A DNA stretch of 53,966 nt from Phycisphaerae bacterium (GTDB taxonomy: Bacteria; Planctomycetota; Phycisphaerae; WQYP01), in NCBI GenBank assembly GCA_037139555.1, contig JBAXGE010000001.1, positions 1 to 53,966 of the forward strand, given 5' to 3'. Shown here one piece after another: positions 1 to 53,966 of the stretch. The position numbers and the translations under genes were made by a program. Below the pieces are notes generated by a model. It had not been told where the DNA came from. It made no database searches and worked only from the letters and a program-made list of their open reading frames with translations. Position 1 is the first letter of the stretch. Each line of letters opens with the position of its first letter.

Positions 1-257
1 TTGGCCGCGGCGGCCAGATAATCACCGGCCATAACCAAATCAATAAAATCTTTGATCTTGACGCCAACGGGACAACCTTCCACACATTTGGGATTGGCGC
101 ACTCCAGACAACGGCTGGCTTCCGTCTTGGCGAGATGCTCATTTAATCCCAAGTTCACTTCGGTAAAATTGGCCCGGCGCAACTCCGCAGGTTGCTCCAG
201 CATGTGTTGCCGGGTGACTTTGAGGCGATCTTTGGGAGGCAGTGAATTATGGCTCAT
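1..257 (-). CDS. NADPH-dependent glutamate synthase small-subunit-like / NfnB-like oxidoreductase; N-terminal part only, the gene runs off the left edge
   Basis: ATG at complement 257. Translation is MSHNSLPPKDRLKVTRQHMLEQPAELRRANFTEVNLGLNEHLAKTEASRCLECANPKCVEGCPVGVKIKDFIDLV... The C-x2-C-x4-C-x3-CP Fe-S motif is typical of GltD/NfnB N-termini. It lies 29 nt downstream of the NfnA/SudB-like gene on the same strand. It is absent from the ORF track because it is truncated by the window edge. Confidence 0.7.
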   Translation of the reverse strand, partial: MSHNSLPPKDRLKVTRQHMLEQPAELRRANFTEVNLGLNEHLAKTEASRCLECANPKCVEGCPVGVKIKDFIDLVMAGDYLAAAA

Positions 258-286
258 GGGTTATTTCCCTGTATATATGAGGCAAA

Positions 287-1174
287 TTAATCGTGGTCGG
301 GAACGGAGTCGAGTAACTTACACTGATGCTTGGCCTTTTCCACATCATCAGCGGGATTGGCGATAAAGGCTTGGAGGGCAATCTTTTCGGCGTCACGATA
401 CATCGTGTTGCGCTGGGCAAGGACTTTGAAATCAACCTTGTGGGCGTCAAATTCCGGGCCATCCACACAGGCAAACTGCGCTTTGCCATCCACCACCACA
501 CGACAGCCTCCGCACATGCCGGTACCATCCACCATCACCGCGTTCAAACTTACCGTGGTGGGAATCGCCAAGGGGCGGGTGGTTTCCGCCACGGCCCGCA
601 TCATTGGGATCGGGCCGATGGCCAGCACATGGGCCACCTTTTCTGCGGCAATCACTTTGGCCAGACGATCAGTAACCAGGCCTTTTTCGCCATAACTGCC
701 ATCATCGGTGGTAATGTACAATTCGTCGCTGATGGCTTTGACTTCAGATTCCAAAATAATCAGCTCACGGTTGCGGGCACCGAGTATTGAAATCACACGG
801 TTGCCGGCATCCTTCAGGGCTTTCGCCGTTGGATATGCAATGGCAGTACCCACCCCACCACCAATGACCACCACCGTGCCATAATTATGGATTTCAGACG
901 CTTTACCCAACGGCCCCACCACGTCCCGAATCACATCACCAACTTCCAAGTGATTCAAGAGCTTGGTAGATTTGCCAATCCCCTGGGCGATGATCGTGAT
1001 GGTGCCCTTGGTGGGATCGGCCCCGGCAATGGTCAACGGGATACGTTCGCCGTGATCGTGGACCCGCAAAATAATAAACTGGCCAGCCTTTTGTTTACGG
1101 GCAATGCGGGGCGCGGCGATTTCAAATAATTTGACATCCGGACTAAGAAAACGGGCCTGCACAATTCGAAACAT
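287..1174 (-). CDS. PyrK-family FAD/NAD(P)-binding Fe-S oxidoreductase (NfnA / sulfide dehydrogenase SudB-like subunit)
   Basis: 295 aa. It has a ferredoxin-reductase-type layout: ERIPLTIAG (FAD-binding R-x-x-T type), VVVIGGGVGTAIAYP (NAD(P) Rossmann), and C-terminal GMCGGCRV...FACVDGPEF (2Fe-2S cysteines as in PyrK/SudB). It is paired with a GltD-like gene downstream. Confidence 0.8.
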   Translation of the reverse strand: MFRIVQARFLSPDVKLFEIAAPRIARKQKAGQFIILRVHDHGERIPLTIAGADPTKGTITIIAQGIGKSTKLLNHLEVGDVIRDVVGPLGKASEIHNYGTVVVIGGGVGTAIAYPTAKALKDAGNRVISILGARNRELIILESEVKAISDELYITTDDGSYGEKGLVTDRLAKVIAAEKVAHVLAIGPIPMMRAVAETTRPLAIPTTVSLNAVMVDGTGMCGGCRVVVDGKAQFACVDGPEFDAHKVDFKVLAQRNTMYRDAEKIALQAFIANPADDVEKAKHQCKLLDSVPDHD

Positions 1175-1338
1175 AAACGTTCACTCCTGCTTCGTTTAGT
1201 CGCACTTATATGGGCATGAATCTGCCCATACAGAGAGTCGCAGTCAATATAAATCCATTTTGTCCGCTTTTACTGGCCAACGCAACCATGAGCATAATAA
1301 TTCTGCTCCAAGCATGTAAAGTCTTGTTTCTACAACGC

Positions 1339-2865
1339 TTAGGTTGGATTGGTCGGAGCCTGACCGGGTGGTATCGAAACCGTTTCCGGGGCTGGGACGG
1401 GTGTGGGGATATTGTCAGGACTCGGGGTTACGCCTACGGTTCCCAAGGCAATACGACCGGGGTCCTGCTTGCTTAACTCATCAATCTTCGGCAACAATTT
1501 TGACAATTCCGCAGCGGTCGTACTGGTGGGGAATTTATTGATAACCCGATGGGCCACGCCCAATGCTTCGTCATAGCGTTTGGATCGGACCATTTCTTTG
1601 AAGAGTTCCTCCTCTTCCCGTCGTTCCTGCGCCTCGGCATTCTGCCGGAGGGTGCTTAACTGCTCATTACGCAACTGCTCCACCCGCGGTTCGCTGGTGT
1701 AACGCTGACAGATTTCTTCGCCGATTTGCAGTGCCCGCCGCCAGTCGCGACGTTCGGAGCATTCTTTCATATCGGTGAACATACGGCTCATAATATCATG
1801 TTCAAACCGCGTGCGTTCCCGCCGAACTTCTTCGGCCATTGCCTTGATATTGGGATCATCGGGATAACGATTGAGCAAGCCGATCATGATTTCTTCCGCC
1901 TGAGGCCAGGCGTTGGCGGCAAGGAGTTGGCGTAATTGGATTTTGGCCGATTCGGCATCCTGACGGGCCCGTTGGGCGCGAACCATACCGACACGTCCGG
2001 TCAAATCAGTGACCATTGTGTCGTGGGCACCAAACTCGATTCGCAGTTTTTCTAGAATCGCCTCGACCGCCTGCCAGTCATTGACTTCGATGAGATGACC
2101 GATCTGGTGCTTCAGATCGTGACGTTTCTTCTCGGCCATGCGGGCCAGCAAATCATGTTTCTGGCTATCGGTCATAAGCAAGGCTTCGTGCAGTTGCTTC
2201 AAGGCGGTCAGTACGGCGGTGTTGTCTGCTTCTTCGTGTTTATGCTGACGCGAGTGAACTTGAACCGGTTCCCGTAGCGCTGGCGGTGGTTGATGTGCGG
2301 GCGTTTTGGTGTGCTTCAGAGTATCGGACAAGTTGTGGATCGTTTCGTTGAGGGCCTCAATCTTGCTGCTTAACAATTCAGACTGATGAATCCGAAACCC
2401 TTGTGAGTTAAGGATTTTAGCCAATGCCAACAATATAAACCCGACCGCCGCGCAGAGCACGAGTATCAGCCCGGCCTGCCATAGATTGGGGCTGGCAAAG
2501 GTCGCCTCAACCACCTCGCCGGGCTTGGCAAACTGTCCCAGCAGGAAAGGCAACGGCATGATGGCCAAAGGTGGCAAACCGGGCCGGACCGGACGCGTGG
2601 CTGGGGTGGGGATTACTTTAACTGGGGTCGAACCAGTACTCACGGTGGGCGTGGTGTTACCCGGAACAACTTTAATCACGGTAGCATTGGACGTTTCGGA
2701 TGGGTTGGTCGCGGTTTCATCTGGCTCCATGTGTTTCGCCGGATGGGTGGCAGAATAGACACTGAAAAAGTAACCAGCCCCCACAATAATAGTGGCCACA
2801 GCGGAGCCAAAAAGGCCCACTCGAATCATGTCGTTGGTTATCCCATTCCAGCGGCGCTGCGACAT
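1339..2865 (-). CDS. Hypothetical membrane protein: two TM segments, a Pro/Thr-rich spacer, and four C-terminal TPR-like helical half-repeats
   Basis: 508 aa, ATG start. TM segments are VGLFGSAVATIIVGAGYFF and LILVLCAAVGFILLALA. The C-terminal repeats have the form (D/A)W-x2-A-x9-11-(Y/F)P: NDWQAVEAILEKL, NAWPQAEEIMIGLLNRYPDDP, RDWRRALQIGEEICQRYTSEP, KRYDEALGVAHRVINKFP. The same module recurs in the 38279-39307 ORF. Confidence 0.6.
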   Translation of the reverse strand: MSQRRWNGITNDMIRVGLFGSAVATIIVGAGYFFSVYSATHPAKHMEPDETATNPSETSNATVIKVVPGNTTPTVSTGSTPVKVIPTPATRPVRPGLPPLAIMPLPFLLGQFAKPGEVVEATFASPNLWQAGLILVLCAAVGFILLALAKILNSQGFRIHQSELLSSKIEALNETIHNLSDTLKHTKTPAHQPPPALREPVQVHSRQHKHEEADNTAVLTALKQLHEALLMTDSQKHDLLARMAEKKRHDLKHQIGHLIEVNDWQAVEAILEKLRIEFGAHDTMVTDLTGRVGMVRAQRARQDAESAKIQLRQLLAANAWPQAEEIMIGLLNRYPDDPNIKAMAEEVRRERTRFEHDIMSRMFTDMKECSERRDWRRALQIGEEICQRYTSEPRVEQLRNEQLSTLRQNAEAQERREEEELFKEMVRSKRYDEALGVAHRVINKFPTSTTAAELSKLLPKIDELSKQDPGRIALGTVGVTPSPDNIPTPVPAPETVSIPPGQAPTNPT

Positions 2866-2910
2866 ATATCACCCTAAAATGACCATCAATCACGGAATTG
2901 CACTTTGCCC

Positions 2911-2938
2911 AATATAGCAAGCTATCGAATCATGGCAA
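2911..2938 (-). promoter_or_regulatory. Putative sigma70-type promoter for the 1339-2865 gene
   Basis: Minus strand reads TTGCCA (2938-2933), a 16-nt spacer, then TATATT (2916-2911), about 45 nt upstream of the ATG at 2865. Confidence 0.3.
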
Positions 2939-2986
2939 GACGGAACGCGGTTTTTCTGGCAATTCGGCGAGAATCCGGCATTTTTC

Positions 2987-4147
2987 TCAGTTATGCAACT
3001 CCTGCAGGGCACGGATCAGGGCATCCAGATGGACCGCAGTATTAAAGGCTCCAGGGCTGATACGAATGGCTCCATCCGGGAAGGTCCCCAAGGTTTTATG
3101 GGCATAAGGGGCACAATGCAGTCCGGGACGGACTGCAATGGTAAAGTTCTCATCCAGAATACTGCCCACTTCATGGGGTGTGTAGCCGGCGAGATTGAAG
3201 CAAAGCGTACCCACCCGCTGCCGCGCACTGGGGGGACCGTATAGCGTGCAATTGGCCAGCGTGCCCAATACCTCAATAATTTTTTGCACCTGAGCCTGTT
3301 CATGCGCCAATACGGCACCGGCCGGTTGGGACGTTACATAATCCAGCGCCGCCCCCAGACCTGCAATCCCTACCGTATTGGGCGTGCCACCTTCGAGGAA
3401 ATATGGGAACTGCCGGGGCATGGTGGGGCTGGAGGAATCGCCGCCGGTACCACCCTCACGGAACGGTTTTAAGGCTTCAAGTGGAACCGTGGTATTCACA
3501 TACAGCCCACCGGTGCCAGTGGGCCCCAGCAGACTCTTGTGGCCGGGGAAAGCCAGGAAATCAATGTAACTATCCGCCACAGAAATGGGCACTGCACCAA
3601 TGGTTTGTGCGGCATCCACCAGAAAGCGCACGGTATGCGCCCGGGCAATCGCACCGACGGCGGTAATGGGCTGGATCACGCCTACCACATTGCTGGCATG
3701 AGTCAGCGCAATCAAACGGGTCTGAGGGGTAATGGCCCGTTTAATATCATCGGGATCAATCACGCCGGTGGCGGGGGAAAAATCAATCCGGGTCAGGGTG
3801 ATAAAACCCGCATCGGCCAACGCCTGCAGGGGCCGGCTGACCGAGTTATGCTCCAATGTGCTGGTAATCACATGATCACCCGCCCGCAACAGCCCTTTGA
3901 AGGCGATGTTCAGGGCGTCAGTACCATTCAAACACAAGATCATCCGATGCAGGTCGGTACCACCGATAAATTGCGTAAATTTCTGCCGGACATTATCCAG
4001 CATCTTTTCCGCACCGATGGCCATGCGATGACCGGCCCGGCCGGGATTGGCGGCTTCATGGGCGAGAAACTCGGCCATACGCTGGGCCACGGCGGGAGGT
4101 TTGGGCCAACTGGTTGCGGCGTTATCGTAGTAGATGATCTCGTGCAC
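2987..4147 (-). CDS. Class-V aminotransferase / cysteine desulfurase-like protein (NifS/CsdA/SufS family)
   Basis: N-terminus IIYYDNAATSWPKP, PLP-lysine context FPGHKSLLGPTGTGGLYV, C-terminal RPGLHCAPYAH. The track start at 4192 is TTG and would overlap the DinB gene. GTG at 4147 is preceded by AAGGAA and lies 11 nt after the DinB stop, so I prefer it. Confidence 0.8.
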   Translation of the reverse strand: MHEIIYYDNAATSWPKPPAVAQRMAEFLAHEAANPGRAGHRMAIGAEKMLDNVRQKFTQFIGGTDLHRMILCLNGTDALNIAFKGLLRAGDHVITSTLEHNSVSRPLQALADAGFITLTRIDFSPATGVIDPDDIKRAITPQTRLIALTHASNVVGVIQPITAVGAIARAHTVRFLVDAAQTIGAVPISVADSYIDFLAFPGHKSLLGPTGTGGLYVNTTVPLEALKPFREGGTGGDSSSPTMPRQFPYFLEGGTPNTVGIAGLGAALDYVTSQPAGAVLAHEQAQVQKIIEVLGTLANCTLYGPPSARQRVGTLCFNLAGYTPHEVGSILDENFTIAVRPGLHCAPYAHKTLGTFPDGAIRISPGAFNTAVHLDALIRALQELHN

Positions 4148-4158
4148 AGGCGGATTCC

Positions 4159-4644
4159 TTATACCGGGGGTAGACCTTGGACCCGGCGCCAAGCCGAGAG
4201 CTGGCCTGCGTGATAGGCTTCGTGCCAGGTTCCATATAGCAGAATGGCATGCAACACCGTGGGGGTGCGCTGGCGCCGATTCGGATCGGGGTGCGGTGCG
4301 TTATATTGCTCGGGGGTAAGTGTCTTCAACCGGGCATAAATCTGCTGGCGAACCTCGTGCATCCGCTCCAGATACCACTGCTTGTTTTGATACAAGGCGG
4401 CATCCGCCAGCGGAGTCGAATTGCCCCCATACAGCTTCTTGAACTCGTCAGTTACGGCCGTCTCCGGGCCACCAATCAACTTCAAGAAGTTGTAATCCAC
4501 AAACAATTGATGACCCAATACCCATGCCGGGTGATTAGTCTTGGGCGCCGGCTGTAAAGTCAACTGGGCATCGCTTAAGTCCGCAACCAATTTCAGCAGC
4601 GACTGGCGGGTCAGTTCGATGGTGGCAATAATGGCATCCAACAT
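4159..4644 (-). CDS. DinB-fold (DinB_2/YfiT-like) putative metal-dependent protein
   Basis: 161 aa, ATG with AGGAG 8 nt upstream. It has the characteristic His triad context: NHPAWVLGHQL near the N-terminus and TWHEAYHAGQL near the C-terminus. Confidence 0.75.
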   Translation of the reverse strand: MLDAIIATIELTRQSLLKLVADLSDAQLTLQPAPKTNHPAWVLGHQLFVDYNFLKLIGGPETAVTDEFKKLYGGNSTPLADAALYQNKQWYLERMHEVRQQIYARLKTLTPEQYNAPHPDPNRRQRTPTVLHAILLYGTWHEAYHAGQLSAWRRVQGLPPV

Positions 4645-4668
4645 GCGTCTACTCCTACGTTAAAGGGA

Positions 4669-5763
4669 TCAAGCTCCAACATATTTGGCATACAACGAAC
4701 GGGCCACCGAGGTCTCATGCGTGCCTTTGATAATCGCACGGCCATCGGCAAAGAGCGTGAGTTCGTATTGTTTGGCTTGCGCCGCGGCGCCTTCGTTGAT
4801 GGTACACTTCAGCATGAACTTGTTATAGGTCGGCTGGCCGACGGCACGCAGACCATTTGCCACGTGTTCAAAATCCACCTTGAATCCCGCTGGCGGCGCC
4901 ACCTGAACGGCATTGCGACCACAAAGCGAGGTCGTGGACGAGGCGAACTGGCCGGAGAGAAATTCATAACGATGGTGTTTGCAACAAGGACAATCAGCGA
5001 TATCGCGGGCCTTGCTGACGTTGAGCTGCTGGAAACGGTTGTCCCAAAGATCAAACGAGAACAGCCGGGTACTGACTTCGGCCAGATTACCGGTCAGCAA
5101 TTTGATGGCCTCCATAGCCTGCCAACTGGCCACGATATTTACCGTGGGGCCCAACACGCCAGCGGTATCACAGGTCGGGTTCATGCCCGGCGGAGGCATG
5201 GTTTCAAAAATGCAGCGCAGGCAAGGCGTCTGGCCGGGACGGATCACCATCGCCAAGCCCATCGCGCTGATGCACGCGCCATAAACCCAGGGTATCCCCA
5301 GTTTGATGGAGACATCATTGATCAGAAACCGCGTCTCGAAATTGTCGGTGCCGTCCAGCAGCAGATCTTTGCCCGCCGCGAATTGCTCAATGTTGTGGTG
5401 GTTGATATCCGCCACGATGGCTTCGGTGCGAATCGCGGAATTAATCCGGGAGATTTTCTTATGCGCAGCCACCGACTTGGGATACCCTGCGGCGATGTCG
5501 TCTTCGTCAAACAGGACTTGGCGTTGCAGATTGTTGGTTTCGATGAAATCGCGGTCCACAATGGTGATATCGCCCACCCCGGCGCGGGCCAGCGTATTGG
5601 CCAACACGGTACCGAGTGCACCGCAACCAACCATAAGGACTTTGCTGGCCGCGAGTTTTTTCTGCCCTTCAATCCCGATGGGCGCCCACAACATTTGTCG
5701 GTTATACCGGGCCAAAGCGGGGTCGGCTTGTTCGAGTAATTGTGCCTGATCGGAAATTGCCAT
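4669..5763 (-). CDS. ThiF/MoeB/HesA-family E1-like adenylyltransferase, with no rhodanese domain
   Basis: 364 aa. Nucleotide-binding loop VLMVGCGALGTVLANTLARAGVG..IVDRDFIETNNLQRQVLF. Two CxxC pairs (CLRC, CPCC) typical of the ThiF/MoeB zinc site. The C-terminal tail reads ...LTLFADGRAIIKGT...ARSLYAKYVGA. Confidence 0.85.
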   Translation of the reverse strand: MAISDQAQLLEQADPALARYNRQMLWAPIGIEGQKKLAASKVLMVGCGALGTVLANTLARAGVGDITIVDRDFIETNNLQRQVLFDEDDIAAGYPKSVAAHKKISRINSAIRTEAIVADINHHNIEQFAAGKDLLLDGTDNFETRFLINDVSIKLGIPWVYGACISAMGLAMVIRPGQTPCLRCIFETMPPPGMNPTCDTAGVLGPTVNIVASWQAMEAIKLLTGNLAEVSTRLFSFDLWDNRFQQLNVSKARDIADCPCCKHHRYEFLSGQFASSTTSLCGRNAVQVAPPAGFKVDFEHVANGLRAVGQPTYNKFMLKCTINEGAAAQAKQYELTLFADGRAIIKGTHETSVARSLYAKYVGA

Positions 5764-5839
5764 ACTTGTTCCTAGTAATATGTATACGGGACGAACGTCT
5801 GCGCTTACATCCTTGGTTGGTCACTGACCCGACAGAAAA

Positions 5840-6094
5840 TCAGCCTTCGATGGCATTTTTCTCGATGGGTTCCACGGTCACACCACTGCGTGATAAAAAG
5901 GTCAAGGCCCCATCGATCTGGGCGGTTTCACCTTCAAAGAGTACGGCCATAATCCCAATTTCATTGGTCACACTGGCCTGCCGGATATCAAAACTGACAT
6001 CGGGAAATTCGCGGCTGGTGCGCCACAGGATGGGTGCCTCAACCAAGGTACTGGACCCGAAGGTCAACCAGACTCGTTTCTTCGCATGCGCCAT
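5840..6094 (-). CDS. Stand-alone NIL-domain protein
   Basis: 84 aa. The pattern RVWLTFGSSTLVEAPILWRTSREFPDVSFDIRQASV..EIGIMAVLFEGETAQIDGALTFLSRSGVTVEPIE matches the NIL domain known from the C-terminus of MetN and from NIL-ferredoxin proteins. The ATG lies 3 nt after the carrier-protein stop, and the AGGAGG Shine-Dalgarno sits inside the carrier's terminal Gly-Gly codons. Confidence 0.7.
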   Translation of the reverse strand: MAHAKKRVWLTFGSSTLVEAPILWRTSREFPDVSFDIRQASVTNEIGIMAVLFEGETAQIDGALTFLSRSGVTVEPIEKNAIEG

Positions 6095-6097
6095 GAC

Positions 6098-6373
6098 TCA
6101 ACCTCCTGCAATTGCGGGGACAATGCTGACTTCATCGCCATCTTTGACCGGGGTGGCGAGATTGTCGAGGAAGCGGATGTCCTCATCATTGACATAAATA
6201 TTTACAAAACGGTTCAACTCGCCGGGTTGCTTGAATAAACGCTTATCCAAGCCAGCAAACTTGGCCGTAATCTGAGCTAATACTTCGGCCACATTAGCAC
6301 CCGTGGTTTCCACCAGATCTACCCCCTCGGTAATATTCCGTAAGGGGGTGGGGATACGTACTTTAATCGCCAT
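6098..6373 (-). CDS. CysO/ThiS/MoaD-type sulfur-carrier protein (beta-grasp, C-terminal Gly-Gly)
   Basis: 91 aa from the ATG at 6373, which has GAAGGAG upstream. An alternative ATG at 6424 gives 108 aa. The sequence MAIKVRIPTPLR...LNRFVNIYVNDEDIRFLDNLATPVKDGDEVSIVPAIAGG closely follows the mycobacterial CysO pattern (...RFVNIYVNDEDVRF...ILPAVAGG). Confidence 0.85.
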   Translation of the reverse strand: MAIKVRIPTPLRNITEGVDLVETTGANVAEVLAQITAKFAGLDKRLFKQPGELNRFVNIYVNDEDIRFLDNLATPVKDGDEVSIVPAIAGG

Positions 6374-6427
6374 AAGAACTCCTTCGTTTTGGGCTATTGT
6401 AGCCAAAGACTGATTAAACTGCATGAC

Positions 6428-7684
6428 TTAAACAGGTGCCGCAACCGATGCGGCCGTCATATTTTGCATGACCTGATCAAAGGCCTCCAGACGCGGTTGA
6501 ATTACAGCCGGCGTTTCCAGATGATTCTGCACCACTTCAACCGTCTTAAGGCCATTACCCGTGATACATACGCAAATACTTTCGTCCCGGGGTATACGGC
6601 ACGATTCGATCAGTTTGATGGTGGCCGCCAGAGTGGTCCCCCCTGCCGGTTCCGTCCAAATACCCTCAGTTTTAGCCAACAGTTTAATGGCTTCCACAAT
6701 TTCGTCGTCGCTAACACTGGCCCCCCACCCACCGCATTGACGCAAGGTTTGAAGCACATAATAACCATCGGCGGGATTCCCGATGGCGATACTCTTGGCG
6801 ATAGTACGGGGTTTCTGGGGCCGGATCAGGTCACGACCGGCCTCCAGGGCTTCGATCACCGGATTGCACCCGGCAGCCTGCGCGGAATAAATCCTGGGTT
6901 GGTTATCGGCCACCAGACCCAGACCGATAAATTCCTGATATGCCTTGTAAATCTTGGGCAAAATCGTTCCTCCTGCCGTGGGGCATACCGTATGCTGCGG
7001 CAGACGCCAGCCCAACTGTTCGGCGATTTCAAAGCCGTAGGTTTTAGCACCTTCCGTGTAATAGGGCCGCAGGTTGACGTTGACAATCGCCCAACGGTAC
7101 TTGTCCGCAATTTCCGAACACAAACGATTGACATCATCGTAGTTACCGTTGATCCGCACCATCGTGGGATGGAAGATCAACGAGCCCAGAACCTTGCCCA
7201 GTTCCAGATCATGAGGGATCATGACAAACGCCTTCAGTCCCGCCACGGCAGCGTGGGCCGCCACGGAATTGGCCAAATTGCCAGTGCTGGCACACCCGAC
7301 GGTATCGTAGCCCAGTTCTATCGCCTTGGTAATCGCCACCGAAACGACACGTTCTTTGTAGCTCCAGGTGGGATAATTGGCAGAATCGTCCTTGATGTAG
7401 AGTTCTTTAACCCCAAGGACACGTTCCAAATTATGCGCCCGGCGCAACGGGGTCATACCCGAATTAAGCCCGGCCTTGGGTTCCCCATCACACGGCAGCA
7501 AATCACGATAACGCCAGAGACTGTGCGGGCCGGCCTGAATGGAGGCTTTGGTCACCTTCCCCTGCATGGCGGCATAGTCATATTCGACTTCGAGCGGGCC
7601 GAAGCATAATTCGCATACATGTACGCCGCGGTGGCTATATTTAGCCCCGCACTCTTTACACTTCAAACCGTTGACGTAGCTCAT
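6428..7684 (-). CDS. Threonine-synthase-like PLP enzyme with an N-terminal zinc ribbon (candidate MetM-like O-phosphohomoserine-dependent homocysteine synthase)
   Basis: 418 aa from the ATG at 7684, with GGAGG upstream. The track ORF extends to 7792 but would run through the riboswitch terminator. It has an N-terminal CKECGAKY...CELCFGPLEV zinc ribbon and a fold-type II PLP core (WSYKERVVSVAITKA..., GNLANSVAAHAA, ...TAGGTILPKIY). Confidence 0.85.
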   Translation of the reverse strand: MSYVNGLKCKECGAKYSHRGVHVCELCFGPLEVEYDYAAMQGKVTKASIQAGPHSLWRYRDLLPCDGEPKAGLNSGMTPLRRAHNLERVLGVKELYIKDDSANYPTWSYKERVVSVAITKAIELGYDTVGCASTGNLANSVAAHAAVAGLKAFVMIPHDLELGKVLGSLIFHPTMVRINGNYDDVNRLCSEIADKYRWAIVNVNLRPYYTEGAKTYGFEIAEQLGWRLPQHTVCPTAGGTILPKIYKAYQEFIGLGLVADNQPRIYSAQAAGCNPVIEALEAGRDLIRPQKPRTIAKSIAIGNPADGYYVLQTLRQCGGWGASVSDDEIVEAIKLLAKTEGIWTEPAGGTTLAATIKLIESCRIPRDESICVCITGNGLKTVEVVQNHLETPAVIQPRLEAFDQVMQNMTAASVAAPV

Positions 7685-7697
7685 CGTGGCCTCCGGC

Positions 7698-7748
7698 AAA
7701 AACAAAAAAAGCCGCCTATCGGGTTCTTTCCAGAACGATAAGAGGCTG
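7698..7748 (-). terminator. Intrinsic terminator (expression platform) of the SAM-I riboswitch
   Basis: Minus strand reads GCCTCTTATCGTTC-TGGAAA-GAACCCGATAGGCGGC followed by TTTTTTTGTTTTT. The 5' arm contains CTTATC, identical to the 5' strand of aptamer helix P1. The P1 3' strand GATAAG can therefore pair with either, which is classic antiterminator/terminator competition. Confidence 0.75.
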
Positions 7749-7788
7749 CCGCCAAGGCTACGTTTACCCTGTATACGAGGGCAAAATA

Positions 7789-7920
7789 CCACTTATCTTT
7801 CCCCAGGCTTCCACGCAAAAGGCGGAGTCGGGTGGGAGAATTAGCACCGAACGCTGGCTGATACCAACTAGGTTGCTGTGTCGTCAACGGGCCCGTCCCT
7901 CGGACACTCTGGATAAGGAA
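7789..7920 (-). promoter_or_regulatory. SAM-I (S-box) riboswitch aptamer
   Basis: Minus strand reads TTCCTTATCCAGAGTGTCCGAGGGACGGGCCCGTTGACGACACAGCAACC...GGTGCTAATTCTCCCACCCG...CCTGGGGAAAGATAAGTGG. All hallmark elements are present: P1 CTTATC/GATAAG, CAGAG, P2 GTGTC/GACAC with GAGGGA and GGCCC, GCAACC, GGTGCTAAxTC, and a P4 hairpin CCCA.../...TGGGG. Confidence 0.9.
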
Positions 7921-7940
7921 CTCTTCACTTGTATGTGGAT

Positions 7941-7968
7941 AGTATAGTACATTGGTAGGGATTGTCAA
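7941..7968 (-). promoter_or_regulatory. Putative sigma70-type promoter driving the riboswitch operon
   Basis: Minus strand reads TTGACA (7968-7963), a 16-nt spacer, then TATACT (7946-7941), about 20 nt upstream of the first aptamer nucleotide. Confidence 0.5.
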
Positions 7969-8012
7969 GATTTGCTCCTGACATCTCCTCTAACCATCTA
8001 CGCTACCAAGAC

Positions 8013-10709
8013 TTACTCCTTGCGCGGCCAACGATTGGAATCGCCCGGGTGGCGCAGAATCCACAATTCCGGGTCGAGTTCCACACGCTCGGGTTGGAAC
8101 GGCAGTTCAAAGGTAATCACCTGCTCGGACTTATCCAACCGCTGTTTGGCAATTGTAAGCACTTTGCCAGCCGACCCATAGCAGCGAATATCCACGGGCA
8201 TGGGGTAGATTTCGTCGGGCTGGGTGATATTCAAGGTAACCGATTGTTTGCCATCGGGGAGTGATTTAACGATCATTTTTTCGATCCGGTAGTGGGCGAA
8301 GCCGGACGAATTCAACCACAGGGCAAAGAAGCTGCGTAAATCCTCGCCCGCAACGTCCGTAGCCACGCGTTTGAAATCTTCGACGTTGGCCGGGGTATGG
8401 CGATAGGTTTCTGCCCAGCGGCGCAATAGTTTGAAGAACTTCTCATCGCCCATCACATAACGCAACGAATGCAGAACATAGGCCCCCTTCTCGTAGACCA
8501 CCGGGCGGTATAGTGGCGAATCCGGCAGACAGTTCATCACGGTTTCTTTAGCCCGGGGGAAACGCAGGGTGAAATCCAGGAACAACTGGGCGTAGCGCAA
8601 CATGTGTACACGCAGCGCATTGGCACCTTCGCTTTTCTCGGTATACAACGCATCCAGGTAGGTGGCGAAGCCTTCGGACAACCATTGGCTGTAGTCGCTG
8701 TCCATCAGATTGATCGGGATGAGATTGCCGAACCATTGATGGGCCAATTCATGGGCCAGCAGCGTAGTGGGCACTTCTTTACGATTGACCATTTCGGATT
8801 GCAGCCACATCATCGAGGCCGGGCCAACGCCCCCGAGGAAGGGCGGTAAGGGGACTTCGACAATGGCCATTTTTTCATACGGGTACGACACCACGCATTG
8901 GGAGTAAAAATTCAAAATATCGTGGGCTGCGGTCACATAGGCATCATGTTTTTTGGCGTTGGTCGGACGCAAATAGGTGTAATAATGGATAGCGCCGCGA
9001 GTTTCGTCTTGCAGTTCATATGGACCATAGGCGAAATAGAGTCCAAAGACCAGCTCATCGGTGCTGAACTTGAACTCACCGGGCTTGGTCGCGGTGCCCG
9101 GTTTGCGCTCTACCAGACGACCGTTTTGGACCGCTTCGCCGGGAGCGTGCAGACGGATTTTGACATCAGCTTTGAACAGGTCGCCAATGATGGTGGTGGG
9201 ATACCACAGCCCGGAGGACAAACCGTAGCCAAACTCACCCACCGTCAAATGCGGTGTCACCAGCGGTTCGTCTTCGGCACGCGGGACATGCACCAGCACC
9301 GGCCGGGTGGTCGGTTCCAGCGTACCGGGGGCCGGACGGGTGGCAGGCCTCGTGGCGGGTCGGGACGTGGTGGTGGACTGGGGCCGAATTTGTTGGGCTT
9401 CGGGCCCCGCATAAATACCGGTATATGAGAAATCCAGCTTAATTTGCTCATCTTTACGGAAAATACTGGGTAGTTTCCAACGCCAAGTGTCTCCGTTTAG
9501 CTGCGGTACCAGTCGTACCCCGTTCACCGCCGCAGAATTGACTTTCATGTGGTTGGCCAGCATGAGCAGAATTTCGCGTTTGTCATCACCCCGGTTAATC
9601 AGCGTGAGTGAACCGGCAACCGTGATCCGGTGCTGGTCGGGCTGAATATCCACAGTCAGGGTATAGGTCTGCGCATCCAGCTTCTGCTGCGCAAACATTT
9701 TGAGTTGTTCGGCCGGGGGAATAGCCTTGTCACCCAAAGTATCATACGGGATGGTACCGCCGTAACGGCCCTTCCCATAGCTTTCACCGGCTTGCTGGGC
9801 TTCCCGCTGCCGGGCACTGCGGCTGCGACTGCGGGCTTCGGGAACATTGGGGCTGTCGGGAAAATCTTTGGTCATTTTTTCATAGGCTTCCGCCGCTTCT
9901 TTCTGGCGGTGCAACTTGTCACTGAGCAAACGGCCTTTTTCCATCAAGGCCCGTTCGGTCCATGGTACTGATTTGGGATATTTCTCCGTCATATCCGTAA
10001 GCATGCGCAGGGCCGTTTCAGGCTCGTTGGCAAAATCATAAAGTTTGGCCAGGCGGTACATCGCTTCGGGCACATCATCCCCCTGAGGGTAGTCGGTCAG
10101 GTACTTCTTAAACAACTCCAGAGCATTGATCGGTGGCTCTACCAAACCTTCGTGCCAGATCCGTCCCATTTCCATCAGTGCCATGGCTGCGCCCGGACCG
10201 GCGGGAAAAGTAGTGCGATACTGTTCATATTTTCCCAACGCACGTTTATACTTTGGATCCGCCTCCGGCAACGTGCGGGACTTCAAGTCATCCGCCTGCC
10301 GATGTAATATCTTCCCTTGTTCCAAAAGCGCCTGACCGCCGTTTTTTTCCTGTGCGGGATAGTTTTTAACAAGATATTCCCAGTAGTCGAGCGCTTTTTC
10401 CTCATTTTTCTTGACTTCATAGATCAGTATGGCCACGCGCCGCCAAGCCTCGGCCGCATCGTCGGATTTTCCGAACCGGGTTTCGAGCGTCTCGTAAAGT
10501 TGGATGGTTTCGCCGAGTAATTGTTGGTATTGCTCGGGGGTAAGGGTATCTTTTTCAGCGCGGACACGGGCTTCGTATTTGCCTGCCATTTCCAACTGCG
10601 CGATGGCGGACTGGGGGGTGCTGAAGTACCAATAGGCATAGCCCACCCCAAAGATCCCCGCGACCAGCAAGACCGTAAGCACAAAAAACAGGATCGTCCG
10701 TCTTTCCAT
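8013..10709 (-). CDS. Membrane-anchored TPR-repeat protein fused to an M1-family (aminopeptidase N-like) zinc metallopeptidase domain
   Basis: 898 aa. N-terminal TM ILFFVLTVLLVAGIFGVGYAYW, then TPR-like helical repeats and a Pro/Thr linker (TSRPATRPATRPAPG). The C-terminal domain carries the gluzincin signature HELAHQWFGN plus WLSEGFATY. Confidence 0.85.
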   Translation of the reverse strand: MERRTILFFVLTVLLVAGIFGVGYAYWYFSTPQSAIAQLEMAGKYEARVRAEKDTLTPEQYQQLLGETIQLYETLETRFGKSDDAAEAWRRVAILIYEVKKNEEKALDYWEYLVKNYPAQEKNGGQALLEQGKILHRQADDLKSRTLPEADPKYKRALGKYEQYRTTFPAGPGAAMALMEMGRIWHEGLVEPPINALELFKKYLTDYPQGDDVPEAMYRLAKLYDFANEPETALRMLTDMTEKYPKSVPWTERALMEKGRLLSDKLHRQKEAAEAYEKMTKDFPDSPNVPEARSRSRSARQREAQQAGESYGKGRYGGTIPYDTLGDKAIPPAEQLKMFAQQKLDAQTYTLTVDIQPDQHRITVAGSLTLINRGDDKREILLMLANHMKVNSAAVNGVRLVPQLNGDTWRWKLPSIFRKDEQIKLDFSYTGIYAGPEAQQIRPQSTTTSRPATRPATRPAPGTLEPTTRPVLVHVPRAEDEPLVTPHLTVGEFGYGLSSGLWYPTTIIGDLFKADVKIRLHAPGEAVQNGRLVERKPGTATKPGEFKFSTDELVFGLYFAYGPYELQDETRGAIHYYTYLRPTNAKKHDAYVTAAHDILNFYSQCVVSYPYEKMAIVEVPLPPFLGGVGPASMMWLQSEMVNRKEVPTTLLAHELAHQWFGNLIPINLMDSDYSQWLSEGFATYLDALYTEKSEGANALRVHMLRYAQLFLDFTLRFPRAKETVMNCLPDSPLYRPVVYEKGAYVLHSLRYVMGDEKFFKLLRRWAETYRHTPANVEDFKRVATDVAGEDLRSFFALWLNSSGFAHYRIEKMIVKSLPDGKQSVTLNITQPDEIYPMPVDIRCYGSAGKVLTIAKQRLDKSEQVITFELPFQPERVELDPELWILRHPGDSNRWPRKE

Positions 10710-10767
10710 CGTATTACTCCAACCCGGGATAAGAATAAGGCAGTATCATATCGTATGATAGCGTAAG

Positions 10768-12054
10768 ATGTTACCTCGGAAAAGAGATGTTTTTATGTCC
10801 CGACCCATTGGTCCAGTATATCAGCCTGACGATGCCGGATTAAATGTGGCATCCTTGGTCCAATTGGCTGAGGACCAATATCTACCCCTGCGACAATCAG
10901 CCCGCCAAGTGGCGGAGCATCTGGGGGGCATTCAGGCCAAAGATATTGCCCAACTGCGCAAGCATTGGCCCGCTGCTCTGGTCCGGACGGCACTGGTAAT
11001 CGCGGGGACTCAGGCCAAAGCTCTGGGGCCGAAGGGTAAATTTCAATCCCTCGGACTCGATTGGTTCTGGTCCACGCCCGAGGCTTTGGAACAAGCGAGC
11101 AGTTTTCGGGTGGCCCTGCATAAGACCCGGCAGATGGCGGGCTTGGGCCTGCACCAAGTCTGGGACTTATGTGCCGGTATCGGCGGTGATGCCCTGGCTT
11201 GGAGTGCCCAGCAACCTACTAGGTTGGTCGAACTCAGTCCGGTGCGGGCGTGGATGGCAGAAGCCAATTTACGCGCCTGCAAACGTAACACCGAGGTGTG
11301 GTGCCGGGATATCGCCACGATCCGGGCCGATATTAAACACCAAGATTTCATTCTTATTGACCCTGCCCGGCGGTCGCGGGGAATTCGGGCGGTCGGCTGG
11401 CAAGAGCTTTACCCCTCGCCTGCGGTATTTATGCCTTTGCTGGACCAAGCGCGGGCCGCGTGCATCAAATTATCCTCGGCCATGGAGTACAGCGAACTCC
11501 CCGGCGGACACTTGGAATTGATTAGTGACCATGGCAGCGTGGTCCAAGCGGTATTATGGCTGGGCGAAGCCGCGCAATTATTGGGCTCCCATCCGCGCCG
11601 GGCATCCATTGTTACAGATGACGCCACATGGAGTGTGACGGGCATACCACATCCCCCCTTTGCGTTGGCAGAACCGGATGCATATATCGGCGAAATTGAT
11701 GGTGCCGTCACCCGGGCGGGTTTAAGCACCGAAGTACTCGGACCCCTCCAGGCACAGGCCTTAACTGTTGATGGTGGTTATTGCACCGCCCCCACCCCGA
11801 TCCCGCACCCGGCGGTGACCTGGTATGCCACCCGGATGCACGGCGGGGCAGATCTGAAAAAGATTCCGGGCTGGATCGCTGATCAGAGACTCAAGGGGTG
11901 CATCGAAGTGAAAACCCGCGGGGCTCCCGACATCAATACCGACACACTGCAAAATCTGTGGTCACAAGGCCCCCACTATGTGGCGACAGTCATGATCTAT
12001 CGGCGGGACAAACAACTGCGGGCAGTGTTGGCCCAGCGCCTGTCCAAATCATAA
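10768..12054 (+). CDS. Class I SAM-dependent methyltransferase-like protein
   Basis: 428 aa; start is ATG 10768 or 10795. SAM-binding motif I context VWDLCAGIGGDALAW, followed by ILIDPARR (motif II/post-I-like). The substrate is unknown. Confidence 0.55.
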   Translation: MLPRKRDVFMSRPIGPVYQPDDAGLNVASLVQLAEDQYLPLRQSARQVAEHLGGIQAKDIAQLRKHWPAALVRTALVIAGTQAKALGPKGKFQSLGLDWFWSTPEALEQASSFRVALHKTRQMAGLGLHQVWDLCAGIGGDALAWSAQQPTRLVELSPVRAWMAEANLRACKRNTEVWCRDIATIRADIKHQDFILIDPARRSRGIRAVGWQELYPSPAVFMPLLDQARAACIKLSSAMEYSELPGGHLELISDHGSVVQAVLWLGEAAQLLGSHPRRASIVTDDATWSVTGIPHPPFALAEPDAYIGEIDGAVTRAGLSTEVLGPLQAQALTVDGGYCTAPTPIPHPAVTWYATRMHGGADLKKIPGWIADQRLKGCIEVKTRGAPDINTDTLQNLWSQGPHYVATVMIYRRDKQLRAVLAQRLSKS

Positions 12055-12058
12055 AAGA

Positions 12059-12086
12059 GGGGCTTTCTGGATGCCCAGAAAGCCCC
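12059..12086. terminator. Bidirectional hairpin terminator between convergent genes
   Basis: Perfect 12-bp stem GGGGCTTTCTGG-ATGC-CCAGAAAGCCCC, placed between the methyltransferase stop (12054) and the Cys-rich ORF stop (12122). There is no long T tract on either side. Confidence 0.6.
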
Positions 12087-12121
12087 GAATCAACCGCTAT
12101 AGACCACAGACAATGTGCCCC

Positions 12122-12352
12122 TTAGCTCTTTTTGGGCGCACAAGTCTTGCAGCATTCGCACTTGGTGCAGGTGGCATTGCACTTGGCGTCTTTCTTGCAG
12201 CAACTACAATCTTTGCAGGTGCACTTGGCGCAGCAATCCGGCTTGGCTGGAGCTGCGGTTTCAGCCATCAGGTTGGCGCCGACAAATCCCATTGCAGCCA
12301 CAAAACTTACGATCAATAAATTACGCATCATGGTAGAACCTTTTCTGGGCAT
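12122..12352 (-). CDS. Small secreted cysteine-rich, metallothionein-like protein
   Basis: 76 aa (ATG 12352), or 69/68 aa from ATG 12331/12328. Signal peptide MMRNLLIVSFVAAMGFVGANLMA/ETAAP. The mature 46 aa ETAAPAKPDCCAKCTCKDCSCCKKDAKCNATCTKCECCKTCAPKKS has 13 Cys in CC/CxC/CxxC spacing, 10 Lys, and no aromatic residues or His. It is flanked by a hairpin terminator. Confidence 0.6.
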   Translation of the reverse strand: MPRKGSTMMRNLLIVSFVAAMGFVGANLMAETAAPAKPDCCAKCTCKDCSCCKKDAKCNATCTKCECCKTCAPKKS

Positions 12353-12472
12353 ATAGCCCGAAATAATTGAACTTGGGAATAACGCGACATGCGTTTATTC
12401 CAGACTGAAAATCACAAAAATAAACAAGGACATTAGTGCCGCACTAGCGGTCCGGGCGATCGGGAAGGAGGC

Positions 12473-12904
12473 TCACGTGGTAAGCATGCAGCCTAAAGCC
12501 AGCAAGGTGGCACCGACGTGGGGTCTAAAGGCATCCTGAGACCGCAGCGCAGGTGCTAGTGACACGGATTCGAGGCAGGATTGAATCTGGATGAAATAAT
12601 TCAAGCAAACCGGATGGAGATTGACGGGCAAACGCAGTTCCAACGGGATATTGTCCCCCGCCGACTTCATGGCACAGTGACATTCTTTATCCTGCTGGTC
12701 ATGGGCTGGCGTCTGTTCGGAACCATGACCTGCGGCGGGCCGATGGGTACAGCAGTCGTCCAGATCCGGCTCGGTAACCACCACCACTTGGGGACTGGCA
12801 CACAGGCTCATTCCCTGTGCAACCAACTGCTTACCCAACCCCTCGCTACAGCAAAGCAGCGGGGTAAGCAGCACAGCCCACAAAGCCATGAGGATACGAA
12901 CCAT
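12473..12904 (-). CDS. Hypothetical secreted Cys/His-rich protein
   Basis: 143 aa. ATG with AGGAG 6 nt upstream. N-terminal signal-like MVRILMALWAVLLTPLLCC. It contains CC, DDCCTH and ECHC motifs. No family recognised. Confidence 0.5.
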   Translation of the reverse strand: MVRILMALWAVLLTPLLCCSEGLGKQLVAQGMSLCASPQVVVVTEPDLDDCCTHRPAAGHGSEQTPAHDQQDKECHCAMKSAGDNIPLELRLPVNLHPVCLNYFIQIQSCLESVSLAPALRSQDAFRPHVGATLLALGCMLTT

Positions 12905-12979
12905 TAGATACTCCTGATTGAAGTCTACGTATTCAAGACCTCTGTATCAAGATTAATCCTAAGCCTTAACTGCATTCGC

Positions 12980-14482
12980 TTATACGTCACGAATGACCCG
13001 GGCGTTGATATTGGCCAGATCGCACGCGACCGCATTAGGTTCAGAAGCGGTTAAACCGCGTAAATCCAACTCGCCACCCTGGACATTACGGGCCCAAATC
13101 GCGTTGAAGGACGGGCGCATGGCACCGGTGCGGATTTTCTCTTCATTCCCATCGTAGTAGGGTTTATTGCAGAAACGATTCGGGTCGGTCAACATCCGCC
13201 ACGAGTCGGTCACAGGATACGTGGGCCAGGTCACCGAAAAATCACGCAACACAAAATCGCGGATATTCTCCACGCACAGCGCCGCACATTTCGCCCGCAT
13301 CTCCGGTGAACCGGGACGAAAACTCACATTCATCGCCTTGGGTCCAATGATACTGGGGTCATCCAGCATGGCATAGCGCAACCGGATGTTTTCCATCCGA
13401 ATATGCGACACTTCGAATTCCGGTTTGGCGGCCCCCAGCAATATGCGGCCATCAGTCAAAATGTCCATATCGCGGAGCGTGACATTGCGGATCGCCCCCA
13501 CCGGTGGCTTGGGGAACGGCCAGCCGTGGTTGGGATGTTCCGGCACCACGTCATACTTACCATCCAGGTGGTCCACATACATCTCAATAGGACGATTGAA
13601 TGGCCAGCCCCGGTTGGTCTGGGCCACAACATTGCTCATGAATATATTCTCAATTACCGCGCCATCAAGGGAACGCAGATCAAGAATCCGGGTGCAATTT
13701 TTCACCACGATATTGGTGATGGTAATATTGCGGAAATCGTGCCGCGATTCATAGCCGATCCGCACCGCCACGCAACTGGTTTCCAGAATACAGTTGGTGA
13801 TGGTGATATCGCGGCAATCGCGCGAATCCACCGAGGATTTCAGAGCAATGGCATCATCACCCGTACTGATATGACAGTCGGAAATAATCAGATCATGGCA
13901 ACCAGAGGCATCAATCCCATCCGTGTTGGGACCATAGAGCGTATTTTGAATCTTCACGCCACGCACCCACGAACGGGTGCAATCCCACAGATGCAGGGTC
14001 CAGCCAGCCGATCCGGTGAGGAACACGTCCTGAATGCGGACGTCTTCGCAGCGTTCGATTTCAACCATTGGACTGGGACGATGCCAGCCGTGATTGTAGA
14101 ACACGAATTGACTCGGGCGGTCCTGATCCCAGAAATTCACACCGTTACCATCAATACAGCCCGGGCCGCGAATGGTGATATCTTTGCAGCCTTGGGCCAC
14201 GATCAAGTGCCAGGGTGTGCGGTCCATATGATGACCCCACTTGACCGCGATGTAATCTTCGATCCGCGGTGAACCGAGCAGAATCGCCCCCGCCTGCAGG
14301 GTTAATATCACCCCGCTCCGCATAAAAATGGTGCCAATCATAAAGGTGCCGGGCGGAACAATAACTTCGCCCCCGGTTTTACCCGCAGCATCAATGGCGG
14401 CTTGTACCGCTTTGGTGTTGAGGGTTTTGCCATCATTCACCGCGCCGAAATCGGTCACAACGTAACAACCAGTACAACTCAT
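12980..14482 (-). CDS. Glycoside hydrolase family 28-like (polygalacturonase-type right-handed beta-helix) protein
   Basis: 500 aa from ATG 14482 (GGAG 8 nt upstream; the track start at 14506 is GTG). GH28-type motifs are NTDGIDASGC, STGDDAIALKS and VAVRIGYE, with a repetitive beta-helix pattern. No signal peptide is evident. Confidence 0.75.
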   Translation of the reverse strand: MSCTGCYVVTDFGAVNDGKTLNTKAVQAAIDAAGKTGGEVIVPPGTFMIGTIFMRSGVILTLQAGAILLGSPRIEDYIAVKWGHHMDRTPWHLIVAQGCKDITIRGPGCIDGNGVNFWDQDRPSQFVFYNHGWHRPSPMVEIERCEDVRIQDVFLTGSAGWTLHLWDCTRSWVRGVKIQNTLYGPNTDGIDASGCHDLIISDCHISTGDDAIALKSSVDSRDCRDITITNCILETSCVAVRIGYESRHDFRNITITNIVVKNCTRILDLRSLDGAVIENIFMSNVVAQTNRGWPFNRPIEMYVDHLDGKYDVVPEHPNHGWPFPKPPVGAIRNVTLRDMDILTDGRILLGAAKPEFEVSHIRMENIRLRYAMLDDPSIIGPKAMNVSFRPGSPEMRAKCAALCVENIRDFVLRDFSVTWPTYPVTDSWRMLTDPNRFCNKPYYDGNEEKIRTGAMRPSFNAIWARNVQGGELDLRGLTASEPNAVACDLANINARVIRDV

Positions 14483-14553
14483 AAGGCCAACTCCGTAAGA
14501 ATTCACACCATTAACAGAATAAGGGAAAAATCAGCTACCTGCAAGTATGCCGG

Positions 14554-15336
14554 TTATATATGGGCATGGCCCAACGTACCGCCGATCTGCGCGGCGATAT
14601 ATTTGGCCTGGCGCAGATCTTCAATTATTTTGCCATCACGCAGCACCACCCGACGGCTGCATTGCGCCCCCACGGCAGGATCATGGGTAACTATCACAAT
14701 GGTTTTTCCCATGTCGTGGAGCTTGTGAATCATCTCCAGAATGGCCGCACCGGTTTTAGAGTCCAGATTCCCGGTGGGTTCATCGGCCAGCAGGAAGAGT
14801 GGATCATTCATCAAGGCCCGGGCTACGGCGACGCGTTGCTGTTGTCCACCGGACAATTCCTGAGGGCGATGGTCCAAGCGTTGTTCCAACCCAACCAATC
14901 CAGCCATTTCATGCGCCCGTTGGCGGCGCTGGGCTGGTGGCACCATCTGATAGAACAGCGGGACTTCCAGATTCTCGGCCACGGTAAGTTGGGGAATCAG
15001 ATTAAAGTTCTGGAAAATAAACCCCAGCCGGGCACCACGGAACTCGGATAGTTCATCGTCCGACATATGGGTGATGTCGCGCCCCCCCAGCACATAGCTG
15101 CCGAAGGTTGGACGATCCAAACATCCGAGTATATTCATTAATGTGGATTTACCCGAGCCCGAAGCCCCCATGATGGCGACCATCTCACCTTGGTGGATGT
15201 CCATCGTAACCCCATCAAGGGCGCGAACTTCCATTTCTGTGCCCGGTTTGGAGTAGATTTTGAATACATCACGCACCGAGACAATGACCGGAGTGGTCGG
15301 CTGGGGTGAAAGCTCAGGTGCTACGATCACGGACAT
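14554..15336 (-). CDS. ABC transporter ATP-binding protein (MacB/LolD/FtsE-like subfamily)
   Basis: 260 aa. Walker [11 protein letters not shown]-loop, signature [15 protein letters not shown], Walker [14 protein letters not shown]-loop VTHD. No permease gene is adjacent. Confidence 0.9.
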
Positions 15337-15455
15337 TTCGGACTCCAGTTACAACTCTGCGCGGAAGACTAACGCCAATTATAGCGTTACCTTGCAAAAA
15401 TACCGTGTTAACCGGAAGACTTGGCCCGGCTGGAGTGTTGGCGTATCATGCCCGT

Positions 15456-16754
15456 ATGAGTAACGTACACCCAATTCAACCTGCCCTGCACCCAATTCGC
15501 AAGACCATACGCGTGCCGGGATCGAAGTCTATTACGAATCGCGCCCTGATTTTCGCGGCGTTGGCGCGGGGGGAAAGCCAGCTCGACAATGTGTTATGGG
15601 CCGATGATACACTCCGTATGATCGAAGCCCTGCGACAGTTGGGCTTTACCCTCCAGCACGACCGCGCCGCCCAGCGGGTCATCATCACTGGTCAGGGTGG
15701 CCTGGTGACGCCCAAATCCGCCACACTTTATTGCGGGAACTCGGGCACAACCATACGCTTTCTGACCGCTATGTTGACCTTGGCCGAAGGTGAATTCACA
15801 TTGGATGGCAATCCCCGTATGCGGCAACGACCAATTACCCAATTGGTTGACGCCATACGCGTGCTGGGGTGTGCGGTAACGTATAGCCAGAACGAGGGTT
15901 ACCCCCCCATCGTGGTCAACGCCCGGAGCCATCTGGCGGGATCGTGTGCGATTTCGGATGCCCAGAGCAGTCAATATATATCCGCACTGATGATGGCCGC
16001 AGGTGCTGGGCACCAGTCAGTAACCATCCAGCAGTCAGGTGCGTCAACCAGCGAGCCTTATGTTCAAATGACCGCAGCAATGATGCGGCAATTCGGCGGC
16101 CCGCAGACCGGTTTTATAACCCACCCCACAGGTCGCGAGATCACCATCCCACCCGCCAACGGTTATCAGGGCAGAAACTACCTGATTGAGCCGGATGCTA
16201 GTAATGCCAGTTATTTTCTGGCGGCGGCGGCGCTCGTACCGGGAAGTGCGGTAACCATCGCGAACCTGGGCAAGCCCTCACTACAAGGCGATATTGCTGT
16301 GGCCGAGGTCTTGCATGCCATGGGCGCCGGGCTGACCTTTGGTTCCGACTTCGTTACGATCTCGTATGGTGCGGAACTTCGCGCCATTGAAATGGACATG
16401 AACCATATTCCAGACATGGTGCAAACCATCGGGGTGGTGGCACTGTTCGCACGGGGAACCACTTTGCTGACGAACATAGGAAATTTACGCATAAAAGAAA
16501 CAGACCGTCTGCTGGCGTTAGAAACCGAATTGCGTAAATTTGGTGCCGAAGTCACCACCGGACCGGACTGGATACGCATCACGCCACCGGCTGATCCCGT
16601 TCCTGCGCAGGTGGCTACCTATGATGACCACCGCATGGCCATGGCTTTTGCTGTTGCTGGGCTACGTGTTGCGGGAACGCAGATACTCGACCCACAATGC
16701 TGTGAGAAGACGTATCCGGAGTTCTTCCAGACGTGGGATGCGTTAAACAGCTAA
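15456..16754 (+). CDS. aroA: 3-phosphoshikimate 1-carboxyvinyltransferase (EPSP synthase)
   Basis: 432 aa from ATG 15456. VPGSKSITNRALIFAALARGES, later LRIKETDRL and DHRMAMAFAVAG. The 50 codons upstream in the track ORF have no family counterpart. Confidence 0.9.
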   Translation: MSNVHPIQPALHPIRKTIRVPGSKSITNRALIFAALARGESQLDNVLWADDTLRMIEALRQLGFTLQHDRAAQRVIITGQGGLVTPKSATLYCGNSGTTIRFLTAMLTLAEGEFTLDGNPRMRQRPITQLVDAIRVLGCAVTYSQNEGYPPIVVNARSHLAGSCAISDAQSSQYISALMMAAGAGHQSVTIQQSGASTSEPYVQMTAAMMRQFGGPQTGFITHPTGREITIPPANGYQGRNYLIEPDASNASYFLAAAALVPGSAVTIANLGKPSLQGDIAVAEVLHAMGAGLTFGSDFVTISYGAELRAIEMDMNHIPDMVQTIGVVALFARGTTLLTNIGNLRIKETDRLLALETELRKFGAEVTTGPDWIRITPPADPVPAQVATYDDHRMAMAFAVAGLRVAGTQILDPQCCEKTYPEFFQTWDALNS

Positions 16755-16768
16755 TCAAACCAGCCGAG

Positions 16769-17065
16769 TCAGGCGACGACGGCGTGAGATTGATCCTGAT
16801 TTTGCATCTGCTGGTAATGCCGTTGGCGCGGGGTCGGCATAGCCATGGACGGTGGATCAAGGCGTTTCACCTGAGCGGCTTTGAGTCCCTTGTCGCTTTC
16901 GATGAGTTCAAACTCCACAGTTTCGCCATCCACCAGCGTGCGATAGCTGTCGGAAATGATTTCCGAGTGATGGACGAAGATGTCCGGCCCGCCCTCCTGT
17001 GCGGTGAGGAAACCAAATCCCTTTTGATCGTTGAACCACTTCACGGTACCTAGAACGGTTGCCAT
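16769..17065 (-). CDS. Cold-shock domain protein (CspA family) with a roughly 30-aa C-terminal extension
   Basis: GTVKWFNDQKGFGFL (RNP1) and DIFVHHSEI (RNP2). The cold-shock domain ends near ...AAQVKRL and is followed by DPPSMAMPTPRQRHYQQMQNQDQSHAVVA. Confidence 0.9.
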   Translation of the reverse strand: MATVLGTVKWFNDQKGFGFLTAQEGGPDIFVHHSEIISDSYRTLVDGETVEFELIESDKGLKAAQVKRLDPPSMAMPTPRQRHYQQMQNQDQSHAVVA

Positions 17066-17162
17066 ACATCAGCCCTCTCAAAATAGAGACAACACTGGCG
17101 TGCGTGACGGATGTAAGATTTGATAATTGCCGTACGCAACTAAGACTTGTCCAGTGGTGTCC

Positions 17163-17191
17163 ATTATGCGCAGCACGAGAGGCGGAGTCAA
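17163..17191 (-). promoter_or_regulatory. Putative sigma70-type promoter of the csp gene
   Basis: Minus strand reads TTGACT (17191-17186), a 17-nt spacer, then CATAAT (17168-17163). This predicts a 5' UTR of roughly 90 nt. Confidence 0.45.
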
Positions 17192-17241
17192 GAACATTTT
17201 CCTGCAACATTCAGTTTTTTTGCGACACAAGCCCTTATTTT

Positions 17242-19476
17242 CTACGGTTGTGTATTGGCAACCGGCTGGGTGGCTGGTTGAGTGGCGGCTGTGGCTTTGG
17301 CCTCGCTATCCTTTAACCATGCCGATTTTGGGAAGGTCATGGGTACGATACGCTCAATCCAGCCGTAATTCCATGCCGCCCAGCCCAAACCAACAAGGAC
17401 CAACACGCCCAGGATTTTCCAACGCAGGGTCTTCTTCTCGGCAAAGGGATCAAACAAATCACGCTGCGCGCCGGGGGGTAACTTGGCCACTGCGGTCAGC
17501 GAGGTTCCAAAAGGAATATTGATGCGGGCGCGGGCGTTGATTGCCCAGCCATTGGCGTCGAGGATCGGTCCCAGATTGCGCTGACGCAGTTTCAACCACG
17601 CAATCAGCATGGACGGGCCAGAGATAAGCAGGAGCAAGGTCACCAAGCCCACAGGCATCCATACGCCCAGACTGAAAAAGGCCTGCATGATGACCCCGAA
17701 AGCCGCAGTAAGTCCCCCCACCGCCACACCCAAAGCCGCCACGACGCCAATATCAATCTTGGGCTTCTGGGCCGGGGCTTGGCCGGTCTTGGCGGCCTGC
17801 TCGGTGGCCAAAGCAGCTCCGGTGAGTTTATCCGTCGAAGCCGCGTCCGCGGCGGCCGCGCGCTTGGCAATCTGATCCTGAATCCAGCGGATCAGTTTTT
17901 TATAAGGCGACCAGAAGGCCTGACGGATGCTAATCGGGGCCTCCACCAGTTTGGTGACGGTTGCATCCCAATCATGGCCTTTGCGGTCATAAAAAATCCC
18001 ATTACGCCCGACCATCAAATTATCGCTGTCGCCGGCGGTCATACCGGCAGCGATGGTCATTTTCTCATTGGTCGCCTTGCGGACCAGATCGCAATACACC
18101 AGATAGGTGTTACTCAAATGCGCCATAGTGCCATGTTTGGTGGCGTCCTCAACGCGAATACACAAGTCGCTGCTGCGTTGATCCAGATACAAGCGTCCCG
18201 CCTGAAATACCGCGCGTTCCTTGCGGGCATAGAAGAAGCGGAAATTGACATAATTGTTGAGCAACGGGTACAGATCGCGATGCAAACGCACCAGTTTATC
18301 CACCTTGGCGATGGTGCTGGCTTCGGGTTCCAAAGCCTGATCCTGCGCAATTAAAGCTTTAATCTGCGTGTGAATGGATTCATCCAGCAATTCCGCCACG
18401 CGTGGAGCGCCCAATTTTTCGACCGTCAGATTGGGCCGACGACTCTGCCAGGCCGCATACGGGGTGAAGGCTGCGGATACTTGTTGCCACTGGGGTAAGG
18501 TTAGCTGGGTGATTTTGCCCAACAGGGGCTCGAGGACCTGCTGTTGGAGTTGCCCCAACACAACAGCCCAAGCGGGATTGAGCCCGGCATCCAAAGGTAA
18601 AACCAGGTCTGTGCCAATCTTGGCTAAGGGAAATTCAGCGACTTCCTGCATTCCCTGAGTCAAGACTTTTGCGGAAATGGCGGCAAATTCCCCTTCACTG
18701 CGATTCAAGGAGGCTAGTGACCGTGAATCGAAGGCGGCCAATCTGACCCGGGCAAAATAGTCATCCACCTTGGCGCGTACCTGGTTGAATACTTGATAGG
18801 CAGATTCGGTCTGGGCGGCCAAGGGAAGGATTTGGGCCGGCTGGGACTGGGCCTCAGAACTCCACGCCAACCATAGGGTGGCATCCGCTAGAAATTGTTC
18901 CAGCAAGGCCTGATTCAACCCGGGCTTGCCACTGCGATCCAGCTGGGAACCAACGCAATTTATAACGTCAAGCATGGCGGCTTGGAGGATCGGATCATCG
19001 GTACTTTCCGGAGGCACAATGCCATCGCCGTTGAAGCGGGTCTGGGCAAAGATTTTGACCGTGTCGGCGGTATCTTCACAGGAGATTACCGTTTCGGTCT
19101 TGCCCAAATTAGCGAGGATTTGCCGGGCAGAGGCGGCGATTTGCTGCCCCTCGGGCGTGCTGTCGTTAATATTATCCAGGGGCAGGTGGGATTCGGCTTT
19201 GAGTAACGCGTCGGCATCGCGTAAAAGGCTGGTCACCCAAGTAGCCGCCGCAATGATTTCCGGAGCGCGAATTCGGCCATCATTATCCGAATCAATCAGC
19301 TTGAGCGTGGTGGTATCGAATTCCAACCCATGGACCGGACAACTCAGAGCCACCCAGAGTTTGGGATCGAGTTCGCCCAAATGGGCAATATCCTGACCCG
19401 ATTGGAGCAGAACCTGGTCAAAACCACCGGCCCGGAAGAACTTCCATGGATATTTTTTTTTAGTTTGGGCGGTCAT
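17242..19476 (-). CDS. Large hypothetical protein with a canonical EF-hand Ca2+-binding loop near the N-terminus and three C-terminal TM helices
   Basis: 744 aa from ATG 19476, with AAGGAG 6 nt upstream that overlaps the TAA of the preceding gene. The track start at 19509 is GTG. EF-hand loop DSDNDGRIRAPE (DxDxDGxIxxxE). C-terminal TMs are IGVVAALGVAVGGLTAAFGVI, VWMPVGLVTLLLLISGPSMLIAWL and WKILGVLVLVGLGWAAW. Confidence 0.7.
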   Translation of the reverse strand: MTAQTKKKYPWKFFRAGGFDQVLLQSGQDIAHLGELDPKLWVALSCPVHGLEFDTTTLKLIDSDNDGRIRAPEIIAAATWVTSLLRDADALLKAESHLPLDNINDSTPEGQQIAASARQILANLGKTETVISCEDTADTVKIFAQTRFNGDGIVPPESTDDPILQAAMLDVINCVGSQLDRSGKPGLNQALLEQFLADATLWLAWSSEAQSQPAQILPLAAQTESAYQVFNQVRAKVDDYFARVRLAAFDSRSLASLNRSEGEFAAISAKVLTQGMQEVAEFPLAKIGTDLVLPLDAGLNPAWAVVLGQLQQQVLEPLLGKITQLTLPQWQQVSAAFTPYAAWQSRRPNLTVEKLGAPRVAELLDESIHTQIKALIAQDQALEPEASTIAKVDKLVRLHRDLYPLLNNYVNFRFFYARKERAVFQAGRLYLDQRSSDLCIRVEDATKHGTMAHLSNTYLVYCDLVRKATNEKMTIAAGMTAGDSDNLMVGRNGIFYDRKGHDWDATVTKLVEAPISIRQAFWSPYKKLIRWIQDQIAKRAAAADAASTDKLTGAALATEQAAKTGQAPAQKPKIDIGVVAALGVAVGGLTAAFGVIMQAFFSLGVWMPVGLVTLLLLISGPSMLIAWLKLRQRNLGPILDANGWAINARARINIPFGTSLTAVAKLPPGAQRDLFDPFAEKKTLRWKILGVLVLVGLGWAAWNYGWIERIVPMTFPKSAWLKDSEAKATAATQPATQPVANTQP

Positions 19477-19486
19477 TGGTGTCTCC

Positions 19487-20365
19487 TTAGACTGATTTAT
19501 TCGGGGCACGCAGAATTATACCCACTTTGTTCAAGGCGGTAATAATCCCCTCCTGATGGGGATGTAAAGCCAGTGAATTCAGGTAGGCCGCACGGGCCTG
19601 CAGCCAATCGTGCTGACCCACATAGCAGTTGCCCATGGTACCCCAGGCACCAAAATGGTCCGGCAACAAGGCCAACGCGGCCCGACAATCGGCCAGCGCC
19701 GGGGAGTAATCATCCAGCAGATATTTCGCCATGGCCCGTTGGTGGTAGGCTTCAATAAAATTGGGGTCATCCTGGAGGGCGGCATCAAAGCACTGGATGG
19801 CTTGGGCCAAGTCTCCCTGTTCCAGTAAATCCACGCCTTTAAGTACCTGACTGGGGGCGGTGCCCTGGCCCAAGCTGAATAGCAAGGTCCACCATGCGTG
19901 TTCGGCCATTTGCACAACCACAGGGTCCGCGTCCCGGAGACCTTGGGCCAGGCCGGGCAAGGCCCGTAGGTCCTGCATGTGCCCCAAAATCAGCAGCACC
20001 ACCTTACGAACGTCCACCGTCTCATGCTGGAGCAGAGGCAGTATTTCATCCAGCGTCCAAAGCTTACGGGCTTGGTCCAAAGCCTGCCCCAAACGTCCTT
20101 CCGCCAAAGCGGGACACATTACGCTGAGCACTTCAGAAGCCGAGACTACGAGCGGCTTTTGATCCATATAGAGGTGGTCTACCATGCAATTTGTTGATAC
20201 GATTAGGGCCAATGAAAGAACCAGTAAGGTGACTCGACGCCACGTTTCTTTGTGGCAATAGTAGGCCGTCACAGTTGCGAGGGCAAAAAACCTCACCAAG
20301 CGGCCCCGTTTCGTTATAATAGCCCGCCAAAGGAGCCCATGAATGATGTCGGCACGCAAAATCAC
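19487..20365 (-). CDS. HEAT-repeat plus TPR-repeat protein (start uncertain)
   Basis: HEAT-like VRKVVLLILGHMQDLRALPGLAQGLRDADPVVV. TPRs are DLAQAIQCFDAALQDDPNFIEAYHQRA..., YSPALADCRAALALLPDHFGAW..., and WLQARAAYLNSLALHP. The track start (GTG 20365) would overlap the divergent lipoprotein gene. Alternatives are GTG 20296 or ATG 20185/20167. Confidence 0.6.
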   Translation of the reverse strand: MILRADIIHGLLWRAIITKRGRLVRFFALATVTAYYCHKETWRRVTLLVLSLALIVSTNCMVDHLYMDQKPLVVSASEVLSVMCPALAEGRLGQALDQARKLWTLDEILPLLQHETVDVRKVVLLILGHMQDLRALPGLAQGLRDADPVVVQMAEHAWWTLLFSLGQGTAPSQVLKGVDLLEQGDLAQAIQCFDAALQDDPNFIEAYHQRAMAKYLLDDYSPALADCRAALALLPDHFGAWGTMGNCYVGQHDWLQARAAYLNSLALHPHQEGIITALNKVGIILRAPNKSV

Positions 20366-20561
20366 ACTGGGAATGGTCAGTTTGGGATTATTCGTTCTGG
20401 TTTTGGGGGCGTGTAGATCCAGCCCGTTTAATGGGGAAGACCCAACCCTGACCCGTCGTAATCAGTACTTCGATGGTACCATGGTCCAGAAGGAACGGGA
20501 AAATCGGCGGAATAGTACCGAGACCGGTTTTGGATACCCCTCGGGGCCGGGACAACAATAA
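20343..20561 (+). CDS. Small putative lipoprotein
   Basis: 72 aa. AAGGAG lies 8 nt upstream and TATAAT at 20315-20320. Signal MMSARKITLGMVSLGLFVLVLGAC has a lipobox-like LGAC. Confidence 0.5.
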   Translation: MMSARKITLGMVSLGLFVLVLGACRSSPFNGEDPTLTRRNQYFDGTMVQKERENRRNSTETGFGYPSGPGQQ

Positions 20562-20648
20562 TCCCAAATACGCAGTCGTGAAGGACTTGCGAGGCGGCTT
20601 GCGCAAGGTTAATCTACCTGTATTCCAGTTCGTCCGGAGTAAAAAGCT

Positions 20649-21296
20649 ATGAAGATGCGTCAATTTATCGGTTCTTCCGCCCGGCTCGGTGTGGCTCTGA
20701 CTTTGGCCACCGTGGCGGCGGGTTTGGGTCTGTACACGGCCAGTTTACAGGCCGCCCCCACCCCATCGCTGGTGCCCATCGCGTGGGAGCTCAAAATCAA
20801 GTATCACCTGCCGGAGCGTGTCGAAGTAACGCTGCCGGGTGAAACGACCCCCAAGACCTTCTGGTACATCCGTTACACAGTGACCAATGACACCGGACGG
20901 GAAATTTTGTTTGTACCGGAATTCCAGATGATCACCGACACCGGCCAAATCTTGGAAGGCAACCGCAAGATCGCACCGGAAGTGTTCACCAAGATCAAGT
21001 CCATCTATAAAGACCCGCTGATGGAAAGCCCGGAAGCGGTTCTGGGCAAGTTGCTGCGGGGCGAAGACAACGCTCGTGACAGTGTGGCGATTTTCTCCGA
21101 TGTGGATACCAACGCGCGTGATATGCGGTTTGTGATTGCGGGCTTCTCGGGCGAGACGGCCGAAGTCATCAATCCGGTCACCAACGAAAAAGTCTTGCTC
21201 AAGAAATCGCTGGTCCTCGACTTTGAACTGGCTGGCCAAGCACTTGGGGTGGCGCCGGAACCGAAGTTCAAGAGTGCCAAGTGGGTGATGAAGTAA
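20649..21296 (+). CDS. Hypothetical secreted protein
   Basis: 215 aa. GGAG upstream, signal peptide ...LATVAAGLGLYTASLQA/AP. It is followed by a strong intrinsic terminator. No family recognised. Confidence 0.6.
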   Translation: MKMRQFIGSSARLGVALTLATVAAGLGLYTASLQAAPTPSLVPIAWELKIKYHLPERVEVTLPGETTPKTFWYIRYTVTNDTGREILFVPEFQMITDTGQILEGNRKIAPEVFTKIKSIYKDPLMESPEAVLGKLLRGEDNARDSVAIFSDVDTNARDMRFVIAGFSGETAEVINPVTNEKVLLKKSLVLDFELAGQALGVAPEPKFKSAKWVMK

Positions 21297-21326
21297 ACCC
21301 GTGGGTAAAGGTCAAGTAAACCACGA

Positions 21327-21348
21327 CCCCCGCTCGCGGGGGTTTTTT
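21327..21348 (+). terminator. Rho-independent terminator
   Basis: CCCCCG-CTCG-CGGGGG followed by TTTTTT, 30 nt after the 20649-21296 stop. Confidence 0.8.
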
Positions 21349-21379
21349 ATTGCCCGTAGCGGGCCAGGAACGACCAATC

Positions 21380-23695
21380 ATGCAGGCGATCTCTGTGCAA
21401 TGGATGGATCGGGTACGTACGCCGGGGCTTTGGATCGGACTACCGGGACAAAACAAGGCAACCAGCCAATGTTTATGTTTCGCACGCAGTCTGACACCCC
21501 CGGGTGGCGCGGTATCGGCCACGATCTATATCAGTGCCGACAACAAGTACCAACTCTGGCGACAAACCGGGAATGATCTGGTGCGGTTGGGGCGCGGTCC
21601 CGCGCGCGCCCATCCGCACCACCAGAATGTGCACGAATACCATATCGAAATCGCGCCCATGACCGCTTTGGAACTGTGGGCGCAGGTGTATTGGGTGGCG
21701 GGGCTACCCCATCAAGCGGTGTGTGAAATGCATACACCGACTGCAGGTTTGTGGGTTAACATCGTATTCTTTGATGCTCAGGGTAATGAAATCGAGCGTA
21801 GCGGCACGGATAGCAATTGGCTGGTTTACGATGCCAGTACGGCGTTGCAACCACGGTTGATTGACCAAAAACAAGTTGTGGCGGCGATTATCAATGCCAC
21901 CGAACAACAGGATTTGACAGCCTATCCCAGTGGCTGGTTACGGGAACAACCCACCGGACAAACCCCGTGCTGGGTTGGCGCACAGGTCATCGAAGCCGCG
22001 TATCCCAAGGGGGATCACAAGATCCCCGGTTGGCATCAGGGGCAATGGTGGTTGGTACCCAATGAATTACCGCCCATGGAAGCGCAGCTGGCGCCATTTC
22101 CAACTTGTGCAAAATATCCGTTGGGCGCATGCGTGACGGGCGTAACGCTACCGCTGATCGTCCCGGCGCAGAGTACATGCACCATTATCTTTGATGCTGG
22201 CCGGCAACAGATCGCCTATCCCCGCATCACCTTGGACGGACCCGCCCGGGTGCAGGTTGCCTACGCGGAACGGCTACTTTCTCCAACCGGTGAAAAAGTA
22301 CACACCCTTGCCCCCCATGCGGAATTAAACCACGGCCTGACGGATGAATTTATCACGGGTGCAGGTACGCAAACCATAAGTCCTTTCCATTGGCGATCTT
22401 TCCGTTTCATGGTGGTCACCATCACGGCGGGTTCACATCCCGTAGTCTGGCAGCAGGTGAATTTCGAGGCCACGGGGTATCCCTTTACCCATCAATTCCA
22501 GATCACCTCGGCAGCATTGGCACCGACCCAGCAAGAGTTCCTCACCCGCCTGCAGGAAGTATCCTGGCACACCATCAAGTGTTGCACGTGGGAAACCTTC
22601 ATGGACTGTCCGTACTACGAACAGTTGCAGTATATCGGCGACACCCGGATTCAGGCACTGGTCACCTATACCAATACTCAGCAATACGAATTGGCCAAGC
22701 AGGCCCTGCTGGCCTTTGACCATTCGCGCATTCCCGAGGGGATCACTCAATCCCGTTTCCCCAGTAACCTGCGGCAATTGATTCCCACATTTTCGCTGAT
22801 CTACATCATGATGTTGCGTGATTATCAACTGTGGACCCGGGATCAGGCCACCATTGACGCGCTGCGCCCCGGCGTGGCGCCGATCTTGAACTGGTTCATG
22901 AATTTCTTCGAACCAGACACGGGGTTGATTGCCAATCCCCCCTACTGGAATTTCGTGGACTGGGTGGAAGGTTGGTCGTATGGTGTTCCGCCGGGGTATG
23001 TCTCGACAGTCATCAATCTCCAATATGTGCAGGCCCTACAGGCCGCCGCGGACTTGTATGAACAATGTAAGGCAGGTTCGGGACAACTGTATCATGCCCG
23101 GGCCAACCAATTACGGCAGCGGATTTTTGACTGCTGCTACGATGCCGAATATGGTCTGCTCTGTGATGTGCCGATCCACGGCCACGGCGCGGTATCCGCC
23201 GCCGGACGTACGTGGTCGCAACATGCCCAGGCGTTGGGAGTCTTAACCGGCACGCTGCAAGGTGATCTGGCCAAGCACGCCATGATTACCACCATGGAAC
23301 AATCCGCGGTTGGCATCACGCTGAGTCCGGCAAGTTTCTACTGGCGTTTTTATATGGCCGAGGCGCTGGCACATTGCCAATTGGGTGAATATTTCTGGGG
23401 TCTGTTGGAGCCCTATCGTGCGGCGCTGGTGCGGGGGAGTACGACCTGGCCGGAATGTTTCGAGCCCACGCGCAGCGAATGCCACGCCTGGGGTAGTTGG
23501 CCATTGTATTTCCTGGCCCATCATGTCTTGGGGATTCAACCGCCGGACGAATTCCACAATCAATCGGAAATAAAACCCTCGCATTGCACGCCGTTGGATC
23601 AGGTGAGTGGGCAGGTGGCCACACCCTACGGGCCGATTGCCATTACGGTAGATTGGACGCAAACGCCGGTGCATAAAACCCAGCATACGGTTTAA
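21380..23695 (+). CDS. GH78-like (alpha-L-rhamnosidase-related) six-hairpin glycosidase family protein
   Basis: 771 aa from ATG 21380; the track TTG start at 21350 lies in the terminator T tract. MDCPYYEQLQYIGDTR resembles the DCP-x2-E-x3-(W/Y)-x-GD motif of the rhamnosidase (alpha/alpha)6 domain. ECFEP..SECHAWGSWPLYFL..HVLGIQP resembles its C-terminal catalytic region. No signal peptide. Confidence 0.6.
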   Translation: MQAISVQWMDRVRTPGLWIGLPGQNKATSQCLCFARSLTPPGGAVSATIYISADNKYQLWRQTGNDLVRLGRGPARAHPHHQNVHEYHIEIAPMTALELWAQVYWVAGLPHQAVCEMHTPTAGLWVNIVFFDAQGNEIERSGTDSNWLVYDASTALQPRLIDQKQVVAAIINATEQQDLTAYPSGWLREQPTGQTPCWVGAQVIEAAYPKGDHKIPGWHQGQWWLVPNELPPMEAQLAPFPTCAKYPLGACVTGVTLPLIVPAQSTCTIIFDAGRQQIAYPRITLDGPARVQVAYAERLLSPTGEKVHTLAPHAELNHGLTDEFITGAGTQTISPFHWRSFRFMVVTITAGSHPVVWQQVNFEATGYPFTHQFQITSAALAPTQQEFLTRLQEVSWHTIKCCTWETFMDCPYYEQLQYIGDTRIQALVTYTNTQQYELAKQALLAFDHSRIPEGITQSRFPSNLRQLIPTFSLIYIMMLRDYQLWTRDQATIDALRPGVAPILNWFMNFFEPDTGLIANPPYWNFVDWVEGWSYGVPPGYVSTVINLQYVQALQAAADLYEQCKAGSGQLYHARANQLRQRIFDCCYDAEYGLLCDVPIHGHGAVSAAGRTWSQHAQALGVLTGTLQGDLAKHAMITTMEQSAVGITLSPASFYWRFYMAEALAHCQLGEYFWGLLEPYRAALVRGSTTWPECFEPTRSECHAWGSWPLYFLAHHVLGIQPPDEFHNQSEIKPSHCTPLDQVSGQVATPYGPIAITVDWTQTPVHKTQHTV

Positions 23696-23697
23696 CG

Positions 23698-24732
23698 TCA
23701 GCGGGTTTCCCAGCACGCGGCCAGATGCTGGGGATCATTCCCCTTGGATTCCAGCGGGGGCAATTCCACGCGGCAGCGCGGTTGGGCATATTTGCAGCGC
23801 GGATGAAACGGACAACCGCCGGGGGGATTGGCAGGTGAGGGGACTTCCCCTTCCAGCATGATGCGCTGGCCGGTCTTGTCGGGATTGGGCTTGGGAACGG
23901 CTGACAAGAGCGCCATGGTGTAGGGATGCTTGGGATCCCGATAGAGCGATTTGGCGAGGGCGATTTCCACGATGCGGCCCAGATACATGACGGCCACACG
24001 GTCGGAGAAATGTTCGACCACAGCGAGATTGTGGGCGATGAACAGATAGCTCAGGCCGAATTCCTGGCGTAAATCTGCCAGCAGATTCAGTACTTGCGCC
24101 TGGATGGAAACGTCCAGCGCAGACACAGGTTCATCGCAGACGATAAATTTGGGGTTCAAGGCCAAAGCACGGGCGATGCCGATCCGCTGCCGTTGGCCAC
24201 CGGAGAATTCGTGCGGATAGCGTCCCGCCGCGGAACGGGGCAGCCCGACCTTATCCAACAATTCCATCACCTTGGGCCGCAGTTCATCCCGGCCTACCAG
24301 GCGGTGCACCAGCAAGGGTTCGCCGACGATGGATTCCACCGTCATCCGCGGATTAAGCGAACCCACGGGGTCCTGAAAGATGATCTGCATGTTGATCCGC
24401 AGGGGGCGCAGGGCCCGCTGACTGAGGGCAAAGATATCCTGCCCATTAAACCGTACCTGACCGCTGATATGAGTTCCGCCGGTGGGTTCGATTAAACGCA
24501 AGATGGTACGGCCCACAGTGGTCTTGCCACAGCCCGATTCGCCCACCAGCCCCAGCGTCTCGCCGGGGGCGATGGTGAAGGAAACGCCTTCGACCGCGCG
24601 GACGTAGCCCACAATGCTGCGGAATACGCCGCGTTTGATGGGGAAATGGGTACGTAAGTCCTGCACATCCAGCAAGGGTTGCTGCGTGATTACCGGGGGA
24701 GCCAGCACGGGATCATGGGCGGTTGGGTTCAT
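23698..24732 (-). CDS. Oligopeptide/dipeptide ABC transporter ATP-binding protein (OppF/DppF-type)
   Basis: Walker [10 protein letters not shown], signature [15 protein letters not shown], Walker [13 protein letters not shown], and a C-terminal oligopeptide-type extension with CPFHPRC. The start overlaps the upstream stop by ATGA. Confidence 0.9.
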
Positions 24733-25784
24733 GGTTCACCTGCCGGAACAGTTGGGGCGGGGCGTTTGAAATTTATGCCGGGGGGCGTGGCCGGGGCCGA
24801 TTCGTAGCCGGGGGCATAGTGACAAGCCACCCAGTGCTGGGGGGCCACTTCGCGCAGTTCGGGATAACTGGCATTGCACAGTTCTTTCTGGACGGCGCTG
24901 CACGCCGTGCAACGCGCGGCAAAGCGGCAGGTATCGGGGTAGCGAATCGGCGAGGGGACGGTGCCCGAAATACTGAACAGGCGTTGGCTTTCCTGGCCCA
25001 GGCGCGGTACACACGCCAACAGGCCTTGCGTATACGGATGCAGCGGGTTCTTGAAGAGGGCGAAGACATTGGCCATCTCAACGATGCGCCCGGCGTACAT
25101 CACCGCCACCACATCGGCGTTTTCGGCGACGATCCCCAGATCATGGGTAATGAACAGCACCGACATGCCGGTCTGCTGTTGGAGCCGGTTGAGCAGTTCC
25201 AGGATTTGCGCCTGAATGGTGACATCCAGCGCGGTGGTGGGTTCATCGGCGATGACCAGAGCCGGACGGCAGGCCAGCGCCATGGCGATCATGACGCGTT
25301 GTTTCATCCCGCCGGACATTTGGTGCGGGTATTCATTCAACCGCCGGGCGGGGTCGGCAATCCCGACATCGCGCAGGGCTTGGATGGCGATTTCCTGCGC
25401 CTGTTCATCAGTGACTTTTTGATGCAGCAGAATCGCTTCCAGCACCTGTTCGCCGATGGTGAACACCGGATTCAGGCTGGTCATGGGTTCCTGAAAGATC
25501 ATGGCAATCTTCCCGCCGCGAACCTTGCACATAGCGCGTTCGGACAGCGTCAGCAGGTTTTCCTGCTCCAGCAGGATTTCGCCGGTCAATATCGCGGGGG
25601 GAACCGGAACCAGCCGCATAATCGAAAGACTGGTGACGGACTTACCACAACCTGACTCCCCCACCAACGCCACGGTTTGGTTGGGATAGACCGAAAAGGA
25701 TATCCCATCCACAGCGCGGGCCAGCCCGTCCGAAGTACGGAAGTGGGTCTTTAGATTGCGCACATCCAAGAGCGGTTGTTCCAT
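24729..25784 (-). CDS. Oligopeptide/dipeptide ABC transporter ATP-binding protein (OppD/DppD-type)
   Basis: Walker [10 protein letters not shown], signature [15 protein letters not shown], Walker [13 protein letters not shown], and a C-terminal HPYTQGLL motif. Confidence 0.9.
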
Positions 25785-25796
25785 AGCGACCAGTCC

Positions 25797-27125
25797 TTAT
25801 AGCTCTTTATTCGTACGCGGGTCAATCGCATCGCGCATGCGCTCACCGAGTATGTTATAGGTTAACACAGTGAGGAAAATCGCGATCCCCGGCGGAATCG
25901 CCAGCCACGGACGGAAAGTTTCCGCGGGATTACCGGCCTCATTTAACAACGAGCCCCAACTCGGTAACGGGGGCTCGATTCCCACCCCCAGAAACGACAA
26001 GCCCGACTCACTCATGACCGCCCCGGCAATGCCAAAGGTCGCGGCCACAATCACCGGGGTGAGGCCATTGGGCAACATGTGCCGGAACAACACCCGGCGT
26101 ACTGGCATACCCACAGCAATCGCGGCGGAGACATAATCGAGTTTGCGCAGGCGGAAGAATTCCGCACGTACAAAGCGGGCAATGCCGGTCCAGCCGACCA
26201 AACCGAGAATGATCATAATCATGAAGATATTACGGCCATAGGTGGCGACGAAAATCAGGATCAGCAGGAACGTGGGCACGGCCTCGAATATTTCGATCAC
26301 ACGCATACCCAACAGGTCGGCCTTCCCGGCGTAATAGCCAATCCAGGCCCCCACGGTGATGCCAATGAGCAGGGCGATCACCTCGCTGATAAAGCCGATG
26401 CCCATGACAATGCGGGTGGACCAGAGCATCCGGGCGAGGACATCGCGCCCGACGCCATCGGTACCCAGCAGGTGATCCCATGAGGGGGTATCCGGCCAGG
26501 GACGCAGGGAACGGGTGCCGGCTGCGGTTTGGGTTTTCGCCTGTGCGTAGTAGGTGGGCGCCACCCACGGCAGCCACGAGGGCAATTCATTGGTGCGATC
26601 TTCTGACAAGGCTTCTTGATCGCCGAAATGCCAGGGGATGGGGGCATAGACTGCTGACCGCATGGTACCAACCTCAACGCCAGCCTGATAATCGCGGTAC
26701 ATGATCCGGGCCGAAGGGTCGGAGGTGGTGTACCAAAGCAGTAGCCCCAGCAGCACCATACCAGTGGTTATGCCAGCACTGATTAGCCAGCGCCGACTTT
26801 TAGAAATGCGGTTACGACCAAAGTAACATAAGCTTCCTACCGTAGTAACGGTGGCAAATCCCATCAAGACCAGATAATCCAACCGCGTCAAATAGGTGAA
26901 AAGTGGGTAATGACGCTGCCACACCCCGGCGGAATTTTTAATTTCCACCGTATAGGGCTGACCGTTGGCGATGAAGGGAACAATCACGGCCATCAGGGCA
27001 ATGTTGACCACAAAGCCCAGCGCGATTTTCGGGGCGATACCACGCCAGAACGCGGTGAATACCACGTTCCAATAGCTGCGGATCGGCGGCTCGGACACGG
27101 GGGTTAATTGGAGTTGGTCAGTCAT
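25797..27125 (-). CDS. ABC permease, OppC/DppC-type, with a long N-terminal extension carrying extra TM segments
   Basis: 442 aa from ATG 27125, an 8-nt overlap with the upstream gene. LLGTDGVGRDVLARMLW..., and the EAA-loop region DYVSAAIAVGMPVRRVLFRHMLPN. Confidence 0.85.
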   Translation of the reverse strand: MTDQLQLTPVSEPPIRSYWNVVFTAFWRGIAPKIALGFVVNIALMAVIVPFIANGQPYTVEIKNSAGVWQRHYPLFTYLTRLDYLVLMGFATVTTVGSLCYFGRNRISKSRRWLISAGITTGMVLLGLLLWYTTSDPSARIMYRDYQAGVEVGTMRSAVYAPIPWHFGDQEALSEDRTNELPSWLPWVAPTYYAQAKTQTAAGTRSLRPWPDTPSWDHLLGTDGVGRDVLARMLWSTRIVMGIGFISEVIALLIGITVGAWIGYYAGKADLLGMRVIEIFEAVPTFLLILIFVATYGRNIFMIMIILGLVGWTGIARFVRAEFFRLRKLDYVSAAIAVGMPVRRVLFRHMLPNGLTPVIVAATFGIAGAVMSESGLSFLGVGIEPPLPSWGSLLNEAGNPAETFRPWLAIPPGIAIFLTVLTYNILGERMRDAIDPRTNKEL

Positions 27126-28128
27126 AGGACACCCGCGGATCCGCCAGAGAGTAACACACATCCACGATCAGATAGGAAATCAGCGTCAGCACGCCCCCCA
27201 CCAAGGCCAGCCCCTGCATGAGCGGCAGGTCTTTGGCTAAGGTTGCCTGATAGGCTAACTCGCCCATGCCTTTAATGGAAAAGATTTTTTCGATCAGTAC
27301 AGACCCACCCAACAATCCGGGAATGAGCCCGGCGGCCATCGTGATCAACGGCAACAGGCTATTACGGAACACATCGCGGGTCACCACGATATAGCCCGGG
27401 ACCCCCTTGGCCCGCGCGGTACGGGCCCAATCCTGATGGATATTATCGAGCATGCTGGCCCGCATTTGTTTGGAGAGATAGGCGAAGCCACCGTAAGTCA
27501 TGCACATCAACGGCAAGGCGAGATGATGCATGTAATCGAGAGTCACCTGCCAGTAGGTCATGCGGCTGGTATCGGTGGATTGCAAACCCGCCGAAGGGAA
27601 CCAGCCAAGATATTCGGGATTGGCCAAGTAACCCAATAACATGGAGCCCACCCACATGGCGGGCAGGGAATACAAAGCCAGCGTTCCCAGCCCCCACCAA
27701 AAATCAAAACCACGCCCGCGTTTTACACTCGAGAGCATCCCCCCGGGAATAGCGATCATGTAAATGAGCACGGTGGCAATGATATTGAGCGTGATGGTAA
27801 TCGGAGCGCGATCAAAGATCAGTTCTAATACGGGCTTACGGTATTGCATCGAACGGCCCAGATCGCCCTGAACTACGCGCGCGGCCCAACTGACATATTG
27901 CAGAGGAATAGGAATGGGTTTGCCCTGCTCATCAATCATGCCCAGATGCCGTTGCAGGGATTGCTCCTGTTCCAAGCGGGCATTGTCGCTGGCCATATTA
28001 CCACTGCCATCGGCCCCGGATATCTTGCCGATACCCGGTGCGAAACGCACAATCACAAAGAGCATCAGGGTCATACCAATGAGCGTGGGGATCATCAATA
28101 AGACGCGGCGCAGAAGGTAGGTCAGCAT
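27118..28128 (-). CDS. ABC permease, OppB/DppB-type
   Basis: 336 aa from ATG 28128 (the track start is TTG 28167). It has the typical N-terminus MLTYLLRRVLLMIPTLIGMTLMLFVIV, and the EAA-loop DWARTARAKGVPGYIVVTRDVFRNSLLP. Confidence 0.85.
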   Translation of the reverse strand: MLTYLLRRVLLMIPTLIGMTLMLFVIVRFAPGIGKISGADGSGNMASDNARLEQEQSLQRHLGMIDEQGKPIPIPLQYVSWAARVVQGDLGRSMQYRKPVLELIFDRAPITITLNIIATVLIYMIAIPGGMLSSVKRGRGFDFWWGLGTLALYSLPAMWVGSMLLGYLANPEYLGWFPSAGLQSTDTSRMTYWQVTLDYMHHLALPLMCMTYGGFAYLSKQMRASMLDNIHQDWARTARAKGVPGYIVVTRDVFRNSLLPLITMAAGLIPGLLGGSVLIEKIFSIKGMGELAYQATLAKDLPLMQGLALVGGVLTLISYLIVDVCYSLADPRVSYD

Positions 28129-28191
28129 CGCCACCCCCACCACCGAGGGGTGCGCAGATGGCACCAATACAACGAAGTTATCCGAGACTGA

Positions 28192-30066
28192 TTAGCGACC
28201 ATATTTCTGCTGGGTTACCGGGACATACCAGTCGCCGGAATTCATCCCGGTCAGGTAGGGTTCGATATTCTTGATTCGTCCGTTCACGAAGGAAAGGGAT
28301 TCCCGCATGGATAAAAATACATATGGCGCGTCCTCATGGATTTGCTGGTGGAATTTATGCCATATTTCCATACGTTTGGCTTCGTTGGTTTCGGTACGGC
28401 CGGCCATAATCAGGCGATCGGCCTCCGCATTTTTGTACCCAATGAAGTTGGAGCCTTTGCCCGCAATCTGGGAACTGTGCCAGATTTGATACGGGTCACC
28501 CTCAATCCCCCCCGTCCAACCCAGAATGGCGGCGTCGAATTTACGGTTATCCAACCGATCCACCAAAACCGACCATTCGAACGGAGCGACCCGCACTTCG
28601 ATGCCCACGCGTTTGAATTGGGCCTGCACAATGGTGGCGATTTTTTCGTAGGTCGCACTCTGGGCGGGAATCATCAGGTCAAAGGCAAACTCCTGACCGT
28701 CCCGGACCAAGACCCCGCGCGGGCCAATGGTCCAGCCCGCGTCCTTAAGTTTGGCTTCCGCTGCCGCGGGGTCAAAGGGACGGGGTTGAATCGTTTTGTC
28801 ATATTGGGGCACCATGGGACTGAACGGGCCGGATAATTCCACCGCCAAATCGCGATCAATCGTATGAATCAAGGACTTGCGGTCCACCATCATGCTGAGT
28901 GCCTGACGGGTGCCCTTGTCGGCGAAAATGGGATTGGCAAGATTCCAACCAATGTACCGATAGCCGGCGTTGGGAATGGCTTTCCGACGCACCTGATATT
29001 TGGCGAGAAATTCCTGGTTTTTAACCTTCTCCTCGTATTGCTCCGGCTGGGGAGAATGGGAGTCCAAGCCTTCGTCCATGAAACTCTGCAACGCCGTCTG
29101 CGGATTTTGGATGAACTTCAAAACAATCTTGTCAAAGGTGGGCTTGGGTCCCCAGTAGTTTTCATTACGGAGCAGTTCGACTTGCTGGCCATTGAGCCAT
29201 TTACCTAATACATACGGACCGGAACCCACCAGCAAGGCGTTCTTCTCATTATATTGCTCGGGGGTAAAGGCACCGTAGATATGTTTGGGGATGATCTCGA
29301 AATAAGCCCCAACCACTTCAAAGGCTTTGAAATACTTTTCTTTGTATTTGAATTCCACCGTGCGCTCGTCAATTTTTTTACAATATTCCACGTTGGTCAG
29401 GTAGGAACGTAATTTGTCCGAATCCACTTTGGGATTACTAACCAGATTATAGCTGAACAACACATCCTCAGCCGTCATCGGTTTACCGTCGGAAAACTTA
29501 ACCCCCGGCCGCAGCGTGAAACGATAGACCAGACCATCGGCACTGATGGAATAGGATTCCGCCAACCACGGTTCCCATTCCAAGGTCTCGGGATTACGGG
29601 TAATCAGGGACTCGATGACGTAATTTTGGAGCGTGCTTCCGCTGTTTTCACGTTCAATATAGGGCGTAATATACTTGGGCTCGGAACCGAGATTTTGCAC
29701 CAGCCAATCACCCGCCGCGTAATCGGGCAAGTCCCGCGGTTCATTGGGAGTCCGCGGGGGATCGGGGTAATAAACAAATACGCTGCCATCGGCTTCGGTA
29801 CGCCGGATTGGTTTGCGGTTAGTGGAAATCTGGTTGGTCTGGGTCGTAGCGCCAATACTTCCGCCCCGGCGTAAGAGCTCATTAAGTTCGCGAAACGCAT
29901 TGGCCTGCTTTTCGGAATTGCCGGCCAGACGATCCACATCCTTGCGCAAGTCGGTCAGACGCGTCTCCTGCCAACCGAACTGCCGGGCGTTCCAAGCCAC
30001 CGCGCCGAGCACCAAAATGAACGCCACGAGGAAGATAAAGTCCTTGAGGGAAAAGCGATTACCCAT
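28192..30066 (-). CDS. ABC substrate-binding protein, family 5 (OppA/DppA-type), with an N-terminal membrane anchor and a short coiled coil
   Basis: 624 aa. TM FIFLVAFILVLGAVAW, then a family-5 SBP core (VYRFTLRPGVKFSDGKPMTAEDVLFSY..., GSGPYVLGKW..., LLRNENYWG). Confidence 0.85.
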   Translation of the reverse strand: MGNRFSLKDFIFLVAFILVLGAVAWNARQFGWQETRLTDLRKDVDRLAGNSEKQANAFRELNELLRRGGSIGATTQTNQISTNRKPIRRTEADGSVFVYYPDPPRTPNEPRDLPDYAAGDWLVQNLGSEPKYITPYIERENSGSTLQNYVIESLITRNPETLEWEPWLAESYSISADGLVYRFTLRPGVKFSDGKPMTAEDVLFSYNLVSNPKVDSDKLRSYLTNVEYCKKIDERTVEFKYKEKYFKAFEVVGAYFEIIPKHIYGAFTPEQYNEKNALLVGSGPYVLGKWLNGQQVELLRNENYWGPKPTFDKIVLKFIQNPQTALQSFMDEGLDSHSPQPEQYEEKVKNQEFLAKYQVRRKAIPNAGYRYIGWNLANPIFADKGTRQALSMMVDRKSLIHTIDRDLAVELSGPFSPMVPQYDKTIQPRPFDPAAAEAKLKDAGWTIGPRGVLVRDGQEFAFDLMIPAQSATYEKIATIVQAQFKRVGIEVRVAPFEWSVLVDRLDNRKFDAAILGWTGGIEGDPYQIWHSSQIAGKGSNFIGYKNAEADRLIMAGRTETNEAKRMEIWHKFHQQIHEDAPYVFLSMRESLSFVNGRIKNIEPYLTGMNSGDWYVPVTQQKYGR

Positions 30067-30142
30067 CAGTTACATGCTCCAGTCAAAAGTTCGTACATTC
30101 TAACGCCTATACGATGCCGTCGGACAGATTCATTTTCGGCAA

Positions 30143-31084
30143 TTATCCCTGATTTCCTTTGGGGTCCAAGGCATCACGCAGAGCATCGCCGACGAAATTT
30201 AGACAAATCAACGTGAGGCTCAACAATACTGCCGGGCTGGTCACCAACCACCAGTAGGTTTTCACCGGATTCATGGCATCCACCCCCTCGGCGGCCAGAT
30301 TACCCCAACTCGGGAGCGGTGCACTGATACCCAACCCCAAAAACGACAAAAACGACTCGGCGAGAATCGCCTGCGGGACGGTCAATGCCGCATATACGAA
30401 TATTGGTCCCATTAGATTGGGCAGAATATGCCGGAGGATGATACTGCGATGGCTCATACCCATCGCCCGGGCGGCCTCAACAAAGGGCATTTGCCGCAGG
30501 GCCAATGCCTGCCCACGAATCACCCGCGCCATGGTCAGCCAACTCACCGCGCCAATCCCAACTAACAGCACCATAAAGTTAGCCACCAAGCTGGCACCAT
30601 CGAGATATGGAGACAGTGCTTTAGTCAGCAGGGGCACCATCACGATCCGAAACATGATCACCAGCAGTATATACGGTAAGCCATATAGCACATCCACAAC
30701 CCGCATCAGCACACTATCCCACAGGCCACCAAAGTAGCCCGCCACCAGCCCCACGCCGGTGCCCAGCAATACGGCAATGGTGGCCGATGCCAACCCGATG
30801 GCAATCGAAACGCTGCCGCCGAGGAGCAATCGTTCGAGTAGCGAACGCCCCAAACTGTCTGTTCCCAACCAATATTCTGCACCGGGGGCCTGTAACACCG
30901 CGTTTAGATTCTGAATTTTATACCCATACAGGGTCCACGGCATGCTTAGATAACAGGTCAGCACAATCAGACTAAACACAATCGTCCCAACCCAGGCCGC
31001 AGGATATTGACGCAGACGGCGCCAGGAACGCTGCCCCGGGGACTGGGCGGGCGCGGCATCGGGAATGGTGGCCGTGGTCGTCAT
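30143..31084 (-). CDS. Second OppC/DppC-type ABC permease
   Basis: 313 aa. WLGTDSLGRSLLERLLLG..., and the EAA-loop PFVEAARAMGMSHRSIILRHILPN. Confidence 0.85.
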   Translation of the reverse strand: MTTTATIPDAAPAQSPGQRSWRRLRQYPAAWVGTIVFSLIVLTCYLSMPWTLYGYKIQNLNAVLQAPGAEYWLGTDSLGRSLLERLLLGGSVSIAIGLASATIAVLLGTGVGLVAGYFGGLWDSVLMRVVDVLYGLPYILLVIMFRIVMVPLLTKALSPYLDGASLVANFMVLLVGIGAVSWLTMARVIRGQALALRQMPFVEAARAMGMSHRSIILRHILPNLMGPIFVYAALTVPQAILAESFLSFLGLGISAPLPSWGNLAAEGVDAMNPVKTYWWLVTSPAVLLSLTLICLNFVGDALRDALDPKGNQG

Positions 31085-31131
31085 ACGCTTGAGGCCCCTG
31101 CCAGTTAAGAACCATGCTGCAACCGGGTGGG

Positions 31132-32361
31132 TTACGTGTGGTAATCCGCGTTGATCGCGATATATTCGCGGCTGAGATCGCAGGTATAGACCCGGGCCGT
31201 GTGGACTTTGCCCAAGCCCAGATCAACTTCCACTGCGACATGTTTTCCCTGCATCAACTTGGCCACGTCAACCAGTTTGACCGGCGTGGGCCGGCCAGCT
31301 TTGAATACCACGTAACTCTTACCCTTGGGTGCGAAGATACAGCAGGCCACAGAGTCGGGATTCATGGCCGCACCACTGTAGCCGGCCGCCGAGACAAACC
31401 GGCCCCAGTTCGGGTCCGCGCCGTGCAGGGCGGTTTTACATAGGGCACTATTGGCGATGGCCTCCGCGGCCTTTTTAGCATCGGCCAGACTCGCGGCCCC
31501 CTTCACCCAGATTTCGACCAGCTTGGTAGCGCCTTCGCCGTCCTGAGCAATCTGTCGGGCCAGGGCATCGGCAACCTCGTAGAGGGCTTTGGCAAACTGG
31601 GCCAATGCGCTGCCACCGGTGATTTTAGTATTCCCGGCCAGCCCGTTGGCGAGTACGGCAAAGGTGTCGCTGGTGGAGGTGTGTTGATCCACCGTCACAC
31701 AGTTAAAGGTCTGATCCGCCACCTGTTTGAGAGTTTTGTTCAATACGGCGGGGGCAATTTTCACATCGGTGGCAATATAGGCTAGCATGGTGGCCATATT
31801 CGGAGCAATCATCCCGCTGCCTTTGCAGCAACCGGCGATGGTGACTTTTTTACCCCCGATGCGCAGGGTGGTGAACGCGGTTTTGGCAACCAAATCCGTG
31901 GTCAGAATTCCATTGGCGAAGGCGTTACCAGCCGCAACGGAGTTGGAGAGCTGGGCCGCGACCAACGGGATACCCGCGCGAATTTTGTCCATGGGTAGGA
32001 AGTGGCCGATCACGCCTGTGGAACTGGGCAGGATCGAACGGATGGGCAGGGCTTCGCCTTCCTGACAGATTTCCTGGGCCGTCAGCAGGCACATTTCCCG
32101 GGCGTTCTGTACGCCTTCAGCGCCGGTACAGACATTGGCGCAGCCGCTATTGATGATGCAGGCCCGGAGGGTGTGGCTGGTGATATGACTGCGGCCCACG
32201 ATGATCGGGGCCCCCACCACTTTGTTCTGGGTGAATACCGCCGCGGCGGTGGCAGGTACTTCGGAAACGAGCAAGGCCAAATCCGGCTTGCCGGACTGTT
32301 TAATCCCGCAGGCGATGGCGGCAGCGGAAAAGCCTTTAACCCCGGTAATAGTCTGATTCAT
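31132..32361 (-). CDS. argJ: Bifunctional glutamate N-acetyltransferase / amino-acid acetyltransferase (ornithine acetyltransferase)
   Basis: 409 aa. GFSAAAIACGIKQSGKPDLALL, and the autoproteolysis site context PNMATMLAYIATD. Confidence 0.9.
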   Translation of the reverse strand: MNQTITGVKGFSAAAIACGIKQSGKPDLALLVSEVPATAAAVFTQNKVVGAPIIVGRSHITSHTLRACIINSGCANVCTGAEGVQNAREMCLLTAQEICQEGEALPIRSILPSSTGVIGHFLPMDKIRAGIPLVAAQLSNSVAAGNAFANGILTTDLVAKTAFTTLRIGGKKVTIAGCCKGSGMIAPNMATMLAYIATDVKIAPAVLNKTLKQVADQTFNCVTVDQHTSTSDTFAVLANGLAGNTKITGGSALAQFAKALYEVADALARQIAQDGEGATKLVEIWVKGAASLADAKKAAEAIANSALCKTALHGADPNWGRFVSAAGYSGAAMNPDSVACCIFAPKGKSYVVFKAGRPTPVKLVDVAKLMQGKHVAVEVDLGLGKVHTARVYTCDLSREYIAINADYHT

Positions 32362-32448
32362 CGCGGTGTCTACCTTGTGAAAATAGTAACCTTAGCACAT
32401 GTTCAATGTGCATAGTAACGCAAGCGGGCTTGGGCGTAAATATGCGGG

Positions 32449-33591
32449 CTATTTTATCGCCAACTGCTGGGCCACACCGCGTTTGAGATGGTGGACCACT
32501 TCCTCGACTTCGGTAAGGGTTAGGTTGTTATGGAACGGCAGCGCGATGGTACGGTCGGAGATATACTCGGTAATTGGATAGGCACCGCGTTTATAGCCGA
32601 ATTTGTCCACGTAAAAGGGCTGTAAATGAATGGGCGGGAAGTAATTGGATGCCCCGATGTGATTTCGCTGGAGGTGCTGCAGGATGGCATCACGGTCGTT
32701 ATGGTCCAGAGCTTCGCTGAGGCGCACCACAAAGACAAACCAGCTCATATCGGTCTGTTCATCCACATTGGGCAGGATGATATGGGGGTCATCCATTAAG
32801 AGCTTGATGTAATAATGGGCCACGGCCTGGCGCTTGGTCAACATGCCGTCCAAGCGCTGCATCTGCACGCAACCGATAGCGGCATTGATATCACTGAGGC
32901 GGTAGTTGTAACCCATACGCTGGTGACTGAGCCACGCGGAACCGGGGTCGCGGCCTTGATTGCGGTAGGCCCGGCACAGATTGGCCAAGGTATTGTCATT
33001 CGTGACAATCATGCCACCTTCGCCGGTGGTGATTTGTTTGTTGGGGTAAAACGCAAAGACACCAACCCGGCCATACGTGCCCACTTGACGCTGGCGATGC
33101 GACGAGCCCAAGCCCTCACAACTGTCTTCAATCATGGGCAGTTCGTGCCGTTGGGCGATGGCCAGAAAGTCATCAAAACCGGCAGGGTTGCCAAAGGTTT
33201 CTACGGCCATGATGGCCTTGGTCCGGGGGGTAATGGCGGCTTCCAGTTTCTTGGGGTCCATATTCAAAGTGCGCGGGTCAATATCCACAAAGACGGGCTG
33301 GCCCCCCACCATCAGAATTGAGTTAGCGCTGGCAATGAAGGAAAACGGCGTGGTGATGACTTCGTCGCCTGGACCAATCCCCAAAGCCAGCAGGCTGCAA
33401 TGTAGACCCGCAGTGCCGGAACTGACGGCGATGGCATGTTCCACCCGCAGATAGTGGCAAAAGGCCTGTTCAAATTCCAGAACTTTCGGCCCCACCGTCA
33501 GGTACCGTGTCCGCATCACCTCGGTGACCGCGCGGATTTCGGCTTCGGTAATATCAGGACTACTGAGTGGAATCGAGATGTTATCGTCCAT
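32449..33591 (-). CDS. DegT/DnrJ/EryC1/StrS-family PLP-dependent aminotransferase
   Basis: 380 aa. LSSPDITEAEIRAVTEVMRTRYLTVGPKVLEFEQAF, and the PLP-lysine context FAFYPNKQITTGEGGMIV. Confidence 0.85.
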   Translation of the reverse strand: MDDNISIPLSSPDITEAEIRAVTEVMRTRYLTVGPKVLEFEQAFCHYLRVEHAIAVSSGTAGLHCSLLALGIGPGDEVITTPFSFIASANSILMVGGQPVFVDIDPRTLNMDPKKLEAAITPRTKAIMAVETFGNPAGFDDFLAIAQRHELPMIEDSCEGLGSSHRQRQVGTYGRVGVFAFYPNKQITTGEGGMIVTNDNTLANLCRAYRNQGRDPGSAWLSHQRMGYNYRLSDINAAIGCVQMQRLDGMLTKRQAVAHYYIKLLMDDPHIILPNVDEQTDMSWFVFVVRLSEALDHNDRDAILQHLQRNHIGASNYFPPIHLQPFYVDKFGYKRGAYPITEYISDRTIALPFHNNLTLTEVEEVVHHLKRGVAQQLAIK

Positions 33592-33661
33592 GCGGCACTC
33601 CGAAAACTACAAATTTCGCTCCAGCGTATGATTGTAGGCAACCGAATTCACTAACCAAAAT

Positions 33662-34165
33662 TCAGGTATTTTTCGTACGTCCCAAACCCGCCCGGGTTTG
33701 GTGCAAGGCCAAAGTCCAGGCAATGGCGATGGCATCCGCCACATCGGGCGGCTTGGGCAACTCTGTCAGATGGCACAGGGATTGGACCCGGCGCTGGACC
33801 TGAAGTTTGCTGGCGTGACCATTGCCCGTGACTGTGCGCTTGACCAAGGTGCTGGGCAGATCGGTAACCGGGCAATGATGCCGGGCCGCGGCCAGGAGAA
33901 TCACGCCCCGGGCGTGGCCCATCAAAATCGCGGTACGGGGATGCTCGTAATGAGAATAAAGCTGTTCGACACCGGCTTGCTGGGGGGAAAACTCGGTCAG
34001 TACGGCTTCGAGCTGGTCGTGGAGTTCCAAAAGCCGATCGGCCAGCAATTTGCGCACGGGAATACGAAATACCCCCGCTTCGATGAGCGAGATTCTGACC
34101 TGCTGGACCTGGACCAAGGCATAGCCGGTCAAATGCAGGCCCGGATCAATCCCTAGCAGTATCAT
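33662..34165 (-). CDS. ruvC: Crossover junction endodeoxyribonuclease RuvC
   Basis: 167 aa. MILLGIDPGLHLTGYALV..., and C-terminal PPDVADAIAIA. Confidence 0.9.
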   Translation of the reverse strand: MILLGIDPGLHLTGYALVQVQQVRISLIEAGVFRIPVRKLLADRLLELHDQLEAVLTEFSPQQAGVEQLYSHYEHPRTAILMGHARGVILLAAARHHCPVTDLPSTLVKRTVTGNGHASKLQVQRRVQSLCHLTELPKPPDVADAIAIAWTLALHQTRAGLGRTKNT

Positions 34166-34170
34166 GGCAT

Positions 34171-35289
34171 TTATCCCATCAAGTGGTCGGGATTCAGTCC
34201 GGCCAGTTCGGGGACGACAAAGATGCCGTCCTGCCGGACCAGTCGGTCGTCGAAATAGATTTTCCCGCCCCCGACATCGGGAGTCTGCCGTAAGACCATA
34301 TCCCAGTGGATATCGGACTTGTTACCATTGGAGGCTTCATCGTAGCAGGCACCGGGTGTCAGGTGGATGGAACCGCTGATTTTCTCATCGAAGAGAATAT
34401 CCAGCATGGGCCGGGTGCAATAGGGGTTGACGCCGATGGCAAACTCGCCGACATAGCGGGCCCCGGCATCGGCATCCAGAATCTCGTTCAAGCGCTGGGG
34501 GTGATTGGCGGTGGCCGCGACAATCTTGCCCTGCTTGAAGGTCAGACGCACATCATTAAACACGGTACCGCGATAAATGGTCGGGGTGTTGTAGGCGATC
34601 ACCCCCTCGATGCTCTCACGGACCGGCGCGGTGTAGACTTCGCCATCGGGGATATTCATATGGCCATCGCAGGGAATAGCAGGGATACCCTTGATACTAA
34701 AAGTCAGGTCGGTATCCCCGGGGCCCAGCAGGCGAACCTTATCCGTGCGTTCCATGTAGGCTTTGAGCGGCTGCATAGCCCGGGACATACGGGCATAATC
34801 CATGTTGCAGACATTGAAGAAGAATTCCTCGAAGGCTTCAGTGCTCATCTGGGCCAACTGGGCAAACGAGTTCGTCGGCCAGCGCAGCACCACCCAGCGG
34901 GTTTTCTTGACGCGGACTTCGTGGTGGACCCGTTTCCACACCGACTGCTCGTAGATGCGTTGTTTGTCGGCAGGAACATCGGACAGTTCCGCGATGTTGG
35001 GGTTGCCGCGAATCCCAATATAGGCGTGCATCTTTTCCATACACAACCGCTCGTAGTCGGCGATGATATCCCACTGTTCTGTGGTGGCTGCCTGCATCAG
35101 AGCGCGGTTGATTTCCACGCTCTTGAGATGCACCAGTGGTCGGGCGCCGACGGCGTGCGCTTCGGCCACCAGCGCCTTGGTGAAGGTATGGGGAATATCA
35201 ATGGCTTCGATTAGGACATTTTCGCCCGGCTGCAGCGCGCAGGAATAGCGAATCAGACCCGAGGCGAGTTTTTGGTAGCGTTGATCCAC
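34171..35289 (-). CDS. M29-family aminopeptidase (AmpS/PepS/aminopeptidase T-like)
   Basis: 372 aa, GTG start with AAGGA upstream. N-terminus (M)DQRYQKLASGLIRYSCALQPGENVLIEA and C-terminal ...SDIHWDMVL both follow the M29 pattern. Confidence 0.75.
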   Translation of the reverse strand: MDQRYQKLASGLIRYSCALQPGENVLIEAIDIPHTFTKALVAEAHAVGARPLVHLKSVEINRALMQAATTEQWDIIADYERLCMEKMHAYIGIRGNPNIAELSDVPADKQRIYEQSVWKRVHHEVRVKKTRWVVLRWPTNSFAQLAQMSTEAFEEFFFNVCNMDYARMSRAMQPLKAYMERTDKVRLLGPGDTDLTFSIKGIPAIPCDGHMNIPDGEVYTAPVRESIEGVIAYNTPTIYRGTVFNDVRLTFKQGKIVAATANHPQRLNEILDADAGARYVGEFAIGVNPYCTRPMLDILFDEKISGSIHLTPGACYDEASNGNKSDIHWDMVLRQTPDVGGGKIYFDDRLVRQDGIFVVPELAGLNPDHLMG

Positions 35290-35300
35290 GAGGTAAATCC

Positions 35301-35792
35301 TTAAGCAGCAGGTTTCTCAATTAGTACCACACAATGACAGGCAATGGCTTCTTGCCGACCACAGGCATCCACACCTTCGCCGGTTTTGGCTTTCAGGTTG
35401 ACCCGGTCGGGCGTAATGCCCAGCAGTTCCGCCAAACGCTGCCGCATGGCGGCTTTGAAGGGCGCCAGCTTGGGCTTTTCGGCAATCACCACCACATCGA
35501 GATTCACAATTTGACCGCCAGTTTCGGCGAATTGCCGCATGGTTGCGGCGATTAATTCCGCGGAATTAATCCCCTTGTAACGCGGATCGGTATTTGGGAA
35601 CAGCTCCCCGACATCCGGCAATCCCGCCGCGCCCGTTAGGGCATCAATCAGGGCATGCAGCACGACATCGGCATCCGAGTGCCCATGTAATCCGCGCTCA
35701 TGGGGGATGGTAATATTGGCCAGCACCAAAGGCCGGCCCACTTCGGTGCGGTGCAAATCATAGCCCAGGCCAATACGAATATTTGTCGCCAT
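35301..35792 (-). CDS. ispF: 2-C-methyl-D-erythritol 2,4-cyclodiphosphate synthase
   Basis: 163 aa. RIGLGYDLHR..., GHSDADVVLHALIDA.... Confidence 0.9.
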   Translation of the reverse strand: MATNIRIGLGYDLHRTEVGRPLVLANITIPHERGLHGHSDADVVLHALIDALTGAAGLPDVGELFPNTDPRYKGINSAELIAATMRQFAETGGQIVNLDVVVIAEKPKLAPFKAAMRQRLAELLGITPDRVNLKAKTGEGVDACGRQEAIACHCVVLIEKPAA

Positions 35793-35810
35793 CGTCAGTT
35801 CCTATTCCAA

Positions 35811-37217
35811 TTACTCAATGAGGCCATACTCTTTGATCTTACGATACAGGGTACGTTCGCCGATGCCCAGGATTCTGGCCGCCTGTTCGCGGTTGCCTGC
35901 CACCATCGCCAGCGTATGTTCGATGGCCTTCCGTTCCAGATCAGCCAGATTCATCCCGCTCAGGGGCGCCAGCGCGGTGGATTCCGCCGCGCGGTCGGGG
36001 ATGGTGGCCAAGGCAGTGGTGACATTCACATTCTGGGTAATTTCCGCAGGAATATCAGCCAGCGTGATTTCCGGCCCTGACGCCAGAATGACAATGCTTT
36101 CGATAGCATTTTCAAGTTGCCGGACATTGCCCGGCCAAGGGAAGGCCGTCAACACTTCCCGGGCTGCCGGCGCGATACTGGTGATGACTTTATTGTTCTG
36201 ACGGGCGAATTTCTCGACAAAGTATCGGACCAGAAGCAGGATATCTTCGCGCCGTTGCCGTAGCGGGGGCAATTGGATTGTGGCACCTTTGATGCGGAAA
36301 TACAGGTCTTCGCGGAAGCTTTTATTCTGGACGGCCGATTCCAAATCTCGGTTGGTCGCGGCGACAAAGCGCACGTTGGTCTGAATCGGTTCATTGGACC
36401 CCAGACGCGTAATCTGGCGGTCTTGGAGCACGCGCAGCAATTTGGCCTGCATGGTCAGGGGCATATCACCGATTTCGTCCAGAAAAAGCGTGCCGCCGTC
36501 GGCATATTCAAAGCGGCCAATGCGGTCGGCACGGGCATCGGTGAAGGCCCCGCGGACATGGCCAAACAATTCGTCTTCCAACGTGCTTTCGTTCAGGCCC
36601 GCGCAGTTCAGGGCCACGAAGCGCTGGCCGCTGCGGCGGGAATTTTGATGCAGCGCCCGAGCCACCAATTCCTTGCCGGTGCCGGACTCGCCCAGAATCA
36701 ATACATTGATCTCCGTTGGGGCAATCTGACGGATCAACCGGGCTACACGTTGCATGGGTTCGGAACTGCCAATGATGGCTGTCATCCCGAAACGTTGGTC
36801 CAACGCCTGATTCAGTTCGATATTCCGTTGGGTCAGTTGTACTTTTTCTGCGGCGCGACGCACCTGCTGGCGGATGATTTCCAGATCCAACGGTTTTTGG
36901 ATGAAATCATAGGCCCCTTCCCGCATGCACTGAACCGCCGTGGAAACATCCCCGTACGCGGTGACGACCAACACTTCGGTTGTGATATGGTTGCGTTTGA
37001 CATAGCGCAGTAATTCCATACCATCGTCCGGCTGGTCCATCCGCAGATCGGTGATGACCAGATCAATCGCTTCATCGCTCAGGCGTTTCTTGCCTTCGGT
37101 CAGACTATGGGCCTGCACCACGCCGAAGCCCATGCGGGCGACTGCTTCGGCCATGACATCGGCATGATCCACCTCATCATCTACTATCAACACACGTACC
37201 GCAGGACTCTTGCTCAT
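35811..37217 (-). CDS. Sigma-54-dependent response regulator (NtrC family: REC, AAA+, Fis-type HTH)
   Basis: 468 aa from ATG 37217, an ATGA overlap with the fmt stop. REC domain VLIVDDE...VITDLRM; Walker A GESGTGKELVARALH; a GAFTDA variant of GAFTGA; C-terminal HTH AARILGIGERTLYRKIKEYG. Confidence 0.9.
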   Translation of the reverse strand: MSKSPAVRVLIVDDEVDHADVMAEAVARMGFGVVQAHSLTEGKKRLSDEAIDLVITDLRMDQPDDGMELLRYVKRNHITTEVLVVTAYGDVSTAVQCMREGAYDFIQKPLDLEIIRQQVRRAAEKVQLTQRNIELNQALDQRFGMTAIIGSSEPMQRVARLIRQIAPTEINVLILGESGTGKELVARALHQNSRRSGQRFVALNCAGLNESTLEDELFGHVRGAFTDARADRIGRFEYADGGTLFLDEIGDMPLTMQAKLLRVLQDRQITRLGSNEPIQTNVRFVAATNRDLESAVQNKSFREDLYFRIKGATIQLPPLRQRREDILLLVRYFVEKFARQNNKVITSIAPAAREVLTAFPWPGNVRQLENAIESIVILASGPEITLADIPAEITQNVNVTTALATIPDRAAESTALAPLSGMNLADLERKAIEHTLAMVAGNREQAARILGIGERTLYRKIKEYGLIE

Positions 37218-38194
37218 ACACTCACCTTTTCCGGGACCGGGGGCGTCAGCACACTTTGGAGCGACCAACCGGCCTGGACACCATAACCATTGACAAAATT
37301 TTCCATATTCAGGGCCTTTTTACCCTGGGGTTGCAGCGCCAGAATCCGTACTGAACCCTGACCACAGGCCACACAGCCCGAATCAATAAACTGGCCAGGA
37401 CGCCCCAGATTACCCTGTTCCGCTTCCACCCGCACGGTCAGCAAGGTAGCCTGAGTACGGACCAGACCATCGGGTTGGCACACCTGTACCGCGATGCCCG
37501 GCCAAGGAGATAAGCCGCGAATCTTGGCCGAAACGGCCCGGGCTGGGGCATTAAAGTCTACCCACGCCACGGTCCGTTGCAACTTGGGGGCTTTGCTGGC
37601 CTGGGTTAAATTTTGGGTTTCGGGCTGTAAGGTGTCGGTACGGATAGCCTCTAAGACCTGATTGATCAGCGGAGCACCCAAATGCGCCAGACGATCATGC
37701 AGCGAACCGGTGGTCTCTTCCGGCCCAATCGGGGTTGCCACCCGGGCCAACACATCGCCTCCGTCCATGATCTCGGTAACGCGGATTACACTCACCCCGG
37801 TTTCCCGATCATCATTCAAGATGGCCCAGTGAATCGGGGCGGCCCCGCGATATTTAGGCAACAACGAGGAATGGAGGTTAATCCCCCCATGGGGTGCTAA
37901 GTGCAGCAATTCAGGTGATAATTTCTGTCCAAATGCGATCACGACCAAGACATCGGGACGGGCTTGCGCGATAGCCTGCAACCCCGCACTATCGTTAATA
38001 TTGTCGTGTCGAATTAAATGCCGTCCTTCGGCCAACGCCCACGCCGCCACAGGAGTCGGAGTTAACACTTTTCCCCGCCCGGCTGGCCGATCCGGCTGCG
38101 AGACAATCAGCGGGATTTCAACCCCGGCAGCCTGAGCCAAACGCTGCAAAGTGGGCAAGCCGAACGCGCCCGAGCCCATGAATACAACACGCAT
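37214..38194 (-). CDS. fmt: Methionyl-tRNA formyltransferase
   Basis: 326 aa. MRVVFMGSGAFG..., HGGINLHSSLLPKYRGAAPIHWAI. Confidence 0.9.
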   Translation of the reverse strand: MRVVFMGSGAFGLPTLQRLAQAAGVEIPLIVSQPDRPAGRGKVLTPTPVAAWALAEGRHLIRHDNINDSAGLQAIAQARPDVLVVIAFGQKLSPELLHLAPHGGINLHSSLLPKYRGAAPIHWAILNDDRETGVSVIRVTEIMDGGDVLARVATPIGPEETTGSLHDRLAHLGAPLINQVLEAIRTDTLQPETQNLTQASKAPKLQRTVAWVDFNAPARAVSAKIRGLSPWPGIAVQVCQPDGLVRTQATLLTVRVEAEQGNLGRPGQFIDSGCVACGQGSVRILALQPQGKKALNMENFVNGYGVQAGWSLQSVLTPPVPEKVSV

Positions 38195-38212
38195 CGCAAC
38201 CTCTTATTACGC

Positions 38213-38247
38213 AATAATGAAAACGCCACGGGATATGGCCCGTGGCG
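38213..38247 (-). terminator. Probable intrinsic terminator downstream of the 38279-39307 gene
   Basis: Minus strand reads CGCCACGGG-CCATAT-CCCGTGGCG followed by TTTTCATTATT. The T tract is short and interrupted. Confidence 0.45.
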
Positions 38248-38278
38248 CCAGCGATTAAACTGTATCATGTCCGCGAAA

Positions 38279-39307
38279 TTAGGCAACTGCCGTCTTGGGC
38301 ATTAAGGCTTCCGCTTGTGCGGCGTTGGCCCGTAATACATCCAATTTGCCTTGGACTTCGGCGGCAACCCGGGCATTAGGGTACTCATGGATAATCATTT
38401 CGCCCACCGTGATGGCCTGGGTCCAATTACAGTCATGAATTTGCAGGGCAAATTGCGTAGCGAGTTGCTGCAGCCGTTTCTTGAACACATCCCGCGCGGC
38501 TTCTTTATACGCCGAGGCCTCGCTGGGCGACAGATATTGGTCCAGCATTTTGAGCAGTTCCACACTGCGATCCAAATCGTCACGATTCACCGCATCGGTC
38601 CACATCTTCAACAACTCACCTTTATGCGCCAGCCGGGCACGTTTGAGTTCATCCGGCAGCGCCAGTACGCGGGGTTCTTTGGGATGCAGTTTATTGAGTT
38701 TGTCAATTTCTCCAACCGCCGACGACCAGTCGTAGCGCCCGAAGTGGGTGTAAACCACCTCCATGAGCTCCTGCATATCCTGATCGTGAGAATTCTTCTG
38801 GGCCTGACTCACCTGGTTACGCAGACTTTGGGCTTCGGTGTGGTAGCCGAAACGCTTGTCCATCTCGTCAATCATAATCAGTGCCGAATCGAAATCACCG
38901 TGGGCAATATCCTCGTGAATGGCTTCGCGCAATGCTTCGCGGTCTTTCTGCCGATAGGCCACACGTTTGGCAGCTTCGGAGAGGGTCAGGGTATCCACCG
39001 TTTGTTTCTGGATGGCCAGAATGCTGGTGAGTAATTCTACCGAACGCGCCCGGGTATCTGCGGCCATCACTTCGGATTCACGCAGAATCTCAAGTAGACC
39101 CACGGCATGGGCAGAACCCACACAACCCACCAACCCGATGCCCAGTAATACCAGACCAGGTGCCGCCGCGAGTAATCGCGACACCAAACCATCCCCGGCA
39201 ATAATCCCGGTAAGCGCCAGCGTTATCCCCAACAGCGCCGCCAGCGCTGAGGCTACTGCACCCCAACCGACAATCATCCGAGCTTTGGCGATTCTTTCTC
39301 TTAGCAT
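38279..39307 (-). CDS. Hypothetical membrane protein with TPR-like helical half-repeats, a paralogue-like relative of 1339-2865
   Basis: 342 aa from ATG 39307, with AAGGTGG upstream; the track start is 39340. TMs are MIVGWGAVASALAALLGITLALTGIIAG and LLAAAPGLVLLGIGLVGCVG. Repeats are GDFDSALIMIDEMDKRFG, YDWSSAVGEIDKLNKLHPKEP, DDLDRSVELLKMLDQYLSP and CNWTQAITVGEMIIHEYPN. Confidence 0.6.
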   Translation of the reverse strand: MLRERIAKARMIVGWGAVASALAALLGITLALTGIIAGDGLVSRLLAAAPGLVLLGIGLVGCVGSAHAVGLLEILRESEVMAADTRARSVELLTSILAIQKQTVDTLTLSEAAKRVAYRQKDREALREAIHEDIAHGDFDSALIMIDEMDKRFGYHTEAQSLRNQVSQAQKNSHDQDMQELMEVVYTHFGRYDWSSAVGEIDKLNKLHPKEPRVLALPDELKRARLAHKGELLKMWTDAVNRDDLDRSVELLKMLDQYLSPSEASAYKEAARDVFKKRLQQLATQFALQIHDCNWTQAITVGEMIIHEYPNARVAAEVQGKLDVLRANAAQAEALMPKTAVA

Positions 39308-39521
39308 GGCGTACCACCTTTCCGAACAAAATATTTTCATAGAATAATAATTTCAGACTTGACTACCTTACTGTAATCATTGGAGTCACTAAGGTCAAGG
39401 GAAATCGGCGAATACGAAAATATGACCACCAAACATCACCCATCCAGCCACCGACTAGCCGAGGGTACAGGTTTGGACTACAATTCGGGGAAGTTTCAGA
39501 CATTATTGAAGACTGGAAAAT

Positions 39522-40889
39522 ATGCTGAATTTAAGCCCCCAAGAACGTGCCCTCGAGAGCGTACTTACCCCTCAGGGTCCCGCCTACCAGCCGAGTTTCG
39601 ATATTACCAGTGTAGTGGCTGGCCAGCATCGTCTGACTGATACCGAGTTTCTGGAACTCTACCAGCACGCCCCCCTGTACGAGTTGGGACGCTGGGCGTT
39701 TGGGGTTAGCCAACGCCTGCATCCCGAAGACTACCGGACCTACGTGATTGACCGGAACATCAATTACACCAACATCTGTACCGCCCGGTGCACGTTTTGT
39801 GCCTTCAAACGCAACGACCCCAAAGCCGCAGATGCCTATACATTGGATCAAAACCATATTCTGGGCAAGATTGCGGAATTAGTCTCCATCGGGGGCACCC
39901 AAATTCTGATGCAAGGTGGCATGAACCCCGAATTACCCATCAGTTATTACGAAGACTTGCTCCGTGCCATCCGGCAGCATTACCCCCAAGTCCATATCCA
40001 TGCCTTCAGCCCCCCGGAGTTCGTCGAATTCGCCCGCTACTTCAAAATGCCGGTGGCGGAAGTCATCCGCCGTTTCAAGGCTGCCGGTCTGGATACCATC
40101 CCCGGCGGCGGTGGCGAAATATTTTCCGACCGGGTGCGCAGCCGGATCGGACCGGGCAAATGCACCGGCGAGGAATGGCTGGATGTGATGGCAGAAGCCC
40201 ATCGGCAAGGGATGGGCACCTCGGTAACCATGCTCATCGGTCATATCGAAACCGTCGCCGACCGGCTGGATCATCTCCAACGGATTCGCCAACGGCAGGA
40301 CTGGGCATTGGCCCATGCTCCGGCCAACTACACCGCCTTTATCACCTGGACCTATCAGCCGGACAATACCCCCTTGGACCGTAAACGTAAATGGTCGCCG
40401 GACAGCGGGAAACCGTATGAATTTGATAACGGTCGCACCGTGCGTTTGGCCGATGCGGCGGAATATTTGCGCACGCTAGCCCTGTGTCGCCTCTATCTGG
40501 ACAACATCCCCAATATGCAAAGCAGTTGGGTGACCATGGGCCCGAAGGTCGGGCAACTGGCCATGTTTTTCGGCGCCAACGACATGGGCTCGGTCATGAT
40601 GGAGGAAAATGTGGTATCCGCCACAGGAACCACCTTCCGGCTGGATGCGGAAATGATTTGTCGGTTGATCCGCGATGCGGGTTGGATTCCCGCCCAGCGG
40701 AACCAGCATTATCAAGTGTTACGGCGTTGGGATGGTGCGGATGCGCCGGACTTGCATACTCGGACGGCCAGCCCCCATCAGATACGGCAACACGCGATCA
40801 GACCGCAGGATACGGCGGCGTATAAGAGTGGGAATTTTGTGCCCGTGCAGGAACATAAAACGAACGCCATGAGTTTGCCGGTGCTATGA
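39522..40889 (+). CDS. Radical-SAM menaquinone (futalosine pathway) enzyme, MqnE/MqnC family
   Basis: 455 aa. Cluster motif NINYTNICTARCTFCAF, then GGTQILMQGGMNP, HIHAFSPPE, IPGGGGEIF. It has a roughly 60-aa C-terminal tail with no family counterpart. I cannot separate MqnE from MqnC by eye. Confidence 0.75.
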   Translation: MLNLSPQERALESVLTPQGPAYQPSFDITSVVAGQHRLTDTEFLELYQHAPLYELGRWAFGVSQRLHPEDYRTYVIDRNINYTNICTARCTFCAFKRNDPKAADAYTLDQNHILGKIAELVSIGGTQILMQGGMNPELPISYYEDLLRAIRQHYPQVHIHAFSPPEFVEFARYFKMPVAEVIRRFKAAGLDTIPGGGGEIFSDRVRSRIGPGKCTGEEWLDVMAEAHRQGMGTSVTMLIGHIETVADRLDHLQRIRQRQDWALAHAPANYTAFITWTYQPDNTPLDRKRKWSPDSGKPYEFDNGRTVRLADAAEYLRTLALCRLYLDNIPNMQSSWVTMGPKVGQLAMFFGANDMGSVMMEENVVSATGTTFRLDAEMICRLIRDAGWIPAQRNQHYQVLRRWDGADAPDLHTRTASPHQIRQHAIRPQDTAAYKSGNFVPVQEHKTNAMSLPVL

Positions 40890-40910
40890 CCAGTGGGTGC
40901 GGTTGGTGCG

Positions 40911-42857
40911 CTATTTTTCCACCACATAATACGTGGGCAGATCATAACCCACGTCGGGAAGGATCAGGCGCAAGGTTTTCTCTTTGCGCTGTTTTTCCAA
41001 CGGGATAAGCCGCAGAATGACCTCCGCATGGTTTTTCCCATCCGCACCGGCGAGTACCTTGCCATCCCGTATTACATAGTGACAGACCAGAATACGCCCG
41101 CTCAGGGCCGGGCCCTGAGTGGTGCTTTGTATCTCTACCACATCGGCAGTCAGGGCCGCATTGTAGGGTTGGATTTCCTGCAAGGTCGGGGTTCTGCCAA
41201 CGGAAATTATTTTCCCACGAATCTCGGATAATACAGCTTCCGGCTGGGGCAGGGTAGCCGGACGGGTGGCTGGGGTATCGGGAAGCGATCCGGACAGTTC
41301 AATAAGATCCCAGATGACCGTACCCGCCACCGGGCCATCGCTGGATAAGGCCATACCTATACCGAGCGTCTGCGCCACCGATACCTTGGTCGTGCCCCAA
41401 TCGTGCCAAGTCTTTCCGTCGCGGGAGTAATAACCCGAAAACGTATCGCCGCGCCGTACCAGCCGAATCCAATCGGCTGTACCTTCCAATTTAGGCAGGG
41501 ACATTTCCGTCTCCGTGGTGGCGGAGGCCGTGCGCGGACGCCAGGCGAAACTGAGGGTCTTCTTGCCGGGCCGGAGTGACAGGTGGATTGTCGCTGCCTG
41601 AGCGGAAGGTTTTGCCTCGGGCAATTCCCGCAGCATCAGTGCGATGCGACCATTGGGACCGATGTTCAAGTATGAATTCAGATGGGCGGTAATCTGACCG
41701 TCACCGACCAAGCGTTGATTCACAAAGTGGCAGGTGTCTTCGCTGCCATAAATATCCCCACTCTGCGATTGCAGAAATATCTTATCGTCATCCCGGCCTC
41801 CGGTGCATCCGATCGCCTGCCCCAAGACGTGGGCTTGCCACGGTACAGGCAGAGGTTGCAGACTAGGCGTACGCTGGGCATCCGGGTCTTGTCCCTCAAT
41901 CCAAACATCCGGCATCATGGCCGCAGCCGTGCCCGGAGGTGTTACCTGCACCCAACCATCGACCTTTTTAAAATCTTGATCCAACGCGGCAATGTACACA
42001 TGGGAGGGTTTATATTTCGGGGCGGTATGCGTGATAAAACGCACATGATTGCTCCAACGGGGATGATACACCTCTTTATTATCGCTATTGGGCGCACCGG
42101 TGAGGACCAAGGTGCTTTGCCCTATACCCCCCGGGCCAAACATGGTCACACTGCGGTGACTGCTGTCGAACACCCAAAACCGATAGCTGTTGTCCGGCGC
42201 CATCCCGGGCCAACAGCCGGTGGCATGCATTTGCCAGGTTTGGTCACGTAAATTCGCCAGACCGGCATTAGGCCAGGGGAAAAGGGTGGCGGCGCGGGTG
42301 CCGTCTGCAGAAAGCTGGAAATTGGCGTTGGGCGTGGCGGTGATATCGGTTTTGTTCCAGACTATTTCCGGATGTTTCAGGTCCTTGAGATTATAGCGCA
42401 GTATTGGGTTCTTAGCGGGTATTGCCTGCTCATGCCCCTGCACATACAACCACTCGTTTTTGGTTGTCGGATCAACCCATAGGGTCAAGCCGAAACCGCG
42501 ACACAATTCGTGCAGTCCGGTACCGTCGAAATTGAACATAGACACCGTACGTAGCTTGGGATTGGTGAAAATCACCCGCGTGCCATCGGGCGTCAGGAAG
42601 GGACGGTTCAAGTTCCCCGGCTTGGCCAGCAGTTGCCGGGGCCCCAGTTTATCCCGGGTATCCATGCCCCATAGCGTCAAGCCCTCTCCTTGGCACTGCA
42701 GGTCATTGACGTCGGGATTGAGCAGCCATACCACACGGGTACGGGCGCGGGTGAGTTTTTCAATTTGCGCACCGGGCTCCGCCCCGGCGTTGGCCAATAG
42801 GGGTGCGGCGCTGAGGAGCAGTAACAGAAACCAGTACCAACGGCTCAAGGATAACAT
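40911..42857 (-). CDS. Secreted protein: TolB/PD40-like beta-propeller followed by a concanavalin/LamG-like beta-sandwich region
   Basis: 648 aa. Signal WYWFLLLLLSAAPLLANA. PD40-like FLTPDGTRVIFT and LSADGTRAATL. LamG-type RGDTFSGYYSRDGKTWHDWG. Its start overlaps the upstream gene by 13 nt. Confidence 0.55.
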   Translation of the reverse strand: MLSLSRWYWFLLLLLSAAPLLANAGAEPGAQIEKLTRARTRVVWLLNPDVNDLQCQGEGLTLWGMDTRDKLGPRQLLAKPGNLNRPFLTPDGTRVIFTNPKLRTVSMFNFDGTGLHELCRGFGLTLWVDPTTKNEWLYVQGHEQAIPAKNPILRYNLKDLKHPEIVWNKTDITATPNANFQLSADGTRAATLFPWPNAGLANLRDQTWQMHATGCWPGMAPDNSYRFWVFDSSHRSVTMFGPGGIGQSTLVLTGAPNSDNKEVYHPRWSNHVRFITHTAPKYKPSHVYIAALDQDFKKVDGWVQVTPPGTAAAMMPDVWIEGQDPDAQRTPSLQPLPVPWQAHVLGQAIGCTGGRDDDKIFLQSQSGDIYGSEDTCHFVNQRLVGDGQITAHLNSYLNIGPNGRIALMLRELPEAKPSAQAATIHLSLRPGKKTLSFAWRPRTASATTETEMSLPKLEGTADWIRLVRRGDTFSGYYSRDGKTWHDWGTTKVSVAQTLGIGMALSSDGPVAGTVIWDLIELSGSLPDTPATRPATLPQPEAVLSEIRGKIISVGRTPTLQEIQPYNAALTADVVEIQSTTQGPALSGRILVCHYVIRDGKVLAGADGKNHAEVILRLIPLEKQRKEKTLRLILPDVGYDLPTYYVVEK

Positions 42858-45379
42858 AGCACACCTGCGGAGATTTTCGTTGCTACGGTTTTGCCATTGA
42901 GCAGTAGAATCGGATTGCCGGTGACTTTGAGTTTCATGGCTTGGAGATTGCCGGTCACGGTAATATTGGTGTCGGACACGCGGACCATGGTGTGACCTGA
43001 AAACGTGAATGACTCATCGGAATCGGCCAGGGTTGGTGGCTTGAGAGTGGAATCAAGCTCAAGTTGCGGAGTATTTTTTACCTGCGCTTCGGGGCGTTGG
43101 TCAAACTGCAATAAGAGACGGTCGTTGTACGTTTTGCCCACCGCAGTTTTTCCCACGACTGCCACAGCGATCCCCTCGGGAGTCTGTTGAATCCGACGGA
43201 ATTGGGTTTGATTAGGGGTGCCTTGTTCGTAGGGTTCATGCAATGCAGCAAAGACGGTCGCGGAAGCACGGCGATGCACCGCGATCGAAACCCCGCCCCA
43301 TTCGGCGCCCAAGACCCGTTTCCCCTTATCATCATCGTTGCGCGGCGCACCGGGCGCATAACGTTCCGGGGTGGAAAAGGTGTAGGCGGTGGTATCGGGT
43401 TCGGGCAGCATGGTGACACGAACCCCTACTTTGCGTTCGTACCAAGCGGCACCGAAACGTGCCGTTTTGACATCTTCACCGTGATAATCCTGGAGGGTGG
43501 TGATGGAGAGCGGATTCGCACCCACTTGGTATTTCTGGCAATTCTCGATCAATACCCACGGCGGGCCCTGCGTCCCTTCGGTCGTGAGATGGTAATTACG
43601 CTGGGCCGGGGTAAGGGTGGAACGATCCACCACGGGTTGTTGATATTGCGTTGCGAAGAGGGTCTTCTGCAATTCATCCGAGGGTTGCCAGTTCTGGCCA
43701 GGCTCGGGTCGGGCAGAGCCGGGGGCATGAACCAGCCAGTGAAAATCCCGTGCAGTTTGGGTGGTGTCAGCCAAAGCGTAAACGTCAAAGAGATATTCCG
43801 GAGCCAGAAATAAAGCCCGCGCCAAGTCTATATTGGAATATACCTTGGTAACGGGTTCTTTGGGTTGATCAGAAGAGCGGGCCTCGTTCTGGCCGGTCAA
43901 GGGGACGATCGGAATACCCCGGGCGGAGATAAATTTGATCGGACCGATAAAATTGGACCGCACGGGTACCACCCCGATGGGCTGGGCCATTTCATCATCC
44001 ACGACCACACCGCAATGCCCCCGCACCGACATATCCCACGCGCCACCGTTGTAGCCGGCGGAAATAGCACGATTAATATAGATGGGGCGGTTGAACTGCT
44101 GGTAACCAAGGAGCGCAAAGCAGTCGTTGGTGTAGTGGACATAGAATTGCGCGAACTGCTGGGCCACGGCGGGTGCGGGCGCTTCCCAGTAGGCCGGTGA
44201 TTCATCGGCCCGGAGCAGGGCAAAGCCGCGTTCCGGTGCCACATAGGATGGCGCGGGCGGGGCCACCACACTTTTCGCCGGGATGGGGGAAAGTCCCCAA
44301 AAGAGCGTGGGGTAATAGGCATCGGTACCGGGTTTGCGCATCTGGGCGAGAAAGTAATCATAACCTGCTTTATTCTTGGGGTACCGGACTTGGAGCATTT
44401 CAAACCACTGGGGAATTTGCAGTTTATCAATCTTGGAACCACGGTGATCGCGACCGTTCATATTGGCGGCATACCAGTAGGCATTGCCACCCGTTTTATC
44501 CGGCCAGATGGGGAACACATTCAGATGCCCCAATAGTTGCCCCCCGCGGGCATCGCCCATCGCGACCCGACTGTAGGCGGGAGTGCCAGTGGGAATGTCG
44601 GTGCGGGGATATCCGAGTGAAATCAACGAATGCACATACTTTTCCAGCGAACCACCCGTAGGCCCGGTGTAATCGTAGCCCAATTCGGCGAGCCCCAAGC
44701 GGTCCAAACCCCGGGCATAGAGCAGAAATTCGCCGATGATCGAGGTCATCTTGGCATATTCTTCGTTGTAAAACTGGCCATCGGACAGGTATTCACCGAA
44801 AAACCACTTGAAGGAACCGGGGGTGGCCCAAAGGTCACGTATGAGTGGTTCATCCTGCAGTGCCAGGGTCATCATGAGTATGCCGCAACGTCGGGGCAGC
44901 GCGAGATTGGGGAGAATACCGAGCCGTGCGGGGTTGGTCTTCCATTCAGTACGGTCTTCGGCAATGTGTTTGCGAAATGTGGTCTCTATTTGCGTGCGCT
45001 GTTCCGCGGTCAGACTGTCATAGAGCACATCATAACGCAGTGCGTGCAGGTAATTGGCCGTATGCAGTCCCGCACTGCCGGAGTCGCCACGGCCATTCAG
45101 CGGCGCCCCGATGAAGGACAGTAGATATTTACGTTCTTCATCCCCGGCTTTCTGATCCCCCAGAATCTGATAGCGAAACAACCGCCCAAAGGGATTATTC
45201 GGCAATTCGGCCACAGCGTCCTTAGCCCATGCTTCCTGCTCAATCCGGGTTTTGATGGCGGCTGCATCTGCTTTAGTCCATAGCAGGTAGGGATGCTCCG
45301 CCTTGCGGAATTCGGCCTGCACCGTGCCACACCAACTGATGAGCAGGACCAGTACACAATAGAGCCGACAAAGATTCAT
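42845..45379 (-). CDS. Secreted protein with a heparinase II/III / alginate-lyase-like architecture (putative polysaccharide lyase; function tentative)
   Basis: 844 aa from ATG 45379 (GGAG 7 nt upstream; the track start is TTG 45406). Signal MNLCRLYCVLVLLISWCGTVQA/EF. N-terminus HPYLLWTKADAAAIKTRI and ...YLHALRYDVLYDSLTAEQR resemble the alpha/alpha-toroid N-domain. The mid-region FYVHYTNDCFALLGY resembles the H-x-H/N-D...F-x-L motif of the Hepar_II_III sandwich. Confidence 0.4.
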   Translation of the reverse strand: MNLCRLYCVLVLLISWCGTVQAEFRKAEHPYLLWTKADAAAIKTRIEQEAWAKDAVAELPNNPFGRLFRYQILGDQKAGDEERKYLLSFIGAPLNGRGDSGSAGLHTANYLHALRYDVLYDSLTAEQRTQIETTFRKHIAEDRTEWKTNPARLGILPNLALPRRCGILMMTLALQDEPLIRDLWATPGSFKWFFGEYLSDGQFYNEEYAKMTSIIGEFLLYARGLDRLGLAELGYDYTGPTGGSLEKYVHSLISLGYPRTDIPTGTPAYSRVAMGDARGGQLLGHLNVFPIWPDKTGGNAYWYAANMNGRDHRGSKIDKLQIPQWFEMLQVRYPKNKAGYDYFLAQMRKPGTDAYYPTLFWGLSPIPAKSVVAPPAPSYVAPERGFALLRADESPAYWEAPAPAVAQQFAQFYVHYTNDCFALLGYQQFNRPIYINRAISAGYNGGAWDMSVRGHCGVVVDDEMAQPIGVVPVRSNFIGPIKFISARGIPIVPLTGQNEARSSDQPKEPVTKVYSNIDLARALFLAPEYLFDVYALADTTQTARDFHWLVHAPGSARPEPGQNWQPSDELQKTLFATQYQQPVVDRSTLTPAQRNYHLTTEGTQGPPWVLIENCQKYQVGANPLSITTLQDYHGEDVKTARFGAAWYERKVGVRVTMLPEPDTTAYTFSTPERYAPGAPRNDDDKGKRVLGAEWGGVSIAVHRRASATVFAALHEPYEQGTPNQTQFRRIQQTPEGIAVAVVGKTAVGKTYNDRLLLQFDQRPEAQVKNTPQLELDSTLKPPTLADSDESFTFSGHTMVRVSDTNITVTGNLQAMKLKVTGNPILLLNGKTVATKISAGVLCYP

Positions 45380-45406
45380 TGCATGTCTCCAGAAAACAGG
45401 CCCCAA

Positions 45407-48400
45407 TCAAACACCACCTACCGGCGGTACCGGACGTGTGGCCGGCGGGTTGGGACGCAGGGTCGAAATAAAGAATTTAAGCACGGTTTCAAAATGTTCC
45501 CGGTCCACAAAGCCATGCCCCCCTTGGGGGATTTCGATCAGCCGGACCGAGGCTTTACGGGTGGTAAGTTCCTGGGCTAACTTTTGGCTGTGGACGATAT
45601 TAACCACCGGATCACTCTGCCCGTGCATAATCAGAAACGGCGGAATCGGCCCCTGTCCAAGATAATTGAGCGGATTCACCGACTGCACTTGCTTGGGCAC
45701 GCGGCTGGGCAAGTCGCCCAGCAAGCGCGTCACCGAGGTTCCAGGCATGGCCATAAATTCGGGCCCAAAGAGCGCAAAGTCGGTTGGCCCAAACCAGTCG
45801 CACACTGCTTGCACGGCATCGGAAGCGCCGGCGTTGTCGGGCGTATCAAATTCCGGGGCCTTACGGGCCAAAGCCAACATGGTGGCCAGATGTCCGCCCG
45901 AAGACAAGCCCCAAACGCCAAAACGCTCGGGATCAAGCTGGTATTCATCGGCGTGCAGGCGCAGCCAGCGCACCGCGGATTTCACATCTTGAATCTGGGC
46001 GGGCCAGATGGACCGGCCGGAAAGCCGATATTGCACCGACGCCACGGCAAAGCCATTACGGACCAGAAAGGTGGTTTGCGGCTTGTCTTTGCTGCCCACT
46101 TCCCAACCACCGCCGTGAATCCATAATACCAAGGGCAGTTTCCCGGTAAATTTGACCGGGCGATATAGATCAAGGGTTACGGGTTTACCATCGGGCTGGG
46201 CATATTGAAGTTCCGCTTTTTTCTCAATCCCCAGCGCACGCTCACCCACAAATATCTCCGCCATCGGGTGATTGCGACCCAGCAGTGAAGGTGGTGTGGT
46301 CGCATCAAACGCGGGCAAAGTCGCAGGCGGTATCGTGGGCTGACTACTTGCGGGTGCCGTTGCGGGCAAGGTCGCGGCCACCAGAGAGCCAGACTTCCAG
46401 TTCAAAACGGTTTGGGCGAGTATGTTCAGAGTCTCGGGCTTGGCGAGAGTAGTGAGTTTGGCCTGATACAAAACGTATTTGACCGGGTTCGTATTCGGTG
46501 GCGCACCCCTCGGCCGGTCCACTGGCCGCGCGCCGCGCGGGCCCACGATCGGAGGACGATTCATGCGATTCGTGGTGGCCCGCTGGGGTGGCGGGGCGCC
46601 GGCAATCGGGCTCCACTTGGCCATTTCATTCCAAGTCCATTGCCGGGTATCCCGTGGTAATGCCCCTTTGGCATCATCGCGTAACACAATCCATACGTCC
46701 TGACCGCGCTGCAGATGCAAGGCGACCAAGCCATTGAATGCAGATTCAATTTCCATGCGCGGTCGGGCCTGCCAGGTATCGTTGTCCACTTGACGCCCCA
46801 AGAGATTCGTATACAACTCCGCCCGCGCGAATTGCAGCGGGTTGGGTTCTTCATTTCCATCTCTATCGGGATCACGCCGGTTGAAGATATCGTAGTACGA
46901 CTCAAACGCACGCGGTGTGAACAGATTGGTTGAATACAGCCGATAATGCGCCACCGCATCGAGCATATTGCAGAATTGGTCGTCGGCAAACAGCACCGCA
47001 CCGGCGGGCACTTGGGCGGTAATATTCCCCAGATTCGACCGCAGTGCGGCACTACGATATTCCTGTTGCACCATTTGGGAAATACCCAGATCAGCATTGA
47101 TCAATAGCGCCACGGCGGTGACCAACCCCATTGCCAACGGACGCCCCAATTTGCCCAGTAAATTCCGCCGCCACCAGCCCGATATTCCACCGGCCTGTGA
47201 GCTTGACGGCAGTCGGTGCAGCGCCTGCTCCATCAGCCACAATCCACAGAGAATCAACCCCGGCAACAGCGTGACAAAAAACCGCAGATACCCAAACGAG
47301 GTTTCCCCTGATGGCGCCCAGTAGTAGGTCATATAGAGTGCGGCCGAGGGCACAATCCACAAAAAGATCGCACAGGCCATCCGGAACGAATACGCCAACA
47401 ACCCCAGCATGCCCACCACGCCAAGCGGCCACAGGAAAAACAGTCCCGTACGATTCATGGCTTGGATAAAGGTTTCCCAGTTACCAATTTTCAGATCGTC
47501 GGGATCGCTGCTGCCAATAAAATATTTCCAGCCAAAGCCAGTGTCTTCGTTGCAGTAGGTATAGCCGGTAGTCCACGGTTTGCCGAAATGAATCCAGCAA
47601 ATAACGGCCAACACCGTCACCGGCAACGCCCAAGCCAACAGCACCAGCCCCCCCGACATCCAACGCCAGGCTTGCTTGCGTAATTGCCCAATGACCACCA
47701 TCACCACAGGCAGAATTAACAGGAATTCGGTATAGCGGATGGTACAGGCATACCCGATGGCAAACGCTCCCAGCAATCCCCGCCATAGACTGCCGGTACG
47801 CCACCAACTCAGCAGGCCCCAAAAACCCAAGACCACACAAAACAAAGATGACGCGTGCGAATTGGGATTATTAGCCCAGTACAACACCACCGGATTAAGC
47901 ATCAACCAGACCACCCCCAGCAGGGCGGCAAAATCACTGACCAACTGGCGGAACAAAAAGAAACTCAACCCCGCGGCCAAGATCGTACCAAGCGGATTGA
48001 TCCAATACATGCCCTCGGGACCGGCCAGCCAACGCCCTACTGCCGCCAGCAAGGGAAAACCAACCGGGTACTTGGCATAGACCTCCCCTACTTTGAGGGT
48101 GCCATCACTCTGGGTCTGCCAATCTTTGACGATACACATGCGCCCCGCGAACTGCCAGGGATTTTCCGGCTGGTTATAGATCCGATGTTGCTCGCTGATC
48201 AGCCGGGCAGTAACGAGATAACCGTTCTGATCCACCCCGGAATGGGCTGGTACCCAATAGGAAAATATCAAGGTGGTATATAACGCCAGCAACAAAGCCA
48301 ATACCGGCAGGTAGGCCCAGCGGGGCCAGCGTTGGTGGGAACTGGCTGGCCAATCCACCCCGTCCAGCAGAGAAGACGCCACGGAGGGAGAATCTGTAAT

Positions 48401-48412
48401 AACCTGCGCCAT
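45407..48412 (-). CDS. Fusion protein: polytopic GT-C-like (ArnT/PMT, GT39-like) membrane domain, a soluble middle region, and a C-terminal alpha/beta-hydrolase (esterase)
   Basis: 1001 aa from ATG 48412, or 1019 aa from ATG 48466. There are more than 10 hydrophobic helices in the first ~450 aa, and a VDQNGY first-loop motif. A Pro-rich linker follows. The C-terminus has LWIHGGGWEVGS (oxyanion HGGG), VWGLSSGGHLA (GxSxG nucleophile), HGQSDPVV (Asp) and GGHGF (His). Confidence 0.65.
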   Translation of the reverse strand: MAQVITDSPSVASSLLDGVDWPASSHQRWPRWAYLPVLALLLALYTTLIFSYWVPAHSGVDQNGYLVTARLISEQHRIYNQPENPWQFAGRMCIVKDWQTQSDGTLKVGEVYAKYPVGFPLLAAVGRWLAGPEGMYWINPLGTILAAGLSFFLFRQLVSDFAALLGVVWLMLNPVVLYWANNPNSHASSLFCVVLGFWGLLSWWRTGSLWRGLLGAFAIGYACTIRYTEFLLILPVVMVVIGQLRKQAWRWMSGGLVLLAWALPVTVLAVICWIHFGKPWTTGYTYCNEDTGFGWKYFIGSSDPDDLKIGNWETFIQAMNRTGLFFLWPLGVVGMLGLLAYSFRMACAIFLWIVPSAALYMTYYWAPSGETSFGYLRFFVTLLPGLILCGLWLMEQALHRLPSSSQAGGISGWWRRNLLGKLGRPLAMGLVTAVALLINADLGISQMVQQEYRSAALRSNLGNITAQVPAGAVLFADDQFCNMLDAVAHYRLYSTNLFTPRAFESYYDIFNRRDPDRDGNEEPNPLQFARAELYTNLLGRQVDNDTWQARPRMEIESAFNGLVALHLQRGQDVWIVLRDDAKGALPRDTRQWTWNEMAKWSPIAGAPPPQRATTNRMNRPPIVGPRGARPVDRPRGAPPNTNPVKYVLYQAKLTTLAKPETLNILAQTVLNWKSGSLVAATLPATAPASSQPTIPPATLPAFDATTPPSLLGRNHPMAEIFVGERALGIEKKAELQYAQPDGKPVTLDLYRPVKFTGKLPLVLWIHGGGWEVGSKDKPQTTFLVRNGFAVASVQYRLSGRSIWPAQIQDVKSAVRWLRLHADEYQLDPERFGVWGLSSGGHLATMLALARKAPEFDTPDNAGASDAVQAVCDWFGPTDFALFGPEFMAMPGTSVTRLLGDLPSRVPKQVQSVNPLNYLGQGPIPPFLIMHGQSDPVVNIVHSQKLAQELTTRKASVRLIEIPQGGHGFVDREHFETVLKFFISTLRPNPPATRPVPPVGGV

Positions 48413-48499
48413 AGACGATACCTTATGCCATAAGCAAGGATCGGCGGGATGATCCGCCGCCCTCATGCGTATCAGACTAACGCACTTCCGGGCCAGTTA

Positions 48500-49468
48500 C
48501 TACACGAGCGAAGGATTTGCTTTGACCGCACTCTTGCTGAACCCGCGAATCCGAACCTGTTGGCCATCCTGCCACGGCTCGACGTGGGCCGTGGCGGTAC
48601 AATCGCCCAGTAACTGCTCGATTTCCACTTCCAAGAGCGAAGTTAAATGATGGCCTTCCATAATCGTCATGTCGGCCGGCAATTGCACATGAAAATCTAC
48701 CCAATGATACCGCCCCACGTGCCGATGTTTGACCTTGTGGAAACTGGAAATATGCGGGCTGGAGCCCTGTTCGCCCATATGCGACTGCAACAGATGAATG
48801 ATGGCTTGATTATCCGCGTCATCCTGTTCGTCCATCAGGCCACGCTGGGCGCGTCCCACCAGACGCAGGCCCATCCAGGCCACATACAGTGCGACCACCG
48901 CCGCGACCACTGGGTCAATCCAGTAGAGGTGCCAAATCCGCACCACCAACAAGGCACCCAAAGCCGCTATCGAGGTAATCACATCGGTCAACAAATGCCA
49001 GCCATCGGCCTCCAGCGTCAGGGCCCCGCGTTTCTTGCCGATGCGGACCAGCATCCCGCCCACAGCAAAATTTACCAGCATCGCAAACACCATCAGCCCC
49101 ACCGCCCAATCCATACCAGCAGCCACTTCACTGCCATGATTCCAGATGTTCCAGAAGGAATTCCCGGCCTTGATAATCATGGCCACGGCAGCGATGACAA
49201 TCATGCCACCCTCGAACGCCGCAGACAAAAATTCCGCCTTGCCGTGCCCATACGGGTGGTCTTGATCCGGGGGCTGATGGGCCAGCATGACTGCGTAGAG
49301 GGCAAAAGCCGAGGCCAGAACGTTTACGATGGATTCGACGGCATCGGCAAAAATAGCTGCCGAGTCGGTTAGGAAGTAGGCGGTAAACTTGATTACCAGC
49401 AGGATGCAACCCACCGACAACGACAACAGCATGGCCAAGGCTTCGATTTTGGGTACATTTCGGAACAC
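48500..49468 (-). CDS. Cation diffusion facilitator (CDF) family divalent-metal efflux transporter
   Basis: 322 aa, GTG start with GAGG 7 nt upstream. TM2 motif DSAAIFADAVESIVNV, TM5 motif WHLLTDVITSI, and a C-terminal cytoplasmic domain. Confidence 0.85.
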   Translation of the reverse strand: MFRNVPKIEALAMLLSLSVGCILLVIKFTAYFLTDSAAIFADAVESIVNVLASAFALYAVMLAHQPPDQDHPYGHGKAEFLSAAFEGGMIVIAAVAMIIKAGNSFWNIWNHGSEVAAGMDWAVGLMVFAMLVNFAVGGMLVRIGKKRGALTLEADGWHLLTDVITSIAALGALLVVRIWHLYWIDPVVAAVVALYVAWMGLRLVGRAQRGLMDEQDDADNQAIIHLLQSHMGEQGSSPHISSFHKVKHRHVGRYHWVDFHVQLPADMTIMEGHHLTSLLEVEIEQLLGDCTATAHVEPWQDGQQVRIRGFSKSAVKANPSLV

Positions 49469-49668
49469 GTGGTTACCTCAACAGGTTAAATTACTCCGTC
49501 TACAGAATAGCGAATATGCCCCACAAATGCAATCTAAGACGTTATTATTAATAGACTTATAGCATAATCCAAAGCGCTGGTTTTAACTGGTATGATGAGC
49601 CATTTCGAGTGCCCAAACTGGCCCCACGGAGGTTGGCCCTTGGCCACACATTATGGATAGTTGACCAC

Positions 49669-50187
49669 TTAAGCCGAGGTCCGGTCTATCACAGGATATT
49701 GTTCGCGTTCCCCCTGACCGGTGACGGGATAGTCTTTGCGGAGCGCGTGGGCTTTGAAGCCTTCCCAGGTCAGAATGCGGCGTAAGTCGGGGTGGCCGGT
49801 GAATTGGATGCCGAACATATCGTAGACTTCGCGTTCCAGCCATTCCGCACCGGCATACTGGGGGACCAGCGAAGCGACTTCCAGATTGGCCTCATCCACA
49901 AACACCCGCAGTATCAAACGCGGAGCCACACCAGAAGTCGAGGCCAACACATAGACTACGCCAAAACGGCCGGGCATTTTGCTGACATGCTGCAGATAAT
50001 CCACGCAAGTGACATCTACCAGATGGTCATAGGCCAGAGTGGGTTCACTGCGCAGGTAGGCGACAACCTCGGCCAGTGCCGACGTAGGTACGATAATCTG
50101 AACATCACCCTTGAACTCATTGCCCTTGAAGGCAAGCGCGGGAAAACGTTCTTTAAGTTTACTGGCCGCCGGGTGTTGAATCGCCAT
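49669..50187 (-). CDS. nuoC: NADH-quinone oxidoreductase subunit C (30-kDa subunit)
   Basis: 172 aa. LVDVTCVDY, AGAEWLEREVYDMFGIQFTGHPDLRRILT, LRKDYP. Confidence 0.85.
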   Translation of the reverse strand: MAIQHPAASKLKERFPALAFKGNEFKGDVQIIVPTSALAEVVAYLRSEPTLAYDHLVDVTCVDYLQHVSKMPGRFGVVYVLASTSGVAPRLILRVFVDEANLEVASLVPQYAGAEWLEREVYDMFGIQFTGHPDLRRILTWEGFKAHALRKDYPVTGQGEREQYPVIDRTSA

Positions 50188-50293
50188 GCATACCTCGTAT
50201 TATTAATTCCCAGATTATAGAGTTGTTCCCGGCAGATGGCCAGCGGAGCGAAAAGATGGCCGGGAATCGCCCGGCAGACGGAATCAGGGTAAT

Positions 50294-50986
50294 ATGATGG
50301 CTATGAAACGCGCGGTAATTTTACTTTCGGGTGGTGTGGACTCGGCCACGTGCCTGGCCTTGGCGAAAGCCAACGGGTACGCCTGTTATGCCCTGGCTTT
50401 TGATTATTCCCAGCGCCACCGGTTTGAGTTAACCGCCGCCGCCCGGCTGGCCAAAGCCATGCACGCCACCGAATTCCGCATCGCCCCGATTGACCTGCGG
50501 ATGTTCGGGGGTTCGGCTCTGACGTCTGATATCCCCGTCCCCAAAGACCGTCCTCAAGCGGAATTGACCACCGGCATCCCCATCACCTACGTACCCGCAC
50601 GCAATACGGTATTTTTGAGCTTTGCGCTGGCGTGGGCCGAGGTAATCGGCAGTTACGATATTTTTATCGGGGTCAACAGTATTGATTACTCGGGTTATCC
50701 CGATTGTCGGCCGGAGTATATCGCGGCGTTCACGCAACTCGCCAATCTGGCCACCCGTGCGGGAGTTGAGGGCAAAGCCCAGTTCCAGATTCATACCCCC
50801 CTGCTGCACCTGACCAAAGCCGAGATTATTCAGACCGGTACCCGCTTGGGCGTGGATTACAGCCTGACGCATAGTTGCTATGATCCCGCGCCCGATGGCC
50901 GGGCTTGCGGACACTGTGACAGTTGTATGTTGCGGTTGGCGGGATTTGCGGCAGCCGGCTTGCGCGATCCGGGGGCGTATCAGTAA
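50294..50986 (+). CDS. queC: 7-cyano-7-deazaguanine synthase
   Basis: 230 aa; the start could also be ATG 50303. PP-loop [20 protein letters not shown], and C-terminal zinc cysteines CYDP...[10 protein letters not shown]. Confidence 0.9.
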
Positions 50987-50992
50987 GCCGTA

Positions 50993-53515
50993 TTATTCGT
51001 GCTCAAGCGTGCCCAGAGTGACCCCAAAGCCCGAAACCACTTGCAGGCTATGCACCACTTGGCTGGTCGGGCGTTGTCCTAGTAAAGCTGAATGATATTC
51101 ATCCAACAGACACCCGATCTGGGGGCCGGATTCACGTAATAGTTCGATCCGGAAATGGCGCAATCCCCAGGACTGTAAACGCGGTAGGAATTCAATCGCG
51201 GACTGGGCTTGAGCATTAAAGAGGGTGTTACGGCAACCGGTATCGGGGAGCAAGGGGTGGGCCTGGCCGGTGCGGTCGCGCAGTTCGACTTTGTGCGTAT
51301 CGCAGGGCCGGCCACAATCGCGGTAATCCTTGCCTTCCGACATAGTATGGGCGAAGACGCAATGTTCCATGTGGAACATGGGCATGTGCTGGTGGATGAC
51401 CAATTCGAAGGCCCCGGGCCAGATATTTTTCAGCAATGCCTGTAACTGCCGCAGATTCAGATCGTGGCTGGGCACCAAGCGTTGCAGACCTGCCTGATAA
51501 AATTCATACGCGGTCAGTTCGTTTGATACGTTCAGGCTGTAATCGCCCTGCAGCGGTAGGTCGGGGAATTCGTGCTGGAACAGGTCGAGACCCGCCAGAT
51601 TACGGACCATGACAAAATCGGGTGCAGCCTGACCAATCACACGGAGCAAGCCGTCTTCGCCGGGTTTGATGATGCGCAAAGTGGCCAAGCCAATCGGCAA
51701 ACCAGCGGTACGGGCCAGCGTCACCGCAGCCTTATAATTACGCACATCTTCAAAATCGCAGGTCACGCTGGCCACGCCCTGATGCGTAAGGTTCCAGTCA
51801 ATGACCCCCTGGAGTTGGGCCGGGGTGCGAACCATGACGTGCAACTGGGTCTGTGCGGGTAATTCCCGCAGGGGTGTGTATTGGGCGCTCTCGGTGATGC
51901 GGGTTCGCAGTACCAACAAGGCATCGGGGCACGCTACGGGGATATGCTTGGTTCGCAGATAGGCTTCATGCAGACCGGCCGCAGCCTGCCGACGCAGGTC
52001 ATTAAGCAGGCTCTTGGGCACCATGGGCCCGCCTGTCGTTTGTAACGACACATCGGCCAAAGTGAAGGGCGTATCACCCAAACGAGCCAACTGCTCACGC
52101 ACAGTTTCCAGCGTAACGGGATGTTTATTGGCCAGCACCAGTGGCGCTGGCGCCGTGGCGGTCGCGGATAGTTCGCGCAGGTGCAGGGATACTTGCAGGG
52201 GTTGCCCCACATGAGCCTGCACTGTGGCTGTTACCGGGATGGGCCGCACGATGGTATCGCGGGCATAGGTTTGTTCCAGACGACGTTTCAAGGCCGGATC
52301 ATCGGTTTTCCAGACAATCGCGCCAATGGCAACGGCAGCCAATTGCAGATCATTACGGCCCAGCCGTAATTCGACCATACCCGAGCGTTGCGGGAAGACT
52401 TCAAAGACCCGTCCCCCCTGCTCATCCTGATCGGGATGGCCTTCATCGAGCACGATACCGTCGCCGGGTTTGATACTCCCCAGCAAATGCGGGTCATCGA
52501 GCCGAATCTGTAAGCCTTCTTCCGTCTTGTTCACCACCACGCCCAAGCGTTGGCCGCGGGCTTTGGGGAAGCGACCTTGGACCAGTTGTTGGTGATTCAC
52601 CCCGGTGAGAAATCCTGGGGCGAAACCGCGGGAAAAGGACAGGGTTAATTCTTCCAGTGCGGCCTGTGGAATCTGGAATGGTTGCTGCTGTTGGGCGGCA
52701 TCAAGGGCGCTGCGATAGGTGCGGGTGGTGGCCGCAACATAATGGGAAGATTTGAGACGACCTTCGATTTTAAGGCTTTGCACCCCGAGTTTGACCAGAT
52801 CGGCGACCTGATCATAACCGGCCAAATCCTGCGGACTGACCAGATAGGCCACATCTCCCAAATCACGCATCTGCCCATCAACAATCAAGTCATAGGGTAA
52901 ACGGCAGGCTTGGGCACATTGGCCGCGGTTGGCCGAGCGACCACCGATGGATTCACTGGTCAGACACTGGCCGGAATAGGCCACGCACAAGGCGCCATGG
53001 ATAAAGACTTCCACAGGAAGCGTGGAGGCTTCGCGAATTTTACGGATGTCGGTAATCGCCAGTTCACGGGCCAGAACTGCCCGACAGACGCCCCAACGCT
53101 GCGCCAGATTCAGGCCGCGCGACTCGGTCAGTGTCATCTGCGTGGAACCATGAATGGCCAGTTGCGGCGCCATGGTACGTAGCAACCGTACCAGCCCCCA
53201 ATCCTGCACAATCACAGCATCCACACCCGCCTCGACGAGAGCCCGGGCATAGGCGGCTGCGGAAGGTAGTTCTTCGGAAAATATCAGCGTATTGAACGTG
53301 ACATAACCACGGACATTATGGTCATGAATATAGCGCATGACCTCGGGCAGTTCGGTGGTGGTGAAATTCTCCGCGCGGTGTCGGGCATTGAAGTTATCCA
53401 GACCGAAGTAGACCGCATCAGCCCCATTGGTCACCGCGGCCTGCAGGGCCGCCCAATCGCCGGCCGGGGCCATCAACTCGGTTACCACAACGGAAGTTGG
53501 CGGGCTATTAGACAT
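50993..53515 (-). CDS. Large U32-family protein (peptidase U32 / RlhA-TrhP-UbiU-like)
   Basis: 840 aa. N-terminus ELMAPAGDWAALQAAVTNGADAVYFGLDNFNARH, and the U32 signature EVFIHGALCVAYSGQCLTS. A second U32-like half sits at the C-terminus (MEHCVFAH...CGRPC). Confidence 0.8.
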   Translation of the reverse strand: MSNSPPTSVVVTELMAPAGDWAALQAAVTNGADAVYFGLDNFNARHRAENFTTTELPEVMRYIHDHNVRGYVTFNTLIFSEELPSAAAYARALVEAGVDAVIVQDWGLVRLLRTMAPQLAIHGSTQMTLTESRGLNLAQRWGVCRAVLARELAITDIRKIREASTLPVEVFIHGALCVAYSGQCLTSESIGGRSANRGQCAQACRLPYDLIVDGQMRDLGDVAYLVSPQDLAGYDQVADLVKLGVQSLKIEGRLKSSHYVAATTRTYRSALDAAQQQQPFQIPQAALEELTLSFSRGFAPGFLTGVNHQQLVQGRFPKARGQRLGVVVNKTEEGLQIRLDDPHLLGSIKPGDGIVLDEGHPDQDEQGGRVFEVFPQRSGMVELRLGRNDLQLAAVAIGAIVWKTDDPALKRRLEQTYARDTIVRPIPVTATVQAHVGQPLQVSLHLRELSATATAPAPLVLANKHPVTLETVREQLARLGDTPFTLADVSLQTTGGPMVPKSLLNDLRRQAAAGLHEAYLRTKHIPVACPDALLVLRTRITESAQYTPLRELPAQTQLHVMVRTPAQLQGVIDWNLTHQGVASVTCDFEDVRNYKAAVTLARTAGLPIGLATLRIIKPGEDGLLRVIGQAAPDFVMVRNLAGLDLFQHEFPDLPLQGDYSLNVSNELTAYEFYQAGLQRLVPSHDLNLRQLQALLKNIWPGAFELVIHQHMPMFHMEHCVFAHTMSEGKDYRDCGRPCDTHKVELRDRTGQAHPLLPDTGCRNTLFNAQAQSAIEFLPRLQSWGLRHFRIELLRESGPQIGCLLDEYHSALLGQRPTSQVVHSLQVVSGFGVTLGTLEHE

Positions 53516-53966
53516 GAATATTAATCATGCTGCCACGGGCGTCAAAGGGTTCGATCACCACCTCGTCACCGGCCAGCTTGATATCAGCATGCACATGAAT
53601 TTGCTTGCTGAAGCGGTCTTCCAGCGCGATGATACTCCGCCGTTGGACGTTGAGCAGATGCGTGGCCACGGTGGGGAACACCCGCACATCCATACGCTGA
53701 ATATCCGTGCGGGTACAGCCCGCCGTCAACCGCCGCATCACATCGAGCGTCACACTCTCGGGCGTCTTGATCAGACCGGTACCCCGGCAATGCGGGCAGT
53801 CGGAGAAGATGCTGCGTTTCAGACTCGGACGCACGCGCTGACGGGTCATTTCGATCATGCAGAACTGGCTCATCTTGAGCACTTTGGTCTTGGCCCGTTC
53901 GCTGCTGAGTTCCTGCCGGAGCAATTGTTCGATACTGTTGCGGTGGCGTTCATCGCGCATGTCAAT
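53508..53966 (-). CDS. Ribonuclease E/G family protein; C-terminal part only, the gene continues beyond the right edge
   Basis: ...KVLKMSQFCMIEMTRQRVRPSLKRS...CPHCRGTGLIKTPESV... matches the conserved Zn-link and small domain of Rne/Rng. The reading frame stays open to the window end. Its stop overlaps the U32 start (ATGTCTAA). Confidence 0.8.
   Translation of the reverse strand: MDMRDERHRNSIEQLLRQELSSERAKTKVLKMSQFCMIEMTRQRVRPSLKRSIFSDCPHCRGTGLIKTPESVTLDVMRRLTAGCTRTDIQRMDVRVFPTVATHLLNVQRRSIIALEDRFSKQIHVHADIKLAGDEVVIEPFDARGSMINIHV

Follow-up and report, generated by a model that had tools for sequence, protein, structure and literature searches.

The question raised by this locus is what is made by a gene set in which a threonine synthase-like enzyme, a sulfur carrier and a carrier-activating type of enzyme stand behind a SAM-I riboswitch. 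The six genes, a promoter-like site and the riboswitch all lie on the minus strand of a contig from a Phycisphaerae bacterium (Planctomycetota). In the direction of transcription the genes encode a ThrC-like PLP enzyme, the MetM-like candidate (6428-7684, 418 aa; Pfam PALP, 6e-64), a MetO-like sulfur carrier of the ThiS/MoaD fold (6098-6373, 91 aa; ThiS, 1e-17), a standalone NIL-domain protein (5840-6094, 84 aa; NIL PF09383, 4e-10), a ThiF/MoeB-type E1 adenylyltransferase (4669-5763, 364 aa; ThiF, 3e-74), a DinB/YfiT-fold protein (4159-4644, 161 aa; DinB_2, 2.5e-19 and MST, 6e-9) and a type II (SufS/CsdB-like) class-V cysteine desulfurase (2987-4147, 386 aa; Aminotran_5, 2e-85). The initial annotation had described a promoter, a riboswitch and six genes with gaps of 3-76 nt; this layout was borne out at every coordinate (the gaps calculated from the gene coordinates are 54, 3, 76, 24 and 11 nt), and the Pfam searches that it had called for, extended with NCBIfam, recovered all six predicted domains. 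No promoter-like site was detected between the six genes by a pattern scan. The same scan yielded four terminator-like matches in total versus 6.3 expected, i.e. fewer than by chance, and the sole minus-strand match was within the ThrC-like coding sequence. A 98% identical relative (L001) has the same six gene calls with equal product lengths, and the operon is also kept in L006, L007 and L083.

The promoter-like site (7941-7968) is of the sigma-70 type, TTGACA-16 nt-TATACT, a consensus match at 11 of 12 positions, and precedes the aptamer of the riboswitch by about 22 nt. The SAM-I (S-box) aptamer (7790-7919) was identified with Rfam RF00162 (63.2 bits, E 2e-12, gathering score 44.4); the match spans the full model (1-108) and was the only Rfam match in the window, i.e. 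in the whole 54-kb stretch that was analysed. The P1 helix of the aptamer consists of the 5' strand CTTATC (7917-7912) and the 3' strand GATAAG (7797-7792). It is followed by an expression platform (7698-7746) in which RNA folding revealed an intrinsic terminator overlapped by an antiterminator. An interrupted hairpin of 36 nt (7746-7711) and a T7-G-T5 tail (7710-7698) make up the terminator, and the CTTATC of the hairpin's 5' arm (7742-7737) is able to pair with the 3' strand of P1 instead. The full leader folded into the terminator hairpin, and the leader without the T tail into the alternative GAUAAG/CUUAUC pairing. A ribosome binding site (GGAGG, 7694-7690) and the ATG of the first gene (7684) are downstream of the terminator. 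The classical S-box attenuator design that had been proposed for this leader was confirmed by the Rfam match and the folds, and 17 of the 24 related loci with a SAM-I element have the same design, a hairpin whose 5' arm is of the CUUCUUAUC type and a T run. The attenuator design, in which the 3' strand of P1 is set against the terminator 5' arm, can be read from sequence and folds, and regulation would presumably follow from it: with SAM bound, P1 and the terminator would form and transcription would end ahead of the first gene, whereas at scarce SAM the 3' strand of P1 would pair with the terminator 5' arm and RNA polymerase would read through.

The ThrC-like enzyme starts with a zinc ribbon of four cysteines. 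In alignment A1 there is no variation at these residues (C9, C12, C24 and C27) or at K110, the PLP lysine. With NCBIfam models it passed TIGR00260 (thrC; 264 bits, cut-off 167) and by that threshold would be a threonine synthase; it remained below the cut-off of PRK08197 (294 versus 303). The solved Thermus ThrC structure (1uim) covers only residues 53-402, and the zinc ribbon extension is missing in the solved ThrC structures that were matched. The enzyme is 51% identical to a SAM-I-led homologue from Nonomuraea gerenzanensis, which served as proxy for judging orthology to Streptomyces albulus MetM; its identity to a canonical ThrC from Nitrospirota, whose gene adjoins a MetM-like gene, is only 34%. 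A phylogenetic tree placed it in a carrier-linked clade, separate from Thermus ThrC and from the second copies found within single loci, and not in the clade of canonical ThrC. The carrier, which ends in a free Gly-Gly (AIAGG-stop) and scored 58 bits with the SAMP1 and 51 bits with the moaD_arch model of NCBIfam, is 44% identical to the carrier adjoining the Nonomuraea gene. These observations favour the reading that the locus is of the MetM/MetO type, and the ThrC-like enzyme is a candidate homocysteine synthase of the MetM type. As far as can be judged from the sequences, the operon is likely to make homocysteine by the protein-thiocarboxylate route of MetM/MetO, as a SAM-repressed branch of methionine synthesis.

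The related loci with which this reading was compared number 81 and represent about 15 phylum-level groups. In 69 of them the carrier gene adjoins the ThrC-like gene, and a SAM-I element was found upstream in 24, in several phyla. An alternative is that homocysteine is made directly from free sulfide or from the desulfurase persulfide, with carrier and E1 dispensable or regulatory. Four acidobacterial loci (L046, L048, L050 and L079), in which a SAM-I element and a ThrC-like gene occur with no adjacent carrier and with sulfite reductase or homoserine dehydrogenase nearby, would fit such a mechanism. It is improbable, considering the frequent carrier adjacency, the GG end, which is conserved in free or processable form, and the fusions of the carrier with E1 or with NIL found among the related loci; moreover, the summary in the GapMind preprint describes the Streptomyces system as dependent on MetO thiocarboxylate.

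The related loci are also informative about the substrate. Canonical ThrC and MetM-like genes occur together in single loci (L018, L019, L024, L034 and L039), and genes for a HomK-like protein, aspartate kinase or homoserine dehydrogenase are clustered with some relatives, which points to O-phosphohomoserine as substrate. The tie to methionine, drawn originally from the single SAM-I element, is strengthened by the 24 SAM-I-led loci and by these neighbours. In six loci (L014, L036, L038, L041, L063 and L074) a CysK/M-like PALP gene is beside the ThrC-like gene, suggesting that two different products are made from one carrier. Both enzyme types are combined with a single carrier in Thermodesulfobacteriota loci and in one Actinomycetota MAG. 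A role of the ThrC-like enzyme as a functional analogue of CysM/CysO is very improbable; O-phosphoserine and the carrier thiocarboxylate would then give a C3 product such as cysteine or cysteate, and SAM control would reflect the general status of sulfur amino acids. ThrC homologues have evolved for O-phosphoserine, S-box elements regulate some cysteine genes in Firmicutes, and the cysteate synthase model gave a weak match; however, its 71 bits are far below the cut-off of 325, cysteine synthesis with cysteine sulfur supplied by the desulfurase would be a futile cycle, a CysK/M-like enzyme is already encoded beside the ThrC-like gene in the six loci, and the HomK-like, aspartate kinase and homoserine dehydrogenase neighbours suggest a C4 substrate. 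That the first gene encodes an ordinary threonine synthase, with carrier, E1 and desulfurase serving an unrelated thiolation pathway such as that of molybdopterin, thiamin or tRNA, is very improbable: the TIGR00260 score and the label 'threonine synthase' on every source-named homologue agree with it, but the upstream element here and in the 24 loci is SAM-I and not threonine-responsive, the carrier is adjacent in many phyla, canonical ThrC genes coexist with the ThrC-like type, the tree position is outside the canonical clade, neither moaE nor thiG, nor another gene whose product would use a carrier thiocarboxylate, is in the window, and MetM is frequently misannotated as threonine synthase according to the GapMind authors.

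Returning to the MetM/MetO route, family membership and the Streptomyces system suggest the following steps. The C-terminal Gly-Gly of the carrier would be adenylated by the E1, and the SufS-type desulfurase would form a persulfide with sulfur drawn from cysteine. From there the sulfur would pass to the carrier adenylate, perhaps via the invariant cysteine of the E1 C-terminal domain, yielding carrier-COSH, from which the ThrC-like enzyme would form homocysteine with O-phospho-L-homoserine and regenerate the carrier. The desulfurase passed TIGR01977 of NCBIfam (394 bits, cut-off 377), matched E. coli SufS/CsdB structures with 189 bits, and its translation contains FPGHK with the PLP lysine and RPGLHCAP with the catalytic cysteine. 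The E1 has the motifs GCGALG, PCLRC and CPCC, and E. coli ThiF and MoeB match its residues 16-262 only. In the place where a rhodanese would be, about 100 aa form a C-terminal domain that contains a cysteine; the E1 has no rhodanese domain, and for residues 260-364 neither a Pfam family nor a solved structural relative was found. NCBIfam PRK12475 matches the E1 over its full length (358 bits, below the cut-off of 510), and the final third of this model corresponds to residues 260-364; TTSLCGRNAVQ and DGRAIIKGT...YAKYVG are kept in the long E1s of Planctomycetota. The relay had been called complete: E1, desulfurase and GG-carrier are indeed encoded, but the term was too strong, as there is no rhodanese, no JAMM/Mec hydrolase gene in the 54-kb window, and the sulfur path from desulfurase to carrier is a deduced one.

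The closest known system is MetM/MetO of S. albulus (Hasebe et al. 2024, as presented in PMC12172450 and the GapMind 2026 preprint), a pathway included in GapMind. According to what PMC12172450 states about it, metM is under SAM-riboswitch control and has homologues in cyanobacteria; when one cyanobacterial homologue was supplied with sulfide in vitro, homocysteine was not clearly formed, and other activities were seen (PMC12172450). In these accounts the order is SAM riboswitch, ThrC-homologous PLP enzyme and ThiS/MoaD-type carrier, as here, and O-phosphohomoserine and the carrier thiocarboxylate are the proposed substrates. The Nonomuraea pair has the same order (SAM-I, ThrC-like gene, GG-carrier) and matches the arrangement reported for S. 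albulus; in this locus (L082), the sole actinomycete locus examined, the ORFs listed around the pair included no evident E1 or JAMM gene. For Streptomyces, the role of E1 is assigned to MoeZ, which carries a rhodanese domain, and Mec (JAMM) matures the carrier. In contrast, the Phycisphaerae carrier already ends in GG with no JAMM gene nearby, the E1 is encoded within the operon and has another C-terminal domain, and the desulfurase, NIL and DinB-fold proteins are co-encoded.

In M. tuberculosis CysO/CysM/MoeZ/Mec, an E1 likewise activates a GG carrier, and the resulting thiocarboxylate attacks the PLP-bound intermediate formed from an O-phospho-amino acid, but the PLP enzyme is an O-phosphoserine sulfhydrylase of the CysK/M type and not a ThrC homologue, and the product is cysteine, with Mec hydrolysing the carrier-cysteine adduct; no CysM-type gene is in the 54-kb window. 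Homocysteine synthesis by HcyS/HcyF/HcyD/MetY of Wolinella succinogenes, reportedly the work of Krishnamoorthy and Begley in 2011, also takes its sulfur from a carrier that is converted to the thiocarboxylate with a ThiF-like E1. There, however, the PLP enzyme is MetY, of fold type I, with O-acetylhomoserine as substrate, and HcyD, a JAMM protein, removes a C-terminal extension of the carrier; genes for MetY or a JAMM protein are absent from the Phycisphaerae locus. A type II desulfurase acts with an E1-like protein in E. coli CsdA-CsdE-CsdL(TcdA), and the co-encoding of a SufS-type desulfurase with a ThiF/MoeB-family E1 is similar, except that no SufE/CsdE-like acceptor is present, the DinB-fold gene is between E1 and desulfurase, and the substrate of the Phycisphaerae E1 would be a ubiquitin-like carrier.

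The NIL gene starts 3 nt past the carrier stop codon. Among PDB structures, the AF2 model of its product (pLDDT 88.9) superposes best on the methionine-binding C2 domain of MetN, the methionine importer ATPase of E. coli (3dhw, TM 0.78, rmsd 1.4 A; 3dhx), with 27-30% sequence identity to that domain. At the site aligned to what we take to be Asn295 of MetN there is Asp in Phycisphaerae and Asn in other phyla. In 28 of the 81 loci a NIL gene adjoins the carrier gene, and these 28 represent at least 10 phylum-level groups. NIL-carrier fusions occur in five loci (L014, L017, L038, L041 and L063), of which that in L014 was verified with Pfam. The NIL fold is shared with the methionine and homocysteine systems of MetN and of MA1822, the NIL-ferredoxin subunit of L-aspartate-semialdehyde sulfurtransferase in methanogens; here it is a free protein of 84 aa, and in other phyla it is carrier-fused, with no transporter or ferredoxin part. 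In a methanogen homocysteine enzyme the NIL domain has been described as methionine-binding and regulatory (PMC12068725). Tentatively, the NIL protein could be a methionine-binding, ACT-like partner providing protein-level feedback or escorting the carrier.

The DinB-fold protein and the SufS-type desulfurase are confined to one Phycisphaerae subclade. A word-indexed search gave only 160 DinB-fold homologues, all organism names given being Phycisphaerae or Phycisphaerales, and at least 13 of them were judged, from equal lengths of the longest contig, to share a contig with ThrC-like matches. The AF2 model (pLDDT 94.7) has as PDB neighbours 3cex, bacillithiol transferase BstA and mycothiol S-transferase (TM 0.75-0.79), and further the N-terminal domains of EgtB, OvsA and SenA. 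The protein has no cysteine, and H38, H141, E142 and H145 are invariant among the homologues, H45 is nearly so and a PHPDPxRRxRxP loop is conserved; it likely carries a His-based metal site. A rather doubtful suggestion is that it might be a metal-dependent enzyme of thiol chemistry aiding the formation or resolution of an acyl-persulfide intermediate.

The initial annotation knew of no characterisation of the whole combination. As to the additions, the literature searched contained no description of a standalone NIL protein accompanying a MetM/MetO-type pair, of an E1 with a cysteine-bearing C-terminal domain replacing rhodanese, or of a DinB-fold protein and a SufS-type desulfurase in such loci. 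The core MetM/MetO system is already known and widespread despite the 'threonine synthase' labels in databases. The Phycisphaerae operon supplements that core with an E1 of its own, with a cysteine desulfurase and with two accessory proteins unstudied in this role, and the net effect of the proposed route would be to move cysteine sulfur into homocysteine without cystathionine.

The six genes of the operon lie on the minus strand of the window and are separated by gaps of 54, 3, 76, 24 and 11 nt. Searches against Pfam and NCBIfam returned exactly the six domains that the initial annotation had predicted: PALP, preceded by a four-cysteine N-terminal ribbon, in the threonine synthase (ThrC)-like enzyme (6428-7684), ThiS in the carrier protein ending in AIAGG (6098-6373; Pfam E-value 1e-17), NIL (5840-6094; PF09383, 4e-10), ThiF in the E1 (4669-5763), DinB_2 (4159-4644; Pfam 2.5e-19) and Aminotran_5 in the desulfurase (2987-4147; TIGR01977 above cut-off). 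The same six genes were called independently in L001, the locus of a 98%-identical relative. The best protein matches that carry an organism name (74-98% identity) belong to Phycisphaerae or Tepidisphaeraceae MAGs, and the ThrC-like homologues with any source name bear the label 'threonine synthase'.

Whether this label fits the first gene was examined by comparison with solved threonine synthases and with an actinomycete locus, which served as proxy for the characterised MetM/MetO pair, the route by which Streptomyces albulus synthesizes homocysteine using a carrier thiocarboxylate. The solved enzymes of Thermus (1uim), Aquifex (2zsj) and Mycobacterium tuberculosis (2d1f) matched the ThrC-like protein with 168-191 bits, and the first two aligned to residues 53-405 only, which leaves the Zn-ribbon extension without a counterpart. 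A HMMER search of the whole library returned full-length representatives with 35-55% identity, among them a protein from Micromonosporaceae (48%), and in a tblastn search of PLSDB the ThrC-like protein was matched at 51.5% by Nonomuraea gerenzanensis NZ_LT559118. There a SAM-I riboswitch (68.7 bits) is followed by a ThrC-like gene and by a 91-residue ThiS protein ending in AVAGG, which is the actinobacterial metM-metO arrangement. The window enzyme is 51% identical to its Nonomuraea homologue over 402 residues and the carriers are 44% identical, whereas identity to the canonical ThrC encoded three genes after the MetM-like gene of a Nitrospirota locus is 34%. In a rough neighbor-joining distance tree with midpoint rooting, Thermus ThrC and five canonical second copies from the loci of relatives formed one clade, and the window protein fell into the clade of enzymes whose genes adjoin a carrier gene. 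In this tree, then, the enzyme does not group inside the canonical threonine synthases; such grouping, in a gene that is the only thrC of its genome, was what the initial annotation had named as fatal to its proposal. In the alignment of carrier-linked proteins, neither the four cysteines of the ribbon nor the PLP lysine varies. Of the profile models for threonine synthase, TIGR00260 was passed (264 bits, cut-off 167), the full-length model PRK08197 fell just short (294 bits, cut-off 303) and scores for the other ThrC equivalogs lay far below their cut-offs; the gene is surrounded by sulfur-relay genes behind a SAM riboswitch, not by those of a threonine pathway. The Nonomuraea sequence is filed in PLSDB as 'plasmid I' (NZ_LT559118.1), but with a length of 11.85 Mb and 10 annotated features it is evidently a chromosome filed as a plasmid, and its SAM-I/metM-like/metO-like locus is unannotated.

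The leader of the operon was analyzed by Rfam search and by folding. A promoter-like site, TTGACA-16 nt-TATACT (7968-7941, minus strand), matches at 11 of 12 positions and is followed by a SAM-I riboswitch (RF00162; 7790-7919, minus strand) scoring 63.2 bits (gathering score 44.4; E-value 2e-12), the sole Rfam match in the whole window. Downstream of the aptamer there is an interrupted 36-nt hairpin (7746-7711), then T7-G-T5, GGAGG and the ATG at 7684. The leader folded into the aptamer helices plus the terminator hairpin, and, when the T tail was omitted, GAUAAG of the P1 3' strand (7797-7792) paired with CUUAUC of the terminator 5' arm (7742-7737). GAUAAG has thus two possible partners, the latter and the CUUAUC of P1 (7917-7912). 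Judged by these folds, in which terminator and antiterminator share P1 sequence, the leader is of the classical S-box terminator/antiterminator design, in agreement with the attenuator claimed at the outset. The terminator was found by folding; a simple pattern scan had overlooked it because the stem is interrupted.

The distribution of the genes was determined by a scan with one genome per species, which yielded 80 loci at 51% identity or more from about 15 phylum-level groups, or 81 together with L001; ORFs of the relatives were screened with the six window proteins and the remaining ORFs were clustered. A carrier gene adjoins the ThrC-like gene in 69 of the 81 loci, whereas the other partners are rarer in its vicinity (NIL in 28, E1 in 15, a JAMM protein in 6 and DinB in 3). 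SAM-I elements were sought with Rfam in a subset and with an nhmmer profile built on the 5' two-thirds of the aptamer, its conserved part, in all loci; a covariance model of our own was abandoned, the MAFFT alignment being poor at the variable P4/3' end. The profile recovered every Rfam match of the subset. SAM-I precedes the ThrC-like gene in 24/81 loci, which belong to Planctomycetota, Verrucomicrobiota, Kiritimatiellae, Acidobacteriota, Chloroflexota, Binataceae and one Deltaproteobacteria MAG, and these searches detected none upstream in the cyanobacterial and Nitrospirota loci. A terminator hairpin with a T run lies 3' of the aptamer in 17 of the 24, its 5' arm usually being of the CUUCUUAUC type.

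Gene neighbourhoods in the relatives bear on the substrate. Nitrospirota operons (L018, 166-5723; also L019 and L024) encode the MetM-like enzyme, carrier, NIL, a canonical ThrC of 366 residues, a HomK candidate, which is a phosphoglycerate-mutase-family protein (PF10143 and PF01676), and aspartate kinase, an order that puts both ThrC-family paralogues into one operon with enzymes supplying O-phosphohomoserine. Acidobacterial loci additionally carry homoserine dehydrogenase, aspartate kinase or sulfite reductase. The HomK-like, aspartate kinase and homoserine dehydrogenase neighbours indirectly support O-phosphohomoserine as the shared substrate of two ThrC-family paralogues that would have different jobs. 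Loci of the Thermodesulfobacteriota type, in which the MetM-like gene is accompanied by CysK/M-like PALP genes (one or two), JAMM and a short E1, and sometimes by TusA and DsrE/F-like genes, look like combined clusters for thiocarboxylate-dependent synthesis of cysteine and homocysteine.

Among loci of the Thermodesulfobacteriota type, DsrE/F-like pairs, a TusA-like protein and a radical-SAM protein were encoded together with the thiocarboxylate genes in L041 (4651-5321 and 5569-6684), L014 (15042-16271) and L063 (2766-3020), which suggests other routes of sulfur delivery to the carrier. In four acidobacterial loci (L046, L048, L050 and L079) the MetM-like gene has no adjacent carrier gene and is accompanied by sulfite reductase, homoserine dehydrogenase or aspartate kinase; SAM-I is upstream in all but L046, and in L048 it lies about 1.1 kb upstream of the MetM-like gene, preceding another gene. 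For these enzymes sulfur may come from another donor, or from a carrier that is encoded elsewhere. An Actinomycetota MAG (L074, 11235-12302) has a ThiS-ThiF fusion with internal AIAGG (Pfam: ThiS 4-90, ThiF 100-335), adjoining the MetM-like gene and JAMM, PALP and NIL genes.

Outside the operon, the window holds a further 30 large ORFs, which make up an ordinary set of chromosomal genes, for example those for EPSP synthase, ArgJ, RuvC, IspF, Fmt, QueC, an Opp-type ABC transporter and a sigma-54 response regulator, and none was found for methionine, threonine or cysteine synthesis. Within the window there is no canonical thrC, thrB/homK or metA/X/Y/B/C/E/H. When the relatives' JAMM, CysK/M-like, canonical ThrC and HomK-like proteins were compared with the window, the sole match was the ThrC-like gene itself, and their aspartate kinase, homoserine dehydrogenase, TusA, sulfite reductase, PAPS reductase and Sat had no match beyond it. 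A 508-residue ORF (1339-2865, minus strand) begins 121 nt beyond the operon end and has a promoter-like site of its own (2911-2938, minus strand; TTGCCA-16 nt-TATATT with TG upstream); its L001 counterpart has no Pfam match on record. Since no clear terminator was seen between the desulfurase gene and this ORF, the operon may be read through into it. Poorly characterised large ORFs are located at 8013-10709 (minus), 10768-12054 (plus), 17242-19509 (minus) and 40911-45406 (minus); the L001 counterpart of the first has TPR repeats and a Peptidase_M1 domain, and window ORFs of 428, 755, 648 and 853 residues matched no Pfam family at E-values up to 1e-5.

Of the known thiocarboxylate systems, CysO/CysM/Mec does not fit, as its CysK/M-type O-phosphoserine sulfhydrylase and its JAMM hydrolase are both without homologue in the window. 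The MetM/MetO system shares with the operon a ThrC homologue of a lineage apart from canonical threonine synthases, a carrier ending in Gly-Gly, encoded here 54 nt downstream of the enzyme, and a SAM riboswitch (RF00162 in the window). S. albulus metM is also reported to have an upstream SAM riboswitch, with homologues in cyanobacteria (PMC12172450); GapMind 2026 lists MetM, MetO, Mec and MoeZ, and warns that MetM often carries a mistaken threonine synthase annotation. Neither MoeZ, a rhodanese E1, nor Mec, a JAMM protein, is encoded in the window, but these are helpers and not the core of the family. The operon differs from MetM/MetO in having its own E1 with a non-rhodanese tail, a SufS-type sulfur donor and two accessory proteins. 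Taken together, the core consisting of SAM-I, MetM-like enzyme and MetO-like carrier very probably belongs to the recently described MetM/MetO system, and the view that this pathway occurs in a non-actinobacterial lineage gained support from the identities to the Nonomuraea pair, the riboswitch and the tree. Going by the loci surveyed, the core is far more widespread than Streptomyces.

The sulfur-supplying part of the operon is less conventional. E. coli ThiF and MoeB match the E1 at residues 16-262 only; the last ~100 residues gave neither a Pfam family nor, by sequence, a solved relative. This tail is conserved in the long Planctomycetota E1s (L001, L006, L007, L054 and L075), with the motifs TTSLCGRNAVQ, whose cysteine is invariant, and DGRAIIKGT...YAKYVG. 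In other lineages the E1 is short, carries a rhodanese domain (L036) or is fused to the carrier (L074). The window E1 lacks a rhodanese domain and scored 180 bits with the MoeZ model (cut-off 647). The desulfurase passed TIGR01977 (394 bits against 377), matched SufS/CsdB structures with 189 bits and contains GHK, with the PLP lysine, and RPGLHCAP, the catalytic cysteine loop; it is thus predicted to be a type II, SufS/CsdB-like enzyme. Type II desulfurases need a dedicated persulfide acceptor. The cysteine of the E1 tail is a candidate for this role; the DinB-fold protein has no cysteine at all, and is therefore unable to carry a persulfide.

The model of the DinB-fold protein (pLDDT 94.7) is similar in fold to the S-transferases for bacillithiol and mycothiol and to the N-terminal domain in each of EgtB, OvsA and SenA; the TM scores are 0.75-0.79 for mycothiol S-transferase and 3cex, and 0.68 for BstA. 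With the DinB/YfiT-like thiol transferases it shares the four-helix-bundle fold and conserved histidines: H38, H141, E142 and H145 are invariant and H45 nearly so, and from family knowledge we take H45, H141 and H145 to be metal ligands. It also has a basic PHPDPxRRxRxP loop. A word-indexed search found only 160 homologues, the organism names being all Phycisphaerae or Phycisphaerales, and at least 13 were judged, from equal lengths of the longest contig, to share a contig with ThrC-like matches; the gene sits between E1 and desulfurase in L001, L006, L007 and L083. The window contains no homologue of JAMM (Mec type), and the DinB-fold protein was considered as a substitute for this hydrolase. 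That idea was downgraded: in all six related loci with JAMM there is also a carrier whose C-terminus is blocked by fusion, a CysK/M-like gene, or both, so the presence of JAMM goes with the synthesis of cysteine and the processing of the carrier and not with the MetM-like enzyme. An accessory role of the DinB-fold protein in the pathway can be proposed with low confidence only, and thiol-dependent resolution of a carrier acyl-persulfide to the thiocarboxylate, though it makes chemical sense, is speculation.

The six-gene form appears to be confined to a subclade of Phycisphaerae and not to be class-wide, because other relatives keep fewer genes. The Gemmataceae locus L075 has the long E1 and the desulfurase without DinB, and a divergent DinB sought between these two genes was not found; Tepidisphaeraceae retain enzyme, carrier and NIL only; and the Phycisphaerae relatives L084 and L085, which are without most of the operon, keep even less. 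Several irregularities were seen in individual operons. L006 and L007 each have two tandem DinB-fold paralogues, against one in the window, and in a Phycisphaeraceae MAG an ORF that looks by sequence like a GNAT-type acetyltransferase lies between NIL and E1 (coordinates for these paralogues and the acetyltransferase-like ORF: L006 2381-2809 and 4163-5113, L007 13371-14387). The L083 and L075 operons are interrupted by small mobile-type genes, such as a HicB-like antitoxin gene between MetM-like gene and carrier in L083 (9461-9670); in L075 several small ORFs separate E1 and desulfurase (14479-15703). E1 and desulfurase of L083 are fragmented, probably by assembly frameshifts.

The NIL gene begins 3 nt past the carrier stop codon. 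Standalone carrier-adjacent NIL proteins form one conserved family across phyla, of ~80 residues and with the motif NIR(Q/R)A(S/D)V...G...VEP(I/V)E. In five loci a single ORF has NIL fused onto the carrier C-terminus, directly after an internal AIAGG (L014 11275-11790, Pfam ThiS 5-91 and NIL 98-163; L017 6334-6906; L038 11288-11803; L041 3326-3856; L063 3020-3535). The hosts are Deltaproteobacteria and Thermodesulfobacteriota-type MAGs and one Planctomycetia MAG. In all of them but L017, thus in four loci, a JAMM protease is encoded too, which suggests that the fusion is cut to free the Gly-Gly end; these four also have a short E1 and CysK/M-like genes.

Sequence searches of the PDB gave no match to the NIL protein, so the fold of its model (AF2, pLDDT 88.9) was searched. 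The best superposition was with the C2 domain of E. coli MetN (3dhw; TM 0.78, rmsd 1.4 Å, 27-30% identity); the isolated C2 domain (3dhx) also matched, the two structures spanning TM 0.70-0.78, and the model thus predicts a ferredoxin-like C2 fold. Through its C2 domain, MetN confers trans-inhibition by methionine on the importer. When the C-terminus of MetN and the window protein were aligned as a pair, D36-I37-R38 of the latter presumably corresponds to the N-I-I containing Asn295; in other phyla the position of D36 is Asn. For the ferredoxin subunit of the methanogen homocysteine enzyme a methionine-binding, regulatory role of NIL has so far only been hypothesised (PMC12068725). We tentatively favour, at somewhat below even chances, NIL as a methionine-sensing or carrier-handling partner.

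A literature search, of incomplete coverage, found no paper tying NIL or DinB proteins to thiocarboxylate pathways. A joint reading in three parts can be drawn up, although as a whole it is doubtful. First, NIL would be a general third component of thiocarboxylate-dependent synthesis of homocysteine (and cysteine) in at least 10 phylum-level groups, either as a subunit that senses methionine and inhibits the synthase or E1, or as a partner that caps or escorts the Gly-Gly tail of the carrier; the carrier-NIL fusion of some phyla would need to be cut by a JAMM protease. Second, feedback would act in two layers, SAM on the RNA and methionine on the protein. Third, in one Phycisphaerae subclade the cysteine-free DinB-fold metalloprotein and the cysteine-bearing E1 tail would form a path for sulfur from the SufS-type desulfurase to the carrier adenylate and would stand in for the rhodanese domain, a route of which no description was found.

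The MetM/MetO route was not described until 2024 and is summarised for Streptomyces. The same core, often with the same SAM-I attenuator, is present in Planctomycetota, Verrucomicrobiota, Acidobacteriota, Chloroflexota, Nitrospirota, Thermodesulfobacteriota, Cyanobacteria and others, where the MetM-like genes are almost always annotated as threonine synthase, so that reconstructing the metabolism of these groups, most of them uncultured, would lead to false predictions of methionine auxotrophy or of duplicate threonine synthases. In the Phycisphaerae operon the enzyme is joined by carrier, E1, sulfur donor and two accessory proteins under one riboswitch, which makes it a compact set for reconstitution in vitro, and the association and fusion of NIL with the carrier offers a testable handle on a domain that is also part of MetN and of the methanogen homocysteine enzyme.
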